Shown here: piece by piece, positions 1 to 64,000 of the stretch
Layout of the letters: each line of letters starts with the position of its first letter
Numbering within the stretch: the stretch's first letter is position 1
NCBI GenBank assembly: GCA_048270185.1
Contig: JBLWTJ010000001.1
Coordinates: 704,001-768,000 of the forward strand
Direction of reading: 5' to 3'
Source: Bacteriovoracaceae bacterium
GTDB taxonomy: Bacteria; Bdellovibrionota; Bacteriovoracia; Bacteriovoracales; Bacteriovoracaceae
Length of the DNA stretch: 64,000 nt
The notes under the pieces: model-generated
Seen by the model: only the letters and a program-made list of their open reading frames with translations
The model's database searches: none
Told to the model about the DNA's origin: nothing
Made by a program: the position numbers and the translations under genes

Positions 1-778
1 TTTGATAAGCACGCTCAATTGCGCGATTAAAAATCTCTTCAAGATTTGATTCTTTAAAAGATTCTAATGCTTCATAAGTCACACCATTTTTTGAGGTAAC
101 GTTATTACGAAGAGTTTCGGCATCATCACTTTGAGAAAGCATGCGTCCGGCCCCCTCTATTGTACCTGCAATCATCTGATGTGCAAGGGCCCCATCAATT
201 CCGCGTGACTTCAAGTCTTGTATCAAGATACGTGCTATTTCGAAAAAGTAAGCCGGGCCTGAGCCAGAAAATGGTGTAATGATATCAACATCATCTTCAT
301 TATCAAAAACACAATTTGTACCCTGGGTATTAAAGGCCTGCCAGAAAGTATTCCACTTATCCTTATTAACTTCTTTTGTTTTATAAAGTGCATTCACTCC
401 AAGACCAACTTGTGCAGGAGTATTAGGCATAATACGAATGATCTGTTGAGTTCCAAAATTCTTTGAAAGCTTATCACAATCACTTCCTGCAAGAAGTGAG
501 ATAACACTAAGGTATGGATGTGTTAGAAAGTCGATTTCTCCAGCGACTTGCTCAAGTTGCTGTGGCTTAAAGCATGCCCATAGAAAATCAATATGAGTAT
601 TTCTTAATTCGTCTAAATCTTTAATCCAAGTAATTCCATTCTTTTGAGCAAAATCACGGGCCTTATCACCACTTGGTGTAAAAACCATAAACTCAGTATT
701 GTCAGACTCTTTGATGAAATTTGGAATGAGGGCCTGGGCCATATTCCCGGCCCCTAAAATTAGGTGACGATAAACCAT
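1..778 (-). CDS. proC: Pyrroline-5-carboxylate reductase (3' end runs off the window)
   Basis: Not in the ORF track; translated by hand from ATG at 778: MVYRHLILGAGNMAQAL (Rossmann), RIMPNTPA, SGSGPAYF, VTSKNGVT. Start overlaps the putA stop (TAATG). Confidence 0.9.
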   Translation of the reverse strand, partial: MVYRHLILGAGNMAQALIPNFIKESDNTEFMVFTPSGDKARDFAQKNGITWIKDLDELRNTHIDFLWACFKPQQLEQVAGEIDFLTHPYLSVISLLAGSDCDKLSKNFGTQQIIRIMPNTPAQVGLGVNALYKTKEVNKDKWNTFWQAFNTQGTNCVFDNEDDVDIITPFSGSGPAYFFEIARILIQDLKSRGIDGALAHQMIAGTIEGAGRMLSQSDDAETLRNNVTSKNGVTYEALESFKESNLEEIFNRAIERAYQ

Positions 779-3700
779 TATGAATCAAGCTCCATCGGTG
801 CACCATGCCTCATAATATTAACAGCATAACTTCGCTCACAAGAAAATAGATGGAAGAGATCAAAGAAATCCCCACCAATATTATCTTCAAGAGGAGAAAT
901 GAAAGTTGTCATCACAAATTGGCCATTCTTTTGTCCACAAAGATCGTTAAACTCTTTAATAGATTCAGTATCACCATCACAAATAACTACATCAAAATTC
1001 TCACTCAATAGAGAAATCATTTTATCTTTGCTAACAAAGTAACAATCAATATTCTTCTTAGAGAAGCGATTCTTTTTTAAGATATCAATCAGGTAGCTCC
1101 ACCAGTGATAGGCCTTGTTATTTGAACAAAGAACAGTAATACCAGTTCCCGTTGTTAAGGCCATAAGGACAGCAAAGAAAGTCTGCATATTAATCTCTTC
1201 AGATAAGCTCAAATACAGAGCACGGTCTTTATTGGCATCAAATACTGAGTAATTAATTTGCCCCGGGATATAGCGGTTATTACGGCCGTTATTTAGAATT
1301 TCTAAGTAATCGACTTCAAGCCACTTTTTAAGATCTTTTAGTGCGTGTCTTTCTTCCCCAAAAGTTCCTGGAAATAAAGGCCCGAAGTTACTGATAATTT
1401 CATCAAGAGCAGGAAGAATTTTTTCACGTCTTACAAAGTGATCTGAAGATGAGCTGCGAGATACAACAGGCTCATACTTACTTCCCTCTTCATAAATTGT
1501 CTGCCCTAGCTCAAGAGAGCTAATTTTAACAAAGAGACTTCTTAGATAGTCTGCACCACCGGCCTTAGGCCCTGTTCCAGACATTTTAAATCCACCAAAT
1601 GGTTCAATGGCAACTCGAGCTCCAGTAATGGGACGATTGATATAATTATTTCCGATTAACATTTTCTTAGTTAGGTAATCGATATCATCTTGTGACTGAG
1701 AGAAAACCCCACCAGTTAAACCGTACTCGACACTATTAAAGATATTAAGCGCATCATCATGATCATCATAGGCTACAATATGAATAACGGGAGCAAAGAG
1801 TTCACGTGAAGCAAAGCTTTCCTTTTCAAGAGCACGAGATTTAGGAAGCTCGATAATTGTAGGGCCAACACAGTAACCAGGAAGCTCTTCTTCTGAGCGA
1901 TTAACATGTACAACACCGTTGTATTGTTTTGCCTCTTCACAAGCTTCTTTAACTTGTGAAATAAGACGCTCTTTTTCCTCTTTAGTTACGAGCGGATTTA
2001 TAAAACTTGCAAAGTCAGTAGCTGGGCCAACATTAATATCAAGGGCCGCTTGCTTAAGACGTGCAACTAATTTGTCTTTAACTTCCTTATGGACAAGAAC
2101 ACGAGAACAGGCCGAACACTTCTGCCCAGCGTGAGCAAAAGCTGAATAAAGAATTCCTGAAACAGTCTCATCAAGCTCAGCATTATTTGTTACAATCACA
2201 GCGTTCTTACCACCCATTTCAGTAATAACACGAACTGGATATTTCTTATTACTTTGACGATTCTTATAAAGTCTCTTAGCACATGTTTTTGCAATGTGGA
2301 CACCAACCGGCTTTGAGCCTGTAAAGATAACTCCTGCAATTCGCTTATCTTCAATAAGGCGTTGCCCTACAACTTCACCAACACCAGGAAGATGAATCAG
2401 GGCATCTTTTGGAACACCAGCTTCATAGAAGAGATTAACTAACTCATTTGTAATGAGAGGCGTTTGTTCTGCTGGCTTTAGAATAACAGTTGAGCCAGTA
2501 AGGAGGGCCGACGCCGTCATTCCACATGGAATCGCTAGAGGAAAGTTCCAAGGCGCAATAATGGCAAATGGACCACGGGCCTCAAACTCACCTTCACTAC
2601 CTACCTCCTGGAGTTTTCTTATATAGAAATTTAAGAAGTCGATGGCCTCATCAACATCTGCGAGAGCTTCACCAATGGCCTTTCCTGACTCATGCATAAT
2701 AAGTGCTGAGTAGTAATTACGGCGCAGATACATAAGTTCTGCAGCGCGGGCCATGATACTTGCACGCTCAATCCAAGGCATTTGTGACCACGCACCTTCA
2801 TAGAATGATTTATCAACTGCCTCAAGAGCTTTTTCAGTATCCTCAATTGATGCAAATTGAATCTTGCCAACAATGGAAGTGCCGTCTGATGGGGAAAGTA
2901 TATCTTCATGACTTCCACTTAGAGTAAATTCTGTTTTAAACTCACCACCAATTTCATAGGCCTTAAATTCATCTCTAAAATACTTAAGTTCTTTTTCAAG
3001 ATAAGTTTTAAGAGGTGGACAATTGGCAAATTGGCCATGAACTTGCGTCAGTGTAGAATCAAGATTTAAAAGTCCATCTCTTTGGTTCTTTGCGTAAATC
3101 TCATTTGGAGACATAAGCTTGGCATTCTTCTTATGGCTTCTCATAATTGTAAGAACTCCAACTTGTGAAGAGTTCTCCATAATACGACGTACAAGGTAGG
3201 CCATTCCAACAATGAGAGATCCAATTGGAACGTAATTTCTTACGGCCCAGCCCATTTTCGCCATAGCAGTAGAAAGAGCTTCATAAGTCATGTGTAGACA
3301 CTGGTGTTCGATTTCATCAATTTGCTTATACTTTGTCTCTCTTAGAGCACTTGCAAAGGCATGATCAGAGAAATTATGTGAAGCTAGACATAATTTAATA
3401 TGTGGGAATGCTTCAAAGATTTCCGAAATAATTTGTCTAAAATTAATATCTGTTTCTTCTTTATTTAAGAATTCAGGAGCATTGTGACCATGGGCCTCAG
3501 CTTCGACGGTTTCAGCGTCCCAGTAAGCACCTTTTACAAGACGAATAGGCATTGTGTGACCACGCTCTTTTGCCAGAGAGATAACATCTTTTAAATGTTC
3601 GAAACAGTCACGAAGGTAAGCTTGAACAACAATCCCTGTATCAGCATAGTCACTAAGTTCAGGAGTTTCTAAAAGAACTTTCTTATATACTTCAAAGACA

Positions 3701-4890
3701 ATATCGCGATAATGATAGTGTTCAGCATCGATATTAATAAAGACTTGCTGCTCTTTTGCGGTCTTTAAAATTTTAATTAACCTTGGAGCAACTAGTCCGT
3801 AAGTATAGTCAAAAGCTTCAGGTTTAAAATCAGAGCAAAGTGCTGAAACTTTAATTGAAACGTGTGCTCTTAGAATACCTGCTTTGTTTCGACTTCCTGG
3901 ATTAATGTGCATACTAAAACCATTAACTAGTTTTAGAACTTCATTCATATAATTGTCAGCTTCGGCTTCAGAAACAACAAGCTCCCCTAACTGATCAAGA
4001 GTAACATCACGTCCTGTATCAAAGATTGCACTAAAATTCTTTTCAGCACTTTCAATTGTCTCGCCCGCAATAAAACGCTTTGCCATAAAGCGAACCTTGA
4101 AACGCACAATACTTGCCAATGCTTTGGCCGGAAATGCTTTAACGATTAGAAGAACGAAATAAAATAGAACAACTAATTGAGGAGGTAGAGCTTGTCTGTC
4201 TCCTTTAAGATTTAAACGTCTTGCTTTCTTAGAATCTAGAATCAGTCTTCTTAGAGATTCACGAAGAATTCTTTTAACTTCAACTCCTTCAACATCATGA
4301 TCAAGAGAAGGTAGAATCGCTAAAAACTTTAATAAGTGGATTCTAAGTAGAGCGTAATTGGCCGTAAGACCTAGCGCAAAGTCTGAAATCTTTTCAAAGA
4401 AAACAGGTTTGTAAGAATTTAAATATGAAACCAGCTTCTTTGTAATTGTTTCTGACATTGCTGAAACTTCACTATCTTCAATATCAGCTAGTTTCTTAAG
4501 AGAATACTTCTTTGTCACAATATGGCTAACACCTGGAAAATCAGATATTTTCACACTCATAACTTTACTAATGTGATTCTTAAACTTCTTATAGTCTTCA
4601 CTCTCCTCTCCATTGTAATTATCGAGAAGGAAAATTTCATTGGCGAGTTTAACGTTACACAGCCTTAGTACTTTTTCATCGTTGTCGATACCAAGCATCA
4701 GTTGAATGCCACCAAGGGCAATTTGATATTTGAATGAAGTTTCAAATTGAGTCCAAAAAAGGAGTTCTTTTAGAACTTCACTTTTTATTTCTTCTGAGTT
4801 TTCATTAAAAATTAAGGGCGAAAAATGCTCATAGAAATCAAGACTGTATTCTTCATTAAGCTTGATTCTTTTGATGATCGAAATCTTCAC
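778..4890 (-). CDS. putA: Bifunctional proline dehydrogenase / P5C dehydrogenase
   Basis: PRODH motifs RLVKGAYWD, ASHN, YLVRRIMENSS; ALDH motifs IAPWNFPLAI, FTGS, EMGGKN, GQKCSAC, PFGGFKMSG. Probable GTG start at 4890 after GGAG (ORF track starts at 4923). Confidence 0.93.
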   Translation of the reverse strand: MKISIIKRIKLNEEYSLDFYEHFSPLIFNENSEEIKSEVLKELLFWTQFETSFKYQIALGGIQLMLGIDNDEKVLRLCNVKLANEIFLLDNYNGEESEDYKKFKNHISKVMSVKISDFPGVSHIVTKKYSLKKLADIEDSEVSAMSETITKKLVSYLNSYKPVFFEKISDFALGLTANYALLRIHLLKFLAILPSLDHDVEGVEVKRILRESLRRLILDSKKARRLNLKGDRQALPPQLVVLFYFVLLIVKAFPAKALASIVRFKVRFMAKRFIAGETIESAEKNFSAIFDTGRDVTLDQLGELVVSEAEADNYMNEVLKLVNGFSMHINPGSRNKAGILRAHVSIKVSALCSDFKPEAFDYTYGLVAPRLIKILKTAKEQQVFINIDAEHYHYRDIVFEVYKKVLLETPELSDYADTGIVVQAYLRDCFEHLKDVISLAKERGHTMPIRLVKGAYWDAETVEAEAHGHNAPEFLNKEETDINFRQIISEIFEAFPHIKLCLASHNFSDHAFASALRETKYKQIDEIEHQCLHMTYEALSTAMAKMGWAVRNYVPIGSLIVGMAYLVRRIMENSSQVGVLTIMRSHKKNAKLMSPNEIYAKNQRDGLLNLDSTLTQVHGQFANCPPLKTYLEKELKYFRDEFKAYEIGGEFKTEFTLSGSHEDILSPSDGTSIVGKIQFASIEDTEKALEAVDKSFYEGAWSQMPWIERASIMARAAELMYLRRNYYSALIMHESGKAIGEALADVDEAIDFLNFYIRKLQEVGSEGEFEARGPFAIIAPWNFPLAIPCGMTASALLTGSTVILKPAEQTPLITNELVNLFYEAGVPKDALIHLPGVGEVVGQRLIEDKRIAGVIFTGSKPVGVHIAKTCAKRLYKNRQSNKKYPVRVITEMGGKNAVIVTNNAELDETVSGILYSAFAHAGQKCSACSRVLVHKEVKDKLVARLKQAALDINVGPATDFASFINPLVTKEEKERLISQVKEACEEAKQYNGVVHVNRSEEELPGYCVGPTIIELPKSRALEKESFASRELFAPVIHIVAYDDHDDALNIFNSVEYGLTGGVFSQSQDDIDYLTKKMLIGNNYINRPITGARVAIEPFGGFKMSGTGPKAGGADYLRSLFVKISSLELGQTIYEEGSKYEPVVSRSSSSDHFVRREKILPALDEIISNFGPLFPGTFGEERHALKDLKKWLEVDYLEILNNGRNNRYIPGQINYSVFDANKDRALYLSLSEEINMQTFFAVLMALTTGTGITVLCSNNKAYHWWSYLIDILKKNRFSKKNIDCYFVSKDKMISLLSENFDVVICDGDTESIKEFNDLCGQKNGQFVMTTFISPLEDNIGGDFFDLFHLFSCERSYAVNIMRHGAPMELDS

Positions 4891-5060
4891 TAATACTCCA
4901 TAAAAACGCCATTTGGCGCGCAATTGTTTAACGGCCGTTATAATAAACTAAAGAGAATGTTTAAAAAACAAAAATAAACCTTACTTCAAGTAAATAACTC
5001 TACGCACAAGATAATAAAAAATTACTTTTGAAAAGGTGCTAAATTTGCGAAAATAACTCT

Positions 5061-5444
5061 ATGAACGAAGAAATTGTCTTCATCGATGATGATGAGAATA
5101 TTGCTGAATTATTTGCCATGACTCTTACTGCAAAGGGCCATAAGACTCTGCCTATTAGTGGTGAGGGTGAAGTGGACAAATACTTCAACCAGGCCAGTGA
5201 TAAACTTAAGATCGTCATTGCCGACAAGAATATGCCAGTCATAGGTGGTGCAGAAATTGTGCGTCGTTTTGAACAAGGCCCAAAGGCCGGAAGTCTCAAC
5301 TATATCATCATCTCAGGAGATGAAGAGTTAGAAAATGACGATATCTCAGATCTCGTCCACTTTATCAGAAAACCATTCAAGAAAGAGACACTCTTCTCTC
5401 TCATTGATCAGATTCACTCCAGTGACCAGGGGAAAGCATCTTAA
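5061..5444 (+). CDS. Single-domain response regulator (CheY-like receiver)
   Basis: FIDDDE acidic pocket, IADKNMP phospho-Asp, IISG, RKPF. Confidence 0.88.
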   Translation: MNEEIVFIDDDENIAELFAMTLTAKGHKTLPISGEGEVDKYFNQASDKLKIVIADKNMPVIGGAEIVRRFEQGPKAGSLNYIIISGDEELENDDISDLVHFIRKPFKKETLFSLIDQIHSSDQGKAS

Positions 5445-6571
5445 TGAGATTTTTGTTTATTCTGGTTGCGCTTACGCTTTCATTTAATTCATTTGCTGTT
5501 CGATATACTATTGAAGACCTCAAGGTTCTTCATAGTGAGAAGTCATATAATGAATATATGAAGCACTACCTCGATGTCCGTCCTTCAAAGAGAGACTTTG
5601 ATTGGAAGAGAATGACGAGAGAAATGGCCACTGCATATGCGGATAATCTCATTGCCAAAAACCAAATTAATGAGAAAAATTTTAAGGCCCTGACTAAATT
5701 TATTGAGAATAAAAACCTTAAGGCTTATGCGTTTTTTACTCTTTCTTATTCAAAGTATGCCAATCTCTACTTCAAGAAGTGTCCTCATTGCAAGAGTGAC
5801 CTCGAGGTCTTTATCTCCCATTCTGCTCGCTACCCTGATATTGACTTTGAAATCTATAAGAGCTTAACAACTAAGCTACAAGACCAGTATGACGTCCTCG
5901 TGAAGGCTCCACTATTGAGTAATGATTCAATCTACTACTGCAAAGAAGCCCAAGGACAAAGTGCACTTTTAAGTATTTTAATTAAAGAGATTTCACGTAT
6001 TGATACAAAGGATGCAATAAAAGAGAAGGCAAAGAAAATCTTCAACCCAGATTGTTTAAACGGAATTAGTAAAGAAGATATAGCTAATCTACTTGCTCAA
6101 GGCGACTATAGTAGTGAAATTGCTTTTTTAACATTTAATGCTTTCGATAAATTAGACGTGACAACTAAGAATACATATCTTGCCTCTTATCTTCTTAATA
6201 ATCCAATTCCTGGTCCAATTATGAATATGGCATGGAATGAAATTGAAGCATTATCGGCCGACTATAATAAACGCATGGCCGTTTTTAGCGTTTTAAAGCA
6301 AAGGCATCCTCTAACTGGTGAAATCTTTCACCGTCGAAATGGCAAGGCCTCCGAAAAATCACAAGTCATTATCAAGAGGTTTGCTAAGAACTTCCCAGAA
6401 TATATTAATTTCTACGCTCAAACTTGCCTAAGTTTCTATCAGGGCTCAAAAACCTACCCTCGCGGAAATCCGGCCCTTCATTGTGATGATTTCATGAGCG
6501 AGGAAGTTGCAGGTCCATGGCTAAGTGATGAAATACGCTTAAACTACTCAGGTGTTAAGAAAATCAAATAG
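5444..6571 (+). CDS. Secreted hypothetical protein, helical and Cys-containing
   Basis: 375-aa ORF; signal peptide MRFLFILVALTLSFNSFA; TAATG overlap with the receiver gene. Confidence 0.7.
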   Translation: MRFLFILVALTLSFNSFAVRYTIEDLKVLHSEKSYNEYMKHYLDVRPSKRDFDWKRMTREMATAYADNLIAKNQINEKNFKALTKFIENKNLKAYAFFTLSYSKYANLYFKKCPHCKSDLEVFISHSARYPDIDFEIYKSLTTKLQDQYDVLVKAPLLSNDSIYYCKEAQGQSALLSILIKEISRIDTKDAIKEKAKKIFNPDCLNGISKEDIANLLAQGDYSSEIAFLTFNAFDKLDVTTKNTYLASYLLNNPIPGPIMNMAWNEIEALSADYNKRMAVFSVLKQRHPLTGEIFHRRNGKASEKSQVIIKRFAKNFPEYINFYAQTCLSFYQGSKTYPRGNPALHCDDFMSEEVAGPWLSDEIRLNYSGVKKIK

Positions 6572-6674
6572 TTACACCTGATAATAAATACAACGCACCT
6601 AGTTATCACTTGCCGATTAAATTCAACTATGGGACTATGACGTATCAATAAATAAATCTTAGGGAAAGTATATT

Positions 6675-7286
6675 ATGATCAAACAACTAATCGCTCTTAT
6701 TTGCCTAATTTCAATGTCACCGCTTTTAGCGCATGACGCTGTAAATGATGGAAATGATACTCCACAGGAGTGTCTAGTTTTAACACAAGAGAAATTAATT
6801 GGTCTGACTAGTAAGCCAGACAATGAGCTAGTTTTCATCTCTAATAAGTGCTCTTATGCAGACTTTGCAAAAGAGCTTAAAGAAAAACTTCAAAGTGCTC
6901 TTTTAAAAGAAAAGAAGGGTCGCCTTCAACTTCTACTTAAAGACGAAAAAATCAATATCATCATGGATACACTGGCGACAGACCATATGGGCTCAACTCG
7001 TTTTTCATATGAAGATACAAAGAAGATTGAAGATTTCTACACTTCCACTAAGGCCGATACTCTAAAGCAATCAGGAAGTTTTGAAGCATTTGATGATGAA
7101 ATTAGTAATGATTTCTATCTAGTACTCTTCTATACAGCTGAAAAAGATAAGTTAATCGTGATCTACAAAAGGCTTACTGAAGTTTTGGATATTCCAACTG
7201 AACCAACTGAACCAACTGATCCGGCTGAACCGACTGATCCAACAGATGGTTCAGATGACTCCGGTGACGTACAAGAATTACTATAA
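6675..7286 (+). CDS. Secreted hypothetical protein with C-terminal PT(E/D) tail
   Basis: Signal peptide; AGGGA RBS; C-terminal PTEPTEPTDPAEPTDPTD. Confidence 0.7.
   Translation: MIKQLIALICLISMSPLLAHDAVNDGNDTPQECLVLTQEKLIGLTSKPDNELVFISNKCSYADFAKELKEKLQSALLKEKKGRLQLLLKDEKINIIMDTLATDHMGSTRFSYEDTKKIEDFYTSTKADTLKQSGSFEAFDDEISNDFYLVLFYTAEKDKLIVIYKRLTEVLDIPTEPTEPTDPAEPTDPTDGSDDSGDVQELL
7193..7246 (+). repeat. 9-bp tandem repeat encoding (P-T/A-E/D)x6
   Basis: ccaactgaa ccaactgaa ccaactgat ccggctgaa ccgactgat ccaacagat. Confidence 0.75.
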
Positions 7287-9482
7287 GATTAAAAATTTCT
7301 TAGCATATAAGCTAGCAGCAAGGTCCGCATTCTTGCTGCTACGATTTTCAATTCGATAGCCAACAAAAACTCTCTTACCACGACGATAACGATACGCTGG
7401 AACCAGCTTAACAAATTTCTTCATATCACCTTTATAGATAATAAACTCATCTCCAGGCTTAATATCTTTAGCTGTAATTAAGAGCGAGCCAAGATCAATA
7501 CTATCAATATCTGCCTTAACTTTAATCTTCTTAATCTCATCACTCTTACTTGCAATACTTCGCCCTTGATCTTTTTGGTATTCAAGGCCATTAAACATCT
7601 TTGAAATTTCAGATGCATCAGGGTGGTTTGTAATTGATGATGGAAGAGTTGCACCAGAGCTTTCAAGAGTATTTAAATCAATATTTGGAGCGGAACGTCC
7701 TGTGATATCCACAACTGTTGCTTGTTTCTCTGGTGGTGCGAAAGTCGAACTCCCTGTTCCACCAGAACCACCTGCGCCGCCAAAACCTTGACCAGCACCA
7801 GCTCCTCCTCCACTACTTGCGTAATTTGCAGGAAAATCATTTCCAGAGGCCGTTGATCTCGAACCTTGTCCAAAACCACCAATAGGCTCTAGCGTTTCAG
7901 CATCATAACGCTGATACTTTGCTGCATTGGCCGCGGCCAATTTATCTGCTGCTTCTTTCTTTTTGCGATCTCTTTCGGCAAGGGCCTCTTCAAGCGAGGT
8001 TCCTGCCTTGCGAAGTGCTTTTATTGATTCAACAATTTCTTTTGCTTGCTTTGATACTTTGCGATTTGAGCGAGAACCCATTTGCAGAGTTCCACGACGA
8101 ATCGGTGCTTCAGTCTGCGTTAATTGTTGTGGTTGTTGAGTAGCCTGCGGTGCTTGCTGATGCTGCTGACTTCCACGCATGGCCATATTATTCTTAGGCT
8201 GAGGCTTCATCTTCGCCTGAGTTTCATTTACAGGACTTACTTGTGAAGTTTCTTTCTTTGCAATAACTTTTGCTTGAGGTTGTTGCGTTTTTTCATTAGG
8301 CACCTCTTCTCCAAAGAATTGGTTAACAAGTGAACCTTGGAAATTTGTTGGTGCCACATAAGAGTAGGCCACAACTTTTTCGTACTCTTCTTCACTTAGG
8401 TTGGCCTTAAGATAGGCCTTGTCCTCATCTGATAATGCCTTTGTTGTTGAGTTCTTGACAACCTTATCAACGAGTAATTCCTTTAAGAATTTACATTCTT
8501 CATTACCATTTTCTTTATCACTACAATTTAATCTTTCAAGTTCCGCCATGGCAGCATCGATATCCATTTTGCAGCCATGAATTGTATAAGGAGCTTTATC
8601 TTCACAGACTTTATTACAGACTGCGGAAGTATCTAACTCTCTTTTATTTTTATATGTTTGAGAAAGTAGTTGGAGAATATTTGTAAATTTAATATCCTTT
8701 GAAATCTTATGATCGATGATCTTACAATAGTAATTATAATTATCCACGATTTGTGGATTTGAAAGAGCATCCATTTCAAATTTATCTTTATCCGAAAACT
8801 CTAGAGGCTCTTGATTACATAGCACATCGACTTTCTGATTAAATTCCTCACACAAACTTCCAAGCATTTTTTCAACTTCATCTCGTGGTGTTTCACTCGT
8901 AACACTTTCAGCAAGATTTAGTTCAGGATTAAATAGAGAAGAGCATGAATTGGTCTTATATGAAGCGATAGTTGAATTCTTTAAGTCACTTCCTTCATAT
9001 AATTCTTTGTATTCTTTTTTTAGTTCCACAACGGCACTATCAAGGCCATTTTTAAAGTCATTATCAGGAAACATCTCTTTTAATGTATCACTCTTACAAC
9101 TGGCCTCGAGTACACCTTGTAGGTTACAACTTGCCGTAAGATCATTCTTCCCATAGCGGCTATTGACCTGATTAACGTAATTAGCAAATTCAAAAATTTC
9201 ACCTTTAATCTTAAGACCGATATTTCGGCGGACAATCCTTCGACTCTTGTCAAAGTCAGTATTCTTATCCTGTGCAATACATTCACAATATTGATCAGTT
9301 GAAGGCATATAATCATATTTTTCAACACAAGTTGCACCAACTCTCACCTTAATATCATCAGTAAGACTAGTTGCAAGTTGTTCAATAGTATTATTATTAA
9401 ATATGGCCGTAATACCGCGCAAGCATTCAGCATGAGTGTTCGTAGTTAGAAAGGTTAATAGAAGAAATATTTTAAAATTCAT
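7281..9482 (-). CDS. Secreted Cys-rich hypothetical protein (RSIAS family)
   Basis: Signal peptide ending THA; many Cys incl. YCECI; Q-rich and G/S-rich linkers; GRSIAS motif near the C-terminus. Confidence 0.75.
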   Translation of the reverse strand: MNFKIFLLLTFLTTNTHAECLRGITAIFNNNTIEQLATSLTDDIKVRVGATCVEKYDYMPSTDQYCECIAQDKNTDFDKSRRIVRRNIGLKIKGEIFEFANYVNQVNSRYGKNDLTASCNLQGVLEASCKSDTLKEMFPDNDFKNGLDSAVVELKKEYKELYEGSDLKNSTIASYKTNSCSSLFNPELNLAESVTSETPRDEVEKMLGSLCEEFNQKVDVLCNQEPLEFSDKDKFEMDALSNPQIVDNYNYYCKIIDHKISKDIKFTNILQLLSQTYKNKRELDTSAVCNKVCEDKAPYTIHGCKMDIDAAMAELERLNCSDKENGNEECKFLKELLVDKVVKNSTTKALSDEDKAYLKANLSEEEYEKVVAYSYVAPTNFQGSLVNQFFGEEVPNEKTQQPQAKVIAKKETSQVSPVNETQAKMKPQPKNNMAMRGSQQHQQAPQATQQPQQLTQTEAPIRRGTLQMGSRSNRKVSKQAKEIVESIKALRKAGTSLEEALAERDRKKKEAADKLAAANAAKYQRYDAETLEPIGGFGQGSRSTASGNDFPANYASSGGGAGAGQGFGGAGGSGGTGSSTFAPPEKQATVVDITGRSAPNIDLNTLESSGATLPSSITNHPDASEISKMFNGLEYQKDQGRSIASKSDEIKKIKVKADIDSIDLGSLLITAKDIKPGDEFIIYKGDMKKFVKLVPAYRYRRGKRVFVGYRIENRSSKNADLAASLYAKKFLIL

Positions 9483-9496
9483 TAATAATATTCTTC

Positions 9497-10198
9497 CTAT
9501 GGCATTGGCAGTGTTATTGGCATATCAGGTTCTTCTTTCTTAATTTGGTCAAGTGTCTTCTTTGGATACTTGGTAATATATCGTGGGTGCTTAAGTCTTT
9601 TAACGATAGGAAGGTACTCCATTTGAAATCTTTTCGATTTAGGGTAATGTTTAGCAAGATGATCATAGACAATATACATTGGTCCTTCATACATCTTCCC
9701 TTCACGCCAAATACGGACAAATGCATTTGGATCAGCACCATCAAATAAAGGCTTCATGATATCCCCAAACATCAATCCTATATCATCAAGACTTGTTAAG
9801 TGGTCAAACATATTCTTAGCATAGCCCCAACACCCCATTGTTAGCATATACTTAAAGAAGAAGTCCGTCTCATCTCCGTCTTTATATTTTTCCGTAATAT
9901 TTTCTCGAACATCTTTAAAGAATGGGTCCGTAGGATTAGCTCTTGCATAGAATTCACAAACTGTTTTCATATCAGGACTAAGGATTTCTCTTATATTATC
10001 TGGCAGCTTTGGGTAATCATAAGAAGAATAAATTCCCCCCACATTCTGTGCTCCAACACTTGCAAGCTTACGCACATTCTCCACATTCTTTTGATCAAGA
10101 GTTTCGAGGTTTCCCCCCTCACAATCAACAGAATTGGCCGTTTGGGCCTGAGCAAAAGCAGTGTTAAAGATGAATAATAAGCAAATGAATCTTTTCAT
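9497..10198 (-). CDS. Secreted hypothetical protein
   Basis: Signal peptide MKRFICLLFIFNTAFA; AAGGA RBS; 14 bp upstream of the 733-aa gene. Confidence 0.72.
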   Translation of the reverse strand: MKRFICLLFIFNTAFAQAQTANSVDCEGGNLETLDQKNVENVRKLASVGAQNVGGIYSSYDYPKLPDNIREILSPDMKTVCEFYARANPTDPFFKDVRENITEKYKDGDETDFFFKYMLTMGCWGYAKNMFDHLTSLDDIGLMFGDIMKPLFDGADPNAFVRIWREGKMYEGPMYIVYDHLAKHYPKSKRFQMEYLPIVKRLKHPRYITKYPKKTLDQIKKEEPDMPITLPMP

Positions 10199-10217
10199 AA
10201 TATAATCCTTTGAAATC

Positions 10218-10244
10218 TCATCGGATTATAAGTCTATGACTTTA
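10218..10244 (-). promoter_or_regulatory. Sigma28 (FliA)-type promoter
   Basis: Minus strand TAAA-N15-TCCGATGA versus consensus TAAA-N15-GCCGATAA. Confidence 0.7.
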
Positions 10245-10292
10245 GAGGGAAAATTAAAGAATCTAAATAAATTCAATTATTTATTTGATATT

Positions 10293-12221
10293 TCAAAAGC
10301 CCGAGTAAAACCCTAGAGTTTCAGGATTGGCCACGGCCTGAATATTATCCAGTGCTCGCCCATTGATAAGGCGGCTCACGGCCATTTCCATCTTCTTACC
10401 AGAGCGAGTGTATGGGATGCCTTTGACGGCAATCACTCTCTTGGGCATGTGACGTGGGGTTGTATTTTCACGGATGCGATTTCTAATGAGCTTGATATCG
10501 TCTTCACTTAGTTCACGGCCGTCCTTTGTTACCACAAAGAGCCACACATCAACATCGCCTTCGATATTCTTTCCAACGCACACTGAATCTTCGATAAAGT
10601 CGATGGTTTCAGTTTGGCGATAGATTTCAGCGGTTCCGATTCTTACTCCCCCAGGATTTAGGGTTGCATCTGAGCGGCCAAGAACTTGGGCCCCACCAGA
10701 TTCAGTGATTTTGATGAAGTCACCGTGGTGCCAAACACCTTTAAATTCTGCAAAGTAGGCCTTGTGAATTCTTTCACCGTTATCATCATTTAAGAAATAG
10801 ATTGGGCGAGATGGAAAAGATTGGCGGCAAACGAGTTCGCCCTCTGCACCTTTGACTTCCTTGCCACGAGAATCAAAGCAAGTCACATCCATGCCAAGGC
10901 CAGCACATTGAAGCTCCCCTCTAAAGACCGGAAGAATCGGGTTTCCTAGAAAGAAACAACCAATGATATCCGTTCCACCAGAAATACTTGAAAGCTGAAT
11001 ATCTGATTTGATCCTATTATAAACGAAGTCAAATTGTTCAGGCAGCAGTGGTGCTCCTGTTGAAAGAATTGTTTCAAGACTTGAGAAATCAATCTTTGAA
11101 AGATCAGTGTCAGAGTCTTCTAGGGCCTTTAAGAATTTTGGGCTTGTGCCAAAAATATCAAGTTGCTCTCTTTCAATAATTGCTAGAAACTCTCCCATAG
11201 ATGGATAGGCCGGAGAGCCTTCATAGAGGACAACAGTTGAACCAAAGTAAAGAGAAGAAATCAGCCAATTCCACATCATCCAACCACAAGTTGTGAAGTA
11301 GAAGATTGAAGACTGCTCTTTTAGGTTTGAGTGAAGCCCAAGCTCTTTAATATGGTTAACAAGTGTTCCACCAATGCTGTGTACGATACACTTTGGCTTT
11401 CCAGTCGTTCCAGAAGAATACATGATATAAAGAGGATCAGCGAAGTTGCAATCAACATAAGTGATTTCATTATCACTTTCTTTAACCACTTCACTCCATG
11501 CCACGGCCTTATGAATTCTTGAAATATCAAGTCCCTCGCCATTGAAGTCAACGACGATAACTTTTTCAATTGAATCCACAACTTTAACAACAGCATTGAT
11601 TTTATCTGTGAGATCAAAGAATTTTCCACCGTACTCGTAACCATTAACAGTAACGAGAACTTTAGGACGAGATTGGCCAAAGCGATCAATCACTCCTTCT
11701 ATTCCAAAGTCACTTGAAGTCGAAGTAAAGACACCACCAAGCCCCGTTGTAGCAAGCATGGCAATTGGTGTTTCCGCGATATTTGGCATATAGCACGCAA
11801 GAACTTCACCTTTTGAAATGTGAGGCGCAATAACCTCTTGCAGCCCTGCTACTTGTTTACGAAGTGAACCGTAAGTCACACTACTTGTACGACCACTTTC
11901 ACGTACGCTCTTTAAAGCAATAGCAACGTCACGGCCATTCTTTAACATATTCCTTGCAAAGTTTAGCTTCACTTCAGGAAACCAACCGTAGCTATCAAAG
12001 CTTAAGTCGGTACAGACAGGCTCAAGATTTCCACTAAAGTCGACTTCATAGAATTTAATTAATTCTTTCCAAAAACCCTTTGGATTTTCGACAGAGTATT
12101 TATGAAGAGAGTGATAAGATTTGCAATCAAGTCCTTGGGTCTTATTAATCCACTTAATAAACTCCATCATATTCGATGACTGAACTTTCTCACTACTTGG
12201 CGTATATAAAATCTTATTCAC
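10293..12221 (-). CDS. Acetoacetate-CoA ligase (acetoacetyl-CoA synthetase)
   Basis: YIMYSSGTTGKPKCIVH AMP-binding loop; FYFTTCGWMMWNWL, SISGGTD, GRSDATLNPGGVRIGTAEIY typical of AACS. Confidence 0.9.
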   Translation of the reverse strand: MNKILYTPSSEKVQSSNMMEFIKWINKTQGLDCKSYHSLHKYSVENPKGFWKELIKFYEVDFSGNLEPVCTDLSFDSYGWFPEVKLNFARNMLKNGRDVAIALKSVRESGRTSSVTYGSLRKQVAGLQEVIAPHISKGEVLACYMPNIAETPIAMLATTGLGGVFTSTSSDFGIEGVIDRFGQSRPKVLVTVNGYEYGGKFFDLTDKINAVVKVVDSIEKVIVVDFNGEGLDISRIHKAVAWSEVVKESDNEITYVDCNFADPLYIMYSSGTTGKPKCIVHSIGGTLVNHIKELGLHSNLKEQSSIFYFTTCGWMMWNWLISSLYFGSTVVLYEGSPAYPSMGEFLAIIEREQLDIFGTSPKFLKALEDSDTDLSKIDFSSLETILSTGAPLLPEQFDFVYNRIKSDIQLSSISGGTDIIGCFFLGNPILPVFRGELQCAGLGMDVTCFDSRGKEVKGAEGELVCRQSFPSRPIYFLNDDNGERIHKAYFAEFKGVWHHGDFIKITESGGAQVLGRSDATLNPGGVRIGTAEIYRQTETIDFIEDSVCVGKNIEGDVDVWLFVVTKDGRELSEDDIKLIRNRIRENTTPRHMPKRVIAVKGIPYTRSGKKMEMAVSRLINGRALDNIQAVANPETLGFYSGF

Positions 12222-12241
12222 TTCTTCAAACCTTTAAAAAC

Positions 12242-12808
12242 TTAAACGAGACCTTTTAAGATCCCTGCACTCTCATTTTCAACTTTTTCATGGAGAGAGT
12301 TTCCATGGGCATCCATTGTCACAACAACAGGAAATTCATCAACTGTTAATTCCCAAATTGCTTCTGGTGAACCAAGATCACGCCAGTAAACATTATCAAC
12401 TGATTTAATTTTTTCGGCAAGAACTTGTGCAGCTCCACCAATTCCGTGGAAGTAAACACAACCGTACTCTTTACAACCAGCAAGAGTCTTTGGCCCCATT
12501 CCACCTTTACCGATAACACCGAGAATTCCGTGGTCACGCATAACTTCCCATTGGTATGGCTCCTCACGAATTGAAGTTGTCGGTCCTGCAGCTTTTACTT
12601 CATAACTGCCATCTTTATTTTCAAGTACAACTGGCCCGCAGTGGTAGATGATTTGATTATTTAAATCAACTGGAGGAGGAGTCCCTTCGTGAAGACGCTT
12701 GTGAACGGCATCGCGTCCTGTAAACATCTTGCCAGAGATTAAAACCATATCCCCTACTTTTAGTTCTCTAATTTGTTCTTTTGTGAATGGATAGTCTAAA
12801 CGTTTCAT
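12242..12808 (-). CDS. Class I fumarate hydratase beta subunit (split Fe-S type)
   Basis: GRDAVHKRL, IYHCGP, AGPTTSIR, GKGGMG, PEAIW, MDAHGNSLH. Confidence 0.9.
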   Translation of the reverse strand: MKRLDYPFTKEQIRELKVGDMVLISGKMFTGRDAVHKRLHEGTPPPVDLNNQIIYHCGPVVLENKDGSYEVKAAGPTTSIREEPYQWEVMRDHGILGVIGKGGMGPKTLAGCKEYGCVYFHGIGGAAQVLAEKIKSVDNVYWRDLGSPEAIWELTVDEFPVVVTMDAHGNSLHEKVENESAGILKGLV

Positions 12809-12822
12809 GTTCTAACCTCTTA

Positions 12823-14010
12823 CTAGTATAACCATTTATTGATTGTATTATTTGCTTTAAGAGCAATACCTTGTCTTCTAAATGCCCAGCACATATATGA
12901 GACTGAAACAAAGAATGATGCCGGCAGGCGGTTTAGATCTGTTACCTTACATCCTAGAAGAGTTGTCTTTCCACCAAATCCCATTGGCCCAATACCAAGT
13001 TTATTTGCCGTTTCAACGATATCTTTTTCAAGGTCAGCAAGAACTGGATTAGCATTAGAATCATCAAGCTTTCTTAGGAATTGATCTTTAGCAGCGACGT
13101 GACCTGTACCACGATCACCACCGATACAAACCCCAAGAACACCAGGACCACAACCCTTACCTTGAGCCTTTTGAACACAATCAAGGATAACCTTTCTTAC
13201 ACCATCAAGGTCTCGTCCTGCGTTTAACTCAGTATTTGGAAGTGAGTATTGAGCACCAACGTTCTCACATCCTCCACCTTTAAGCATAAGCTTTACTTCA
13301 AGATTCTTTGACTTGTGTTGAACGAATTTGATAACAGGGTGACCGCCACCAACGTTCATACAGTCATTCTTTCCAGTTAGTGAGTTTACTGAGTTCTGTC
13401 TAAGGTAACCGATTTCAGTTGCCTTAAGAACGGCCTTCTCACAAACTTTTCTAAATGCTGCTTGATCAAAGTCTTTTGGGTGATAAACCTTGAAAACAAT
13501 TGTTCCCGTATCTTGGCAAAGTGGCTGAGATTTCATTTCGGCCATCTTGATATTTGCTTGAATGATATTCATTGCGTATTCAGCTGTTGTGTTCTTTTCT
13601 TCTCTGTGAAGAGCTTCAAGAACGACTTTTTGAACGTCATCAGGTAGAACTGTTGAAGTTACTCTAACTAGTTCTAAGAGTGATTCAAAAAGAGCTTTGC
13701 TTGGGTTCGCCTTTTTCTTTGTAACTTTCTTAGTCGCTTTCTTTGCTACTTTTTTCTTCGTAACTTTTTTGGCTACTTTTTTCTTAGTAGCTTTCTTTGC
13801 CACTTTCTTCTTTGTAACTTTCTTAGTAGCTTTCTTAGTAGCTTTCTTTGCCACTTTTTTCTTAGCTACTTTCTTAGTCGCTTTCTTCGTAGTTTTTTTG
13901 GCTACTTTCTTCTTTGTAACTTTTTTGGCTACTTTCTTAGTCGCTTTCTTCGTAGTTTTTTTGGCTACTTTCTTAGTTGCTTTCTTTTTGGCCACTTTCT
14001 TTTTTGCCAC
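12823..14010 (-). CDS. Class I fumarate hydratase alpha subunit with N-terminal histone-H1-like Lys-rich extension
   Basis: PLCQDTG, KGGGCEN, KGCGP, GIGPMGFGG, CWAFRR; GTG start with GGAG RBS; first 100 aa are K/A/V/T repeats. Confidence 0.88.
   Translation of the reverse strand: MAKKKVAKKKATKKVAKKTTKKATKKVAKKVTKKKVAKKTTKKATKKVAKKKVAKKATKKATKKVTKKKVAKKATKKKVAKKVTKKKVAKKATKKVTKKKANPSKALFESLLELVRVTSTVLPDDVQKVVLEALHREEKNTTAEYAMNIIQANIKMAEMKSQPLCQDTGTIVFKVYHPKDFDQAAFRKVCEKAVLKATEIGYLRQNSVNSLTGKNDCMNVGGGHPVIKFVQHKSKNLEVKLMLKGGGCENVGAQYSLPNTELNAGRDLDGVRKVILDCVQKAQGKGCGPGVLGVCIGGDRGTGHVAAKDQFLRKLDDSNANPVLADLEKDIVETANKLGIGPMGFGGKTTLLGCKVTDLNRLPASFFVSVSYMCWAFRRQGIALKANNTINKWLY
13711..14010 (-). repeat. 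Degenerate tandem repeat encoding (VA/AT/VT/TT)KK(K), about 22 units
   Basis: Visible in protein and DNA (recurrent ggctactttcttagt/cgctttctt on the + strand). Confidence 0.9.
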
Positions 14011-14020
14011 ATCTGACTCC

Positions 14021-15079
14021 TTAATCTATATAGAAAAAATTTCCAAATTCATGTGCATACTTCTGTGTAATCATCCCATACCCTGGGTAGCTTACACCAT
14101 CTAATTTAAACTTCTTTCCAAAGCCTTTCACACCCCAAGAATTCTTGAAGTAGTAAACACCCTTATACTCAAAGAATTTCCAAGAACCGTCTTCCATTTG
14201 CATACGAGTTCTAACGACAACGTCATCATCGTAACCAACAAGAATCATCGAGTGTCCTCCTCCGTTAACGGCAGAGATGCGACGATCACGAGTTCCAACT
14301 TCAGGATAGCCAACGATTCCGGCATACCACTTGGACTTATCACGCTCTTGAATTTCATAGGTTTCAGTCTTCTTTGAGTTCCAAGAACCATAGTATAACT
14401 TAGTTCCTAGAATAACGGACTTACCTTGGCTTAACCATTTCTTAATTTTACTCAAGTCTTTCGACTTATATGACTTTTTTCTTGAGAAAAGATCATTCAC
14501 TAAAGTATCTCTTAAATAAATTGATTCCTTTCTAATAGGAATGAAGTCAGGGTCAATTTTAGAGATATCATAATCTGTCATTTCAAATAGTCGTGGATCT
14601 CTTTGTCCAAGAAGACATGACTTAAGATACTGAAGTTTTTCAACGAGATGACCACAAGTCTTGCGGGCCACATTGATTTGAGGAAAGTCTTCATCAAGTG
14701 AAGGCCACTTCTTCCTCTCGTAAGGCCAAGTCGATTCATAGACAACACCCCAATCATAAATGGCACGCATATTCTTTGAAGTTGTTGAACCTTCGTAAGA
14801 TTTATCCTTCATGATTAGGTATTCCATCCACTGCTCAGACAGATCGACTTCAGTAGGAAGAAAGCCTTGTTTCTTAATAAGTAAGTGTTCAACAATTCCT
14901 ATTGCACTAAACATCGTACACGTTCCGCGAGAGCCCTGAGACTTAACGGAAGATTGCATACTTATAAGCTCATGAATATTACTTTTGCTTGGATAATCTT
15001 GTGCCCTTACCGAGGCAAAGACAAGAGTGAATAGAATTGAAAAATTCAATAATTTTGATAAGGTACGTGTTGTTTTCAT
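14021..15079 (-). CDS. Secreted papain-like (C1 family) cysteine peptidase
   Basis: QGSRGTC (oxyanion Gln, catalytic Cys), DLSEQ, GGHSMILVGYDD (His), FKNSWG (Asn); N-terminal hydrophobic signal. Confidence 0.85.
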   Translation of the reverse strand: MKTTRTLSKLLNFSILFTLVFASVRAQDYPSKSNIHELISMQSSVKSQGSRGTCTMFSAIGIVEHLLIKKQGFLPTEVDLSEQWMEYLIMKDKSYEGSTTSKNMRAIYDWGVVYESTWPYERKKWPSLDEDFPQINVARKTCGHLVEKLQYLKSCLLGQRDPRLFEMTDYDISKIDPDFIPIRKESIYLRDTLVNDLFSRKKSYKSKDLSKIKKWLSQGKSVILGTKLYYGSWNSKKTETYEIQERDKSKWYAGIVGYPEVGTRDRRISAVNGGGHSMILVGYDDDVVVRTRMQMEDGSWKFFEYKGVYYFKNSWGVKGFGKKFKLDGVSYPGYGMITQKYAHEFGNFFYID

Positions 15080-15195
15080 GGTCAAAATTCTGACTCTTTA
15101 ACTCGGAATTAGCAAGATGCGTTGCATGACGAAAAGCCTGTGCAAAGCCTCTAAAACATATTGCCTAATCACCTTCTGACAGGCACATTATAGAC

Positions 15196-17241
15196 ATGAT
15201 TTCATTGGCAGGATTAAACGACAAACAACGCGAGGCAGCTGAGACCATCGAAGGCCCAGTACTTATTCTCGCAGGAGCAGGAAGTGGTAAGACTCGTACT
15301 CTTACTTACCGTATTGCTCACATGGTCGACAACCTCCACATCCCTTCAAAGCAGATCCTAGCAGTATCCTTTACCAATAAGGCCGCCAAGGAAATGAAAG
15401 AGCGCGTTATTACTCTCTTAGGCAAGCAGAAATCTCGTGGGATGACACTTGCGACATTTCATTCCCTAGGGCTTAAGATTCTAAAGAAAGAAATCGTCCA
15501 CCTTGGCTATCATAAGAATTTTTCCATCTATGACACAACCGATCAGATGGCCATTATTCGTGAAGGGCTTCGTCTCTATCACGATAATAAGGGAAACTTT
15601 AAGAAAGAAATCATTCAATCAAAGATCGGAAAACTTAAGAACGAAGGGATCACGCCTGAGAACTTTGCCGACTCACCATATTTTGATGGTGAAGACCCAT
15701 ACGATCACGCTACGAATTTTATATACGATTTCTATCAAGAAAAGCTTAAATTCTATAACGCCATCGATTTCGATGATATTTTGCTACTTACTGTAAAGCT
15801 CTTCGATGAAAACCCAGATATTGCAAAAGAGTATTCATCAAATTTTCAATATATCATGGTTGATGAATACCAAGATACAAATCCACTACAATTTAACTTA
15901 ATTCGCCATCTAACAACAACTCACGATAATCTATGTGTTGTTGGAGATGACGATCAGGCCATCTATTCATTTAGAGGTGCTGATATTTCAAATATTATTG
16001 GCTTTGAAAGAGACTACTCTCGTGCCAAAGTCGTTAAGCTTGAACAAAATTATCGTTCAGTTTCTCCAATACTAAAACTAGCAAACGCTGTTATTAAAGA
16101 GAATGCAGATCGACGAGATAAGACTCTTTGGTCAGATAAACCAAGTGATCTCAAACCAATTCTATGGGAATTAGAGGATACGGATCACGAAGCCGAAATC
16201 ATTGTTGAAGATATTGTCTCTCATCAATCAAAAGGTGGACACCTCGGTGATATCGCAGTTCTCTACCGCTCAAATACTCAAGCGGCACCAATAGAAGAAC
16301 AGCTAAGACTTTCACAAGTTCCTTATACTATTATAGGTGGCCAAAAGTTTTACGAAAAGAAAGAAGTAAAAGATATTATGGCCTATCTGATGCTCATCAA
16401 GAATCACTCAGATCAAATGTCACTAAGAAGAATTCTAAACGTTCCAAACCGCGGTATTGGAATGAAGACTTTAGAAAAATTCCTAGAAGAAAGTGAGGCC
16501 CATCAAACTGATCTCTTCAGTGTTCTAAAAAACTCACCAGAGATTGCAGGAACAAGAGCAGAAAAGATAGAAGGCTTTGTTCAGATTATTGAAACGGCAA
16601 AATCATACTTTGAAAAATACACACTAAGTGAGGCCATAACAAATCTCATCGAAGATTTAAAATACTTTGAATATATCGATAAATGCTACGATCAGGCCAA
16701 ACAGGCCAGTCGCAGGAAAGATGATATTCACTTCTTCATTGAATCAGCGGCGCGTTTTACTGAGAATTTCAAAGAATCAGCAACACTTGATAAATTCATG
16801 GAAAAACTCATGCTTCAAGACTCGCAAGATAATCAAAATGAGGAAGAAGATGATGATGTTAGAAAGAATGAAGTAACACTTATGACACTTCACTCATCTA
16901 AAGGCCTTGAGTTTAAACAAGTTTATATGGTTGGCGTTGAAGAAGAAATTCTTCCGCATAAGAGAACAATTATCAACAATGAAGGTGATGCTGAAGAGCG
17001 CAGGCTTTGTTATGTTGGGGTCACTCGAGCTCAAGAAAAGCTTATCATGACAGTATGTAAGCAAAGAAAGATTTATGGAAATATGCTTCCACGTCACCGC
17101 TCACGTTTTATTGTCACAGAAGATGCCAAGAGATTTTATACAGAACAAGACCGCCAAAACTTTGGTCACCTAGGATCACAAGAAGAAATTGAAGAATATA
17201 AGAAGGATTTCTTCTCTGGCCTTATGAATCTTCTAGATTAA
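15196..17241 (+). CDS. UvrD/Rep/PcrA family SF1A DNA helicase
   Basis: AGAGSGKT, VDEYQDTN, VGDDDQAIY, LEQNYRS, TLHSSKGLEF, EERRLCYVGVTRA; ends without the PcrA/UvrD C-terminal tail (Rep-like length). Confidence 0.93.
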   Translation: MISLAGLNDKQREAAETIEGPVLILAGAGSGKTRTLTYRIAHMVDNLHIPSKQILAVSFTNKAAKEMKERVITLLGKQKSRGMTLATFHSLGLKILKKEIVHLGYHKNFSIYDTTDQMAIIREGLRLYHDNKGNFKKEIIQSKIGKLKNEGITPENFADSPYFDGEDPYDHATNFIYDFYQEKLKFYNAIDFDDILLLTVKLFDENPDIAKEYSSNFQYIMVDEYQDTNPLQFNLIRHLTTTHDNLCVVGDDDQAIYSFRGADISNIIGFERDYSRAKVVKLEQNYRSVSPILKLANAVIKENADRRDKTLWSDKPSDLKPILWELEDTDHEAEIIVEDIVSHQSKGGHLGDIAVLYRSNTQAAPIEEQLRLSQVPYTIIGGQKFYEKKEVKDIMAYLMLIKNHSDQMSLRRILNVPNRGIGMKTLEKFLEESEAHQTDLFSVLKNSPEIAGTRAEKIEGFVQIIETAKSYFEKYTLSEAITNLIEDLKYFEYIDKCYDQAKQASRRKDDIHFFIESAARFTENFKESATLDKFMEKLMLQDSQDNQNEEEDDDVRKNEVTLMTLHSSKGLEFKQVYMVGVEEEILPHKRTIINNEGDAEERRLCYVGVTRAQEKLIMTVCKQRKIYGNMLPRHRSRFIVTEDAKRFYTEQDRQNFGHLGSQEEIEEYKKDFFSGLMNLLD

Positions 17242-17554
17242 ATTCCACTGTTACAGTTTGTGATGAATAGCCAGGAATAAGGCTTAACAGAGCTTCAAAG
17301 AATCCCTGAGAAATACCCACTCGCATTTTTGTTACTTCAGAGCACTTATAACTGCGTTGCTGTAGGATATCTCGAAGACGACGTTCTTCGATACCAAAAC
17401 CTGAAATATTCTTTTCGACTTTATAATCTAAGACTTCATCTGACTTTGCCCAGACTCCATTTCTTGAATTACAAAATTTCGAATTTAGCTTAACACCACT
17501 AGCACACGAGGTAGCAAGAATTACTATTGGTAGAAGACTAATCAAAAACTTCAT
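17222..17554 (-). CDS. Bor/Iss-like small lipoprotein
   Basis: Lipobox LATSC; C-terminal QGFFEALLSLIPGYSSQTVTV resembles the Bor-family pattern; start at ATG 17554 or 17560. Confidence 0.55.
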   Translation of the reverse strand: MKFLISLLPIVILATSCASGVKLNSKFCNSRNGVWAKSDEVLDYKVEKNISGFGIEERRLRDILQQRSYKCSEVTKMRVGISQGFFEALLSLIPGYSSQTVTVEFNLEDS

Positions 17555-17903
17555 ATTCATTCTCTCCAATATCAGCATCTGCTCTTGTCTCAATTGTCTT
17601 CTCATTAAATAGGCCAAGACTTAGAAATTTTAAAAGTTGCTGTAAACCTGTCTCGTATTCACTGATCTCAACTCGAGAAACATATTCACTACGGTTACGA
17701 AAAAGTCCGTCTCCCATCGCAATCTTATGTTGCTTAGGCAGATTTCCATAGAACATATTCTCAATTGTTCTGTGCTCCTTTAGGTCCACGACTTCTCGGT
17801 TAGCATGTTTAGAAATATGTAAAAGTCGATTGCCGTCACCTGAGTACAATGTACTCGAACATGAGACTGATAAAATCAAAAATGTTAATAGTGACAGCTT
17901 CAA
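17538..17903 (-). CDS. Bor/Iss-like small lipoprotein
   Basis: TTG start; lipobox SVSC; FYG motif and ETGLQQLLKFLSLGLFNEKTI resemble the Bor family. Confidence 0.55.
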   Translation of the reverse strand: MKLSLLTFLILSVSCSSTLYSGDGNRLLHISKHANREVVDLKEHRTIENMFYGNLPKQHKIAMGDGLFRNRSEYVSRVEISEYETGLQQLLKFLSLGLFNEKTIETRADADIGENEYEVFD

Positions 17904-17906
17904 GTA

Positions 17907-18722
17907 TTAATTACCTTTAAAGTCCGGTGCTCTTTTTTCTTTAAGTGCTGCAAGCCCTTCAAAGTGATCATTGGTTCTTTGAGCAATCCCTTGGTAGGCA
18001 CTCATAAGATTTAGATGAGCTTCAAGATCATCACGAGATGCTCTCTTCATTGCTGTCTTTGTCATTTGCACCGCAACTGGTGCATTAGCAGAAATTTCAT
18101 TGGCCATGGCCATAACTGCAAGCTCAAGATCTTCACTTGTAACAATATTATTGATTAGCCCCATGTGCATAACTTCTTTAGCTGTATAGATGCGCCCTGT
18201 AAGATACATTTCCATGGCCTTAGTGTATCCAACCTTACGAGTTAGAAAATACGGTCCCCCATCCCCTGGAACAAGAGAGAGCTTACAGAAAGTCTCACCA
18301 AACTTAGCATCATCACTTGCGATTGCAAGATCACACATCGCCACAAGATCACAACCAGCACCAATTGCACCACCATGAACCATGGCAATAATTGGCTTTT
18401 GTAATCTTTCAATTGTTCTTGGAATATTTTGAATCCCTTTAGAGTAGCGATTTCTTAATTCAAATGGCTCACCTGCAAACATTCCCTTGCGACTAACCAT
18501 GGCCTTTATATCACCACCAGCACAGAAGTTTTCTCCTTCACCTTTAAGAACGATAACACGCACTTCATTATCACCATCAGCATAAGTTAGAACTTCAGTT
18601 AATGAGGCGATCATTTTATTTGTAATGGCATTGGCCATTTTTGTATTATCAAGACTTACCCAAAGAGTATGACCTTTTAGTTCTACTTTTAAGTGTTCAA
18701 ATTCATAGCCGTAAATAGACAT
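17907..18722 (-). CDS. Enoyl-CoA hydratase/isomerase family protein
   Basis: FCAGGDI, AIGAGCDL, FGETFCKLSLVPGDGG. Confidence 0.88.
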   Translation of the reverse strand: MSIYGYEFEHLKVELKGHTLWVSLDNTKMANAITNKMIASLTEVLTYADGDNEVRVIVLKGEGENFCAGGDIKAMVSRKGMFAGEPFELRNRYSKGIQNIPRTIERLQKPIIAMVHGGAIGAGCDLVAMCDLAIASDDAKFGETFCKLSLVPGDGGPYFLTRKVGYTKAMEMYLTGRIYTAKEVMHMGLINNIVTSEDLELAVMAMANEISANAPVAVQMTKTAMKRASRDDLEAHLNLMSAYQGIAQRTNDHFEGLAALKEKRAPDFKGN

Positions 18723-19636
18723 TACTTTCTTCCTTTATATGCTTGAAAAAATTTAGATGGTGCTTGATGACCTATCTTATTCGTGATGAATTCACTAGCT
18801 TTATGTAGTTTGTCCATATCAACACCAGTATCAAGTCCTAATTTGTGTAGGAGATTGACGACATCATCAGTTGCAACATTCCCACTGGCCCCTTTTGCAT
18901 ATGGGCATCCTCCAAGACCTGCTGCTGACGAATCAAATACTTCGATATCTCCATTAGATGCCTCAAGAGAAGCATAGATATTGGCCAAGGCCATCCCTTC
19001 TGTATCGTGAAAGTGCATCGCCATTTGAGATAGTTCAAATTTTGAATCAATAAGTTTTACGATTCTCTTTACTTGAGCAGGGTTTGCAACTCCAATAGTA
19101 TCCCCTAGGGAGATTTCATAACAGCCAAGTTCTAGCAAGCGTTCGATACCTTCAATAATTGATTTATCTGTAACATCTTTTTCATAAGGACAGCCAAAGA
19201 CGGTTGAAAGATAACCACGCATCTTCATACCATTCGCCTTTGCAACTTTGGCCACTTCAACTTGTCTTTGATGAGCTTCTTCAACAGTAGCATTGATATT
19301 AGTCTGATTAAATGTATTTGAAGTCGCAGTAAACATGCTAATTTCTTTCACACCTAAGTCACGAGCAATTTCGAGCCCCTTAAGATTAGGCACAAGACAT
19401 GGAGTCGCAATCCCTAAAGGGTCAGTAAATTTTAAAACCTCAGGGTATAGTGTTGCCGCATCCTGCATCTGAGGAATTTTTTCAGCACGTACAAAGCTTG
19501 TTACTTCAATTGTTTTAAGTCCTGTTTCACTTAGAAGGCGAATAAATTCTAATTTATCAGTGGTGGCCACGAATGTTTTCTCATTCTGTAGGCCATCTCT
19601 TGGACCAACTTCAACAATTTTAACTTTCTTACTCAT
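18722..19636 (-). CDS. liuE: Hydroxymethylglutaryl-CoA lyase
   Basis: EVGPRDGLQNE, SLGDTIG, HFHDT, GLGGCPYAKGASGNVAT. Confidence 0.92.
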   Translation of the reverse strand: MSKKVKIVEVGPRDGLQNEKTFVATTDKLEFIRLLSETGLKTIEVTSFVRAEKIPQMQDAATLYPEVLKFTDPLGIATPCLVPNLKGLEIARDLGVKEISMFTATSNTFNQTNINATVEEAHQRQVEVAKVAKANGMKMRGYLSTVFGCPYEKDVTDKSIIEGIERLLELGCYEISLGDTIGVANPAQVKRIVKLIDSKFELSQMAMHFHDTEGMALANIYASLEASNGDIEVFDSSAAGLGGCPYAKGASGNVATDDVVNLLHKLGLDTGVDMDKLHKASEFITNKIGHQAPSKFFQAYKGRK

Positions 19637-19647
19637 ATTCTTTCCAA

Positions 19648-21552
19648 TTAAGTTAACTCGACGAGATCAACTCCACCATCAACAGTCTGCCCTTCACTTA
19701 CAAGAACAGCATCAATACTACCATCACGAGAAGCCTTTACTGTATGTTCCATTTTCATTGCTTCCATCACTACAAGAGCGTCACCAACTTTCACTTTCTG
19801 TCCAGCTTCAACAAGAACCTTAAGAATCTTCCCTGGCATTGGGGAGCTCATTTCATGGGCCTCACCAGCGGCACTTCCAGATCGTTTTGCAACACTTCTC
19901 TTTAAAGCAACTTTCTTGCTATTTACAATATAAGCATTCTTCTGAGTTAAGATATGAAATGGTGTTTCATTAATCCATAGTGAATCTTCTTCAATATCAA
20001 CTGTGAAAGTATATTCTTCAAAACGTACGATCAGTGAGCTGACACCAGAGAATTTGAAATCAGCTTTGATTAGACGATCTGCGAATTCATACTGACGATT
20101 TTCTCTAATTTCACCACTCATACGAAACGAATCCATCAGGATATCGTCTTTTAAAAAGTCATGAGCAAGAGTTGCTGCGATTTCTTCAGCATAAACTTCT
20201 GCAGGAGCTAGATCTTCTTCATAAGTTTTTACAAAGTGAGTATATGTATTACCTTCTAAGAATGCTTCATGCTTTAAGATTCTTACAAGATAGTCATTAT
20301 TTGTTGTAAGACCTTCAAAAGGAAGATGATTAAGTCCTGCAATCATTGTTCCGATTGCTTCATTTCTCTCAGCTCCCCAAGTGATAACTTTTGCTATCAT
20401 CGGGTCAAAGTTTACAGTAATTGAATTTCCATTCTTATAACCTGTATCAAGTCTTACTTGATCAAGGGCATCTCCAATATATTCAAGACGGCCAATTGCT
20501 GGCATGAAATCATTATCAGGATCTTCTGCATAAATTCGGCATTCAATGGCGTGTCCTACTTGCTTAATATCATCTTGTGAAAAATCAAAAGCCTGTCCAC
20601 TTGCTGCAATTAATTGAAGTTCAACAAGATCAAATCCTGTTACCATTTCAGTGACAGGGTGTTCAACTTGCAGACGAGTATTCATCTCAAGAAAATAAAA
20701 ATCTTGTCCATCAAGGATAAGCTCAACCGTACCAGCACCATGGTAGTTAATTGTCTTCGTTATCTTAACTGCGGCATCAGTCATCTTCTTTCTTAGTTCT
20801 TCATCAAGAGCAAGAGATGGACTTTCTTCAACAATCTTTTGATGGCGTCTTTGAATAGAGCACTCTCTTTCAAAGAAATGAAAGTGGTTACCGTGTGTAT
20901 CACTCATCACCTGGATTTCGATGTGACGAGGGCTTGTGATAAATTTTTCAATAAGAACAATATCTGAACCAAAAGAGCTTAGGGCCTCACGCTTGCAGCT
21001 TTCAAGTTCGGCCATGAAGTCTTTTGAATCTTCAACAATTCTCATTCCCTTTCCACCACCTCCAGCAGAGGCCTTGATAAGAACAGGGTAGCCCATCTTA
21101 TCAGCTTCTTCTTTCAGAAGGGCCGGGTCCTGATTTTCTCCGTTGTAACCAGGGATAACAGGTACTCCAATTTCAATCATCTTATCTTTTGAACCTTTCT
21201 TATCTCCCATTAGAATAATATGTTCAGGAGTTGGTCCAATAAAAATTAAACCTGCATCACTTACTTTCTGTGCGAAAGTCGCATTCTCAGATAAGAAGCC
21301 ATAACCCGGGTGAATCGCATCACAACCACTTTCTTTTGCAATTTGAATGATCTTATCCATATTGAGATATGTTTCACTAAGAAGCTTTCCTTCAAGATAG
21401 AAAGATTCATCGGCATATTCTCTTTGAGGTAGATTTCTTTCCTCAAAAGTATAAAGTGTTACCGTTTTAATGCCGAGGTTTCGACAAGTCTTAATTACTC
21501 GAAGAGCGATTTCAGCACGGTTTGCAATAAGGACTTTTTTAATTTCTTTCAT
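19648..21552 (-). CDS. liuD: 3-methylcrotonyl-CoA carboxylase alpha (biotin carboxylase + BCCP)
   Basis: IANRAEIA, HPGYGFLSEN, GGGGKGMR, EMNTRLQVEHPVTE, EAMKM biotin site; operon context. Confidence 0.88.
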   Translation of the reverse strand: MKEIKKVLIANRAEIALRVIKTCRNLGIKTVTLYTFEERNLPQREYADESFYLEGKLLSETYLNMDKIIQIAKESGCDAIHPGYGFLSENATFAQKVSDAGLIFIGPTPEHIILMGDKKGSKDKMIEIGVPVIPGYNGENQDPALLKEEADKMGYPVLIKASAGGGGKGMRIVEDSKDFMAELESCKREALSSFGSDIVLIEKFITSPRHIEIQVMSDTHGNHFHFFERECSIQRRHQKIVEESPSLALDEELRKKMTDAAVKITKTINYHGAGTVELILDGQDFYFLEMNTRLQVEHPVTEMVTGFDLVELQLIAASGQAFDFSQDDIKQVGHAIECRIYAEDPDNDFMPAIGRLEYIGDALDQVRLDTGYKNGNSITVNFDPMIAKVITWGAERNEAIGTMIAGLNHLPFEGLTTNNDYLVRILKHEAFLEGNTYTHFVKTYEEDLAPAEVYAEEIAATLAHDFLKDDILMDSFRMSGEIRENRQYEFADRLIKADFKFSGVSSLIVRFEEYTFTVDIEEDSLWINETPFHILTQKNAYIVNSKKVALKRSVAKRSGSAAGEAHEMSSPMPGKILKVLVEAGQKVKVGDALVVMEAMKMEHTVKASRDGSIDAVLVSEGQTVDGGVDLVELT

Positions 21553-21555
21553 AAA

Positions 21556-22347
21556 TTATTTCCAATTAGGTTTTCTTTTTTCTAATAATGCACTCATTCC
21601 CTCTTGCCCTTCATCAGAAATTCTCTGCTTAGCAATGACTTCACAAGTGTAATTTGTTACCTCTTCAACATTTCCAAGTCTTTCTTTTACGCCAAAGATT
21701 AACTTCTTTGCTTGTCTTTGAGCATTTGGTGCGACTTTAATAAGATCCTTTGCCATGAGAAGAACATCATTATCGTAGTAGCGATCAAGAGATACTTTAT
21801 GAACAAGGCCAATCTCAAGAGCTCTTTGACCATCAAATCTCTCACCAGTTAGGAATAAGTGTCGAGCATTAGACTCTCCAATTTTTGCAATAACAAATGG
21901 AGAAATAACAGCAGGAACGAGTCCTAGGTTAACTTCAGTTAACCCAAATTTTGAACTCTCACTTGCAATAACAAAGTCACAACAAGCAACGAGACCGACA
22001 CCACCACCAAGGGCGGCTCCATTGATTTTACCAATGACTGGCTTTGAGAGATTATTAATGGCATGAAAAAGTCCTGCTAGCTTCTTAGAATCTGCAATAT
22101 TCTCTTCCATCGAATAGTCTTTCATGCGCTTCATCCAATTAAGGTCTGCTCCAGCACAAAATGACTTTCCATTACCAGTAATGATAACAACACGTACACT
22201 GTCGTCATTTTCAAGCGCTAGAAACTCATCTGTTAATGCTGCAATCATTTCATCATTGAATGCATTATGTACTTCTGGACGGTCAAGTGTAATGAAACAA
22301 ATTCCATTCTCATCTCCCGTTCTTACTTCTTTTGTATATCCTGTCAT
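21556..22347 (-). CDS. liuC: 3-methylglutaconyl-CoA hydratase
   Basis: FCAGADLNWM, GGGVGLVA, GLTEVNLGLVPAVISP; lies between the MCC subunits. Confidence 0.85.
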   Translation of the reverse strand: MTGYTKEVRTGDENGICFITLDRPEVHNAFNDEMIAALTDEFLALENDDSVRVVIITGNGKSFCAGADLNWMKRMKDYSMEENIADSKKLAGLFHAINNLSKPVIGKINGAALGGGVGLVACCDFVIASESSKFGLTEVNLGLVPAVISPFVIAKIGESNARHLFLTGERFDGQRALEIGLVHKVSLDRYYDNDVLLMAKDLIKVAPNAQRQAKKLIFGVKERLGNVEEVTNYTCEVIAKQRISDEGQEGMSALLEKRKPNWK

Positions 22348-22368
22348 AAAAATCCTTTTTCTTCCTAA

Positions 22369-23982
22369 TTACATTCTAAAGACACCAAACTTAGTCTCCT
22401 CAATAGGAGCCTGTTTACTTGCCTTGAGAGCGGCCGCAAGAACATCACGCGTCTTATGTGGCTCAATAACACCATCATCCCAGAGTCTTGCCGTTGAGTA
22501 ATAAGCACTGCCTTCTGTTTCATATTTATCAAGAATTGGTTGCTTAAACTTTGCCTCTTCATCGGCCGTCATTGGCTTTTCACCTTTGGCCACTAAGCCG
22601 TCTTGACGAACAGTTGCCAGAACACCTGCTGCTTGTTCTCCACCCATGACGGAGATACGGGCATTAGGCCACATCCAAAGAAAGCGAGGAGAATAAGCAC
22701 GTCCGCACATACCATAGTTACCTGCTCCAAAAGAGCCACCGATAACAACAGTAAATTTTGGAACATTGACTGTAGAAACGGCCGTAACCATTTTAGCGCC
22801 GTGCTTAGCGATTCCTTCTGATTCATATTTAGAACCAACCATGAAACCTGTAATATTTTGTAGGAAAACTAATGGAATATTTCTTTGACCACAAAGCTGA
22901 ATGAAGTGTGATCCTTTAATGGCAGACTCAGAAAAGAGAATACCGTTATTAGCAACAATCCCAACTCTTTCTCCTGCAATCTTTGCAAAACCACAAACAA
23001 GAGTTGGCCCATATTTTTCTTTAAACTCATGAAAGCGTGAACCATCAACAAGGCACGCAATAATCTCACGTACATCAAATGGCTTCTTTGTATCACGAGG
23101 AAGTATACCGTAGATATCTTCAGCATCGTACTTTGGCATTTCAAAGTTAAAGTCTTCTTCATTTTGAACAAAGTTTGTATTTTCAACAATTAAGCGAGTG
23201 ATTGCCAGTGCATCTTCTTCGTCTTCCGCAAAGTGATCGGCTACACCTGAATCACTTGTATGAACTTTGGCTCCACCAAGAGTTTGAGCATCAACCTCTT
23301 CACCAGTTGCGGCCTTAACAAGAGGAGGTCCTCCTAAGAAGATTGTTCCATTATCTTTAACGATAATTGATTCATCGGCCATGGCCGGAACATAAGCTCC
23401 ACCAGCAGTACATGAACCAAGAACAACTGCAATTTGAGGAATCCCCTGCGCTGACATTTGGGCCTGATTAAAGAAGATTCTTCCAAAGTGTTCTTTGTCT
23501 GGAAAAACTTCATCTTGCATTGGTAAGAAAGCTCCCCCTGAGTCAACAAGATAAATACAAGGCAAGCGGTTTTCGCGTGCGACTTCTTGTGCTCTTAAGT
23601 GTTTCTTAACCGTCATTGGAAAGTAAGTACCACCCTTAACTGTTGCATCATTGGCAACGAACATACACCAAATACCGTGTACTTTACCAATTCCTGTTAC
23701 GATACCTGCACTTGGAATATCCATTCCATACATACCGTTAGCGGCCAGTGATGATAATTCAATAAATGGAGATCCTGCATCGAGGATCTTATCAATTCTT
23801 TCACGAGGAAGAAGCTTTCCACGAGAATGATGACGAGCAACAGACTTTTCACCACCACCGGCGTGGGCCTGTTTTACTCTATTTCTTAATTCTTCTACAT
23901 TTGAAAAATGAAAATTAAAATTTTCTCGAAAGTCGTCACTTGAGCGCTCAACTTTCGAAACAATTGAGATTGTTTCCTGCAT
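22369..23982 (-). CDS. liuB: 3-methylcrotonyl-CoA carboxylase beta (carboxyltransferase)
   Basis: [44 protein letters not shown]-terminus. Confidence 0.92.
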
Positions 23983-24085
23983 AGATATTTGCCTCTAACT
24001 TTGTCTAATAATTGAGGAATTTTATCTATTTAGGTCACATTTTGACAAGGCAGGGCACGTTATATAACGCGCCACTCAGTACTCA

Positions 24086-26692
24086 TTATTCTGTTATTTC
24101 TGCAGCGTTTAGAAAGTCGTTGTAGATACTACCTTCAGAACTTACATCTATAGTCTCAGAAGCGATACTGCGCTGTGCGCCAACTTCTACTTTTGCCAAA
24201 AGCTCGCTTGGAACTTGTGGTCCTTCTAACTCTGGATTTATGGCAACTTTCATTAAATCTTCTTCAGATGCTGATAGGATTACATTACCTTCTTCATCTA
24301 AACCAATAAAATAAGTATTTCCATCAGCGAGAGTTACAAGAGAATTCCCTTGAGAGATTGCACGATTAACAAGTTTCTGGTCTTGGTTATCGATACTCTC
24401 GACAGAGAATGTCGTTTTGTTTGCACTTGCTAAAGCTAAACCAGAAGCTTGCGATGAAGTCAGTGCAAGGGAAGAAGCAGCAGTGGCAATAGAACTTGCA
24501 CCAGAGCTTATAGCTCTTACTCCTGACGAAGCTCCTCCACTTGATGCGATTGACTGTGAAGATGAATTAGAAGGAGATGAGAGATGGCCATTTCTTGCGC
24601 CATTACTTACAAAAGTACTTTGTTCATTAGAAATGACTGCTTTACTCGTTTTTGGCTTAGCTAGTCCTTGAGGCTTCTTTGGATTACTACTATCAGCAAC
24701 CATAGCATTTAACTCTTTAATTTGAGCTCTAAGCGCTGTTAATTCATCATTTAAACCATTGTCCATTTCCGAGGAGTCAGAGCTAACAGACTTACTCGCA
24801 AGGCTTTCTTCCTCTTTAATTTTTTCAACTTTAACCTGAGCAACTGGAGTTTGAGCTACTACATTTTGGTCACTTGTTACTTGCATATAGTCAGTATCAA
24901 TTTGTTGCTGACTCATATTTTGGTTATTAAATTCATTAAACTTTTGATGGTTTTGTTCACTCATTTCTCCAATTAAACTTTCAGTGTATTGCTTTTCATG
25001 AACACTTATTTTAGTTTCGGCCGTAACCTCTGGAACTGCTGCGACATCAAGAGAGTGTTGTTTAGTAGCTTCATTTGCAGCAATTGAAGTCGAAAGATAA
25101 TCTTGGTGTTTCCTCTTAGCATCTTTAAACGTTTTCATTGAGTCATGATCAAAATTAAATACACCACCACTACCAATAGCAACAGCTTTAGAAACTTCAC
25201 CTCGGTCAATAGCATCACAGTAATACTTTGCTGTCTGAATACTCTGGCCTCCAAAGTTTTTATTAGCATCAGTAAACTCAACAGCACTTACACTCTTTAA
25301 GACCTCGGCCATATCTTCATTACAAACTCTTTCAAGTTCACTTATCTGTTGCTCACACTCACTGACAAGGCCATCACGTGCTTCCATATGGTAGTTTTGA
25401 TGAACGGCAAAAAGTTCATCACGACCTCTAGATCCACTGTGCCCTAACCTTTTCATAAGCTTTCTAATACCCTTATCGTTTCCAAGGGTACGATCAAGTG
25501 TTGCTAAGAATTTTGACTGATAAATAAAAGCAAATTGAGAAATCATACGATCTTCTTGAGACCTTGAGATACTATCTTCAGAAAGATCGATACTTCCCCT
25601 TTTACCTTCTGAGGCATAGTAAAGACTCTGACCCATTGTCTTTAAGGTATCAATTTCATTACTTCTAAAAGCATAATACTCTTGCATAAGGCCGATATCA
25701 TGAGCGATATACTTTCGAACATCTTTAATGAATGAATCAGGAATATTATTAAGATCTTTTACTCGCTGATACTTTGGTAAATCAACGAGAAATGTTTTAC
25801 CAAAATCAACTTGCATATAGTCAGTTTCAACACCTAGCTTGAAGCCATTTTCTTCTTTGAACTTAGCAGTGAAATTTTCAAATTCACGACTTTTATACTT
25901 GAATGACATATCAAGATAGTCTTTGGCAGTTTTCTCATCATCTTTTGTAAGAACAGGTCTAAAAGCATAACCAGTCTTCTTTTGAAGAGCTAGGACAATA
26001 CCTGGATCAAAGCAATTCTTAATCTTTTGACTAATCTTTTCAGCGTCACGACTCGTACAGGTGAATTTTTTTGATAAATCTTCTTCAGGCTCAAAAAACC
26101 TTCGATATTCTAAACGACTTTGATTAGAGCCAATAAAATCAAGTAAACTATAAATTCTATTAGCAATAATTGCAGAATAAAAACTACGATTGTATGTACT
26201 CATTTTTTCTTTATCATTTTCAAGAGCAATACCTTGCTCTTTTGAAGTCTGATCTACACATTCACAATACTTATCAACATTTGTTTCTTTCTGATAAAGT
26301 TCTTCGACAAGACTTACACTAAAAAGTCTTTTTTCACATGCATAAGCTTCATCTCCAACCTTAGGTGCAATAGAAAAAACCTCAGCGGCAGTGTCTCCAA
26401 TGATCTTTCCGACAGACTTACCACAGTCCCCACCCAATGGAGCTAGAGCAACCCCCATGATTTCAGCTGATTTAGATAACATTAACTCTGAAATCTGCTG
26501 TGTTCTTAGGGCCACAAAGTTTTGCTCATTTTGAGTAGCATTTTGTAGAACAAAGTCATCAGAGAGAAGTTCCTCAACTGATCTTTCTTTAATAGGTCCA
26601 TCTTTAATTGGACCTCCACTTGCCAAAGCTGTTCCCTGAAACATTGATGTTAGAGTAAATGTAATAATGAAAGTGTAATTTAATGTTCTCAT
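24086..26692 (-). CDS. Secreted Cys-rich hypothetical protein (RSIAS family), paralogue of the next gene
   Basis: Signal peptide ending ALA; YCECV; coiled coil; S-rich linker; conserved C-terminal domain. Confidence 0.78.
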   Translation of the reverse strand: MRTLNYTFIITFTLTSMFQGTALASGGPIKDGPIKERSVEELLSDDFVLQNATQNEQNFVALRTQQISELMLSKSAEIMGVALAPLGGDCGKSVGKIIGDTAAEVFSIAPKVGDEAYACEKRLFSVSLVEELYQKETNVDKYCECVDQTSKEQGIALENDKEKMSTYNRSFYSAIIANRIYSLLDFIGSNQSRLEYRRFFEPEEDLSKKFTCTSRDAEKISQKIKNCFDPGIVLALQKKTGYAFRPVLTKDDEKTAKDYLDMSFKYKSREFENFTAKFKEENGFKLGVETDYMQVDFGKTFLVDLPKYQRVKDLNNIPDSFIKDVRKYIAHDIGLMQEYYAFRSNEIDTLKTMGQSLYYASEGKRGSIDLSEDSISRSQEDRMISQFAFIYQSKFLATLDRTLGNDKGIRKLMKRLGHSGSRGRDELFAVHQNYHMEARDGLVSECEQQISELERVCNEDMAEVLKSVSAVEFTDANKNFGGQSIQTAKYYCDAIDRGEVSKAVAIGSGGVFNFDHDSMKTFKDAKRKHQDYLSTSIAANEATKQHSLDVAAVPEVTAETKISVHEKQYTESLIGEMSEQNHQKFNEFNNQNMSQQQIDTDYMQVTSDQNVVAQTPVAQVKVEKIKEEESLASKSVSSDSSEMDNGLNDELTALRAQIKELNAMVADSSNPKKPQGLAKPKTSKAVISNEQSTFVSNGARNGHLSSPSNSSSQSIASSGGASSGVRAISSGASSIATAASSLALTSSQASGLALASANKTTFSVESIDNQDQKLVNRAISQGNSLVTLADGNTYFIGLDEEGNVILSASEEDLMKVAINPELEGPQVPSELLAKVEVGAQRSIASETIDVSSEGSIYNDFLNAAEITE

Positions 26693-26720
26693 TCTTGTCC
26701 TAAATAATCGGTCATTTTAT

Positions 26721-26748
26721 CCATCGGATTGTTCATGCTATTTCTATA
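26721..26748 (-). promoter_or_regulatory. Sigma28-type promoter (weaker match)
   Basis: Minus strand (T)ATAG-N15-TCCGATGG; a second ACCGATTA near 26705-26712. Confidence 0.5.
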
Positions 26749-26966
26749 GTGACCAAAAACTATTGATACTCGAGCTTTTCGTCGTTTCCCTCCTATCTAT
26801 TGTCTGTTTAAAATGATTTTTTTGCTTTAGATAAAGTATTGATTTTTGTCTTATTAATCGAAGTTACTGAACTTAGGTAAACACTTGTTTAAATTACAAC
26901 ATACACTATTTAATAAGTTCTTTTTATTTGCGCCAATTTTTATACTCAGCTCAATATTTAAGACAT

Positions 26967-26996
26967 AAAAAAAAGACCAACAAAGTTGGCCTTTTT
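26967..26996 (-). terminator. Intrinsic terminator after the gene ending at 27024
   Basis: Minus strand AAGGCCAAC-TTT-GTTGGTCTT followed by a T run. Confidence 0.75.
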
Positions 26997-27023
26997 ATCT
27001 TATTAAAATTTATTTTATTTCTA

Positions 27024-29858
27024 CTATTCTGCAATCTCAGCAGCGTTTAAGAACTTAGAGTAAATACTCTCTTCAGCAGTGCCTTCTTCTTTCTCTGAAG
27101 CAATTGAGCGCTTAGCTTCTTCTGACTTTTCTTCCTTCTTAACTGGTAATTGTGGTCCCTCTTCTTCTGGCCCTAAAACCCCAGCTAGAACCTCTTCGGC
27201 AGTTTCAGATAGAATGACATTACCATCCTCATCTTGACCGATATAGTATACACGCCCATCTGCTAAGACAACACTATTGCTACCTTCTGAAATGGCCTGT
27301 GCAACAAGCTTCTGATCGCTTTTAGCTATATTATCGCTAATTACACCTGCGCTATAACTACGAGCTCCTGAAGCGCCACTTCCACTTGTTAGGCCAAGTC
27401 CACCTGTAGCACCAAGCTTGTTTATTCCTGCAACACCTGCACCAGCAGAGCTAAATGAAGATCCAGCGGCTGCAGCGGCTCCACCTATTCCTCCAGCAGA
27501 GTTTGAAGCAGTAAAAGTTCGTGCATTATTAGCTTGTCCAGTGTTTCGATTACCACTTCCAGCAAAGCTATTAAAAGAACTTGATGACCTTTTAGTTGGC
27601 GCTTGTACAGCAACGTCAACAGGTGCTTCACTTTCTTCTCTATCTGTATCAGCCTTTTTAGCAATTGAAGTGTTAAGTTGATTAATCTGAGCTTTAAGGG
27701 CCGCGAGTTGTGCCTTTAACTCTTCATTTTGCTTTAATTGTTCAGTCGAGACAGCATTACTTTTTTCATTTTCTTTAATTTCAGCTTCAACTGATTTAAC
27801 TTCGGCTTCAATATCAGACTTTGCTTGAATCATTTTTTCGGTACTCACATTCGGATCAGTCACCATTGATTGAAGACTTTGAGAATCCATTACATTTGAA
27901 TCAGGAAAGTCATTAGCTTGTTGTTGATTATTCATATTATCAAACAAGTTAGCTGCTTCATCAAAATTATAATCGTTTCCTGCTTCAGATGCACCAACAG
28001 CGGCTTGAATTGCTGCATCATCCATTCCACCAAGAGGTGCTCCTGGATTATCTAAATCAACAAGACCGCTATTAGAATGATCATTATTATCGTCTAATTT
28101 TGCAGTTCCCCCTATTGATCCACTTGGAGGAAATATTGCTGAAGAAGAAATAATACTGATATCATTATCAGAAAGATCACCTGCAGTAGCTGCTTTAGAG
28201 TCGATTGCACCATTTTTCCATGCATGACAATAAAGAGCAGAATCTTTTACAGCAACAGTATTATTCTCAGAGAAATAACCTAGTGAATTAACAAAAGTTG
28301 AAAGACTTAGATTATTCTTATAGTACTCATTTGAGTTCTCTGCATCACAAATCTTTTCTAAACGATCAATAGTGTTGTTACAAATTGCTTCATTTTCTCT
28401 ATCAACGATCTCTCTGAAACTATGATTTGCAAGAAAACTTAAGTTACGAAGTGCTCTCTCATCACCATTAACAGCGCCTTGTGAAAGCTTAATAAACTTT
28501 TCAAAAATACCTTTTTTCTTAAAATGATTCGTAAGTTTTCGAAACATCATAAGTCCAAATTGTTCATTCAAATAATTCTCACCTTCTTTTTCAAGCATCT
28601 GCATAGATGAATAATTCTGTTCTGAAGTCCAGTCACTTGTTGACTTTATAACCTTAGCTCTTTCATCATCCATAAATGCGTAATAGTCGTGACTTAAAAC
28701 AGGAGATGTGGATGCATATTCTCTAATTGCTTCTGTATCCAAAGAGAAATCTTTATTCTTTTCAAAATCAAATTGCGCTTTAAAAACATCAACTAAGAAG
28801 ATCTTTGCAAATTTTTGTTGATGTTCTTGCCAGTTTATCGAGGATGCAGTGCTTTCGGCCCACTTCTCACGATCGCCACGAATCTTAGAGAAATATTGCC
28901 CCAGACGATCCTTGGCAAGCTTCTTACGTCTTGCTTTATCAGATGTAAGAAAGGAAAGGTACTTACCTTTTTCATAATCGTCTTCATTAACATCGAAGTT
29001 TTTTTGTATATCAACAAGCTTCAAGGCTTCTGAGTCAAAGCAACCATTAATTCGTTCACTCATTTCATCAATTTTCTTATCTGAACAATTAAAACCAATA
29101 CTTTGACTTCCATTTAAACCATGACGATATCTCTTATCCATCGTTTCAAGATCTTCAAAAAATTTAGCTAAACTATTTGCAAGAATTTGTGGACGAGCGA
29201 TCTTATCAATTTGACGATATATTTCATCAACATCACTTGGTAGCACTAAATCTTTTGGTTTAAAGCGATCAACACAGCCACAGAAGTCAATGATTTTACT
29301 TTCTTCCGTATAGAATCTTCCAGTAGTTTTGAGTTTATTTGTACAATTAAAAATAGCATCGACTACATCATTATTATTTGAGGCAAATTGATTTAACTGC
29401 AAAGTATCTGGTGAAGAACCATATTGGAGCCCAGGACAGATTAATGGTGTATCTACATTAACAAAGTTACTAAACCTCATATTAAACATGACCGTCGAGT
29501 TTTCATCATATTGGTCTTGTAATGTTTCAACAGCTCTTAGATAGAGTCCATTACTTGAAGGTTCATTATAGGTAGGACTTGGACTATACTGTGCGCCACT
29601 CCATTTGCGATTTAAACCTGTTGTGCCAGAACCAATGAGATTTTTAAAGTTACTTGAATACTGATTCGCCCTCTCACTAGAATGCGCCTGAACTTGCTTA
29701 TGCTGATACATATCTTCAATCGTATCACCTGTAGAAATAGCCGCCCAAGCTATATCACCAGCATCCTGTGTAACTAAATCGGCCTGTGCATGAGCACTAA
29801 GAGACAGACTAAAGATAGTCGACAGCGTTAGTAGAATTGAAGTTTTTGATAGTCTCAT
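27024..29858 (-). CDS. Secreted Cys-rich hypothetical protein (RSIAS family)
   Basis: Probable start MRLSKTS at 29858 (GAGGAAG RBS, signal peptide ending AHA); FCGCV; coiled coil; G/A/S linker; C-terminal domain similar to that of 24086-26692. Confidence 0.78.
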   Translation of the reverse strand: MRLSKTSILLTLSTIFSLSLSAHAQADLVTQDAGDIAWAAISTGDTIEDMYQHKQVQAHSSERANQYSSNFKNLIGSGTTGLNRKWSGAQYSPSPTYNEPSSNGLYLRAVETLQDQYDENSTVMFNMRFSNFVNVDTPLICPGLQYGSSPDTLQLNQFASNNNDVVDAIFNCTNKLKTTGRFYTEESKIIDFCGCVDRFKPKDLVLPSDVDEIYRQIDKIARPQILANSLAKFFEDLETMDKRYRHGLNGSQSIGFNCSDKKIDEMSERINGCFDSEALKLVDIQKNFDVNEDDYEKGKYLSFLTSDKARRKKLAKDRLGQYFSKIRGDREKWAESTASSINWQEHQQKFAKIFLVDVFKAQFDFEKNKDFSLDTEAIREYASTSPVLSHDYYAFMDDERAKVIKSTSDWTSEQNYSSMQMLEKEGENYLNEQFGLMMFRKLTNHFKKKGIFEKFIKLSQGAVNGDERALRNLSFLANHSFREIVDRENEAICNNTIDRLEKICDAENSNEYYKNNLSLSTFVNSLGYFSENNTVAVKDSALYCHAWKNGAIDSKAATAGDLSDNDISIISSSAIFPPSGSIGGTAKLDDNNDHSNSGLVDLDNPGAPLGGMDDAAIQAAVGASEAGNDYNFDEAANLFDNMNNQQQANDFPDSNVMDSQSLQSMVTDPNVSTEKMIQAKSDIEAEVKSVEAEIKENEKSNAVSTEQLKQNEELKAQLAALKAQINQLNTSIAKKADTDREESEAPVDVAVQAPTKRSSSSFNSFAGSGNRNTGQANNARTFTASNSAGGIGGAAAAAGSSFSSAGAGVAGINKLGATGGLGLTSGSGASGARSYSAGVISDNIAKSDQKLVAQAISEGSNSVVLADGRVYYIGQDEDGNVILSETAEEVLAGVLGPEEEGPQLPVKKEEKSEEAKRSIASEKEEGTAEESIYSKFLNAAEIAE

Positions 29859-29889
29859 TTCTTCCTCACAAAATAGTAGTCTTCTTAAT

Positions 29890-29916
29890 TTATCGGTTAA
29901 AATCTTAGTTTTCTTA
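29890..29916 (-). promoter_or_regulatory. Sigma28-type promoter
   Basis: Minus strand TAAG-N15-ACCGATAA. Confidence 0.68.
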
Positions 29917-30096
29917 AACTCTCTATATGAACTATTTTCACTTGAAATAGGAAAAAAACGAATAATATTACTCAGATAATACAAAGATAATTTTTGACGT
30001 TACGATAAAGCTTTGAAAAGACAGTGATTGAAGTAGGTGACAATTTGCTGGTCACTATTATTTAGACAAATAAAAGCGCCAATTAATTATTGCAAA

Positions 30097-31434
30097 CTAA
30101 CAAATCCCACGGCCATAATCATTAATTTTATCAAGGTGAGACTGAATTGTAGCGATAGCATATTTCTTAAGTCTATCAGGAAGTGATGGATAAATCACAC
30201 CATAGATATCATCAATTGAATGACCTTCTTCAAGACATTTGATAATTTGTTCTTCTCTCTCAAGGCGATGCTTCAAAGTTTGTGAAACTTTAAGAGTCCC
30301 TCCGAGGCTTATTCCGTGTGATGGCATGACAACTCTAGGGTTTATATCAATAACATTTTGTAGGGATTGAAAATACTCACGCATACATGAACCCTTTCCA
30401 CCTATTGTGACCGTTCCTATTGTTTGGATAAGATCAGAGACAATCATCCAAGCGCCATCGGCCCGTAATAGAGAGCTTTGTCCGAAGGCATGTCCTCCTG
30501 TAGTGACAATTTTTACATCATGGCCACAGGATTTCGTTAGGGTATCTCCATCATCGTAGAACTTTACATCAAATTCTTTAAAATAATTCTCATCAAAATC
30601 GCTTAAAAGATGATCATAAGTTCCTTCAGACATCGAAAAAGAAACCCCTAAAGTCTTAGCGATCTCACGGCTAAATTCATGGTGGTCAGGATGATGGTGC
30701 GTTAAGAAGATCTCATCAATTTTGTGTTTTCGAATTGAGTGGATTAATTTGTCCATCTCTTCGATATTCTTAGGTGAAGGATCAACTAAAATTTTCTTAT
30801 TCCCTTCATCACCTAGCAAGAAACAATTCGTTCGATTAGCAGGAGGAAAAGTATTAGAAAGAGGCATGAATTGTCTAAGCCCATAAAGCGGCTCAATCAT
30901 TGGCACTTCTCTTAGCGTATCATATTTTAAATTAGCATCTAAGAAATCAAGACTTGTAATATCACGATCAAGATCTTCTAGAATAGTAATCATAGGAGGA
31001 ACAACAAGTAGCTCTCCCCTCTTGTATGATTCAAAAGCTTCATGGCAATTAAGCCAGCTAGTATTAGCAATCTCCCCTTCATCAAATTCAAAATTCATTT
31101 GAGAAAGAGCTTCTTCATCTTTTATAAAAACTTTAAAATAATAATTTTCAAAACGATGTGGATTAAAATCAGGAGTAACAGCAAGGGCGTATTTTTCAAG
31201 GCCCGTAACAAGGCCATCGCGCATTAGCTCATCAAGATTAACATTAAGTTCTTCTGAGATTTCTCTCTTTAAAGCAAAGGCCAAGTAATCATCAGCGCCG
31301 TGGATGACATCTTCTGCATCAACTTTCCCTCCAGGAAAGGAAGTATAGCCAGGAAAAGCACGCAAGTAGTTTTGCCTCTTCATAAGAAGAAGACGATCAC
31401 CACAAATAAAGATAGCAGATACTGATTGCTTCAA
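30097..31434 (-). CDS. Nudix hydrolase / metallo-beta-lactamase (LACTB2-like) fusion
   Basis: FPGGKVD...KREISEELNV Nudix box and TP...RFENYYF; THHHPDH, GGHA, SD, PSHG MBL motifs; overlaps the IOR stop. Confidence 0.85.
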   Translation of the reverse strand: MKQSVSAIFICGDRLLLMKRQNYLRAFPGYTSFPGGKVDAEDVIHGADDYLAFALKREISEELNVNLDELMRDGLVTGLEKYALAVTPDFNPHRFENYYFKVFIKDEEALSQMNFEFDEGEIANTSWLNCHEAFESYKRGELLVVPPMITILEDLDRDITSLDFLDANLKYDTLREVPMIEPLYGLRQFMPLSNTFPPANRTNCFLLGDEGNKKILVDPSPKNIEEMDKLIHSIRKHKIDEIFLTHHHPDHHEFSREIAKTLGVSFSMSEGTYDHLLSDFDENYFKEFDVKFYDDGDTLTKSCGHDVKIVTTGGHAFGQSSLLRADGAWMIVSDLIQTIGTVTIGGKGSCMREYFQSLQNVIDINPRVVMPSHGISLGGTLKVSQTLKHRLEREEQIIKCLEEGHSIDDIYGVIYPSLPDRLKKYAIATIQSHLDKINDYGRGIC

Positions 31435-34400
31435 TTTAACCCCAATTCTCTAAAGGCTTCATTTGCTTTATCATAGCGTACCTCGCGATAGCCTTTAATA
31501 TTATCTAATTTTTTAAGAGCACGATATTGATTATCGGCCTTATGAATTCCTTCAAATAAATATGTTCTAATCTTAGCACTAATCCCACGCTCCTTAGCAT
31601 GCCACGTAGGTAAAATTGTACGAAGAATTCTAAAGTGCCTCATTAGACTCAGTTGCCAGTCTTTAGGAGAAATATCGAACTCGATCTTCTTTGAACCTAG
31701 ATCAAATGCTGGACGATTAATTCTCTCTTTTCGATATGACTTACCAAGTGATCCGTAGAGCTTAGTTTCCATCTCTTTAAGAAAAGGCGAAAGCATGAGG
31801 TGTGCCACCATGACTTCATCCTTAACAATGAAAGTCTTGGCCAGCAGTCTTGTCGCAAGGGTGCGATTTTCTTCACTCACAATTGTACCAAGGGCACGAG
31901 CACCAGAGATGAACTCAGTCGTCTCTTTTCCACGATTATAGATATATTGATCATGAATTATCTGAATAAGGTGTTCACGCTTCATCCAAGAAATATCAAC
32001 CATGGCCTGATCCAGGTGTTCTCTAAACTTCTTCACGACATAATCACTATTATGCCAAGGAAGAAGAGAATCCTGAACTGACTTGATAGCAAGATCCAAG
32101 TAATCCTTCGATTTTACCTCAAGATTACGATACTTATATTCAAACTTCTCTGTTCCAAGACTTGCTAATTCACGTCCAAGTTTAAAGGCCGCGAGATTAT
32201 TTTCAATTTCTGCAGACTTCATTGAGTTCTTTAGCGCTTCTAAAAGATCATCTTCACCAAATGGTACAAGACCAAGTTGATAAGCATACCCTAGAATCAT
32301 AGAAGATGCGTAAACAGCTTTTCCAAAGAAGAGGTTACACCATTTTTTAAGTGGGACTAGAACAACTCTTTCATCATTCTTGGCCTTAAGTTTTTCAAGT
32401 AATTTTGAACGAGTTAAACTCTCTTCGCTCTCGCCCTTATCTAACATTATCGAGAGAGGTACTTGATATGAGTCATCAAAGATTGCAATGGCATCTTTGC
32501 CTCTTAGAAAACCAAGTTGTCCAATACCATCAAGAAGATCAGGACTTAGAAGAACATCAGCACCACCACGCGGAGTAACCGCACCCATGGACTTATCTTT
32601 ATGACAGATCGACATATGCCCGGTAACATTTCCATTTCTTTGAGCAAGACCTTTTTGATCCATGAACTTAAAGTCAAGATCATCACGGCCGGCCATTTTA
32701 ACACAGGCATTCGCGATAATTTTTGAAATCGTTGTAATCCCTGAACCACCTACACCTGTCACCACCATACGCCAAGTATTCCCATCGGCAATCTCATCAA
32801 ATGACTTACGAGACTTAACTGGAGTTAACTCATAATCAAGATCACCTAGATTTGAATCACGATACTTTGTTGGGTGATAACCCAAGACTTCAACTTTTTC
32901 AAAGCTTGGACAGGCCTTAAGTTTTGTACAATAGCTATCGGCCACACAAATTGTTGGGTCGATGGCCATCTTTGTTCCGTAAGCATCAAAGACTTGAGTA
33001 AGTCCAGGGCATCCTGTCTCCTCAATACAAACTCGGCAGTCTTCACAGGCCGATGTATTAATTTGATAGAAGGTTTTTGCTTTAACGGCTCCATCATTTT
33101 TAAGAAGTTGTCTCTCACTTGCACGAACTTTTGCTTGATATGTAAGAGAGCACTCTTTATTGGAGATAATAACTTTTACGCCCTTCTCTTTAATAAAGTC
33201 GCGCATAAGATTCTTATAAAAGTAGCGATCACTTGGATTGACTTCCTTGGCAACTTTTACACCAAGGTTTTGCACGATATTTAGCATATCTTGCTTTGGC
33301 CTCTTACTCCCTTCGACATTGATCTTTGAAGCAGGAGTCATCTGATGTCCCGTCATGGCAGTGTTATCATTATCGAGGAGTATATAAGTAATATCGTGGT
33401 CAGCTTGAACTGAGTTTGAAATATCAGTAAGGCCAGAGTGAAAGAAAGTTGAATCACCCATTAGTACCACTGACGGATTCTTCGTAAAGAGATCCATCCC
33501 AGCACCAAGTGCTCCTCCTTGTCCCATGGCCGAAAGGTTGTGCATTTCTCCAAATGGTGGAAGAAATGATAGAGAATAACAACCAACGTCTCCGTGGCTG
33601 ATAAGATCGATTCCTTGTCCTTTAAGCCAACGTCTTAAATCTTTTAACAGAGATAATGTTTCACGGTGTGGACAACCGGGACAAAAAGTTGGCAGACGCT
33701 TTGGAAGAATTTCTCCGAAATTTCTTTCTTCAAAAGACATTGACTGACATTGCCCAAGCTCTAAGAAGTCTTTTAAGGCCGAAAGTTTTTCGTTGATGAT
33801 CTCATAACTTAGGCCACCAAAGGCAGGAAAGCCTTCGGCTTCATCTTTAAATTCTTTCCCAACGATATCAAGACTTAACCCATGCTTTTGGCAAAGGGCC
33901 CTAATCTCACCTTCTAAGAAGCCACGCTTTTCTTCAACTACAACGAGTTTTTTTAAGCCTTTTAGGTAAGGCAGAATTAAATCATCAACTAGTGGAAATG
34001 AACTTGCGACTTTATATAATGAAAAGTGATCAAGGTAAGCACCCTCTTCAAGACATTGTTTAAGTGTTTCAAAAATCACACCACTTGATATAAAACCAAT
34101 TTCAGCATCGAGGCGTCCAAAAGTCTTGTCTAGCTTCATCTCATTTAAAACTTGTTTCACTTTTGGGAAACGTTCTTTAATCATTGAGATATCAGCAAAT
34201 AAAGAGTTCGGTGGAACCATAACGTTCTTTTGAAGATCAAAAGTTGCAGGATCGATATCAATCAATTCACCATCAATCTTAGCTTCGTCAAAGCACTCAA
34301 CTCGCCCTCCACCTTCTGCAAGGAAAGTCGAAAGAAGAAGCCCTTGATAGAGACTTGTCTTACTTGAAACCTCTTTTGCTACAGCGATCCAGTCTTTTAA

Positions 34401-34862
34401 CTCTTTAGGATTTGAAGGTTCAAGAAATGACATATGTAAATGTTTAAATAAATATCTTGAGTCAGCGGCCGTAGAAGTTGACATTGACCATGGGTCATCA
34501 CCAACACATACGACTGTTGCAGGATAAATCTCACGGCCATCAACCATTTGAGGTTTAGCAGGGTTTGCAAAGTTACCAACACTTAGTGCATCACTGGCCA
34601 CATGCAGTCCCATAGATTTCATGGCAACAATACAATCACGTCCAGCTTGCTTTACACCACTTGCCATGGCAGCAGCATTAGCTTCTGAGTTAGCAATCAC
34701 AACACGAATACCTTTCTCGTGTAATTCATTTTTCTTGCGGTATAAAATATTGAAGTAATCTGCAAGTGGTGATCCCGGATAACCTGTATATAAGTTAAAT
34801 CCTGCTTCAAGAGCACCTTGAATGATTAGCTCATTCCCGTTGAGAATTTGATATTGTCCCAT
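31431..34862 (-). CDS. Indolepyruvate:ferredoxin oxidoreductase family, fused alpha-beta polypeptide
   Basis: TGYPGSP, FCPGCPH, GDVGCY, TPP motif GDSTFFHSG...NDNTAMTG, ferredoxin CEDCRVC...CP, beta-type GVGGSG and DQKGLAQRNG. Confidence 0.88.
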   Translation of the reverse strand: MGQYQILNGNELIIQGALEAGFNLYTGYPGSPLADYFNILYRKKNELHEKGIRVVIANSEANAAAMASGVKQAGRDCIVAMKSMGLHVASDALSVGNFANPAKPQMVDGREIYPATVVCVGDDPWSMSTSTAADSRYLFKHLHMSFLEPSNPKELKDWIAVAKEVSSKTSLYQGLLLSTFLAEGGGRVECFDEAKIDGELIDIDPATFDLQKNVMVPPNSLFADISMIKERFPKVKQVLNEMKLDKTFGRLDAEIGFISSGVIFETLKQCLEEGAYLDHFSLYKVASSFPLVDDLILPYLKGLKKLVVVEEKRGFLEGEIRALCQKHGLSLDIVGKEFKDEAEGFPAFGGLSYEIINEKLSALKDFLELGQCQSMSFEERNFGEILPKRLPTFCPGCPHRETLSLLKDLRRWLKGQGIDLISHGDVGCYSLSFLPPFGEMHNLSAMGQGGALGAGMDLFTKNPSVVLMGDSTFFHSGLTDISNSVQADHDITYILLDNDNTAMTGHQMTPASKINVEGSKRPKQDMLNIVQNLGVKVAKEVNPSDRYFYKNLMRDFIKEKGVKVIISNKECSLTYQAKVRASERQLLKNDGAVKAKTFYQINTSACEDCRVCIEETGCPGLTQVFDAYGTKMAIDPTICVADSYCTKLKACPSFEKVEVLGYHPTKYRDSNLGDLDYELTPVKSRKSFDEIADGNTWRMVVTGVGGSGITTISKIIANACVKMAGRDDLDFKFMDQKGLAQRNGNVTGHMSICHKDKSMGAVTPRGGADVLLSPDLLDGIGQLGFLRGKDAIAIFDDSYQVPLSIMLDKGESEESLTRSKLLEKLKAKNDERVVLVPLKKWCNLFFGKAVYASSMILGYAYQLGLVPFGEDDLLEALKNSMKSAEIENNLAAFKLGRELASLGTEKFEYKYRNLEVKSKDYLDLAIKSVQDSLLPWHNSDYVVKKFREHLDQAMVDISWMKREHLIQIIHDQYIYNRGKETTEFISGARALGTIVSEENRTLATRLLAKTFIVKDEVMVAHLMLSPFLKEMETKLYGSLGKSYRKERINRPAFDLGSKKIEFDISPKDWQLSLMRHFRILRTILPTWHAKERGISAKIRTYLFEGIHKADNQYRALKKLDNIKGYREVRYDKANEAFRELGLN

Positions 34863-34933
34863 ATTTCCTCTAAATGTTATTGAGAAGTGAGTATAGTGGT
34901 ATAATCATGTTTTTTGACGAACCAAAGCGTCAT

Positions 34934-35440
34934 TTATTCAAATGAAAAATTGATTACCTTACTTAAAATTGTCGGTACTTTTTGAGGCCTAAATCTCCAA
35001 TGCTTTGCCGAAGCTAATACGACTTCATTAAATGCATCAAAACTTGCAGCTTCCAGTAATTTAACATTCGTTACTAGTCCATTAGTATCAATGCTTAATT
35101 CGACGACAACTCTACCAGTGGCACCGATACGTCTAGCAGACCTAGGATAAACAGGGGCCTTAAACTCTAAGATCTGATTATCAAAAGTCTTTGCCGTTAA
35201 AACTTCTTGCTGAAAGTCCTGTTTCTTATCAACATGATTGATTTCTTTCTTAGCCATATTTTGTTGAGTTTCTTCTATTTCATTTTTTGTATCTTGTTTC
35301 TTGCGCGCTTTGATTTGGATATCAATTCCTATAGGTGCAGGACGGACTTCAGAGCGACCTTTCTTTATATTTGAAAAGAAGATAACAGCATGAGTCACAA
35401 GACTGATGGCAAAAAAGAAGAACCAGAGGCGATGTTTCAT
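34934..35440 (-). CDS. tonB: Energy transducer TonB family protein
   Basis: N-terminal TM with SLVTH; C-terminal PVYPRSARR..G.V.....WRFRP; probable start at ATG 35440. Confidence 0.8.
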   Translation of the reverse strand: MKHRLWFFFFAISLVTHAVIFFSNIKKGRSEVRPAPIGIDIQIKARKKQDTKNEIEETQQNMAKKEINHVDKKQDFQQEVLTAKTFDNQILEFKAPVYPRSARRIGATGRVVVELSIDTNGLVTNVKLLEAASFDAFNEVVLASAKHWRFRPQKVPTILSKVINFSFE

Positions 35441-35530
35441 ACACTTATCATAATGCAACTTGCTCCATTTGTGAAAAATCGTTAGTATCTGCTCACCTAA
35501 AATCAAAATTAATTTACTAAGGAAGTTTTT

Positions 35531-36604
35531 ATGAGCTCAAAAATTTCTCCAGAAAACCCATTAGGGGTACTGGCCATCGACCACCTAGAATTCACTTGTG
35601 ACACACTAGAAACTGCCACAAAAGACCTATTCTACACATTTGGATTTGCAAAAAGTTATGAACTAAAAGAAGACAAGAGAGAACTCTTTTCTCAGGGTCA
35701 GGTTCGTTTTCTACTAACAGCAAAAGAAGATGGTCACTCAAGACAATATTTTAAAGATCACGGTGAAGGTGTCTCAACAATTTCATTCTTAGTTGAAGAT
35801 TGTGAGCATGCTTATAAGACAGCTCTTGAAAGAGGGGCCGAGTCACTACAAGAAGTTATTGTAACAGAGAATGAACACGGTATTTACAAGTCTGCTCGAA
35901 TCAAAGGCTTTGGCGATGTTGCCAATGAGTTTATTGAAAGACCTCGCGCATTCTTTAGACCTGGTTATACAAAACTTGAAGAAGATCCAAAGGCACGCCC
36001 ACTATCTTCTCGTGTTGCACGTATTGACCATTTAACAAATAATGTTCCAAAAGGTGAAATGAAGAAATGGGTTGAGTTCTATGACCGCGTTTATGGGTTT
36101 AAAGTAACTCGCTACTTCGATATTAAAGGATCAAAAACGGGACTTAACTCAGAAGTTGTACAACTTCCAAAAGGTGAAGTTATCATTCCTATTAATGAAC
36201 CAAAAGAAGCTGGTGGAAAAGACCAAATTCAAGAATTCCTCGATCGTCATAACGGCGCTGGAGTTCAGCATATCGCCCTTACTTGTGGAGATATTCTCTC
36301 AACTGTAAAAGATCTAAGAGAGCGTGATATTAAGTTCCTCGACATTCCTCATTCATACTATGAAGGAATTTCAAGTCGTGGAATTAATGTTACAGAAAGC
36401 CTTGAAGATCTTGAAGATCGCCAACTTCTTGTTGATGGCGATGAGGAAGGCTACCTTATCCAAAATTTCACTGACACTTATGTTGGTCCACTATTTTTTG
36501 AATTTATTCAAAGAAAGAACCACAACGGGTTCGGAGAAGGAAATTTCCAGGCCCTCTTTGATGCGATTGAGCGCGATCAGATGGCCAGAGGTTACCTGGA
36601 CTAA
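35531..36604 (+). CDS. hppD: 4-hydroxyphenylpyruvate dioxygenase
   Basis: IDHLTNNV, GVQHIAL, FFEFIQRK, GFGEGNFQALFDAIERDQ. Confidence 0.93.
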   Translation: MSSKISPENPLGVLAIDHLEFTCDTLETATKDLFYTFGFAKSYELKEDKRELFSQGQVRFLLTAKEDGHSRQYFKDHGEGVSTISFLVEDCEHAYKTALERGAESLQEVIVTENEHGIYKSARIKGFGDVANEFIERPRAFFRPGYTKLEEDPKARPLSSRVARIDHLTNNVPKGEMKKWVEFYDRVYGFKVTRYFDIKGSKTGLNSEVVQLPKGEVIIPINEPKEAGGKDQIQEFLDRHNGAGVQHIALTCGDILSTVKDLRERDIKFLDIPHSYYEGISSRGINVTESLEDLEDRQLLVDGDEEGYLIQNFTDTYVGPLFFEFIQRKNHNGFGEGNFQALFDAIERDQMARGYLD

Positions 36605-36607
36605 TTC

Positions 36608-36976
36608 CTAATTAAAGCAATTAGAAATGCTTTGTTTCACGAGACTTTCGTTAGACTTTGAAGCAAAGCATTTCTTATTAACCTCTACATCCTTCCAACC
36701 TTCGTATGCGCGATCACGAATCTTACTAACTACTGCAACAAATTCTTCTAAAACTTCATAGTCAGTTTTATCGCCACAATCAAAAGCGAAGTTTGTACAA
36801 ATTACATCTCTTGTCACCACAATATTCTCATGCTCAACACCTAGAACAACATAGGCATCATGGAATGGTTTAAAAGAGTCAATAATATGAAGACTAATAT
36901 CTCTTGGAGCTGTACATGCAGCGAAAATCGATTTCGTCATCATTACAACAATCATTAGTCTGATTAATTTTTTCAT
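36608..36976 (-). CDS. Small secreted Cys-containing hypothetical protein
   Basis: GAGGAAG RBS before MKKLIRL; signal peptide ending IFA. Confidence 0.6.
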   Translation of the reverse strand: MKKLIRLMIVVMMTKSIFAACTAPRDISLHIIDSFKPFHDAYVVLGVEHENIVVTRDVICTNFAFDCGDKTDYEVLEEFVAVVSKIRDRAYEGWKDVEVNKKCFASKSNESLVKQSISNCFN

Positions 36977-37233
36977 TTCTTCCTCGTTATTTTTAAGTTG
37001 CGGCAATATACATGGAAACGAGTGCGCAATGCGTAAAAATGAATAAATTTCAGCCTAGGCCCAATAAAGGCCATATTAGATATTAGTCTTAACTTATATC
37101 TAAAAATTAACGATCTAAACGGTTGAAAATACGTCAAAAAATGACTCGATAAGCCTATTCAAAGGGCCTGTCCTTTCCCTACAATATTGCTTTAATTAAC
37201 TAAAATTTAAACACAACACAACAAAGGACTCTT

Positions 37234-37545
37234 ATGTATAAGTTAATCGCCATTTATAAAATTCCAAATGACATTGATGCTTGGGAAAAGCACTACTCTG
37301 AAGTCCATACTCCACTAGTTAAAAAGGTTCCAAGCCTAAAAGAAATTCGTCTAAACCGCATCACGGGAACTCCAAGAGGAGCAAGCGATCTACACGTTAT
37401 TGCAGAACTAGTTTTCTCAAATAAAGACGACTTCAAGCTTGGCATGAGTTCTGAAGAAAATATGGCCTGCGGAAAAGATCTCTTTAACTTTGCAAAGGAA
37501 ATCGTATCTGTTCATTTTGCAAAAGAAGAAGTCATTTCACTATAA
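37234..37545 (+). CDS. EthD family protein
   Basis: MYKLIAIYK.P...WEKHYSEVHTPLVKKVP; AELVF; AAGGA RBS. Confidence 0.85.
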   Translation: MYKLIAIYKIPNDIDAWEKHYSEVHTPLVKKVPSLKEIRLNRITGTPRGASDLHVIAELVFSNKDDFKLGMSSEENMACGKDLFNFAKEIVSVHFAKEEVISL

Positions 37546-37556
37546 AGGCCACATTA

Positions 37557-38336
37557 ATGAAGAATATACTTTGTGAATTCCCATATAACGACCACAAGCA
37601 TATTGCACTTGTGAAACTAAACCGTCCGAAGGTTCTAAATGCTCTCTCAACAGATCTTATGAAAGAATTAGTTGAGACTCTTTTCGAGCTAGACGATAAC
37701 CCGGAAGTTCGTGTCATCATACTAACTGGTGATGATCGTGCCTTTGCGGCCGGTGCTGATATTGCCCAAATGGTTGAGGCCACGCCAATCGACCAGATCA
37801 ATGATAATCGCTTCCGTTCATGGCAACAGCTTTCTCAAATTACAAAGCCAATGATTGCGGCCGTTAACGGTTACGCACTTGGAGGCGGATGTGAGCTAGC
37901 GATGCATTGTGATTTTATTATCGCAGGCGATAGCGCTAAATTTGGGCAACCTGAAATTAGTATTGGAACTACGCCAGGAGCAGGTGGAACTCAACGCCTA
38001 ACTCGTGCCATTGGAAAATCAAAGGCCATGATGCTTTGTATGACGGGTGAAATGTTTGGAGCCCAACAAGCACAGAGCTGGGGACTTGTTGCAAAGGTTG
38101 TCCCAAGTACAACCCTACTTCAAGAAACTTTTGAAGTTGCAAAAGAGATTGCTAATAGGGCCCCTGTCGCCATCAAGTTAATTAAAGAATCAGTGAATAA
38201 AGCATTTGAAATGTCACTATCCGACGGTGTTGATTTTGAAAGACGCAATTTCTATTTAACATTTGCAAGTAGCGACCAAAAAGAAGGCATGCGTGCTTTC
38301 TTAGAGAAGCGCTCACCAGAGTATAAAGGAAATTAA
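37557..38336 (+). CDS. paaF: Enoyl-CoA hydratase (2,3-dehydroadipyl-CoA hydratase-like)
   Basis: FAAGADI, GGGCELAM, FGQPEI..G..PGAGGTQRL (both catalytic Glu); paa context. Confidence 0.75.
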   Translation: MKNILCEFPYNDHKHIALVKLNRPKVLNALSTDLMKELVETLFELDDNPEVRVIILTGDDRAFAAGADIAQMVEATPIDQINDNRFRSWQQLSQITKPMIAAVNGYALGGGCELAMHCDFIIAGDSAKFGQPEISIGTTPGAGGTQRLTRAIGKSKAMMLCMTGEMFGAQQAQSWGLVAKVVPSTTLLQETFEVAKEIANRAPVAIKLIKESVNKAFEMSLSDGVDFERRNFYLTFASSDQKEGMRAFLEKRSPEYKGN

Positions 38337-38337
38337 G

Positions 38338-39129
38338 ATGTCTAACGAATTTAGAAATATCATAGTTGAAAAAGAAGCCTTCACAGGTGTGATAACAATT
38401 AACCGCGCTGAAGTTTACGGTGCCTTAACACGTGAAGCGAAGTTTGAAATCATCAAGGCCTTAAGAGACCTTAACCGCGACAATGAAGTGGGCTGTATTA
38501 TCCTAGCTTCAAACGGAAAAGGATTTTGTACAGGACAAGATTTAAATGATCGCACAGTACAAGCTGGAGATAAGCCCGTTGATCTAGGAGTGACGCTAGC
38601 AACAGAGTGGAATCCATTAGTTAATGCCATCAAAGAATCAAAGAAATTAGTTATTGGAGCAGTTGAAGGTGTTGTGGCAGGAGCTGGTGTTTCAGTTGCT
38701 CTTGCTTGTGACCTTGTGATTGCAAAACCTGGTATTAAATTTGTTTCAGGTTTTTCTAAACTTGGTCTTTGCCCTGATGCTGGTTCAACTTTTACTTTCA
38801 CAAGGGCACTTGGAGAGAAGAAGGCCATGGAATTTTTCATCCTTGGCAATCCACTAACAAGTGAAGAAATGGAAGGTGCTGGTCTAATTAATAAAGTAAG
38901 TGAAGAAGCATTAGCTGATGCTAAGGCATGGGCCGCCCAGATTAATGCCATGGCACCACTTGCCGTTAAGGCCATCAAAGAAAATATTCAAGTTGCTGTT
39001 GATTCAACGGCAAAGCAATCAATGGATCGCGAAACTGCATACCAGAGATTCTTAGGAAATAGTGATGATTATAAAGAAGGACTAAGTGCCTTCTTTGAAA
39101 AGAGACAAGCAAAATTTTTAGGAAAATAA
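38338..39129 (+). CDS. paaG: Ring-1,2-epoxyphenylacetyl-CoA isomerase-like crotonase
   Basis: FCTGQDL, AGAGVSVALACD, GLCPDAG (PaaG-type Asp). Confidence 0.78.
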   Translation: MSNEFRNIIVEKEAFTGVITINRAEVYGALTREAKFEIIKALRDLNRDNEVGCIILASNGKGFCTGQDLNDRTVQAGDKPVDLGVTLATEWNPLVNAIKESKKLVIGAVEGVVAGAGVSVALACDLVIAKPGIKFVSGFSKLGLCPDAGSTFTFTRALGEKKAMEFFILGNPLTSEEMEGAGLINKVSEEALADAKAWAAQINAMAPLAVKAIKENIQVAVDSTAKQSMDRETAYQRFLGNSDDYKEGLSAFFEKRQAKFLGK

Positions 39130-39140
39130 AAGGAGGCCAT

Positions 39141-39950
39141 ATGGCAGCAAGAGAATACACTCAAGAAGAACTACAATTATTTGACGACATCGCAAACGGT
39201 AAGAAGTTTGATAAAGGTGATGAGCTTCCTCCTCTATACAAGAAAGCTCTAAAGAACCTTCTTTGGATGCAACACGATTCAGAATACTCAGGTGCACTTG
39301 GATATGCACCTTGGATTGAAAAAGCACCAACGATGCAAGAGAAAGTTGTTGTTGCACAAATTGTAAAAGATGAAATGAGACACGCTTCAGTTTGTTACCG
39401 ACTACTTAAGGGAATTGGTGAAGATGTTGACTCACATATTGAATCAAGTGAACTTGGTTTTAAAATGCCAGAAGATAAAGCACAAATTGGATTCCAAAGA
39501 CTAAAAGAAGATTACCGAGTGAATATCTTCTATTACGGAATTAACTACTGGGAAGATTTCATTCTCTTTAACTTTCTAATGGATAGAGCTGCTGGCCACC
39601 AATTAGAAGATACTCTTGATTCAAGCTACCTACCATGGAAGAAAGGAATCGAAGGTATCTATAAAGAAGAAATTATGCACCTTGCTCACGGAGATAAGTG
39701 GATCAAGATCTTAGCAGATGGTGAAAACAAAGAATTCCTTCAGGAAAGACTTGAGCTATGGTGGCCAAGAGTAATGAACGTTTTTGGATCAACAAAAGGT
39801 CGCTCGAATGATCTTTATGTAAAGCTTGGCCTAAAGAAACGTAACAACCAAGTTGTTCGTGATGTTTTCGTAAAAGAAGTACAAGAGATGTGCGATAAAG
39901 CAGGTCTTGTTCTTCCAGAGTATGACGAAGACGCACAACCAAAAAGGTAA
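39141..39950 (+). CDS. PaaA-like di-iron (ferritin-like) aryl-CoA epoxidase subunit
   Basis: DSEYSG, WIEKAPT, DEMRH, LMDRAA, EEIMH, WWPR..FG; GGAGG RBS. Confidence 0.8.
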   Translation: MAAREYTQEELQLFDDIANGKKFDKGDELPPLYKKALKNLLWMQHDSEYSGALGYAPWIEKAPTMQEKVVVAQIVKDEMRHASVCYRLLKGIGEDVDSHIESSELGFKMPEDKAQIGFQRLKEDYRVNIFYYGINYWEDFILFNFLMDRAAGHQLEDTLDSSYLPWKKGIEGIYKEEIMHLAHGDKWIKILADGENKEFLQERLELWWPRVMNVFGSTKGRSNDLYVKLGLKKRNNQVVRDVFVKEVQEMCDKAGLVLPEYDEDAQPKR

Positions 39951-39958
39951 TTAATTAA

Positions 39959-40822
39959 ATGAATATAAAAAGTGTACTAGTCATCGGTGCGGGAACCATG
40001 GGGCGAGGAATCGCTCAATGGTTCTCACAACACGGTGTTAGAGTTGAGCTTGTTGATCAACATCTTGAAATGGCCCAGGCCAGTGGTGATCTGATTTATA
40101 GCTCTTGGGATAAATTAGCGAGTAAGGGAAAATTTGATGCGCAAGAGATTGCGGCTTTCAAAAAGAACTTAAATATCGTCGAGATGGAAAAACATCAAAT
40201 TGATCACGACCTCGTGATTGAGGCCATTGTTGAAAATCTTGAAATTAAGAAGAAAGTCTTTGCTCGTCTTGATGAGATAATGAGCAAGGAGACAATCCTA
40301 AGTTCAAACACTTCTTCAATCCCGATTACAAAGATGGCAAAAGATCTTTCAAAAGATCGTCGTGAAAGCTTTCTTGGACTGCACTTCTTTAATCCAGCAA
40401 CAATTATGAAGCTTGTTGAGATTATTGAAACACCATGGAGTAAGAAAGAGACGGCCCATGCACTTTATGATTGGTTTGAGCGCTTTGGAAAGAAGCCGGC
40501 CCTTTGTAAGGACTCTCCTGGTTTTATCGTTAACCGCGTGGCCAGAAATTACTACGGTGAATCTTTGCACCGCCTAGAAAATTATAATCATGAACAAATT
40601 TCAGAAATCGATCGTGTCATGACAAATGTTGGTGGATTTCGCATGGGACCATTTGAATTAATGGACCTTATTGGAATTGACGTCAACTACGATGTGACTC
40701 AATCAGTTTGGAATGCTTACTATAATGAGCCACGCTTTAGACCTCACAAGATTCAACGAGAAATGGTTGATAGCGGTCGTATTGGCCGCAAAGTAAAAGA
40801 GGGGTTCTACCGTTATGAATAA
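39959..40822 (+). CDS. paaH: 3-hydroxyacyl-CoA dehydrogenase (PaaH N-terminal part)
   Basis: GAGTMGRGIA, EAIVENL, SNTSS, GLHFFNPA, GFIVNR, GPFELMDLIG. Confidence 0.82.
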   Translation: MNIKSVLVIGAGTMGRGIAQWFSQHGVRVELVDQHLEMAQASGDLIYSSWDKLASKGKFDAQEIAAFKKNLNIVEMEKHQIDHDLVIEAIVENLEIKKKVFARLDEIMSKETILSSNTSSIPITKMAKDLSKDRRESFLGLHFFNPATIMKLVEIIETPWSKKETAHALYDWFERFGKKPALCKDSPGFIVNRVARNYYGESLHRLENYNHEQISEIDRVMTNVGGFRMGPFELMDLIGIDVNYDVTQSVWNAYYNEPRFRPHKIQREMVDSGRIGRKVKEGFYRYE

Positions 40823-41474
40823 GACAATCTTAATTAGTGAAAACCATCCTCTTTTAAAAAACGTTCAAGGTAGTGACTTCCCTTCTATTGTTGTTGATCC
40901 ATTTAGCATCAATACTCTTGATGGAGTGGACTTTGATGAAACTGATCTATTAATTGATCTAACTTCATTTGATCGCAACTCAAAGATGGATCTTTATGAG
41001 CATCTTGATCAAGTCTATGAGGGGCCAATTGTTTCAGACCTTTCAATTAACTGGGGTGAATACCTAGTCTCACAATATGAAAATGTTGTTGGTGCCGTAG
41101 CAGCTGCCTTCTACTCACCAAAGAGTTGTTTTGAACTCTACTTAAAAGACGACACTTTTGAGCAAGCAATTTTTGAGGTCTTTAAGAAACTAGGTTTTGA
41201 TCTTGAATTAGTTGAGCACGTTGGCATTGGATTTACTTACCCACGTGTAATTTCTCAAATTATTAATGAAGCGTACTTTGCTAAAGAAGAAAAACTAGCA
41301 AGTAATGCTGATATTGATAAGGCCATGATGTTTGGGGTGAACTATCCTTTAGGTCCATTTGAATGGGCGCAAAAAATCGGCCTTGAAAAAATCATTATGC
41401 TTCTTGAAGAACTTCGAGAAGTAACAGGAGATGCACGTTACCGTCCATCTCGCCTACTAAGGATGAATTTATGA
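40815..41474 (+). CDS. 3-hydroxyacyl-CoA dehydrogenase C-terminal-domain protein (PaaH second half)
   Basis: RVISQIINEA, DIDKAMMFGVNYPLGPFEW, RYRPSRLL; no NAD-binding GxGxxG. Confidence 0.78.
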   Translation: MNKTILISENHPLLKNVQGSDFPSIVVDPFSINTLDGVDFDETDLLIDLTSFDRNSKMDLYEHLDQVYEGPIVSDLSINWGEYLVSQYENVVGAVAAAFYSPKSCFELYLKDDTFEQAIFEVFKKLGFDLELVEHVGIGFTYPRVISQIINEAYFAKEEKLASNADIDKAMMFGVNYPLGPFEWAQKIGLEKIIMLLEELREVTGDARYRPSRLLRMNL

Positions 41475-42682
41475 GCTTAACTTTTAAAGATGCCTATATT
41501 GTTTATGCTAAGAGAACACCAATTGGTAAATTAGGTGGTTCAATGTCTCACCTTCGCGTCGATGACATGATGGCAACTCTTCTGCGCGACTTCTCTCAAA
41601 ACTTTGACTTTGATATGAAAGAAATCGACGATGTGATTGTTGGTTGCGCCAATCAGGCCGGAGAAGATAACAGAAACCTTGCCCGTATGGCGGCCTTATT
41701 AGCAGGTCTTCCATACGAAGTCCCAGGGGTTACACTTAACCGCCTCTGTGCTTCTTCACTAGATGCCATTATCGATGGTTGGTCACGAATCAACTTAGGA
41801 GTCGCCGATTGTCTTTTAATCGGTGGAGCAGAGAGTATGACTCGCGCGCCACTGGTTATTTCAAAAGGCTCAACTCCATTTGGCCGTGACTCACAAATGT
41901 TTGATACGACTTTTGGTTGGCGTTTTCCAAATAAGAAGATGGAAGAAATGTTTCCACTTCTTGGTATGGGACAAACGGCAGAAGAAGTTGTGACTAAACT
42001 TGGTATCTCTCGTGAAGACCAAGATCAATTCGCACTTAACTCTCACCTTAAGTCATGTGCGGCATGGGAGAAGGGAGAATTTAATGACGAGGTTCTACCG
42101 GTTGAAATTAAACTTAGAAAAGAAACCCTAAATATCACACGTGATGAAGGGCCACGTGCTAACTCAAGCCTAGAAGCTCTTAGTGGACTTCGCCCTGTCT
42201 TTAAAAAAGACGGAAGTGTGACAGCAGGTAACTCATCAATGATGAATGATGGAGCCGCTTGCGTTGCTCTTGTTAGTGAAGACTTCTTAAAGCGTCATAA
42301 CCTAACTCCTCTAGTAAAGCTTACAGGAGCTGGTGTGCGCGGAATTCACCCAAGTATTATGGGACTTGGTCCAGTTGAATCGACAAAGAGACTCATGGAG
42401 AAATTTGGTAAGAAGATCACAGATTTTGATGTGGTTGAACTTAACGAGGCCTTCGCTTCTCAGTCCCTTGGTTGTATGCGTGAGCTTGGAATTGATGATT
42501 CAAAAGTAAATCTTAGAGGTGGCGCCATCTCTCTTGGTCACCCTCTTGGTGGTTCAGGAGCAAGAATTGTGACGACTCTGACTCATATTATGAAAGATAA
42601 TGCCAACCTTAAGCAAGGTCTTGCTTCAATGTGTGTTGGTGTTGGTCAAGGTGTCTCACTTTCAGTAGAAAATTGTAAATAG
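41471..42682 (+). CDS. paaJ: Beta-ketoadipyl-CoA-type thiolase
   Basis: GCANQAGEDNRN, NRLCASS, NEAFA, GHPLG, MCVGVGQG. Confidence 0.85.
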   Translation: MSLTFKDAYIVYAKRTPIGKLGGSMSHLRVDDMMATLLRDFSQNFDFDMKEIDDVIVGCANQAGEDNRNLARMAALLAGLPYEVPGVTLNRLCASSLDAIIDGWSRINLGVADCLLIGGAESMTRAPLVISKGSTPFGRDSQMFDTTFGWRFPNKKMEEMFPLLGMGQTAEEVVTKLGISREDQDQFALNSHLKSCAAWEKGEFNDEVLPVEIKLRKETLNITRDEGPRANSSLEALSGLRPVFKKDGSVTAGNSSMMNDGAACVALVSEDFLKRHNLTPLVKLTGAGVRGIHPSIMGLGPVESTKRLMEKFGKKITDFDVVELNEAFASQSLGCMRELGIDDSKVNLRGGAISLGHPLGGSGARIVTTLTHIMKDNANLKQGLASMCVGVGQGVSLSVENCK

Positions 42683-42691
42683 GAGAATAAA

Positions 42692-44182
42692 ATGGAAGAA
42701 ATTAAATTATACATAAACGGAGAAATCCGCCCTTCTTCAACTGGTGAAATGGTTGATTCAATCGACCCATCTAATGGGGAGCTAGTTGCCAAGGTTCATA
42801 TTCCAAGTGAAGCGGATCTTGAAGAAGCGGTACAAGCGGCCAAGTCTGCTTTCTATAGTAAAGAGTGGCGTGATTTCACACCGGCCAAACGCTCAGAGAT
42901 CTTACTAAAAATTTCGGAGCTTCTTAAAGAAAGAAAGCGCGACTTCATCACACAAGAAATTAAAGATAGTGGCTCAACTTTTAGAAAAGCAGCTGCTGAT
43001 ATTCACAACTCAATTAGCTTCTTTAAAGTAATGAGTAAGGTAACGGCTAAATTTAATTTTGAAGCCGTTGATGAAGCTGCAACACGTGCAGGCTTTTCAA
43101 AGAATACTCGTCGTTATGAACCAGTTGGTGTTTGTGCTCAAATTATCCCATGGAACCTACCTCTTCAGATGGCAGCATGGAAGATCGGGCCGATTCTTGC
43201 AACGGGTTGTACAACAGTTCTAAAATCTGCTGTAGAAACTCCTGTGACAGCAATGATGCTTGCTCAAGTCTTAATCGATGCTGGAGTACCTAAGGGTGTT
43301 GTTAATATCGTAACAGGTGGAGCAAAAGAAGGGGCCTACCTTGTTAATCACAAGGATATTTCAAAAGTGGCCTTCACTGGATCAACGGCCGTTGGGCGTG
43401 AGATTCAAAAGCAATCTTCTCAAACTCTAAAGAATACAACAATGGAGCTTGGTGGAAAATCTGCCAATATCATCCTAGATGATGCTGATCTTGATATCGC
43501 TGTTGATGGATCACTCTTTGCCTTCCTTTATCACTCAGGTCAAGCTTGTACATCGGGTACTCGCCTACTTGTTCAAGAAGGAATCTATGATGAGTTTATG
43601 ACAAAATTCAAAGAGCGTATTGCTCAGGTTCCACTAGGGCCTACGGCCGAGAAGACAACAGGACTTGGGCCAGTTGTTAGTGAGAAGCAATTTAATACTG
43701 TTATGAATTATATCAATAAAACGAAAGAAGAAGGTGCAACTCTTATCGCAGGTGGTGAAAGAGCGACAGATAATGGACTTGATAAGGGATTCTACGTAAA
43801 GCCTACGGCCTTTGAAATCACGCCTGATAATACAATTTGGCATGAAGAAATCTTCGGCCCGGTTGTTGGGATCACAAAGTTTAAAACTGAAGAAGATGCC
43901 ATTGCCATGGCCAATAATTCAATCTACGGACTAGCAGGAGCTGTTTGGTCAAAGAATGAAGAACGCGCCCTAAATCTTGCTAAAGATATTGAAGCTGGAA
44001 CTGTGTGGATTAACGAATACCACCTACTAAACCCAGGAATGCCTTTTGGTGGTTTCAAGCAATCAGGAATTGGACGTGAAATGGGTGAAGAAGGAATCAA
44101 GGCCTACCTTGAAGTGAAACACCTATGGGAATCAGACTGCAATACTCGTGAAGGGAAAATGTGGTTTGATGCTATTTTCTAA
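42692..44182 (+). CDS. NAD(P)-dependent aldehyde dehydrogenase (no MaoC domain)
   Basis: IIPWNLP, FTGSTAVG, ELGGKS, GQACTSG, EEIFGPV, PFGGFKQSG. Confidence 0.9.
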   Translation: MEEIKLYINGEIRPSSTGEMVDSIDPSNGELVAKVHIPSEADLEEAVQAAKSAFYSKEWRDFTPAKRSEILLKISELLKERKRDFITQEIKDSGSTFRKAAADIHNSISFFKVMSKVTAKFNFEAVDEAATRAGFSKNTRRYEPVGVCAQIIPWNLPLQMAAWKIGPILATGCTTVLKSAVETPVTAMMLAQVLIDAGVPKGVVNIVTGGAKEGAYLVNHKDISKVAFTGSTAVGREIQKQSSQTLKNTTMELGGKSANIILDDADLDIAVDGSLFAFLYHSGQACTSGTRLLVQEGIYDEFMTKFKERIAQVPLGPTAEKTTGLGPVVSEKQFNTVMNYINKTKEEGATLIAGGERATDNGLDKGFYVKPTAFEITPDNTIWHEEIFGPVVGITKFKTEEDAIAMANNSIYGLAGAVWSKNEERALNLAKDIEAGTVWINEYHLLNPGMPFGGFKQSGIGREMGEEGIKAYLEVKHLWESDCNTREGKMWFDAIF

Positions 44183-44196
44183 AAACTAAGTAAAAG

Positions 44197-44228
44197 AAAA
44201 GCCTTCGAAAGAAGGCTTTTTTATTTTT
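44197..44228. terminator. Bidirectional intrinsic terminator
   Basis: AAAAGCCTTC-GAAA-GAAGGCTTTT with T run, between convergent genes. Confidence 0.85.
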
Positions 44229-45422
44229 CTAGAATTTCTTATAAAGAACATTTAATGCGACATTGCCGTAATCATCGTAGATCGTAAATGTACGGCCCTG
44301 GTTCGTTGTCCCAAATTTAACTTCAACAAATGTATCACTACAATTAATCGCTGAAGTTCCGTAGTAGAACTCATATGTCGGGCGAATGCTTGGAGTGAAT
44401 TTACAGATTTTAATAATTGGGCGGCCGTAGTAATTGAACTCATACTCAAGAGCGTAGAATTCACGGTATTGATAGCTTCCGTCATTAAGTGCTGATAAGC
44501 GAGAAAAGACGTGCGAAATATTGCGACTTGAAGAAAATCTAAAGAGCCCGCTTAACTCTTGGCTGAAGTCTGAAGTCCCAGGCCTAAAAACTGGAGTATC
44601 ACAGTAACTGGTTTCATCATACGAGATATTGTGCATATTAAATTTCTTAAGTGCACATTTAATTGGTGTTGCAAGTGTTAGCGTTGAACCCTTGCGGCCA
44701 CGCATGAAACGACGGAAAGTAATATCCTCTGTAATCTCATCGTGAACAAGCCCTAGAACATCCCCACTAATTGAATCAACCACCACTGCACCATGGGAGA
44801 TATTTCTGATATTACAATTTGTCATAGCAACAACTGATGCATCGTCGTTATTTGTTGGAAATAAGATATTATTACGAGTACGACGACAATTGTAGCGCGT
44901 ATGCTCAAGAGTATAACCCGTGTTATCGTGCTTTTTGGCGACATACCAAAGGCGGTAGTAATTATACTCAGTCATTCTTGCATCAGAGATTGGAGCAAAA
45001 TCTCCATCAATCCCATCTTCTAATTCAACAACTGAGAACTCACCATTATAAGCTTCGGCAGCACGACTATCACTTTCCAATTGCTTGATATTGGCGCACT
45101 TAACAACCTTACCACCTACAGTCTTCGCAGCAATAGTAGAACAAGTAGCCGCTTCAAGACAATTTGACGGCACAACCATCTCAGTCGAGCTGGCCATATA
45201 TCCCGTACAATACTTAGGAAAGTCACCAGCACTATTAATGGCAAGGACAAATGAATTTGTACACTCAGCTTCATCCGCACAATCAAATTTGACATTCGTC
45301 GATGTCTCTAACTTTGATACAATTCTCTTGATTGGACCTGAAGCATTATCTCCTTCAGGGGCACCACAAGAAATCATCAAAGCAGAAAAAAGAATGAGTG
45401 TTGTTATTCTTGCTAAAAGCAA
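44229..45422 (-). CDS. Lipoprotein with degenerate trypsin-like fold
   Basis: Lipobox MISC; CTGYM.....VVPSNC and C...ISHG.VV...G.VLGLVH echo S1 protease motifs; TTG start with AGGAG. Confidence 0.6.
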   Translation of the reverse strand: MLLARITTLILFSALMISCGAPEGDNASGPIKRIVSKLETSTNVKFDCADEAECTNSFVLAINSAGDFPKYCTGYMASSTEMVVPSNCLEAATCSTIAAKTVGGKVVKCANIKQLESDSRAAEAYNGEFSVVELEDGIDGDFAPISDARMTEYNYYRLWYVAKKHDNTGYTLEHTRYNCRRTRNNILFPTNNDDASVVAMTNCNIRNISHGAVVVDSISGDVLGLVHDEITEDITFRRFMRGRKGSTLTLATPIKCALKKFNMHNISYDETSYCDTPVFRPGTSDFSQELSGLFRFSSSRNISHVFSRLSALNDGSYQYREFYALEYEFNYYGRPIIKICKFTPSIRPTYEFYYGTSAINCSDTFVEVKFGTTNQGRTFTIYDDYGNVALNVLYKKF

Positions 45423-45575
45423 ATTCTCTCTCCTAAACTGACTCTAATAATAAAGAAAGTTCATTTAAGTAGATTTCTACCATATTTAATTCTTGGTAAT
45501 ATCTTATTGTAAAATGTTCAAGAAACCTCGACACACCTTGCCAAAATCGACGATTTTAACCTATTCTTGTTAAAT

Positions 45576-45983
45576 ATGATCGTCGTTAGTGCGTGTTTGG
45601 CCGGAAAAAAGTGTCGTTATGACGGCCAGCACAAAGAAATATCTGATATTACAAGACTTGTCCTTGAAGGCAAGGCCGTCCCCGTATGCCCTGAAGAGCT
45701 AGGTGGACTCCCAACTCCAAGACCTCCTGCTGAAAATGTCGATGGCAAACTCATCACCGTTGAAGGAAATGATGTGACTCTGGCCTATAAGACAGGGGCC
45801 CAAGAAGCTTTAAAGATTGCTAGGGAGTATGGCTGTGATCAGGCCATCCTAAAATCCAAATCACCCATGTGTGGAGCTGGCCTCGTCTACGATGGTAGCT
45901 TTTCAGGCAAGCTTATTGAAGGTGACGGCGAATTTACAAAATTACTTAAGCAGCATGGCGTTCAAGTTATCGCAAAAGATTAA
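45576..45983 (+). CDS. DUF523/YbbK family (2-thiouracil desulfurase-like) Fe-S protein
   Basis: VSACLAG..CRYDG, CPEELGGLPTPR, LKSKSPMCG. Confidence 0.88.
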   Translation: MIVVSACLAGKKCRYDGQHKEISDITRLVLEGKAVPVCPEELGGLPTPRPPAENVDGKLITVEGNDVTLAYKTGAQEALKIAREYGCDQAILKSKSPMCGAGLVYDGSFSGKLIEGDGEFTKLLKQHGVQVIAKD

Positions 45984-46078
45984 TCCAAAGATTTCACACC
46001 TATTACATATGCGTAACTAAAAATACTGACCTTCATATATGATAAAGGCACAAGCAATGAAAACAAGGAGCCTTTCAT

Positions 46079-46423
46079 ATGAACCCATTAGAGACAAAGA
46101 AATTTCAAGCACGAAACCTGCAAGGTCGTATGAAACACTTAAGCAATCAACTTGAATACCTAAAAACCCACCCTGAAGAATGGCCAACATTTAAAGATAT
46201 AATGAATATGAAATTTGACCACCTCATCAGTGACTCCATTGGACTTGGAAGTATTGAAGCGGCCAATTACCTGGCCCTACTTCAAAATCAACTAAATAAG
46301 GACTTTAATATGGATGTCATTTCCATCGTTAAGGATCAATTTGATGAAGTTCTTGAAGCGCTGGATAGCCTTGGAGTTGAATTACTTATCAATGATTTTG
46401 ATACGCCAGAATTTGCGCATTAA
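46079..46423 (+). CDS. Hypothetical protein
   Basis: 114-aa ORF with AAGGAG RBS, followed by a hairpin. Confidence 0.6.
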   Translation: MNPLETKKFQARNLQGRMKHLSNQLEYLKTHPEEWPTFKDIMNMKFDHLISDSIGLGSIEAANYLALLQNQLNKDFNMDVISIVKDQFDEVLEALDSLGVELLINDFDTPEFAH

Positions 46424-46447
46424 AACCAATACCCCTAAAAGCAAGAT

Positions 46448-46474
46448 GCCCCGCATTCGCGGGGCTTTCCTTTT
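46448..46474. terminator. Intrinsic terminator between convergent genes
   Basis: GCCCCGC-ATTC-GCGGGGC followed by TTTCCTTTT. Confidence 0.75.
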
Positions 46475-46497
46475 GCAGTATTTGTGTGTGGTTATAA

Positions 46498-47331
46498 TTA
46501 ACCAATTAATTTAAGGGCCGCTGCACCTTGAGCATTCGACTGAGCAAGAACTGAAGAACCAGCATTAACAAGAATGTCGTTCTTAGCTTTCTTAGCAGTC
46601 TCAGCAGCGTAGTCAGTGTCTCTGATACGTGAGTTAGCAGAGCTTAAGTTTTCAGAACTGATCTGTAGGTTGTTAATTGTAGAGTTTAGTCTATTTTGCT
46701 TAGCACCTAGTTCAGCTCTTTGACCTGCGATATTTTCAATAGCAGAGTCAAGGTTAGCAAGAGCGTTTTGAGCACCTTCTTTAGAAGCTACTTGAAGATC
46801 TGCTACACCTAATGCCTCAAGACCAGAACTTAGTACGTTTGTATCGAACTGAATTCTATCTTGGAAGTCATCATTATTAATACCGATTTGGATATCAAAC
46901 TTTTCACCAGATCCAGTAAGAAGTTTCTTACCGTTGAACTCAGTAACTTCTGAAATTCTTTGGATCTCTTGCTTAAGGTTTTGATACTCAAGATCAGTAA
47001 ATCCACGTTCAGTATCACCTACTGTGTCTGAAGCTGATTGGATTGATAGTTCTCTTAGTCTTACTAAGATGTTTGATACTTCGTTCAGACCACCTTCTGC
47101 AATCTGAATCATTGAAATACCGTCATTAGCGTTTCTTTCTGCTTGGTTTGTCGATCTAATTTGAGACTTTAACTTCTCAGAAATTGCTAAACCTGCAGCA
47201 TCGTCTGCTGAACGTACAATTCTTGTACCAGATGAAAGCTTTTCTAAAGATTTAGTTTGTGCTTGATTACTTAGACCTAACGACCTTTGTGCTGAAAGTG
47301 ACGTTACATTTGTGTTAATACGCATACCCAT
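46498..47331 (-). CDS. fliC: Flagellin (short, 277 aa)
   Basis: RINTNV, LSSGTRI..ADDAAGLAISE, QRAELGAKQNRL, SRIRDTDYA. Confidence 0.95.
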   Translation of the reverse strand: MGMRINTNVTSLSAQRSLGLSNQAQTKSLEKLSSGTRIVRSADDAAGLAISEKLKSQIRSTNQAERNANDGISMIQIAEGGLNEVSNILVRLRELSIQSASDTVGDTERGFTDLEYQNLKQEIQRISEVTEFNGKKLLTGSGEKFDIQIGINNDDFQDRIQFDTNVLSSGLEALGVADLQVASKEGAQNALANLDSAIENIAGQRAELGAKQNRLNSTINNLQISSENLSSANSRIRDTDYAAETAKKAKNDILVNAGSSVLAQSNAQGAAALKLIG

Positions 47332-47456
47332 TGTGATACCTCCGTGATCTATTTCCCCCCCGTACTCAGGGTTGTCCCGACCATTGGAACAATGAGCATA
47401 CTGCTCTTGTGAATTTTATTAAAAAATTAATTAAGTCTTCTGACCTAACATAAACC

Positions 47457-47483
47457 TTCTCGGAGGCCAAAAATAAAGCTTGA
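47457..47483 (-). promoter_or_regulatory. Sigma28-type promoter of flagellin
   Basis: Minus strand TCAA-N15-TCCGAGAA, about 125 nt upstream of the ATG. Confidence 0.65.
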
Positions 47484-47527
47484 GGATTTTTTTAAATTAT
47501 TTTTTTATTTTTTTCATTATTTGTTCA

Positions 47528-47554
47528 TAAATAAAATTAGTAAGTAACCGATAA
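47528..47554 (+). promoter_or_regulatory. Sigma28-type promoter, probably giving a leaderless mRNA
   Basis: TAAA-N15-ACCGATAA, then 7 nt to ATG 47562, no SD. Confidence 0.68.
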
Positions 47555-47561
47555 TTGAAGC

Positions 47562-50108
47562 ATGGAAGATGGTAAACCGCTCATATTTCTAGAGCCCCTC
47601 ACTGATAGCGTTAAGAAGCTTAAAGAAGCCCTTGAAGCAACGGCCGAACAGGACGGAATAGAGATCTATGAAGTCGAAAATCCAGAGGAATACAATCAAC
47701 TAATCCCTACAATTGGCCAATCACTAACTATTGCATGCTCTCCTAAAAAGACAGCACAATGTATTCAACCATTAAGAAAATTCATTTTAAAGAATAACGT
47801 CAAAGTACTTCTTATTAATAATAAGAATATTCCACCTAAGACTTTAGAGAAGTTCAGAAAGATAGGACTTACTGAATATATACAGGAACCAGTTCCTCCT
47901 AAAACCCTACTCTATAAAGTTAGTCTTATTCTACGCTCCTTGAAAAAAGCTGAAGAAGAGCATGATATGGAGTTTAAAACAGGTGAAGAGCGACAGGTCA
48001 TCGAAAATGATTATGAAGACAAGAAAGAGAGTTCTCGCTTTGCTAACGGTGGAAAACTTGAAGGTAAAGTTCATAAGCAAGAACATATAAAAGATAATAA
48101 AGATGTCTTTGACGATAATATGCTCTTTAATGATGGTGGCGAAGCGACTCAAGAAGATCCACATAAGAATACCAAAGAGTACAATGCACGCCAAAAACAA
48201 GATTCCTCCACAAGTGGAAGGTTAACTGGCCAAATTTCCAATCAGAAGAAGTATGGTGATGAAAATGATGACTTTGATGATGACGAAGATCTATTTGGTT
48301 CACTTGATAATATAAAGAAGTCTCAAAATAAAGCAGACAAGCTTGGAGGTCACCTTCAAGGTAGTGTTTCTAAAGCGCAAGAACAAGAAGACAATGATGA
48401 CTTTGATGCAGATGATCTCTTTAAGAGTCTCGATCAGAATACTAAGTCATCTTACAAAGAGGAAGACAAAGGTGGAAACCTTAGAGGTGATCTTGCTTCA
48501 ATAGAAAAAGAAGAGTCTTCTAAAGAAGAAGATGTTGATGACCTCTTTGCTAGCCTCGATAAGAACTCTAAGTCATCATATAAAGAAGAAGACAAGGGTG
48601 GAAAACTAAAGGGTAATGTTGAGACAACAAAACGCGAAGAGCTCGAAGAAGATGACTTTGATGAAGACCTCTTTGCTAGTCTTGATAACGTTAAAAAGTC
48701 TTCATATAAAGATGCACCTCAAGCAGGGGTTCTAAAAGGTGATGTCTCTCCTACTATTGATGCTGTGGAAGATGAAAAAGATAAGGACGAAGACCTATTT
48801 GCAAGCCTTGATGATATTAAGAAATCGTCTTTTCAAGATAAACAGTCAGCTCCTTTAAAGGGAGATGTGACAGCAAATGATGAAACATCTCCTACTCAAA
48901 AAGATCGAGAAGCACAAGAAGACCTCCTTGCTGGACTCGATGCCGTAAAAAAGAATAAGGCCCCAACAGGTATTGATGATATTGACCCCGAGCTCTTAGA
49001 AGATATGGACTTTCTTCAAGAAGAGTCTCAAAAATCAAATCTTTCAGGTGATCATAGTAACGAATTAATTGATAATGAAAAGGGCCTAGAAAGGAAAGGG
49101 AATGAAAAGACGGATGCAAAATCTCGCTCCGATCAAGACCTATTCGATTCCCTGGCCAAGCACGCTTCCGAAGAAGCTCCTCGCCCGGCCAATGAAGAAC
49201 TCTCTCTAAGAAGACCTGAGGATGAAGCGGACACACCTGATGAAAATCGTGGTACGTCCGATACAATCACATATGAGAAGAAAGGTGACCTTGGAGAGCA
49301 GACAATTGACTATCGAAATCTCGATAAACAACCAGTCTATGAAGGTGGAACTAAAGAAAAGCTTGAAATAAAAATCACTGATGGACAAGCTGCTCAAGTA
49401 AAGAAAGAGCAAGAAGGCTTCGAACATCAAGAATCATCATTCGAAGATGATGATCTCTTTGATTTCGATTTTGATGACGACGACGATGAATACGATGCAG
49501 AGGAAGAAGCACGAGCTCAAGCTGAAGCGCAAAGAGAAGCAGAAGAAGAGGCCCGCGAAGAACAAGAACTTGAAGAGGCCCTCAATTCTATAATTATCCC
49601 AGATCCAAAAGATATGGACTTCTTTATTGAAGCTACAAATAAAGTTATTCTTGGTGATAGCATCAAACAAATGACAAGTGATTATATCAATAGCTTCTGT
49701 AGTGGAACACTCGTTGTTTATAACCTTGAAAATGAATGTATTCTAGGCAATGAGATTGTTGATGAGCGTTTCGAGGCAATTAAAAATGTTTTAAAGATAA
49801 AGCGCAAACCAAGTTGGAACGATACAAGCTTTCGAAGTGAACTTCTATACTACCACTGCCCTATTATTGAAAACGGTCGATATCATAACTTCATCATCTT
49901 TATGACAACACCTCAAGATATCAATCGCGACAAAGCTATACCAGCACGTATTGAGCTATGTATGACGGCCCTAAAGGGAAGCTATCTAAATGGGGATGAT
50001 CGAAGCACCACAAAAATTGAAACGAAAAAATCGGCCATTAATAATGTGAAAGATTCGGTTTCAGGCCTATTTAAAGGCTTCTTTGGAAAGAAAGAAAAAA
50101 AGGCATAG
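47562..50108 (+). CDS. Pseudo-receiver domain protein with long acidic repeat region and C-terminal globular domain
   Basis: N-terminal ~125 aa fit a REC pattern (KIGLTEYIQEPV..KTLLYKV) without the canonical Asp; D/E-rich repeats. Confidence 0.7.
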   Translation: MEDGKPLIFLEPLTDSVKKLKEALEATAEQDGIEIYEVENPEEYNQLIPTIGQSLTIACSPKKTAQCIQPLRKFILKNNVKVLLINNKNIPPKTLEKFRKIGLTEYIQEPVPPKTLLYKVSLILRSLKKAEEEHDMEFKTGEERQVIENDYEDKKESSRFANGGKLEGKVHKQEHIKDNKDVFDDNMLFNDGGEATQEDPHKNTKEYNARQKQDSSTSGRLTGQISNQKKYGDENDDFDDDEDLFGSLDNIKKSQNKADKLGGHLQGSVSKAQEQEDNDDFDADDLFKSLDQNTKSSYKEEDKGGNLRGDLASIEKEESSKEEDVDDLFASLDKNSKSSYKEEDKGGKLKGNVETTKREELEEDDFDEDLFASLDNVKKSSYKDAPQAGVLKGDVSPTIDAVEDEKDKDEDLFASLDDIKKSSFQDKQSAPLKGDVTANDETSPTQKDREAQEDLLAGLDAVKKNKAPTGIDDIDPELLEDMDFLQEESQKSNLSGDHSNELIDNEKGLERKGNEKTDAKSRSDQDLFDSLAKHASEEAPRPANEELSLRRPEDEADTPDENRGTSDTITYEKKGDLGEQTIDYRNLDKQPVYEGGTKEKLEIKITDGQAAQVKKEQEGFEHQESSFEDDDLFDFDFDDDDDEYDAEEEARAQAEAQREAEEEAREEQELEEALNSIIIPDPKDMDFFIEATNKVILGDSIKQMTSDYINSFCSGTLVVYNLENECILGNEIVDERFEAIKNVLKIKRKPSWNDTSFRSELLYYHCPIIENGRYHNFIIFMTTPQDINRDKAIPARIELCMTALKGSYLNGDDRSTTKIETKKSAINNVKDSVSGLFKGFFGKKEKKA
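48270..48960 (+). repeat. 126-bp (42-aa) tandem repeat, at least 6 units
   Basis: DLF/DLL codons at 48288, 48414, 48540, 48666, 48792, 48921; unit DLFxSLDxxxKSSYKxxxxGGxLxGxV. Confidence 0.85.
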
Positions 50109-50112
50109 AAGA

Positions 50113-51126
50113 ATGAGAACATATTTCTTTATCAAATTAAAATCGTTAAAAGATATTAGAACTTTTCCGTTCTCTCTCTACCTCTATAATACAAAAGAAA
50201 AATTCTACAATGACTACCTTGCAGCCAATACGCCAATGACAGAGGATAGCTATCAATTACTTCAATATATTGAAGAGAATAAGAATGGAAAGATTGCCAT
50301 TAAAATGTCACAGCGTATGACCTACTTGGCAACGGTAGGAGAACTTGTTGATGTTGATCCCCTTGAGATAGCAAAGGCAAAGAAGAAAACACAAGTCTTA
50401 AGTGAGTATGAAAAGATTGTTGAAGCAGATGAAGCTGAGAATAAAAGTGCCCAACCTCCTCTTCGTATGATGATGTCAAAATCAATTGATCGCGATGATT
50501 TTCTTCCAATTATACTAAGAGCACAAAAAGAAATTATTCTCTTTCCTATTAATCTTTCTCATACAGTCTCTCTAGCAAGGCACTTTGCTAGTCAGCATCT
50601 ACATACAGATAATTTAACAAATCGAATCGTTGCCTTAAGCTACTTCTTTGCAAAGAAGGTTGGAATCAAAGAGCAACAAAAGCTAGCCGATCTGATCTGT
50701 GCGGCCTTCTTATGTAATATTGGACTAACTCAAATCTCACCCAATATTATTCATGAAGATCAAAATAAAATTTCGACAGATCAAATTGAACAATACTATA
50801 AGCATGTTAAATTTAGTCGTATGTTCATTGATCAATCAAAGATCGACTTAAGCTATGAGTGCAAGAAGATTATTGATCATCATCACGAGAAATACGATGG
50901 TTCAGGTATGCCAAGTCAGGTTTCACAGGCAGGGCTTACCCTTGAATCTGAGATCCTCGAGTTCGTAACCCATACTCTAGAATATAGTAGTGGTTTTATC
51001 ACAGGGGAAAAGAATGTTCTTAGTAGTGTGATCTATATGATTGATGCTCAAGCAGGACTTCCTGGCCTCAATATCAATTATAGTTCAAAGATTAGGCCCT
51101 ATATCACACAGCTCTTAAGTCTCTAA
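50113..51126 (+). CDS. Degenerate HD-GYP domain protein
   Basis: AAFLCNIG (canonical LLHDIG), HHHEKYDGSGMP (canonical HHERxDGSGYP); probable start MRTYF. Confidence 0.75.
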   Translation: MRTYFFIKLKSLKDIRTFPFSLYLYNTKEKFYNDYLAANTPMTEDSYQLLQYIEENKNGKIAIKMSQRMTYLATVGELVDVDPLEIAKAKKKTQVLSEYEKIVEADEAENKSAQPPLRMMMSKSIDRDDFLPIILRAQKEIILFPINLSHTVSLARHFASQHLHTDNLTNRIVALSYFFAKKVGIKEQQKLADLICAAFLCNIGLTQISPNIIHEDQNKISTDQIEQYYKHVKFSRMFIDQSKIDLSYECKKIIDHHHEKYDGSGMPSQVSQAGLTLESEILEFVTHTLEYSSGFITGEKNVLSSVIYMIDAQAGLPGLNINYSSKIRPYITQLLSL

Positions 51127-51130
51127 AACT

Positions 51131-52267
51131 TTAGTTAAAGCTAGCATATGGAAGTGTATTACGCCCATTCCATGAATGAAGGTTGGCTTCAACACGTGTA
51201 CTCTTATCTTTCTTTTCATGTACTTCAATTTTAGCAAAAGTTAAATTAGCATTTGAGCCACCTTTACCAAAATCGAGATTATACATACGAGTCCAAGTTC
51301 CGGTGTTGATAAAAGTCTTGCCATTTGTGTACGTTCGACAAATTGGCTCGTGAGTATGCCCAACAATTAGGACGTCTGTATCATCTGCATTTTGTAGGTA
51401 ATCAAAAGTAATGGATTCATAATCTTGAAATAGATGTAATTCTTTGAAAAAGAGCTTTATCCAATCCCCAAAATTATCGCTAATTTTAAAAAGGTAAATT
51501 GAGCGAACCATGATGAAGTAGATGGTATTGGCCATCATAAATCGTAATGTGAAGAAAGTGTCGTAAATTAATCCATTGATTAGAAATTTATTAATCGGTC
51601 TCACGGCATTGACGTGATCTCTTTCTTCTTTAAACTTATTAATGACTCGAGTGACATAATATGAACCCCAAGGAGGATTAAAGTATTTCTTTCCTTCTTC
51701 ATCTTCAATAATACAGTGGTCTTCATCAAAGGTATGAGCGATTTCATATTCATGGCCATGCTTTAAAACAACTCTTGGAGTTGGCCTATAATCATCATTT
51801 AGATGCTTAATAACAAAAAGATCTCGTACATCTTCATCAAAGCAATCAAGAACCATCTTCTTAAGTGAATCAAACACTAGCTCTGCATCGTGATTACCAA
51901 TAATGAAGGTAACCTTCTTATTCTTTGCCTTTAGGAACTTATTTAAGGCTTCCATTACTTCTGGGTGGGCCTTAAGGATCATCTCTAATTTCTTTAAGGA
52001 CGACTCTTCTGACCAAAATTCATCATCGTAGACTTTTACATAAGGTACGGCCAAAAGATCAAAGAAGTCACCATTGATTATTAACTCAACATCTTTACTG
52101 GCATAGTCATCACTACTAAAGTATTCCAGAAATTCAACTAGTTCTTCGTCATAGTGGAAGTCTTCAAGATAATTGCGAACACCATTCACATACTCACCTG
52201 CACCCAAGTGAACATCTGAGATGACGATAATAGTTTTCTTTGAATTACTCTTGCGCAGGAATCTCAT
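51131..52267 (-). CDS. Calcineurin-like metallophosphoesterase
   Basis: ISDVHLG, NGDFFD, GNHD, HGH, GHTH, NTGTW. Confidence 0.85.
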   Translation of the reverse strand: MRFLRKSNSKKTIIVISDVHLGAGEYVNGVRNYLEDFHYDEELVEFLEYFSSDDYASKDVELIINGDFFDLLAVPYVKVYDDEFWSEESSLKKLEMILKAHPEVMEALNKFLKAKNKKVTFIIGNHDAELVFDSLKKMVLDCFDEDVRDLFVIKHLNDDYRPTPRVVLKHGHEYEIAHTFDEDHCIIEDEEGKKYFNPPWGSYYVTRVINKFKEERDHVNAVRPINKFLINGLIYDTFFTLRFMMANTIYFIMVRSIYLFKISDNFGDWIKLFFKELHLFQDYESITFDYLQNADDTDVLIVGHTHEPICRTYTNGKTFINTGTWTRMYNLDFGKGGSNANLTFAKIEVHEKKDKSTRVEANLHSWNGRNTLPYASFN

Positions 52268-52619
52268 ATGCGGATTTTCCTATATTTAAAATGATTTTTT
52301 GAAAGGCCGGATCAAGTGGTACAAAGTAAAATTTCTTATCGGTATCGAAATTAAACTCCACTGTTTTCTCACCATCTGATTTAACTGTGATGAATTTTAG
52401 ATTCTTTTCATTCTCATCAATAAATTTTCCCTTAATTGAATTTAAGGTTTTATTTTGTAAAATAACTGCAACTCGCCCACCGCGCTTCTTAGCAGGAGAG
52501 ACGACTTTATAATAATTAGGCATTGCCTGAATAATAAAGGCCTCTGCTCTCTCCATTCGCTGTGCGAGAGTGCTAAATTGTAAACAAATCCCAAAAATTA
52601 GTGGCCTAAGGTAATTCAT
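52245..52619 (-). CDS. Small secreted beta-rich hypothetical protein
   Basis: Signal-peptide-like N-terminus; overlaps the phosphoesterase start. Confidence 0.6.
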   Translation of the reverse strand: MNYLRPLIFGICLQFSTLAQRMERAEAFIIQAMPNYYKVVSPAKKRGGRVAVILQNKTLNSIKGKFIDENEKNLKFITVKSDGEKTVEFNFDTDKKFYFVPLDPAFQKIILNIGKSAYEIPAQE

Positions 52620-52733
52620 ATAACTATTGTAACTATTTAAAATCTTATAAGGGCACTATGGCAAAGCTTACCTACTGCACACTTTCATTCATCATAAATT
52701 TGAATGACTCTATAGGCGTCCGATGAATTAGCT

Positions 52734-53252
52734 ATGATAACGACACTGAAGAAAACATTCACAAGATCAAATACACAAGAAGACAAACCAACTGAGTTAG
52801 TCAACTTTAGCGACCCGGCCCATCACTGGATCAATGAGAACACTCATATTAAGCGCTTCTTTGAGACGGCCATTTCAATGCTTGATAGCGAGGATATTGA
52901 AAGTCTTAAGACTTATGGTGAACTTGTGTTCTTAGAATCTAAGGGAATGTATTCAAGTGTTATTCCATCTCACGGTGATAAGACTTTTATTATCGTCTAC
53001 CCTGAGCTTATGAAGATGATCCGTTCAGCTGATAATGAACAGGCCTATGCTGTCATCTTTCACGAATTAGGACATCTCTATTATCGTCACTTTACAATGA
53101 GATCCGTTATTGATGATATGACTAAGCAAATTGAAGCCGATGAATTTGCCATTCGCCACGGACATGCAAGAGGTTTATTCAATTTTCTAAAGAGTATGCC
53201 AATTAGTCATGAAGTTAGCCGAAGACTAGAAATGATTCGTTTAAGAGCTTAA
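52734..53252 (+). CDS. Zinc metalloprotease-like protein (M48/M56-like HEXXH)
   Basis: AVIFHELGH...EADEFA...HEVSRRL. Confidence 0.7.
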
Positions 53253-55212
53253 TCTCATCACGAATTTTCGCGGCATCTTCAAAGCGTAAATCTTTTGATG
53301 CCTCTTTCATCTCAATCTTTAACTCAGCAATACGTTTTTTGATTTCATCAGGAGTCATTGTGACATCTTTTCGTGCAGACTTCTTGCCTTTCTTCTTACC
53401 GCCACGAAGGGTTTCGATTACACCTCCAGATACTTCTTTTAGAATTGTTTGTGGTGTAATTCCATGTTCTTCATTGTAGGCCATTTGAATCGCGCGACGT
53501 CTCTTGGTTTCACCAATAGCTCGCTCCATCGATTTGGTTTCTTTATAGGCATACATTAGAACCTTACCATCACTATTTCTGGCCGCACGTCCGATCGTCT
53601 GGACAAGAGATCTCTCACTACGAAGAAAGCCTTCTTTGTCAGCATCCAAGATGGCAACAAGTGATACTTCTGGTATATCAAGCCCCTCTCTTAAGAGGTT
53701 GATTCCAACGAGAACGTCAAACTCCCCTAAACGTAGATCGCGAATAATCTCAACTCTCTCAATTGTATCGATATCACTGTGAAGATACTTAACTTTAATT
53801 CCACTTCCGTGATAGAAGTTTGTCAGCTCTTCGGCAAGCTTCTTAGTTAAAGTCGTAATTAGTACGCGTTGTCCTTTATCCACAATACGCTTTACTTCAA
53901 CTAAAAGATCATCAACTTGATTTGTAGCATCTCTTACTTCAATAATGGGATCAAGAAGACCTGTTGGCCTAATAATCTGTTCAGCAAACTCTCCATGCGT
54001 TCTCTCTAATTCATAATTGCCTGGAGTTGCTGAAACATAGAGAACGTCATCTAATTTTGTTTTAAACTCTTCAAAATTAAGAGGACGGTTATCGAGGGCC
54101 GAAGGCAGTCTAAACCCATATTCCACGAGATTGAGCTTTCTTGCCCTATCACCACGATACATCCCACCAACTTGAGGTACAGTTATATGGGACTCATCAA
54201 TAATCATCAAAAAGTCTTTCTTAAAATAATCAATAAGCGTTGGAGGCGGCTCTCCAGGAGCACTTCCTGTCATATGACGAGAGTAATTTTCAATTCCAGA
54301 ACAAAAGCCCATCTCTTCTAGCATCTCAATATCAAGAAGAGTTCTCTGCTCAAGCCTCTGTTTTTCAACAAGTTTATTTTGTTTTTCTAATTCTTGCAGT
54401 CGCTCTCTTAATTCGACCTTAATCGTCTCAAGGGCACCATCCATTTTCTCCTCACCAACAACATAGTGAGACTTTGGATAGATCGTAACTTTTGGCAGTG
54501 ATTGTATTTTTGTACCGCGAAGAGGATCCACAATGGTAATACTCTCTATCTCTTCATCAAAGAATTCAATGCGAATAACATTTGAGTCTTCGTGGGCCGG
54601 GAAGATTTCAACGATATCACCTCGTACTCGAAAGCAGCCACGAACAAAGTCGATATCATTTCTTTCATATTGAATACTCACAAGAGATCTTAGAAATTCA
54701 TCTCGATCAAGTTCATCTCCAACAAAGAGAGTCTCTCTCATATTGGCATACTCATCAGGAGAACCAATACCGTAGATACAACTCACAGATGAAATGATGA
54801 TAACATCATCACGCTCTAGTAATGACCTTGTGGCACTATGGCGAAGTTTATCAATCTCATCATTAACAGATGAGTCTTTCTCAATGAAGGTATCACTTCC
54901 TGGAACATAGGCTTCCGGTTGGTAGTAGTCGTAGTACGAAACAAAGTATTCAACAGCATTATCTGGAAAGAACTCGCGAAACTCAGCATAGAGCTGGGCG
55001 GCCAGTGTCTTATTATGTGCGAGAATCAAAGTCTTCTTTCCTAGCTTTTGAATAACATTGGCCATGGTAAAGGTCTTACCAGATCCAGTTACACCAAGAA
55101 GAACCTGCTCTTTTTCACCGGCAGCAAGCTTCGTTGTGATCGTCTTAATTGCTTCTGGCTGATCACCACATGGTTGGAACTTTGATTTGAGATTAAAGAC
55201 TTTGTTGTTCAT
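53215..55212 (-). CDS. uvrB: Excinuclease ABC subunit B
   Basis: [18 protein letters not shown] beta-hairpin, DESH, GRAARN, C-terminal UVR motif [11 protein letters not shown]. Confidence 0.97.
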
Positions 55213-55243
55213 ATTAGGTATTGTAGCTTAATTACACCCCTAA

Positions 55244-55287
55244 AAACAAATAAAGCGTTTGTAAGTATTAACCCACAAACGCTTATT
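55244..55287 (-). terminator. Hairpin with T-rich tail downstream of carD
   Basis: AAGCGTTTGT (55253-55262) / ACAAACGCTT (55275-55284); on the minus strand followed by TATTTGTTTTT. Confidence 0.55.
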
Positions 55288-55345
55288 CACACACACAACA
55301 CAAGAGAAAAGTTCAAAAAGATTTTTTGAACTTAAGCTATCTTAA

Positions 55346-55822
55346 TTAGTTATTAAAACAGCTCTCAATTTGATTTTTTATTTCTGTTTTTTCAGAACCA
55401 TTCTGGATTGAAATCTCCTGAACAAGTAGGTCTCTACATTGCTCAAGCATCTTCTTTTCTCCGAAAGAAAGATTCTTCTTATTCTTAAGTAAGAATAATG
55501 ATCTTAGGACATCCGCAATCTCTAAAAGTGAACCTGTCTTCACTTTTTCCATATAGTCTCTATAGCGACGGTTCCAAGTTGAATTATCAACCTTCACGTC
55601 ATGATCATTTAGAAGTTCATAAACTTCATTTATTTCATTTTCGTCAACCAAGACTCTGATTCCATCTTTGGAATTCGTAGGAACCATAACAGTCATACCG
55701 TTAGCTACAACTTTTATGATGTAGAACGACAACTTGTGCTCTCCTACTTCGCGATCTTCGATGTCCACAATTTGACCGACACCGTGTCCAGGGCAAACTG
55801 CGTAATCTCCAATGTTAAACAT
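55346..55822 (-). CDS. carD: CarD/CdnL family RNA polymerase-binding regulator
   Basis: F.IGD.AV.PGHGVG, TWNRRYR, LSFGEKKML; GGAGGT RBS before ATG 55822. Confidence 0.9.
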   Translation of the reverse strand: MFNIGDYAVCPGHGVGQIVDIEDREVGEHKLSFYIIKVVANGMTVMVPTNSKDGIRVLVDENEINEVYELLNDHDVKVDNSTWNRRYRDYMEKVKTGSLLEIADVLRSLFLLKNKKNLSFGEKKMLEQCRDLLVQEISIQNGSEKTEIKNQIESCFNN

Positions 55823-55974
55823 TTCTACCTCCATGGGTATTTCTCTCATTCATAGTTATACTACGTCGCATTATTACTCTCAATGGAGTGTGTAAGAAAT
55901 ACAGGCGGGGTATGATTTTTTGACGGAAAGTTGTAGGGGGACTTTCTTTAAATAACAGCTACTTAGGCGAGATA

Positions 55975-55997
55975 ATAAAAGGCCCCAAAAAGGGGCC
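55975..55997 (-). terminator. Intrinsic terminator of the sucCD-ndk transcript
   Basis: GGCCCC-N5-GGGGCC followed by TTTTA on the minus strand. Confidence 0.65.
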
Positions 55998-56028
55998 CTT
56001 CGATATTCAAATGATAATTATTTTCTTA

Positions 56029-56451
56029 TTACCAACGAGAAACGATTTCGTTCTTTTCGAAGAAATACGCAAGCTCTCTCTCAGCAGAAGCTAGAGAATC
56101 TGAACCGTGAACAGCATTTTCACCAATTGACTTAGCATATAGCTTTCTTAGTGTATTTTCTGCTGCTTCAGCTGGGTTAGTTGCACCCATGATTTCTCTG
56201 TTTCTTTCTACAGCGTTTTCACCTTCTAGGCACATAAGAACTACTGGTGCAGAAGTCATGAAAGCAACAAGCTCACCAAAGAATGGTCTGTCTTTGTGCT
56301 CAATATAGAAACCTTCAGCTTTCTCTTTAGAAAGGTGAGTAAGTTTAAGTGCAGCGATTCTTAGACCTTCTTCTTCGAATCTCTTTACAATGTTACCAAT
56401 GTTGTTATCAAGTAGCGCGTTTGGCTTGATGATACTAAAAGTTCTTTCCAT
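56029..56451 (-). CDS. ndk: Nucleoside diphosphate kinase
   Basis: [22 protein letters not shown]. Confidence 0.96.
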
Positions 56452-56496
56452 TTCAATCTCCTTAAAATTATCTTGTGGAAAATAATAATCTTTAAA

Positions 56497-57372
56497 TTAA
56501 AGGTTCTTTAACACCTTTTCCATTGTTTCACCAAGTTCTGCAGGAGAGCGTGAAACAGTTACACCACACTCTTCAAGGATTCTGAACTTAGCTTCAGCAG
56601 TATCATCTCCACCAGAGATAATTGCTCCTGCGTGACCCATTCTCTTACCCGGAGGCGCTGAGGCACCTGCGATGAAAGATACAACAGGCTTGCTCATATT
56701 CTTTTGGATCCAACGGCCAGCATCTGTCTCAGCAGATCCACCGATCTCACCGATCATGATAACTGCATCAGTATCTGGATCTTTTTCAAATAGCTCAAGT
56801 ACGTCGATGAAGTTTGTTCCGTTTACCGGGTCACCACCGATACCAACACAAGTTGATTGTCCGATATCTCTTTGAGTTAACTGATAAACAGCTTCATAAG
56901 TAAGAGTTCCTGAACGAGAAATAACACCAACACGACCTGGCATGTGGATGTGACCTGGCATAATTCCAATCTTACACTCACCTGGAGTGATAACACCTGG
57001 ACAGTTAGGACCAATTAGTCTTGATTTTGAACCTTTTAGAGCGGCCTTAACCTTAACCATATCTAAAATAGGAATCCCTTCAGTAATAGCAATGATTAAT
57101 GGCATTTCTGCATCAATTGCTTCAAGGATTGAGTCAGCAGCAAACGGAGGTGGAACCATAATCATGGCCGCATTCGCGTCTGTTTTGCTCATAGCTTCTT
57201 TAATTGTATTGAATACAGGGAAACCTTCGTGAACAGTTCCACCCTTACCTGGAGTTACACCACCAACAAAGTTAGTACCGTAATCTCTTGATTGAAGTGA
57301 ATGGAAAGTTCCTTGTTTACCAGTGAAACCAACAGTGATTAATTTTGTATCACGATTAATAAGAATGGCCAT
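56497..57372 (-). CDS. sucD: Succinyl-CoA synthetase alpha subunit
   Basis: [28 protein letters not shown]. Confidence 0.96.
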
Positions 57373-58544
57373 TACGCCTCCCCTTTTGCCGCTTCAACTG
57401 CTTTCTTAGCAGCATCAGCTAGATCTTCAGCAGCAATAATTGCAAGATCTGATTCATTTAATATTTTCTTACCTAGAGCTACGTTAGTACCTTCAAGACG
57501 TACAACTAATGGAACAGTTAAATCTAGTTCCTTAGCAGCAGCAACAACACCTTCTGCGATGATGTCACACTTCATGATTCCACCAAAGATATTTACTAGG
57601 ATAGCTTTTACATTCTCATCTTGCAGGATAAGTGAGAAAGCTTTTTGAACAGTTTCTTTTGTAGCTGATCCACCAACGTCAAGGAAGTTAGCTGGTTCAC
57701 CACCGTGAAGCTTAATAATGTCCATTGTACCCATCGCAAGACCAGCACCGTTTACTAGACAACCAATTGTTCCATCAAGCTCAATATAAGAAGCACCAAA
57801 TTCACTTGCTGCTAGTTCTTTTTCACTTTCTTCAGTTGGATCTCTTAGAGCTTCGATTTCTTTGTGCTTAAATAGTGCATTTGAATCAAAGTTAAGTTTA
57901 GCGTCTAGAGCTAAGATATCACCTTGCTTAGTTTTTACTAATGGGTTGATCTCAGCAATTGAACAATCATACTTCATATATAGATCGTATAGACCTTTAA
58001 AGAATTTTGATGCTTCAGCAACTTCTTCTTTCGTCTTTAGACCAATTCCGTAAGCAAGCTTTCTCGCAACAAATGGAGTAAATCCTGCTGCTGGGTCAAC
58101 TGCTACTTTAATAATTTTTTCTGGTGTATTGTGAGCGACTTCTTCGATCTCAACTCCACCTTCTTCAGATGCCATCATTGTTACTTTACCAGTGTTACGG
58201 TCAAGAACAACACCTGCATAGTACTCATGTTCGATATCACATCCCTCTTCAATGAAAAGAGTTAGTACTTTCTTACCTTCTGGACCAGTTTGGTGAGTAA
58301 CTAGTGTCTTACCTAGAATATCATCTGCGTGTAGACGAACTTCTTCAATCGACTTAGCAAGCTTAACACCACCTGCTTTACCACGCCCACCAGCGTGAAT
58401 CTGAGCTTTAACAACCCAAATATTTCCACCTAATTTTTCTGCCGCAGCTACTGCTTCATCAACAGTCTTTGCCACTTCACCTCTAAGAACCTTCAGGCCC
58501 ATATCTCTCATCAAACCCTTGGCCTGGTACTCATGTACGTTCAT
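57372..58544 (-). CDS. sucC: Succinyl-CoA synthetase beta subunit
   Basis: [41 protein letters not shown]. Confidence 0.96.
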
Positions 58545-58747
58545 TAAAACTCCTAAGTTTTTGGCTATAAAATATTTATGATTTTACTGGCTTATAATAG
58601 TGGTCATCACCATAACTTTCTAGGTGAGTCGTGTCATTTTACGCCTTTTTTTGTCCTGATAACAATTTAATTTATCAATGATTCATCTTATTAACAATTA
58701 ACGCCTGTTGTCTTGTACGAGTTTGAGGTTTTTTGGACAATCGGACT

Positions 58748-59590
58748 ATGGAAAATATATTGATAAGCCCAGGAAAATTTCGTCTCGACGGTGGTGCCAT
58801 GTTTGGTATTATCCCAAAACCTCTTTGGAATAAGGTACACCCGGCCGATGATTATAACCGCATTGACTTAGACCTTCGACTTTGGATTATTAAAGACCAA
58901 GAGCGCATTATTATAACTGATACAGGAATTGGTGATTACCACGGAGACAAATTTGATCAACAATTCGATGTCCGCCAAGAAAGCTCTCCCCTTGTAAAGG
59001 CCCTTGCCGAAAAGGGAATTGATTGTGCAGATGTAACAGACCTTGTGATCTCTCACCTTCACTTCGATCACGTTGGTGGTATGGTCTATAAAGACGAAAA
59101 TGGTGACTTTGCTCCAGTCTTTCCAAATGCAATCATTCACCTCCACAAAGACCACTGGGAGTATTCTTTAAACCCTACTCTTCGAGATGGGGGATCTTTT
59201 CATACTCAATACTTTAAAGAAACAATTGAAAGATTTGATAAGGCAGGACGAGTACATTGGCTTACAGGCAAGGAAGGTGAAATACTAAAGCTTACTGGTG
59301 ATACTCTGCGCTTTAAATGCTCATATGGCCACACTCCTCACCTCGTCCATCCGTACACAAATGAGTTTATATATTTAGCAGACCTTATTCCTACGTCAAA
59401 CCATGTTCATGTTCCATGGGTTATGGGTTACGACATTGCACCAGGACAAACGACAATCGATAAGATGGAATTTCTGAAGTTGATTGTGGATAACGACCTG
59501 CGTGTTATCTTTGAGCACGATCCAAAGTACGCCAGTGCCAAGATCACTCAAAATGAGCGCGGAAAGTATATTCCAATCGAATTAGAGTAG
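58748..59590 (+). CDS. MBL-fold metallo-hydrolase (YtnP-like)
   Basis: LDGGAMFG..PK.LW, SHLHFDHVGG, GHT, WVMGYD, FEHD. Confidence 0.85.
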   Translation: MENILISPGKFRLDGGAMFGIIPKPLWNKVHPADDYNRIDLDLRLWIIKDQERIIITDTGIGDYHGDKFDQQFDVRQESSPLVKALAEKGIDCADVTDLVISHLHFDHVGGMVYKDENGDFAPVFPNAIIHLHKDHWEYSLNPTLRDGGSFHTQYFKETIERFDKAGRVHWLTGKEGEILKLTGDTLRFKCSYGHTPHLVHPYTNEFIYLADLIPTSNHVHVPWVMGYDIAPGQTTIDKMEFLKLIVDNDLRVIFEHDPKYASAKITQNERGKYIPIELE

Positions 59591-60877
59591 CGGATCGATT
59601 TGTTTTTGAATTTCATTCTTTGAAGCTTGGAAGACCACGCGGTCATCATCCATAAACTTTCTTAAGAAAAGGCGCTTTTTCTTATTAAGCATACCGTAGC
59701 GTGAAAGTTTCTCAGTAAGCTTCACACTCCAAGCGCTAATATCTTTACCAAGGGCACCCACCTCATTTTCAAGCTTGAGTTCATCAGGCTTTAGATTCTT
59801 CTTTTCAAGATCGTAATTGGAAAGAATGAGACTTTGTAGAAGAGGAGCAACATTCTTTGCATAACGCTGTTGAAATTCTTTATGAGCTAGCCAACCACTC
59901 GATTGACTTAGGCTTAAACGATAGTGAATAGAAATTGAAGAAATAATTGATTCAAGTGTTCTAAGTTTTTGAGAGATTTCATCAATATTCTTCTTAGAAG
60001 CTTTCTCTACTTTCTTCTTCACCTGGGCAACTCGTGCAATATACTCCTCACGAGAGTCAGGAACTAGAAAGAGCTTCTTTTCTAAAACCTCGCGGTTAGT
60101 TCCCATGCCTAACTTATTTTTCACATTATCCATTAACCCCAAAAATTCATAAATAAATGTAACTCGATAAGAGCCAGGAATAAAGTTCTGTCCTTCTTCA
60201 AAAACAAAATCTTTAAACTCCATCATGCCTCCCTCTCCAATATTATGAGTCTTAATCATAATATCTGTTCGGTGCAGATCATCGGCCTTACGATGAAGAA
60301 TAAGCTCAACACTTACACGTTTTTCAAATGGAAGCTTTGCATATAGTGCCGTCATCTCTTTATTAGCAATAAGCGTGACATCACCATTATTAACTGGTCT
60401 CTTTAATTCATTTAATGATGACATTGAAATATTCTTAACTTCAATCTCTTTAGGCTTTGTTCCCGTGGCCGTATAGAGACTCACAAGGATGACAATTGAA
60501 ATAAAGAAGCTTGCAATGACTGTTGTGTAGATTGGAAACTTACTAGGAGGGCCAACTTCAAGGGCCTCTTCTTCGTAACTTTCGGCCTGTTCGATAAATT
60601 CTTCAGTGAAAGCTTCAGTTGCAGGCTTTTGAACTTCATGAATTGGAATCTCAGGTAATGGATCTTGAGTTCCAAGAACTTGTTGCTCATAGTGGCTCAG
60701 TGCTTCATCACGAGCGACTTGAATAACTGCAAAAACAGGCTTCCAGCTCTTAGCACCTTGTCTCCAACACAGTTGATAGGATTTAATTAGACCTTTATCA
60801 TAAAAGTCGATAATATCTTGAGCGTTGAAAGGTCCCTTATTTTTACCGGACTGATTAATGTACCAAATTTTTTGCAT
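59582..60877 (-). CDS. GYF_2 (DUF4339) domain single-pass membrane protein
   Basis: WY....G...GPF......G.I.....CWRQG...WKP; TM segment VIASFFISIVILVSLY. Confidence 0.78.
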   Translation of the reverse strand: MQKIWYINQSGKNKGPFNAQDIIDFYDKGLIKSYQLCWRQGAKSWKPVFAVIQVARDEALSHYEQQVLGTQDPLPEIPIHEVQKPATEAFTEEFIEQAESYEEEALEVGPPSKFPIYTTVIASFFISIVILVSLYTATGTKPKEIEVKNISMSSLNELKRPVNNGDVTLIANKEMTALYAKLPFEKRVSVELILHRKADDLHRTDIMIKTHNIGEGGMMEFKDFVFEEGQNFIPGSYRVTFIYEFLGLMDNVKNKLGMGTNREVLEKKLFLVPDSREEYIARVAQVKKKVEKASKKNIDEISQKLRTLESIISSISIHYRLSLSQSSGWLAHKEFQQRYAKNVAPLLQSLILSNYDLEKKNLKPDELKLENEVGALGKDISAWSVKLTEKLSRYGMLNKKKRLFLRKFMDDDRVVFQASKNEIQKQIDPLL

Positions 60878-60900
60878 AGCTGTATTTTAAAGGAAGTTAC

Positions 60901-61776
60901 ATGACGTGGAAAGAGGTAGATGCCAATCTTGTTAAAAGAAAATCACAATCCATTGCAAATTTATTTGTAAACGATGATTTCCACGCACAAAGAGCTCTTC
61001 TTTTAAGTGCAAATGATCTTGGGGTTGTCAGGAATGGAGGTCGCCGCGGCGCTGCCTACGGCCCAAAGGTTCTCACTTCACAGCTCAAAAAATTTGCTCA
61101 TCATGGACACTTAGAAAGTGTTGGCCTCATTCATATCACCGATTCAGGCCAGACAAATTTTGATAAAATGCAAAAATCGTCAATCGAGAAAATAACAAAA
61201 GTCCAAGCACAAAAAATTGTTCACTTAGGTGGTGGTCACGATCATATTTATCCACTAGTAATGGGCGTCGAATTAAATAATCCTTTTATTATTAATATCG
61301 ACGCACACCTCGATACTCGTGATGATGTGCTTTCCCACTCAGGAACTCCATTTAGACAAATCCTAAAAAGCAAGAAAGCAAAACTTGTGCAAATTGGAAT
61401 TCACGAATACGCCAACGTCCCACAAAATTATGCGGGAATTGAAATGGATATTATCGATACAAAATTGCTAAAAGAGAAATCAAACTCTTTCACATCAATA
61501 GACTTCTTAAAGGACCTTTATAAGAATCATCAAGGGGATATAGTCTTTAGTATTGATGCCGATGCTATAAAGGCCTGTGATATGCAGAGTGTGAGTGCCG
61601 TTAATCACGATGGGATTCCTCTTGAGTTTCTAAGACAATTAGTACAACAGTATAAAGAGGCCACAAAAAATAAGAAGCAAATACTAGGGATCTACGAGTA
61701 CAACCCTTTATTTGATGAGCTTTCGGCAAAAGATGCCAGAGCTCTGGCATCTCTAATTTATGATTTTCTAATTTGA
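60901..61776 (+). CDS. hutG: Arginase/ureohydrolase family, formimidoylglutamase-like
   Basis: GVVRNGGRRGAAYGP, GGGHDH, NIDAHLD, SIDAD, EYNP. Confidence 0.7.
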   Translation: MTWKEVDANLVKRKSQSIANLFVNDDFHAQRALLLSANDLGVVRNGGRRGAAYGPKVLTSQLKKFAHHGHLESVGLIHITDSGQTNFDKMQKSSIEKITKVQAQKIVHLGGGHDHIYPLVMGVELNNPFIINIDAHLDTRDDVLSHSGTPFRQILKSKKAKLVQIGIHEYANVPQNYAGIEMDIIDTKLLKEKSNSFTSIDFLKDLYKNHQGDIVFSIDADAIKACDMQSVSAVNHDGIPLEFLRQLVQQYKEATKNKKQILGIYEYNPLFDELSAKDARALASLIYDFLI

Positions 61777-62199
61777 TTCTAAACTGACAACTTTATGTAG
61801 GTCTGTCTGAGCATCAGTTATTGTGATTTCTTTGTCTGTGATATCCCATTTTGGATTTGTCACCTTCTTACCTTGTTGAGAACGGTACTTATAAGGATAG
61901 TCTCCAATAAATTTATTATTCTTTTTATTAAAGATTATCGCATAATAGATATCAATCATATGATAAGTTCCTGCGGCTCCACTATAGTAGATGATTAACT
62001 CATAATCATTTCCAACAGGCCTTACTTCGGTAACTTTATTCTCTCCAGTACGTTTTGTGATAACGGCCTTAAGATCTTTATTAGACTTTGAACTAAGCCA
62101 ACTCTTTCCATCAATATTAATAATCGTCCAATCACTAACCTTAGTAGCAAAGACAGAACTAAAAAAAAGAATGGAAGTTAATAATATTATTTTCTTCAT
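61768..62199 (-). CDS. Small secreted hypothetical protein
   Basis: Signal peptide ending VFA; ATGA overlap with the upstream hydrolase. Confidence 0.7.
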   Translation of the reverse strand: MKKIILLTSILFFSSVFATKVSDWTIINIDGKSWLSSKSNKDLKAVITKRTGENKVTEVRPVGNDYELIIYYSGAAGTYHMIDIYYAIIFNKKNNKFIGDYPYKYRSQQGKKVTNPKWDITDKEITITDAQTDLHKVVSLESN

Positions 62200-63512
62200 G
62201 ATTTAAATGGAGTCTTTACTGACCAGTACCAATCATCAGTACCTTCAGAAATCTTCCCCTTTGTATCAATTGGTTTATAAAAAATATGTCGTTGACGTCG
62301 CCAGTTCTTAGCTATTTGAGCACGTCCGCTAGAAGTATCTTCATCATACTTTGGATCAGGTTGTCTTAGCTTCTCACCTGATACTTCAACATTAAGTTCA
62401 AGTTTACTTTGATTAGCACGAAAGCCTTTCCCCCACGCTCCATCTGTTGGTAACATCCAATTGGCATGATAGTGATAGACATGATCAACATCTGGACGTG
62501 GCTTAAACTCTGCCGTACGGTATTTCATATAGGCATCAATGGCCGTTTTAAATTCTTGCTTTCGGCCAGGATACATCATCTGCTTCCAATTATCTTCGTC
62601 ATGGTTATACATTGAAAATTGAAGTGGATCCAAGGCAATATCCAATGCAGTGATATCTGACTTCTTATTTGAACGCTCGGCATCTTCATGCTTATTGCGA
62701 ACACGATTATTAATAACCTTCATAATCATCATCATTTCTTCTGGATGCTTTTCTGCCGAATCATTTCGATCCTGAACTAGAATCCCCGCCTCTCCTTGAG
62801 AAGTAAAAATCATGGCCGCAAAGTGCTGCTCTTCAGGACGAAGGTACTTGTAAAGATTCCTAAAAATCTCTCCTCGACTTGTTAATGTCCCTTGGCGAGT
62901 AATTGAGTTTTGAATACTTTGAATACATTTTCCAAGCTTAGTACTTGTTTCAATATCTTCACTTTCAAAAGTATTTCTGTTGGCCAAAACTTCACAGCCG
63001 ACTTTCCATTCTTGCTTATTAGTATTAATAGCATCTGGTTTACTCTCAAAGAACTCTTCAACAAAAACCGGACGAGGCTTTGGTCTTGGACTTGTTTGCG
63101 GTGCACTTGATGTCGTATCGTGACAAGGCTCAGTTGGAGGGTTTCCAATTGTATCGACTGTTTGATTAAGACGAATAAAATTATAAGCTGCTGAAGTATT
63201 TAAAGCATTTTTAAGAAAGTTCTTAGCAACCATATATTCAATATCATCTTCAATTCCATCGGTTTCAATCTTCACACGATAGGCCCAACTATTTTGACCA
63301 ACAATTCGAACCTTCACAGAGTGGCCACTATCACCAATTTTTGGAGGTTCAATCTTTTTTGTAAATCCAGTTTCAGGATCGAGGGCATCAAAGGAGCGCA
63401 CAACATCAAATTGAACATTATTTAAGTCAGTCTTGTAAGAATCTACTTCTAATGAGAAGGCCATACCTTGAATTAGGCATATAAAGACAAAATAAAATAC
63501 CTGCTTTCTCAT
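62196..63512 (-). CDS. Secreted SleB/Hydrolase_2-like cell wall hydrolase
   Basis: Signal peptide; SQGEAG (catalytic Glu position), VINNRV, QFSMYN, YHYHA, HIFY. Confidence 0.7.
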   Translation of the reverse strand: MRKQVFYFVFICLIQGMAFSLEVDSYKTDLNNVQFDVVRSFDALDPETGFTKKIEPPKIGDSGHSVKVRIVGQNSWAYRVKIETDGIEDDIEYMVAKNFLKNALNTSAAYNFIRLNQTVDTIGNPPTEPCHDTTSSAPQTSPRPKPRPVFVEEFFESKPDAINTNKQEWKVGCEVLANRNTFESEDIETSTKLGKCIQSIQNSITRQGTLTSRGEIFRNLYKYLRPEEQHFAAMIFTSQGEAGILVQDRNDSAEKHPEEMMMIMKVINNRVRNKHEDAERSNKKSDITALDIALDPLQFSMYNHDEDNWKQMMYPGRKQEFKTAIDAYMKYRTAEFKPRPDVDHVYHYHANWMLPTDGAWGKGFRANQSKLELNVEVSGEKLRQPDPKYDEDTSSGRAQIAKNWRRQRHIFYKPIDTKGKISEGTDDWYWSVKTPFKS

Positions 63513-63624
63513 CAACTCTCCTCACAAGTGCTGTGTGCAACAGAAACCATTGTAACACGACGCCCATAAGACAGTGAAATATGAGCGAAATCTGCCGAAT
63601 ATGACAAATTTCGCTAGCAATTTT

Positions 63625-64000
63625 TTATGGCATTATTTTTTCGAGATCCCTCTTAGAAGTTAGGCCATATTTAAGAAAATAGACTAAATCACTTTTTTGA
63701 GAATTATTGATTTGAATTCGCTGCTCTTTTAGAATCGGATGGGCCGCATCCTTCTTCTTAAAGATCATATAATTATTTGTTTCGACAAAGAGATTTCTTC
63801 CAAAATTCTTATTAAACGTATTTAAAAGCCAAGAGCTATCGTAATTATCAATTGCCTTGATACCAGAGCGGTAATGTTCAACAACATCTTCTAATGTTCC
63901 ATAGGCTCCTGAGTGAAAGTATGGAGCAGTTAAGGCAATATTCCTTAAAGGTGGAATTCTAAATTTATATCGATCATATTCGTGACCAGTGATTAAGAAA
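63625..64000 (-). CDS. Di-heme cytochrome c peroxidase/MauG family, C-terminal part (5' end outside the window)
   Basis: Hand translation from 63999: DRYKFRIPPLRNIALTAPYFHSGAYGTLEDVVEHY; stop at 63625. Confidence 0.82.
   Translation of the reverse strand, partial: FLITGHEYDRYKFRIPPLRNIALTAPYFHSGAYGTLEDVVEHYRSGIKAIDNYDSSWLLNTFNKNFGRNLFVETNNYMIFKKKDAAHPILKEQRIQINNSQKSDLVYFLKYGLTSKRDLEKIMP

Follow-up and report, generated by a model that had tools for sequence, protein, structure and literature searches.

What does a histone H1-like lysine tail of 100 residues do on an enzyme of central metabolism? The question is raised by a gene on the minus strand of the window (the whole 64,000-nucleotide stretch of a Bacteriovoracaceae genome, G000, analyzed here), in which a repeat of lysine, alanine, threonine, and valine precedes the alpha subunit of a class I (Fe-S) fumarate hydratase (Table 1). 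The sequence-only reading of this DNA had described a GTG start with a GGAG ribosome-binding motif, 100 tail codons with 54 lysines and no acidic residue, and an intact alpha subunit following in frame with no ATG in between; all of this was borne out. The GGAG motif lies 6 nt upstream of the GTG on the minus strand (the earlier reading gave no strand). Residues 1 to 100 comprise 54 Lys, 17 Ala, 15 Thr, and 14 Val (the start codon counted as Val), with no Asp, Glu, or Arg, and the motifs CQDTG, KGGGCEN, GCGP, and CWA are found in frame at residues 165, 244, 286, and 374, respectively. No in-frame ATG occurs before codon 147, which falls within a predicted helix (residues 142 to 160) of the core, and the sequence upstream of the internal GTGs (codons 6, 53, and 70) is not Shine-Dalgarno (SD)-like. 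The GTG start is overlapped by an ATG in another frame, from which a 15-codon reading frame runs (window 13965-14012, minus strand); it is probably incidental.

Table 1. Features of the tailed fumarase locus (window coordinates).
Feature	Coordinates	Strand	Evidence
Tailed fumarase alpha reading frame, 395 aa, GTG start	14010->12823	-	
N-terminal Lys/Ala/Thr/Val repeat tail, aa 1-100	13711..14010	-	tandem-repeat and composition analysis, AlphaFold
Class I (Fe-S) fumarate hydratase alpha catalytic domain, aa 101-395	12823..13710	-	PF05681, TIGR00722, phmmer, Foldseek
GGAG ribosome-binding motif, 6 nt before GTG, overlapping the TAA of the upstream gene	14017..14020	-	
Fumarase beta subunit, 188 aa, tail-free	12242..12808	-	PF05683 193 bits; TIGR00723 over cut-off
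Acetoacetate--CoA ligase, next gene of the apparent operon	10293..12221	-	TIGR01217 over cut-off
Papain-family (C1) peptidase-like gene, directly upstream of alpha	14021..15085	-	PF00112

Could the true protein begin after the repeat, the tail being an annotation or assembly artefact? This was proposed for Bdellovibrio GroES2, where the first 107 aa of Bd3349, a repetitive stretch, were rejected as a start mis-call (PMC3464611). We consider such an artefact very improbable in our case, even granting the overlapping out-of-frame ATG and the fact that no contig of the public runs spans the whole repeat, so that the exact repeat count for this strain lacks independent confirmation. The stretch from tail to core offers no usable start, and close relatives keep an SD at the same spacing before an ATG start where the tail begins. 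All same-genus copies (12/12) carry the tail, which a contig end truncates in two cases. Among the 46 best-scoring Bacteriovoracaceae loci (G000 included), a choice that biases the sample toward close kin, 41 are N-tailed with an open frame at the junction, 4 are untailed, and 1 is cut, which argues against an artefact. The junction is also crossed in open frame by an independent contig of public DNA run X3 (record 9, 12702-13777, with 52 other letters).

The beta gene begins 14 nt downstream of alpha and is followed by the acetoacetate--CoA ligase gene, which adjoins the fumarase pair in 3/4 relatives examined; the papain-family neighbor is variable, being present at 1/4 relative loci. Besides acetoacetate-CoA ligase, the surroundings include genes for an HMG-CoA-lyase-like protein and an enoyl-CoA hydratase, which gives the locus a catabolic character. 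Within window positions 10293-21552, the pair is flanked by the ligase on one side and a divergent UvrD/PcrA-like helicase on the other, with leucine-catabolism-type genes close by, and the helicase is syntenic with the pair in 4/4 relatives examined. Elsewhere in the window (48411-48688), a degenerate 126-bp tandem duplication occupies an acidic/lysine-rich coding stretch. Homologues named Halobacteriovorax are 92 to 93% identical to the window protein, which places the organism in or close to this genus of marine predators.

The alpha domain scores 233 bits against PF05681, and alpha (PF05681, TIGR00722) and the adjacent beta (PF05683, TIGR00723) exceed all four family cut-offs. A phmmer search matched alpha to PDB 7xky_A, the M. 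jannaschii fumarase alpha subunit, with an E value of 5.6e-38, and Foldseek superposed the alpha model on the same chain with a TM(target) of 0.91, an rmsd of 2.1 Å, and 32% identity. The putative Fe-S ligands Cys165, Cys287, and Cys374 align with the cysteines of the CQD, CPP, and CWA motifs of 7xky_A and are invariant in 76/76 aligned rows. By the active-site residue criteria of PMC13147460, alpha D167, R204, and G247 are the alignment equivalents of D75, R115, and G160 in 7XKY; beta R32, T77, T78, R81, and K101 correspond to R32, T80, T81, R84, and K104, the beta residues being mapped by motif (TGRD, GPTTS, IREE, IGKGG) and spacing only.

The proximal loop reads K244GGGC248, which is neither the KGXGS of fumarases nor the AGGGC of L-tartrate dehydratases. 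KGGGC is the loop variant of Bacilli fumarases, and the loop alone does not set specificity (bioRxiv 2023.06.17.545066). Leu362 stands in for the His that partners the catalytic Asp (His257 in Mj, His334 in Lm), a replacement that is subfamily-wide, as the majority of tree rows read RLP (169) or RVP (84) at this position versus 42 with RHP. The score against the NCBIfam equivalog PRK06246 is 203.8 bits, short of its cut-off of 276, and the tartrate dehydratase model PRK08230 scores lower (166.7, cut-off 365). Because of the Leu at the His position and the missed equivalog cut-off, we can only infer fumarase activity for this enzyme. No class II fumarase (FumC) was found in the window's genome, whose single Lyase_1 match is PurB-like; thus, the tailed class I pair is probably its working fumarase. 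FumC is patchy among the same-genus genomes G001-G012 (over cut-off in 5/12, not found in 7/12), all of which have the tailed class I gene.

Two groups of relatives place the enzyme further. The M. jannaschii fumarase (PDB 7XKY; bioRxiv 2022.09.03.506457) shares the fold, the three Fe-S cysteines, the Asp/Arg/Gly equivalents, and separate alpha and beta genes, but it is untailed and differs in the loop (KGXGS) and in its His257. Bacilli-type class I fumarases fall within the same broad tree clade as the window protein and have the KGGGC loop in common, with Leu, Ile, or Val replacing the His in Bacillus rows L122 and L130; in contrast, they are described as single-subunit enzymes (bioRxiv 2023.06.17.545066), and the Bacillus rows scored without a basic tail.

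The tail itself is a degenerate tandem array (13714-14010; Tandem Repeats Finder matches of 64 to 93%). AlphaFold assigns no secondary structure to residues 1 to 102, with pLDDT values of 42 to 69 per 10-residue block against 91 to 99 for the remainder, and the tail is therefore predicted to be intrinsically disordered. With 54% Lys and 17% Ala over 100 aa, it falls within the definition of lysine-repeat (LR) tails in PMC5714199 (at least three repeats of 1 to 3 K/R split by neutral residues, at least 17 aa, at least 10% Lys, and at least 10% Ala) and below the stricter 27% Ala filter used there for TopA. The link of LR tails to GC-rich genomes does not extend to G000, which has 36.6% GC. Chlamydial Hc2 has a similar repetitive, pentapeptide-like K/A/T/V composition but is a stand-alone nucleoid protein; the window protein had no match to the Hc2 family (PF07382) at E ≤ 0.01, and relatives reached 28.8 to 29.9 bits against a gathering cut-off of 40. 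Bordetella BpH1 is a further stand-alone nucleoid protein of comparable repetitive K/A/T/V composition.

The gene is present in 12/12 same-genus genomes, in 26/36 family genomes, and in 120/149 of a larger sample. A search of orthologues found the tail to be widespread in Bacteriovoracaceae and highly variable in length. Of 119 scored homologues (121 proteins minus 2 without CQDTG, the window's protein counted twice), 74 have a long tail, 23 a short one, and 22 none, and extension length is continuous from 5 to 158 aa. In tails pre-selected as >35% Lys, 3,923 residues include 1,929 Lys codons (AAA 1,171, AAG 758), and Ala, Thr, and Val each draw on their full set of four codons, but Glu accounts for only 3 codons, Asp for 8, and Arg for 19. 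Glu and Arg codons are one transition from Lys. On these codon counts, the composition of the tail is under selection, since silent changes build up whereas changes from Lys to Glu or Arg, which are just as close, do not; its length is loose.

The notion that such a tail is unique to the fumarase did not hold. A six-frame scan of the genome (15,147 frames) returned 27 frames at a score of at least 20 and 13 at a score of at least 40, that is, 12 other reading frames besides the fumarase. The annotated ones on the nucleic-acid side are TopA, a topo IV/gyrase-like B and A pair, a histone-fold protein, IF-2, and RecQ; the others are AMP nucleosidase, QueF, a RimB-like protease, a TPR protein, and an HD-domain protein. 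Five annotated tailed frames had no family over cut-off. Among the identified enzymes, the fumarase has the longest tail. The K-rich segments on the genome's own topoisomerases and histone-fold protein bear out the sequence-only reading in that the fumarase tail shares its kind of repeat with DNA-binding proteins of this genome. Tails on AMP nucleosidase and TopA are likewise family-wide; AMP nucleosidase has a 45-aa N-terminal lysine tail in G000 (L038; C1:1735570-1736691, minus strand), and a tail was scored in 23/28 loci parsed. G031 keeps the TopA tail on an untailed-fumarase background.

Several of these proteins have layouts of their own. The lysine repeats of TopA (G000 C1:1138706-1141249, minus strand) are N-terminal, in contrast to the C-terminal ones of actinobacterial TopA, and a lysine tail ends both topo IV/gyrase-like proteins (B, C1:843290-845515; A, C1:841804-843279; minus strand). 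Two unannotated proteins (G000 C2:333530-334489, plus strand; C2:348019-349062, minus strand) have a lysine repeat of 150 to 172 aa followed by a strongly acidic region; neither had an NCBIfam match or a Pfam match over cut-off, and they are possibly self-inhibited H1-like proteins. The loci C1:98420-99226 (minus strand), C1:641360-641932 (plus strand), and C1:1220176-1220724 (minus strand) encode two helical-looking proteins with C-terminal lysine repeats, a layout that we take to resemble the phasin PhaF, and one stand-alone 146-aa repeat protein. Co-scaling of tail sizes as a genome-wide programme was also considered. The raw Spearman correlation with fumarase tail size was significant (AMP nucleosidase, rho 0.71, n = 18; TopA, rho 0.57, n = 22), and significance was lost with phylogenetic contrasts (r 0.45 and 0.29, respectively; r 0.29 to 0.52 across tail pairs, sign tests p 0.30 to 0.61); the idea was dropped.

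Beyond the family, basic tails occur at either end of the protein among the best 150 cluster representatives of the alpha subfamily, and in a 373-row tree the tailed rows fall into five separate clades. Tails are N-terminal in Bacteriovoracaceae, among the relatives of G182 (G182 plus 4 N-tailed and 1 borderline C-tailed among 24 relatives), and in a clade with a member named Thermoanaerobaculia; they are C-terminal in P0128/P0272, where the active site is intact, and in a degenerate clade with members named Planctomycetota. On the well-supported branches of a 60-row IQ-TREE quick tree, at least three changes are needed for N-tails and at least three for C-tails, counts that are blind to gain versus loss. 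The majority is untailed (70/79 named GTDB loci; 5 tailed, 4 cut). An AU test rejected a single clade of N-tailed rows (p 3e-49); it used 41/60 rows (dead and long rows dropped) and groups taken from the earlier tree, and is therefore supporting rather than independent evidence. The controls for tail gain, narrow as they are, carried no tails at all (0/168 beta subunits, 0/17 FumC proteins). Lysine-repeat DNA patterns occurred at a minimum of a few to some tens of places in five tail-clade genomes, among the matches listed. Judged from these trees, basic tails arose repeatedly on this fumarase alpha subfamily, in five separate clades. A role specific to predators, as the sequence-only reading had suggested, sits poorly with this distribution, which includes Thermoanaerobaculia and Planctomycetota, to our knowledge not BALO-type predators.

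The degenerate clade deserves separate treatment. Its 22 long-branched rows (19 distinct; proteins P0149, P0152, P0155, P0172, and P0273-P0278; loci L151, L152, and L209-L215; genomes G266, G208, G526, G527, G534, G533, G542, G478, and G528) have lost the equivalent of Cys165 in 21/22 and that of Cys374 in 22/22, keeping at most one ligand; loss of catalysis is predicted from these residues. Tails are C-terminal and K/A-rich in 20/22, with one row cut by a contig end and one short. The adjoining betas lack TGRD and GPTT in 6/6 scored, motifs that other betas keep in 158/162 and 161/162, respectively. The pair was found in 2/301 phylum genomes and in 9/51 relatives of G266. In 7/7 genomes checked, no PF05681 locus other than this pair was found, and each also encodes FumC (over cut-off in 6, divided between two contigs in the seventh). 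The frames are intact, mutual identity is 28 to 59%, and dN/dS is ~0.17 to 0.33 (dS near saturation), by which the pair is under purifying selection; the model of P0167 keeps the fold (TM 0.80 to 7xky_A). An intact, selected, tailed, and apparently dead pair suggests a scaffold kept for a job other than fumarase catalysis. The Halobacteriovorax protein need not share that role, because identity to the window protein is 31 to 41% and the tails are at opposite ends.

Two possible clues to the dead pair were pursued and set aside. The cores of the dead paralogues were no more basic than intact ones (net charge −7 to +1, against +3.5 on average over 300 intact rows). In the neighborhood, a DUF255 thioredoxin-domain gene follows in 5/7 loci and a DtxR-type regulator with an RlmI-like methyltransferase occurs in 2/7; no mechanism emerged from the seven loci. 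A GTDB scan with the dead-paralogue alignment gave no cysteine-less row among the matches listed, and an ESM Atlas search returned fumarase clusters only.

We lean, on balance, toward an active enzyme whose lysine tail serves as a non-specific polyanion tether, probably to the nucleoid. A two-subunit [4Fe-4S] fumarate hydratase would remain active, with the disordered lysine repeat of alpha acting electrostatically. Since the M. jannaschii enzyme assembles as alpha2-beta2 (bioRxiv 2022.09.03.506457), a similar assembly here would display two +54 tails per enzyme. These may bind a polyanion, most likely chromosomal DNA, with RNA or ribosomes possible, and DNA binding would keep the enzyme within or at the surface of the nucleoid, where it could bridge DNA in the manner of a minor H1-like protein. 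Longer tails would bind more strongly. Repeat slippage at a short basic N terminus probably gave rise to the tail, which would be an add-on, being missing from some relatives. More speculatively, lysine acylation might reverse binding, as for Streptomyces HupS, whose acetylation controls DNA binding (PMC11229371); the window's genome carries a sirtuin-family gene.

Known tails make such a tether plausible. Lysine repeats in the C-terminal domain of Streptomyces TopA are required for DNA binding (PMC5714199), the N-terminal H1-like domain of DdbA binds and condenses DNA (PMC3643593), and C. crescentus Ppk1 is localised by a basic tail (PMC3806658). The actinobacterial tails (Streptomyces TopA, HupS, Ku, DdbA) are likewise disordered, acetylatable K/A-rich repeats on a folded domain. 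They differ in having DNA-processing hosts, GC-rich genomes, and demonstrated binding (PMC5714199, PMC11229371, PMC3643593), whereas the window tail sits on a TCA enzyme in a low-GC genome, is richer in Lys, Thr, and Val and free of Pro, and its binding is predicted. The Ppk1 tail is also basic, missing in orthologues, and localises a metabolic enzyme, but it is C-terminal, has 22 residues, and belongs to an enzyme that makes polyphosphate (PMC3806658).

In favor of the tether we count the intact frame and active site, the family-wide tail of fixed composition, the five tailed clades set against untailed betas and FumC proteins, and the K-rich segments on TopA, both topo IV-like subunits, RecQ, IF-2, the histone-fold protein, and the stand-alone repeat protein, a repeat thus shared with topoisomerases and a histone. 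Against it we count the four Bacteriovoracaceae loci that keep the gene without the tail, and the tails on AMP nucleosidase, the RimB-like protease, and QueF, for which a DNA role is not known. Close to DNA, an Fe-S cluster may moreover put an aerobe at risk. E. coli class I fumarases are at the poles, away from the nucleoid (bioRxiv 2020.08.04.232652), which also weakens the DNA-damage link of the sequence-only reading, since that link rests on these very enzymes; the genome has an AlkB-family gene, but nothing observed links it to the locus. What stands of that reading is a real, in-frame fusion with a tail of selected composition and a repeat shared with DNA-binding proteins; its proposals on DNA damage, predator specificity, and polyphosphate found no support. 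The spread through the family, the repeated origins, and the dead tailed paralogues go beyond it.

Three other explanations have to be weighed against the tether. A moonlighting scaffold, in which the alpha(-beta) fold and tail do a catalysis-independent, possibly Fe-S-switched job on DNA or RNA and the Planctomycetota clade kept that job only, comes next in our estimation, though we rate it unlikely. Apo-aconitase/IRP1, which binds RNA, offers an analogy for such a switch. The dead clade, with its tails, intact and constrained frames, preserved fold, degenerate betas, and accompanying FumC, speaks for it; its distance from the window protein, its opposite-end tails, its cores no more basic than active ones, the many other lysine-repeat loci in its genomes, and a catalytic loss predicted from residues alone speak against. 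A broader version, in which the whole subfamily has a second, catalysis-independent role on chromosome or RNA, tails were added at least five times to reinforce it, a Planctomycetota clade kept a cluster-less tailed pseudo-fumarase for that role alone once FumC had taken over catalysis, and the Halobacteriovorax protein represents the dual-function state, is offered tentatively and likewise rated unlikely; it would be a bacterial parallel to the aconitase/IRP specialisation.

It is less likely still that the tail anchors the enzyme to another polyanion (anionic lipids of the inner membrane near succinate dehydrogenase, ribosomes or RNA, polyphosphate, or acidic partner proteins), forming a metabolic cluster or condensate. 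Lysine repeats can direct proteins elsewhere, as those of Plasmodium exported proteins target the erythrocyte periphery in a length-dependent manner (PMC5207086), and the Ppk1 tail may bind polyphosphate (PMC3806658). The catabolic locus and the two proteins that pair such a repeat with a long acidic region would suit this explanation. However, neither PPK1 nor PPK2 was found in the 95.9%-complete genome, which weakens polyphosphate as the ligand, other TCA enzymes are absent among the annotated tailed frames, and the identifiable tailed proteins mostly act on nucleic acids. A near-neutral passenger, that is, slippage-prone repeats expanding at a tolerant N terminus with selection purging only harmful residues, we regard as improbable. 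The wide length range, the tail losses nested among tailed relatives, and the raw co-variation of fumarase, AMP nucleosidase, and TopA tail sizes speak for it, but that co-variation is weak and not significant with phylogenetic contrasts, Glu and Arg are almost wholly excluded despite synonymous mixing, beta and FumC lack tails in the samples examined, and ~100 extra residues on a core enzyme should be costly. Our order of preference thus runs from the tether through the moonlighting scaffold, another polyanion, and a near-neutral passenger to an artefact.

Lysine-repeat tails and this enzyme family were each known before; the tail on the fumarase alpha subunit is real and selected. In the literature searched, no paper describing a fumarase with a lysine-tail fusion, and no description of a fumarase pseudoenzyme, was found. 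The supplement of PMC5714199 has no match to 'fumar', the extract of PMC11789641 does not mention fumarase, and the supplement of PMC6821194, as far as available, has at least three 'fumarate hydratase' rows, with one uncommented 15-aa Lys-rich stretch among the rows listed. The dead tailed alpha-beta pair, if it binds nucleic acid, would be such a pseudoenzyme.

If the tail is merely tolerated, it would be one more among many basic enzyme tails. The system is in any case a clean test case: the genus is culturable, a tail deletion would leave the active site untouched, nature supplies lengths between 5 and 158 residues, and in some relatives a FumC free of any tail offers an internal control. 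It may bear on two wider questions, namely, whether bacteria park central-metabolic enzymes on the chromosome and why fumarases recur in DNA biology.

Follow-up and report, generated by a model that had tools for sequence, protein, structure and literature searches.

A stand-alone PaaA-family di-iron protein is the proposed ring oxygenase of a paa-like operon in a Bacteriovoracaceae bacterium

How might an operon of phenylacetate (paa) type activate an aromatic ring when it encodes a single di-iron protein and none of the usual epoxidase partners? The question is raised by a 64,000-nucleotide stretch of the genome of a predatory marine Bacteriovoracaceae bacterium (GCA_048270185.1, JBLWTJ010000001.1:704001-768000), called the window here. 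A preliminary description had placed in it eight genes, from EthD to an aldehyde dehydrogenase (ALDH), followed by a terminator, and that layout holds: the ORFs of the operon (37234-44182, + strand) lie exactly where they had been placed and encode the domains claimed, and the closing hairpin has a 12-bp stem (Table 1). Neighboring genes are 1 to 11 nt apart or overlap by 4 to 8 nt, and the Pfam/NCBIfam order is EthD, ECH_1, ECH_1, PaaA_PaaC, 3HCDH_N plus 3HCDH, 3HCDH, thiolase, and Aldedh. The hairpin also reads as a terminator on the - strand, for a convergent gene. The promoter-like site comes from a consensus scan in which such sites are rarer in the region than in its shuffles.

Table 1. 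Features of the operon and its upstream neighbors (positions counted from the first nucleotide of the window)
Feature	Position	Strand	Evidence
NUDIX and metallo-beta-lactamase-fold fusion, 445 aa	30097..31434	-	Pfam NUDIX and Lactamase_B
Fused indolepyruvate:ferredoxin oxidoreductase (IOR) family protein, 1143 aa	31431..34862	-	NF009589, 329 bits
4-Hydroxyphenylpyruvate dioxygenase (HPPD), tyrosine catabolism	35531..36604	+	TIGR01263, 361 bits (cut-off 277)
Promoter-like site TTCAAA-16-TACAAT, 5' of EthD gene	37158..37185	+	Consensus scan; weak evidence
EthD-family protein, 103 aa	37234..37545	+	TIGR02118, 77 bits (cut-off 30.5)
ECH1, crotonase-type enoyl-CoA hydratase, PaaF-like role	37557..38336	+	ECH_1, 283 bits
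ECH2, PaaG-like enoyl-CoA isomerase	38338..39129	+	Best NCBIfam model PaaG, 207.7 bits (cut-off 345)
Stand-alone PaaA-family di-iron protein, 269 aa, proposed ring oxygenase	39141..39950	+	PF05138, 113.4 bits
3-Hydroxyacyl-CoA dehydrogenase, functional N-terminal half of PaaH-type enzymes	39959..40822	+	PRK08268, 366 bits
Second piece of split PaaH-like enzyme, 219 aa, degenerate C-terminal half	40815..41474	+	
Thiolase, 3-oxoadipyl-CoA-thiolase-like (PaaJ/PcaF-like)	41471..42682	+	PRK09050, 492 bits (cut-off 605)
NAD(P)-dependent ALDH	42692..44182	+	Aldedh, 544 bits
Two-way intrinsic-terminator-like hairpin closing the operon	44195..44222	+	12-bp stem, 4-nt loop, T run

The names paaF, paaG, paaH, and paaJ are used for likeness only, all of the operon proteins scoring below the corresponding NCBIfam equivalog cut-offs. 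ECH2 is nearest to PaaG, its best PDB match being E. coli PaaG (4fzw_C, 2.7e-52; runner-up, 7e-43), and ECH1 matches mitochondrial crotonases best (8e-81; PaaF, 2e-66). The dehydrogenase covers positions 6-288 of the 507-position PRK08268 model (PaaH model, 303 bits) and the product of the next gene aligns to PRK08268 positions 390-494 and PaaH positions 394-493; this split is kept in all 12 relatives and also occurs in a Vampirovibrionales locus (L083). The thiolase scores 485 bits against the pcaF model, and in other phyla 40 of 74 loci have an ECH gene directly 5' of the PaaA-like one. The PaaG-like isomerase, the ECH gene 5' of the oxygenase gene, the two-part dehydrogenase of PaaH type, and the 3-oxoadipyl-CoA-like thiolase together point to Paa-like downstream steps, and the operon would encode a CoA-dependent, O2-using ring-degradation route of phenylacetate type. 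The ALDH may substitute for the dehydrogenase domain of PaaZ.

The proposed ring oxygenase belongs to the PaaA_PaaC superfamily (PF05138; gathering cut-off 28.5 bits) but falls outside the PaaA equivalog, scoring 97.6 bits on TIGR02156 against a cut-off of 280, where true PaaA representatives reach 283-417 bits. It scores 55 bits on the PaaC model and lies outside BoxB (TIGR03225, 18.5 bits against a cut-off of 499). The full PaaA-like ligand set described earlier is present: the motifs DSE (residues 46-48), DEMRH (77-81), MDRAA (147-151), and EEIMH (176-180) supply E48, E78, H81, D148, E177, and H180, which align to E. coli PaaA E42, E72, H75, D126, E155, and H158, the di-iron ligands (E42, E72/H75, D126, E155/H158) listed in PMC4498308. 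The AlphaFold model is confident (pLDDT 96.1) and has the ferritin-like PaaA fold, with PaaA chains the top Foldseek matches (E 2e-11, TM 0.78-0.80), ahead of PaaC and BoxB. In a quick IQ-TREE phylogeny of 58 rows, with PaaC rows, BoxB rows, and an outgroup left out, the PaaA-like clade (SH-aLRT 100) and the true PaaA clade (98) form separate branches. The protein is a member of a distinct, strongly conserved, and widespread clade, closer by models and Foldseek to PaaA than to PaaC or BoxB.

A remnant of a paa cluster in decay, or a scaffold resembling PaaC without an oxygenase role, could also score far under the PaaA cut-off, and PaaC is a case of the fold having lost catalysis. Such a relic is nevertheless highly improbable given that the gene is under purifying selection (dN/dS 0.05-0.07 within the genus), that the protein stays 61-93% identical in 24 family genomes, drawn from 11 genera, besides its own, that all 14 clade rows examined have E,E,H,D,E,H in the ligand columns, and that several phyla share its position in the operon. 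We consider the protein likely to be catalytic because it combines the full ligand set with low dN/dS, a confident model, and PaaA as its top fold match.

The claim that paaB, paaC, paaD, paaE, paaK, paaZ, paaI, and paaX are missing extends from the window to the genome (3.35 Mb, 95.9% complete), all of which was searched with profiles without a match over cut-off. PaaB, PaaD, and PaaX gave no matches in this genome, and the PF05138 match is its only one. The best scores there for the others were 26.7 bits for PaaK (cut-off 646), 97.5 for PaaE (420.8; from its ORF, the match looks like a flavohaemoglobin), 122 for PaaZ (563; the operon ALDH), and 44 for PaaI (119). PaaB was found in none of 61 family genomes and in none of 34 genomes from other phyla that bear the PaaA-like clade. 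A single PF05138 gene is present in 24 of those 34 genomes and in 22 of the 23 family genomes where a match passes the cut-off, and the extra copies in other phyla are never adjacent (the closest is 48 kb off). The clade occurs without PaaB, usually as the sole PF05138 gene of the genome, and the partners paaB, paaC, and paaE were found neither elsewhere in this genome nor co-occurring in relatives.

It is plausible to ask whether a catalytic subunit of this kind instead has partners unrelated to PaaB, PaaC, and PaaE, encoded elsewhere or within the operon, EthD being one candidate. According to PMC4498308 and PMC9493321, PaaA, PaaB, PaaC, and PaaE are all required, and E. coli PaaA alone is insoluble. 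Every di-iron oxygenase also needs an electron supply, the operon encodes none, and EthD is a frequent and unexplained neighbor (7/13 family operons and 7/13 Sericytochromatia/Vampirovibrionales loci). We regard such hidden partners as quite unlikely, however: none of the genes conserved across the operons lacks an assignment, 5 relatives have no EthD, the genes inserted in relatives' operons (transporters, porins, and unknowns) differ from locus to locus, an NDH-2-like gene follows the thiolase in one locus only, and the Methylomirabilota unit consists of just a ligase and the oxygenase.

Structure prediction offers a different arrangement, in which the protein pairs with itself. The predicted homodimer scores 0.78, and the best control scores 0.00; the prediction passed against these controls, at a mark attained by 20 of 30 proteins whose solved structures are one-chain pairs and by 1 of 23 whose solved structures are single chains. 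Contacts agree fully (100%) between runs, with partner pLDDT of at least 88. The interface is formed by residues 52-106, on the helices bearing E48 and E78/H81, and PMC9493321 describes the PaaA-PaaC contact as a four-helix bundle built from helices B and C. The model suggests that the protein probably self-pairs through the helix B/C face by which PaaA holds PaaC, although the favorable score may stem from the predictor having learned PaaA-PaaC or PDB 4MUD. The earlier proposal of a streamlined, single-gene aryl-CoA epoxidase gains from the partner absence, the separate clade, and the predicted homodimer, but the lone arrangement is not unique to the window.

Relative to PaaABC(D)E of E. coli and Klebsiella (PDB 3PVR/3PW1, 4IIT), the protein shares Pfam family PF05138, the fold, and the six di-iron ligands, and its operon neighbors resemble PaaG, PaaF, PaaH, and PaaJ. 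It differs in having ∼23% identity to PaaA, in being ∼40 residues shorter (aligning to PaaA positions 5-246 of 311), in the lack of any PaaB, C, D, E, or K found in the genome, and in its predicted self-pairing rather than pairing with PaaC. PaaA residues E49 and K68 align to Y55 and I74; these form the "lysine bridge" proposed for electron transfer in PMC4498308. The best PDB sequence match is SSO1313 of Sulfolobus solfataricus (4MUD; 1.6e-16; Foldseek TM 0.88, target-normalised), a structural-genomics "phenylacetic acid degradation-like protein" that is also short (235 aa) and stand-alone, and for whose function we found no paper. Its identity is ∼24%, and it appears to belong to a different branch of the family, judging by its presumed relative P0145, which lies far from the PaaA-like clade in the tree and has ligand columns E,A,H,D,K,H; the use of P0145 to represent SSO1313 is a guess from length.

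The genes upstream of the operon bear on the substrate. The preliminary description had passed over the IOR-family and HPPD genes, which are syntenic in relatives. The IOR-family protein matches IOR_alpha (310 bits) and IOR_beta (64 bits), these and NF009589 all being under their cut-offs. Among 12 loci from relatives, 11 have its gene adjoining the operon (the remaining one is cut short by a contig end), and IOR is present in all 23 family genomes with the PaaA-like gene and in 8 of the 38 without it. HPPD is present in 9 of the 12 loci and is directly fused onto the operon in three (L019, L024, and L029). The NUDIX/Lactamase_B fusion gene, which shares 4 nt with the end of the IOR gene and lies near IOR in 5 of the 12 loci (L019, L022, L024, L029, and L030), is possibly concerned with CoA or thioester housekeeping. 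IOR was found in none of 80 loci from other phyla and in only 11 of those 34 genomes. A PaaK-family ligase lies directly 5' of the oxygenase gene in 23 of these 80 loci, 20 of the 23 being among the 24 Methylomirabilota/Rokubacteria loci; there, the ligase takes the upstream place of IOR and HPPD.

The adjacency and co-occurrence of IOR and, independently, the ligase neighbor in other phyla both point to an aryl-acetyl-CoA substrate. Arylpyruvate (indolepyruvate):ferredoxin oxidoreductase forms phenylacetyl-CoA in anaerobic phenylalanine degradation, and the IOR-family enzyme here would likewise yield a CoA thioester without a ligase, although it is a fusion of 1143 aa that scores under the NCBIfam cut-offs and is encoded by an aerobe. 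Aryl-acetyl-CoA would then come from arylpyruvate, the product of phenylalanine transamination, through the IOR-family 2-oxoacid:ferredoxin oxidoreductase and not a PaaK ligase; the adjoining IOR-family gene would explain the absence of PaaK. Such a phenylalanine route would be needed because phenylalanine hydroxylase (PF00351) was not found in this genome, whereas tyrosine genes are present (HPPD, fumarylacetoacetase, and a divergent homogentisate-dioxygenase-like gene). Ferredoxin reduced by IOR is a plausible donor of the oxygenase's two electrons; no conserved reductase or ferredoxin gene was found near the operon across relatives' loci, and the ferredoxin link is thus a guess. The pairing of IOR with an O2-dependent ring oxygenase is a proposal that is new relative to the known route.

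The same kind of enzyme could perform other chemistry, hydroxylating, epoxidising, or desaturating a different CoA thioester (benzoyl-CoA-like, 4-hydroxyphenylacetyl-CoA, indoleacetyl-CoA, or an aliphatic acyl-CoA made by IOR from another 2-oxoacid), with the crotonase, dehydrogenase, and thiolase simply completing a beta-oxidation-like cycle. The separate clade outside the PaaA equivalog is consistent with this, as is an operon core (hydratase, isomerase, dehydrogenase, and thiolase) that meets the needs of a beta-oxidation cycle without acyl-CoA dehydrogenase. The lower pathway also has gaps. ALDH is absent from 6 of the 12 relatives' loci, although a Paa-type semialdehyde route needs one, and it appears dispensable in 5 relatives: 5 of these 6 genomes have no orthologue, with only 31-40% identical paralogues in four and no match in one. 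EthD and ALDH are present together in 7 family operons and absent together in 5. No ring-opening oxepin-CoA hydrolase could be assigned in the genome, which has no match to a MaoC hydratase domain and in which three crotonases reach 184, 187, and 175 bits on the oxepin_alt model, short of its cut-off of 300; the genome's other crotonase paralogues comprise MenB, leucine-pathway, and short-chain beta-oxidation enzymes. Vampirovibrionales operons have a third, BadI/MenB-like crotonase, and an Acidobacteria locus (L039) has LigB and DHDPS-family genes next to a clade member. The benzoyl-CoA (Box-type) route likewise uses an epoxidase, crotonase-family enzymes, an ALDH, and a 3-oxoadipyl-CoA thiolase; BoxAB benzoyl-CoA 2,3-epoxidase is also of the di-iron epoxidase class for an aromatic CoA thioester, with similar later steps, but BoxB is a weaker fold match (Foldseek E 3e-5) and larger, at ∼470 aa. 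We nonetheless judge another substrate to be somewhat unlikely, given the low BoxB score, the direct ligase neighbors in other phyla, the PaaG-like ECH2 and PaaH-type two-part dehydrogenase, the IOR and HPPD neighbors that belong to aromatic amino-acid breakdown, and the ordinary genes for acyl-CoA dehydrogenase, crotonase, and Hbd that the genome has elsewhere.

The explanation we favor, with roughly an even chance of being correct, is a stand-alone ring oxygenase for aryl-acetyl-CoA that IOR would supply. Ring activation would be performed by the PaaA-family protein and not by PaaABC(D)E, and its product would pass to the PaaG-like isomerase, crotonase, split PaaH-like dehydrogenase, PaaJ-like thiolase, and, where present, ALDH. 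The lone di-iron protein is apparently an undescribed, simplified form of a multi-subunit ring-oxidising enzyme, and in this family of predatory bacteria it would most likely act on phenylacetyl-CoA or a close aryl-acetyl-CoA.

The eight open reading frames on the plus strand between 37234 and 44182 are separated by 1 to 11 nt or overlap by 4 to 8 nt, and their positions, the family scans, and a closing hairpin bear out the operon set out in a preliminary description made from the sequence (see the table). The PaaH-type dehydrogenase is encoded as two proteins, a full enzyme and a separate one corresponding to the degenerate second half of Escherichia coli PaaH; this division, with overlapping stop and start, is not a frameshift, since it is kept in all 12 related loci of the family (L019 to L030) and in a Vampirovibrionales locus (L083:9803-11477). 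The 12 family loci share a core of ECH2, the oxygenase, both dehydrogenase pieces, and the thiolase. EthD and ALDH covary perfectly in the operons that can be judged, with both present in seven and neither in five (one locus is cut), which suggests that they form a module. In three of the five operons with neither gene (L019, L024, and L029), a 4-hydroxyphenylpyruvate dioxygenase (HPPD) gene is joined straight onto the first crotonase gene. We note that the flagellin gene beyond the far side of the operon is a conserved neighbor in 8 of the 12 loci, and that the window is rich in amino acid breakdown genes, since a leucine-catabolism cluster also lies within it.

Features of the operon and its surroundings in the window
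Feature	Coordinates	Strand	Remarks
Leucine-catabolism cluster	17907-23982	-	Crotonase, HMG-CoA lyase, methylcrotonyl-CoA carboxylase biotin subunit, second crotonase, carboxyltransferase subunit
Long ORF, 868 aa	24086-26692		No Pfam or NCBIfam match
Long ORF, 986 aa	27024-29984		No Pfam or NCBIfam match
NUDIX plus metallo-beta-lactamase-fold fusion	30097-31434	-	Overlaps end of IOR gene by 4 nt
Fused indolepyruvate:ferredoxin oxidoreductase (IOR) family protein, 1143 aa	31431-34862	-	Upstream of operon and divergent from it
Gene 1, EthD-family protein	37234-37545	+	Family scan
Gene 2, crotonase ECH1		+	Family scan
Gene 3, second crotonase ECH2		+	Best model is PaaG isomerase
Gene 4, PaaA_PaaC-family protein (oxygenase), 269 aa	39141-39950	+	Family scan
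Gene 5, 3-hydroxyacyl-CoA dehydrogenase, 287 aa	39959-41474 (with gene 6)	+	
Gene 6, 219-aa protein	39959-41474 (with gene 5)	+	Matches PaaH-type enzymes in C-terminal part only
Gene 7, thiolase		+	Nearest to 3-oxoadipyl-CoA thiolases
Gene 8, aldehyde dehydrogenase (ALDH)	42692-44182	+	Family scan
Hairpin, 12-bp stem and T run	44195-44222		Closes operon
Long ORF, 397 aa	44229-45422		No Pfam or NCBIfam match
Flagellin gene	46498-47331	-	
Long ORF, 848 aa	47562-50108		No Pfam match

Phenylacetyl-CoA epoxidase is held to require four or five subunits, and pathway surveys take PaaA together with PaaC as markers. The preliminary description, which proposed a lone di-iron subunit acting as a homo-oligomeric aryl-CoA epoxidase, saw no paaB, -C, -D, -E, -K, -Z, -I, or -X in the operon, and this absence extends to the whole genome (3.35 Mb in 30 contigs, 95.9% complete). 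PF05138, the PaaA/PaaC family, has a single match there; PaaB, PaaD, PaaX, and the MaoC hydratase domain have none; and the top scores for PaaK (26.7 bits; cut-off, 646), PaaE (97.5; 420.8), PaaZ (122, the operon ALDH; 563), and PaaI (44; 119) all fall short. The PaaE candidate, just outside the window, looks by eye like a flavohemoglobin beside an Rrf2-type regulator and was not taken as PaaE. In relatives, PaaB is found in none of 61 family genomes, 23 of which carry PF05138 above the cut-off, as a single copy in 22. Within the phylum, the oxygenase was found in 24 of 35 same-family genomes and in none of 165 genomes from 27 other families. Its close homologues carry the source names Halobacteriovorax or Bacteriovorax, which marks the host as a predator belonging to this family.

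The oxygenase belongs to the PF05138 superfamily and stands apart from PaaA proper in equivalog score, partner subunits, and tree position. It scores 97.6 bits with the PaaA equivalog model (cut-off, 280), 55 with PaaC, and 18.5 with BoxB. The di-iron motifs reported earlier are present and align with E42, E72, H75, D126, E155, and H158 of E. coli PaaA, which are given as its iron ligands in PMC4498308. The AlphaFold model has high confidence (pLDDT, 96.1), and its nearest solved folds are PaaA chains (TM, 0.78 to 0.80), followed by 4MUD, a lone Sulfolobus protein, and then by PaaC, BoxB, and aldehyde-deformylating oxygenase. In contrast to PaaA, the oxygenase lacks the C-terminal part, aligning to residues 5 to 246 of 311, and has Y55 and I74 at the positions of E49 and K68, the "lysine bridge" that PMC4498308 links to electron transfer from PaaE. 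Among 1.84 billion representative sequences, 555 relatives were found at E ≤ 0.001 and only 17 at E ≤ 1e-30; among the 80 scanned of 117 listed representatives of 220 to 400 aa, nine reach the PaaA cut-off and none that of PaaC or BoxB, the others being short PaaA-like proteins outside every curated family. A quick maximum-likelihood tree (58 rows, with no PaaC rows, BoxB rows, or outgroup) unites the 14 Bacteriovoracaceae rows in a single clade (support, 100) separate from six true PaaA rows (support, 98). The phylogeny that had been proposed thus places the protein in its own clade apart from true PaaA, with PaaC and BoxB compared by model score and not as tree rows. All six ligands are kept in 14 of 14 clade rows and in 45 of the 58 overall, and dN/dS against three same-genus genomes is 0.05 to 0.07, indicating strong purifying selection on the gene. 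That the oxygenase is a relic is therefore very improbable.

Homodimer prediction, a check named in the preliminary description, favors self-pairing: the two-copy complex scores 0.78 and the best of three controls 0.00, relative to a mark attained by 20 of 30 proteins whose solved form is a same-chain pair and by 1 of 23 whose solved form is a single chain, but since similar complexes are already solved this score reflects likeness and gives support, not proof, of binding. Contact agreement between runs is 100%, and the partner pLDDT is at least 88. The predicted interface (residues 52 to 106) lies on the helices bearing E48 and E78/H81, and as the PaaA-PaaC contact is described as a four-helix bundle of helices B and C (PMC9493321), the second copy in the model takes the place of PaaC. 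Counting against a lone subunit, E. coli PaaA alone is insoluble and none of PaaA, -B, -C, and -E is dispensable, according to PMC4498308 and PMC9493321. An unrecognized partner would explain this, and inserted genes do occur in the relatives' loci, but these code for phosphate-type ABC transporters, a porin, TauE, an MCP, and proteins of no known family, with none common between loci; an NDH-2-like gene after the thiolase is confined to L019 and is absent from this genome. We consider such a partner improbable.

Members of the clade are not confined to Bacteriovoracaceae. A scan of species-representative genomes gave at least 527 loci with relatives, and in the best 80, whose genes were named by tblastn with the window proteins and by Pfam on all long ORFs, Elusimicrobiota (30), Methylomirabilota/Rokubacteria (24), and Sericytochromatia/Vampirovibrionales/Melainabacteria (13) are represented, by record title, along with Chloroflexota, Acidobacteriota, Verrucomicrobiota, Binatota, and Deferrimicrobiaceae. 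Two contexts predominate in these best 80. In one, the oxygenase is directly preceded by a crotonase (40 of the 74 loci whose flank is long enough) and directly followed by a dehydrogenase (24 of 71); in the other, a PaaK-family ligase is the immediate upstream neighbor (23 of the 80, including 20 of the 24 from Methylomirabilota/Rokubacteria). The Vampirovibrionales order is EthD, three crotonases, oxygenase, split dehydrogenase, thiolase, and ALDH. PaaB was found in none of 34 of these genomes; PF05138 is single in 24 of the 34, and additional copies are never adjacent. In an Elusimicrobiota locus (L077:8164-9795), a PaaG-like crotonase and a PaaA-like protein share one 544-aa frame, a possible natural fusion, but with a single open frame in only 1 of 40 loci, an ECH2-oxygenase fusion is not a conserved trait. 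In a Blastocatellia locus (L039:8992-15882), which represents a different aromatic context, a clade member is found among genes for a LysR regulator, a DHDPS-family protein, an ALDH, an extradiol dioxygenase of the LigB type, and a thiolase. The encapsulated-ferritin and encapsulin shell pair in a Methylomirabilota locus (L044:12840-14236), about 3 kb downstream of a PaaK-like/PaaA-like pair, is probably coincidental.

The preliminary description had overlooked two genes upstream of the operon, the IOR-family gene and, between it and the operon, an HPPD gene whose product scores over its curated cut-off. IOR-type enzymes convert arylpyruvates directly to aryl-acetyl-CoA and yield reduced ferredoxin, so PaaK would not be needed. 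IOR is present in 11 of the 12 relatives' loci (a contig end truncates the remaining one), and HPPD is present in 9; an IOR orthologue occurs in all 23 family genomes with the oxygenase but in 8 of 38 without it (two of the eight being 29% identical paralogues), a pattern that, as relatives are not independent, does not amount to a statistical test. The loci of other phyla do not include IOR. That the clade is associated with PaaK-type ligases in some phyla, with PaaG/F/H/J-like genes in others, and with IOR in Bacteriovoracaceae suggests that its substrate is an aryl-acetyl-CoA and that the processing is Paa-like. The IOR gene appears to be cotranscribed with the NUDIX/metallo-beta-lactamase fusion gene, which is near IOR in 5 of the 12 relatives and, speculatively, might serve in hydrolysis of stray CoA thioesters or of CoA itself. 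No phenylalanine hydroxylase was found in this genome. Elsewhere in it (L031; G000:C2:607931-610672), genes for a fumarylacetoacetase, a 428-aa homogentisate-dioxygenase-like protein, and a flavin reductase stand in a row; the 428-aa ORF matches the N domain of homogentisate dioxygenase only weakly (hmgA model, 62.8 bits; cut-off, 511) and may be a divergent homogentisate ring-cleavage enzyme, which together with the fumarylacetoacetase suggests service in a tyrosine branch.

Several features fit a canonical route poorly. No ring-opening hydrolase is assignable in this genome, where the remaining crotonase paralogues comprise MenB and enzymes of the leucine pathway and of short-chain beta-oxidation; the Vampirovibrionales operon, in contrast, has a BadI/MenB/Oah-like crotonase, to which the nearest matches here are ECH1, MenB, and a crotonase of beta-oxidation, all at 32% identity. 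Five genomes with no ALDH at the locus have only paralogues of 31 to 40% identity or nothing, so either another ALDH substitutes or the chemistry departs from the canonical semialdehyde route. A different substrate or chemistry for the lone oxygenase would accommodate these misfits, and we judge it unlikely given the Paa-like gene neighborhoods, though less so than an unrecognized partner. As for electron supply, no ferredoxin or reductase gene is conserved near the operon in the relatives' loci, so that the proposed coupling of IOR to the oxygenase through ferredoxin is our inference; motif scans of this genome show small 2Fe-2S-like and 2x[4Fe-4S]-like ORFs elsewhere, none linked to the operon.

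We favor, at about even confidence, a stand-alone and probably homodimeric PaaA-family oxygenase that acts on phenylacetyl-CoA or a near relative, supplied here by IOR. More tentatively, and with some doubt, the clade could constitute a widespread, self-sufficient homodimeric aryl-acetyl-CoA ring epoxidase lacking PaaB, PaaC, PaaD, and a dedicated PaaE, driven in Bacteriovoracaceae by ferredoxin via IOR. The IOR-family arylpyruvate oxidoreductase would then reduce ferredoxin one step before the oxygenase, with the two electrons from phenylacetyl-CoA formation spent on its epoxidation, and the whole would be a complete, redox-balanced phenylalanine route without PaaABCDEK, with variants in predatory bacteria and several poorly known phyla.

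We found no paper describing a lone-oxygenase arrangement in the literature searched, which excludes subscription journals. No paper was found on PaaA in Bacteriovorax; those on phenylacetate in Halobacteriovorax are unrelated by title and opening of the abstract; and by title nothing relevant was found for IOR with epoxidase, for phenylacetate or paaA in the clade's phyla, or for SSO1313, 4MUD, and PaaA-like proteins. In the main text of a 2026 survey (PMC13186573), none of the names Bdellovibrio, Bacteriovora*, Oligoflexia, Deltaproteobacteria, and Halobacteriovorax occurs, and its supplementary tables may list such genomes.

If the interpretation is correct, the one-gene form would be a measure of how small an aromatic-CoA epoxidase can be, and would offer a much simpler enzyme for structure, mechanism, and the engineering of oxepin or tropone precursors. 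It would also extend the range of the pathway to Bacteriovoracaceae, Elusimicrobiota, Vampirovibrionales/Sericytochromatia, Methylomirabilota, and others overlooked by surveys for PaaA plus PaaC, and would account for phenylalanine use by predators that feed on the amino acids of their prey and in which no phenylalanine hydroxylase is found.
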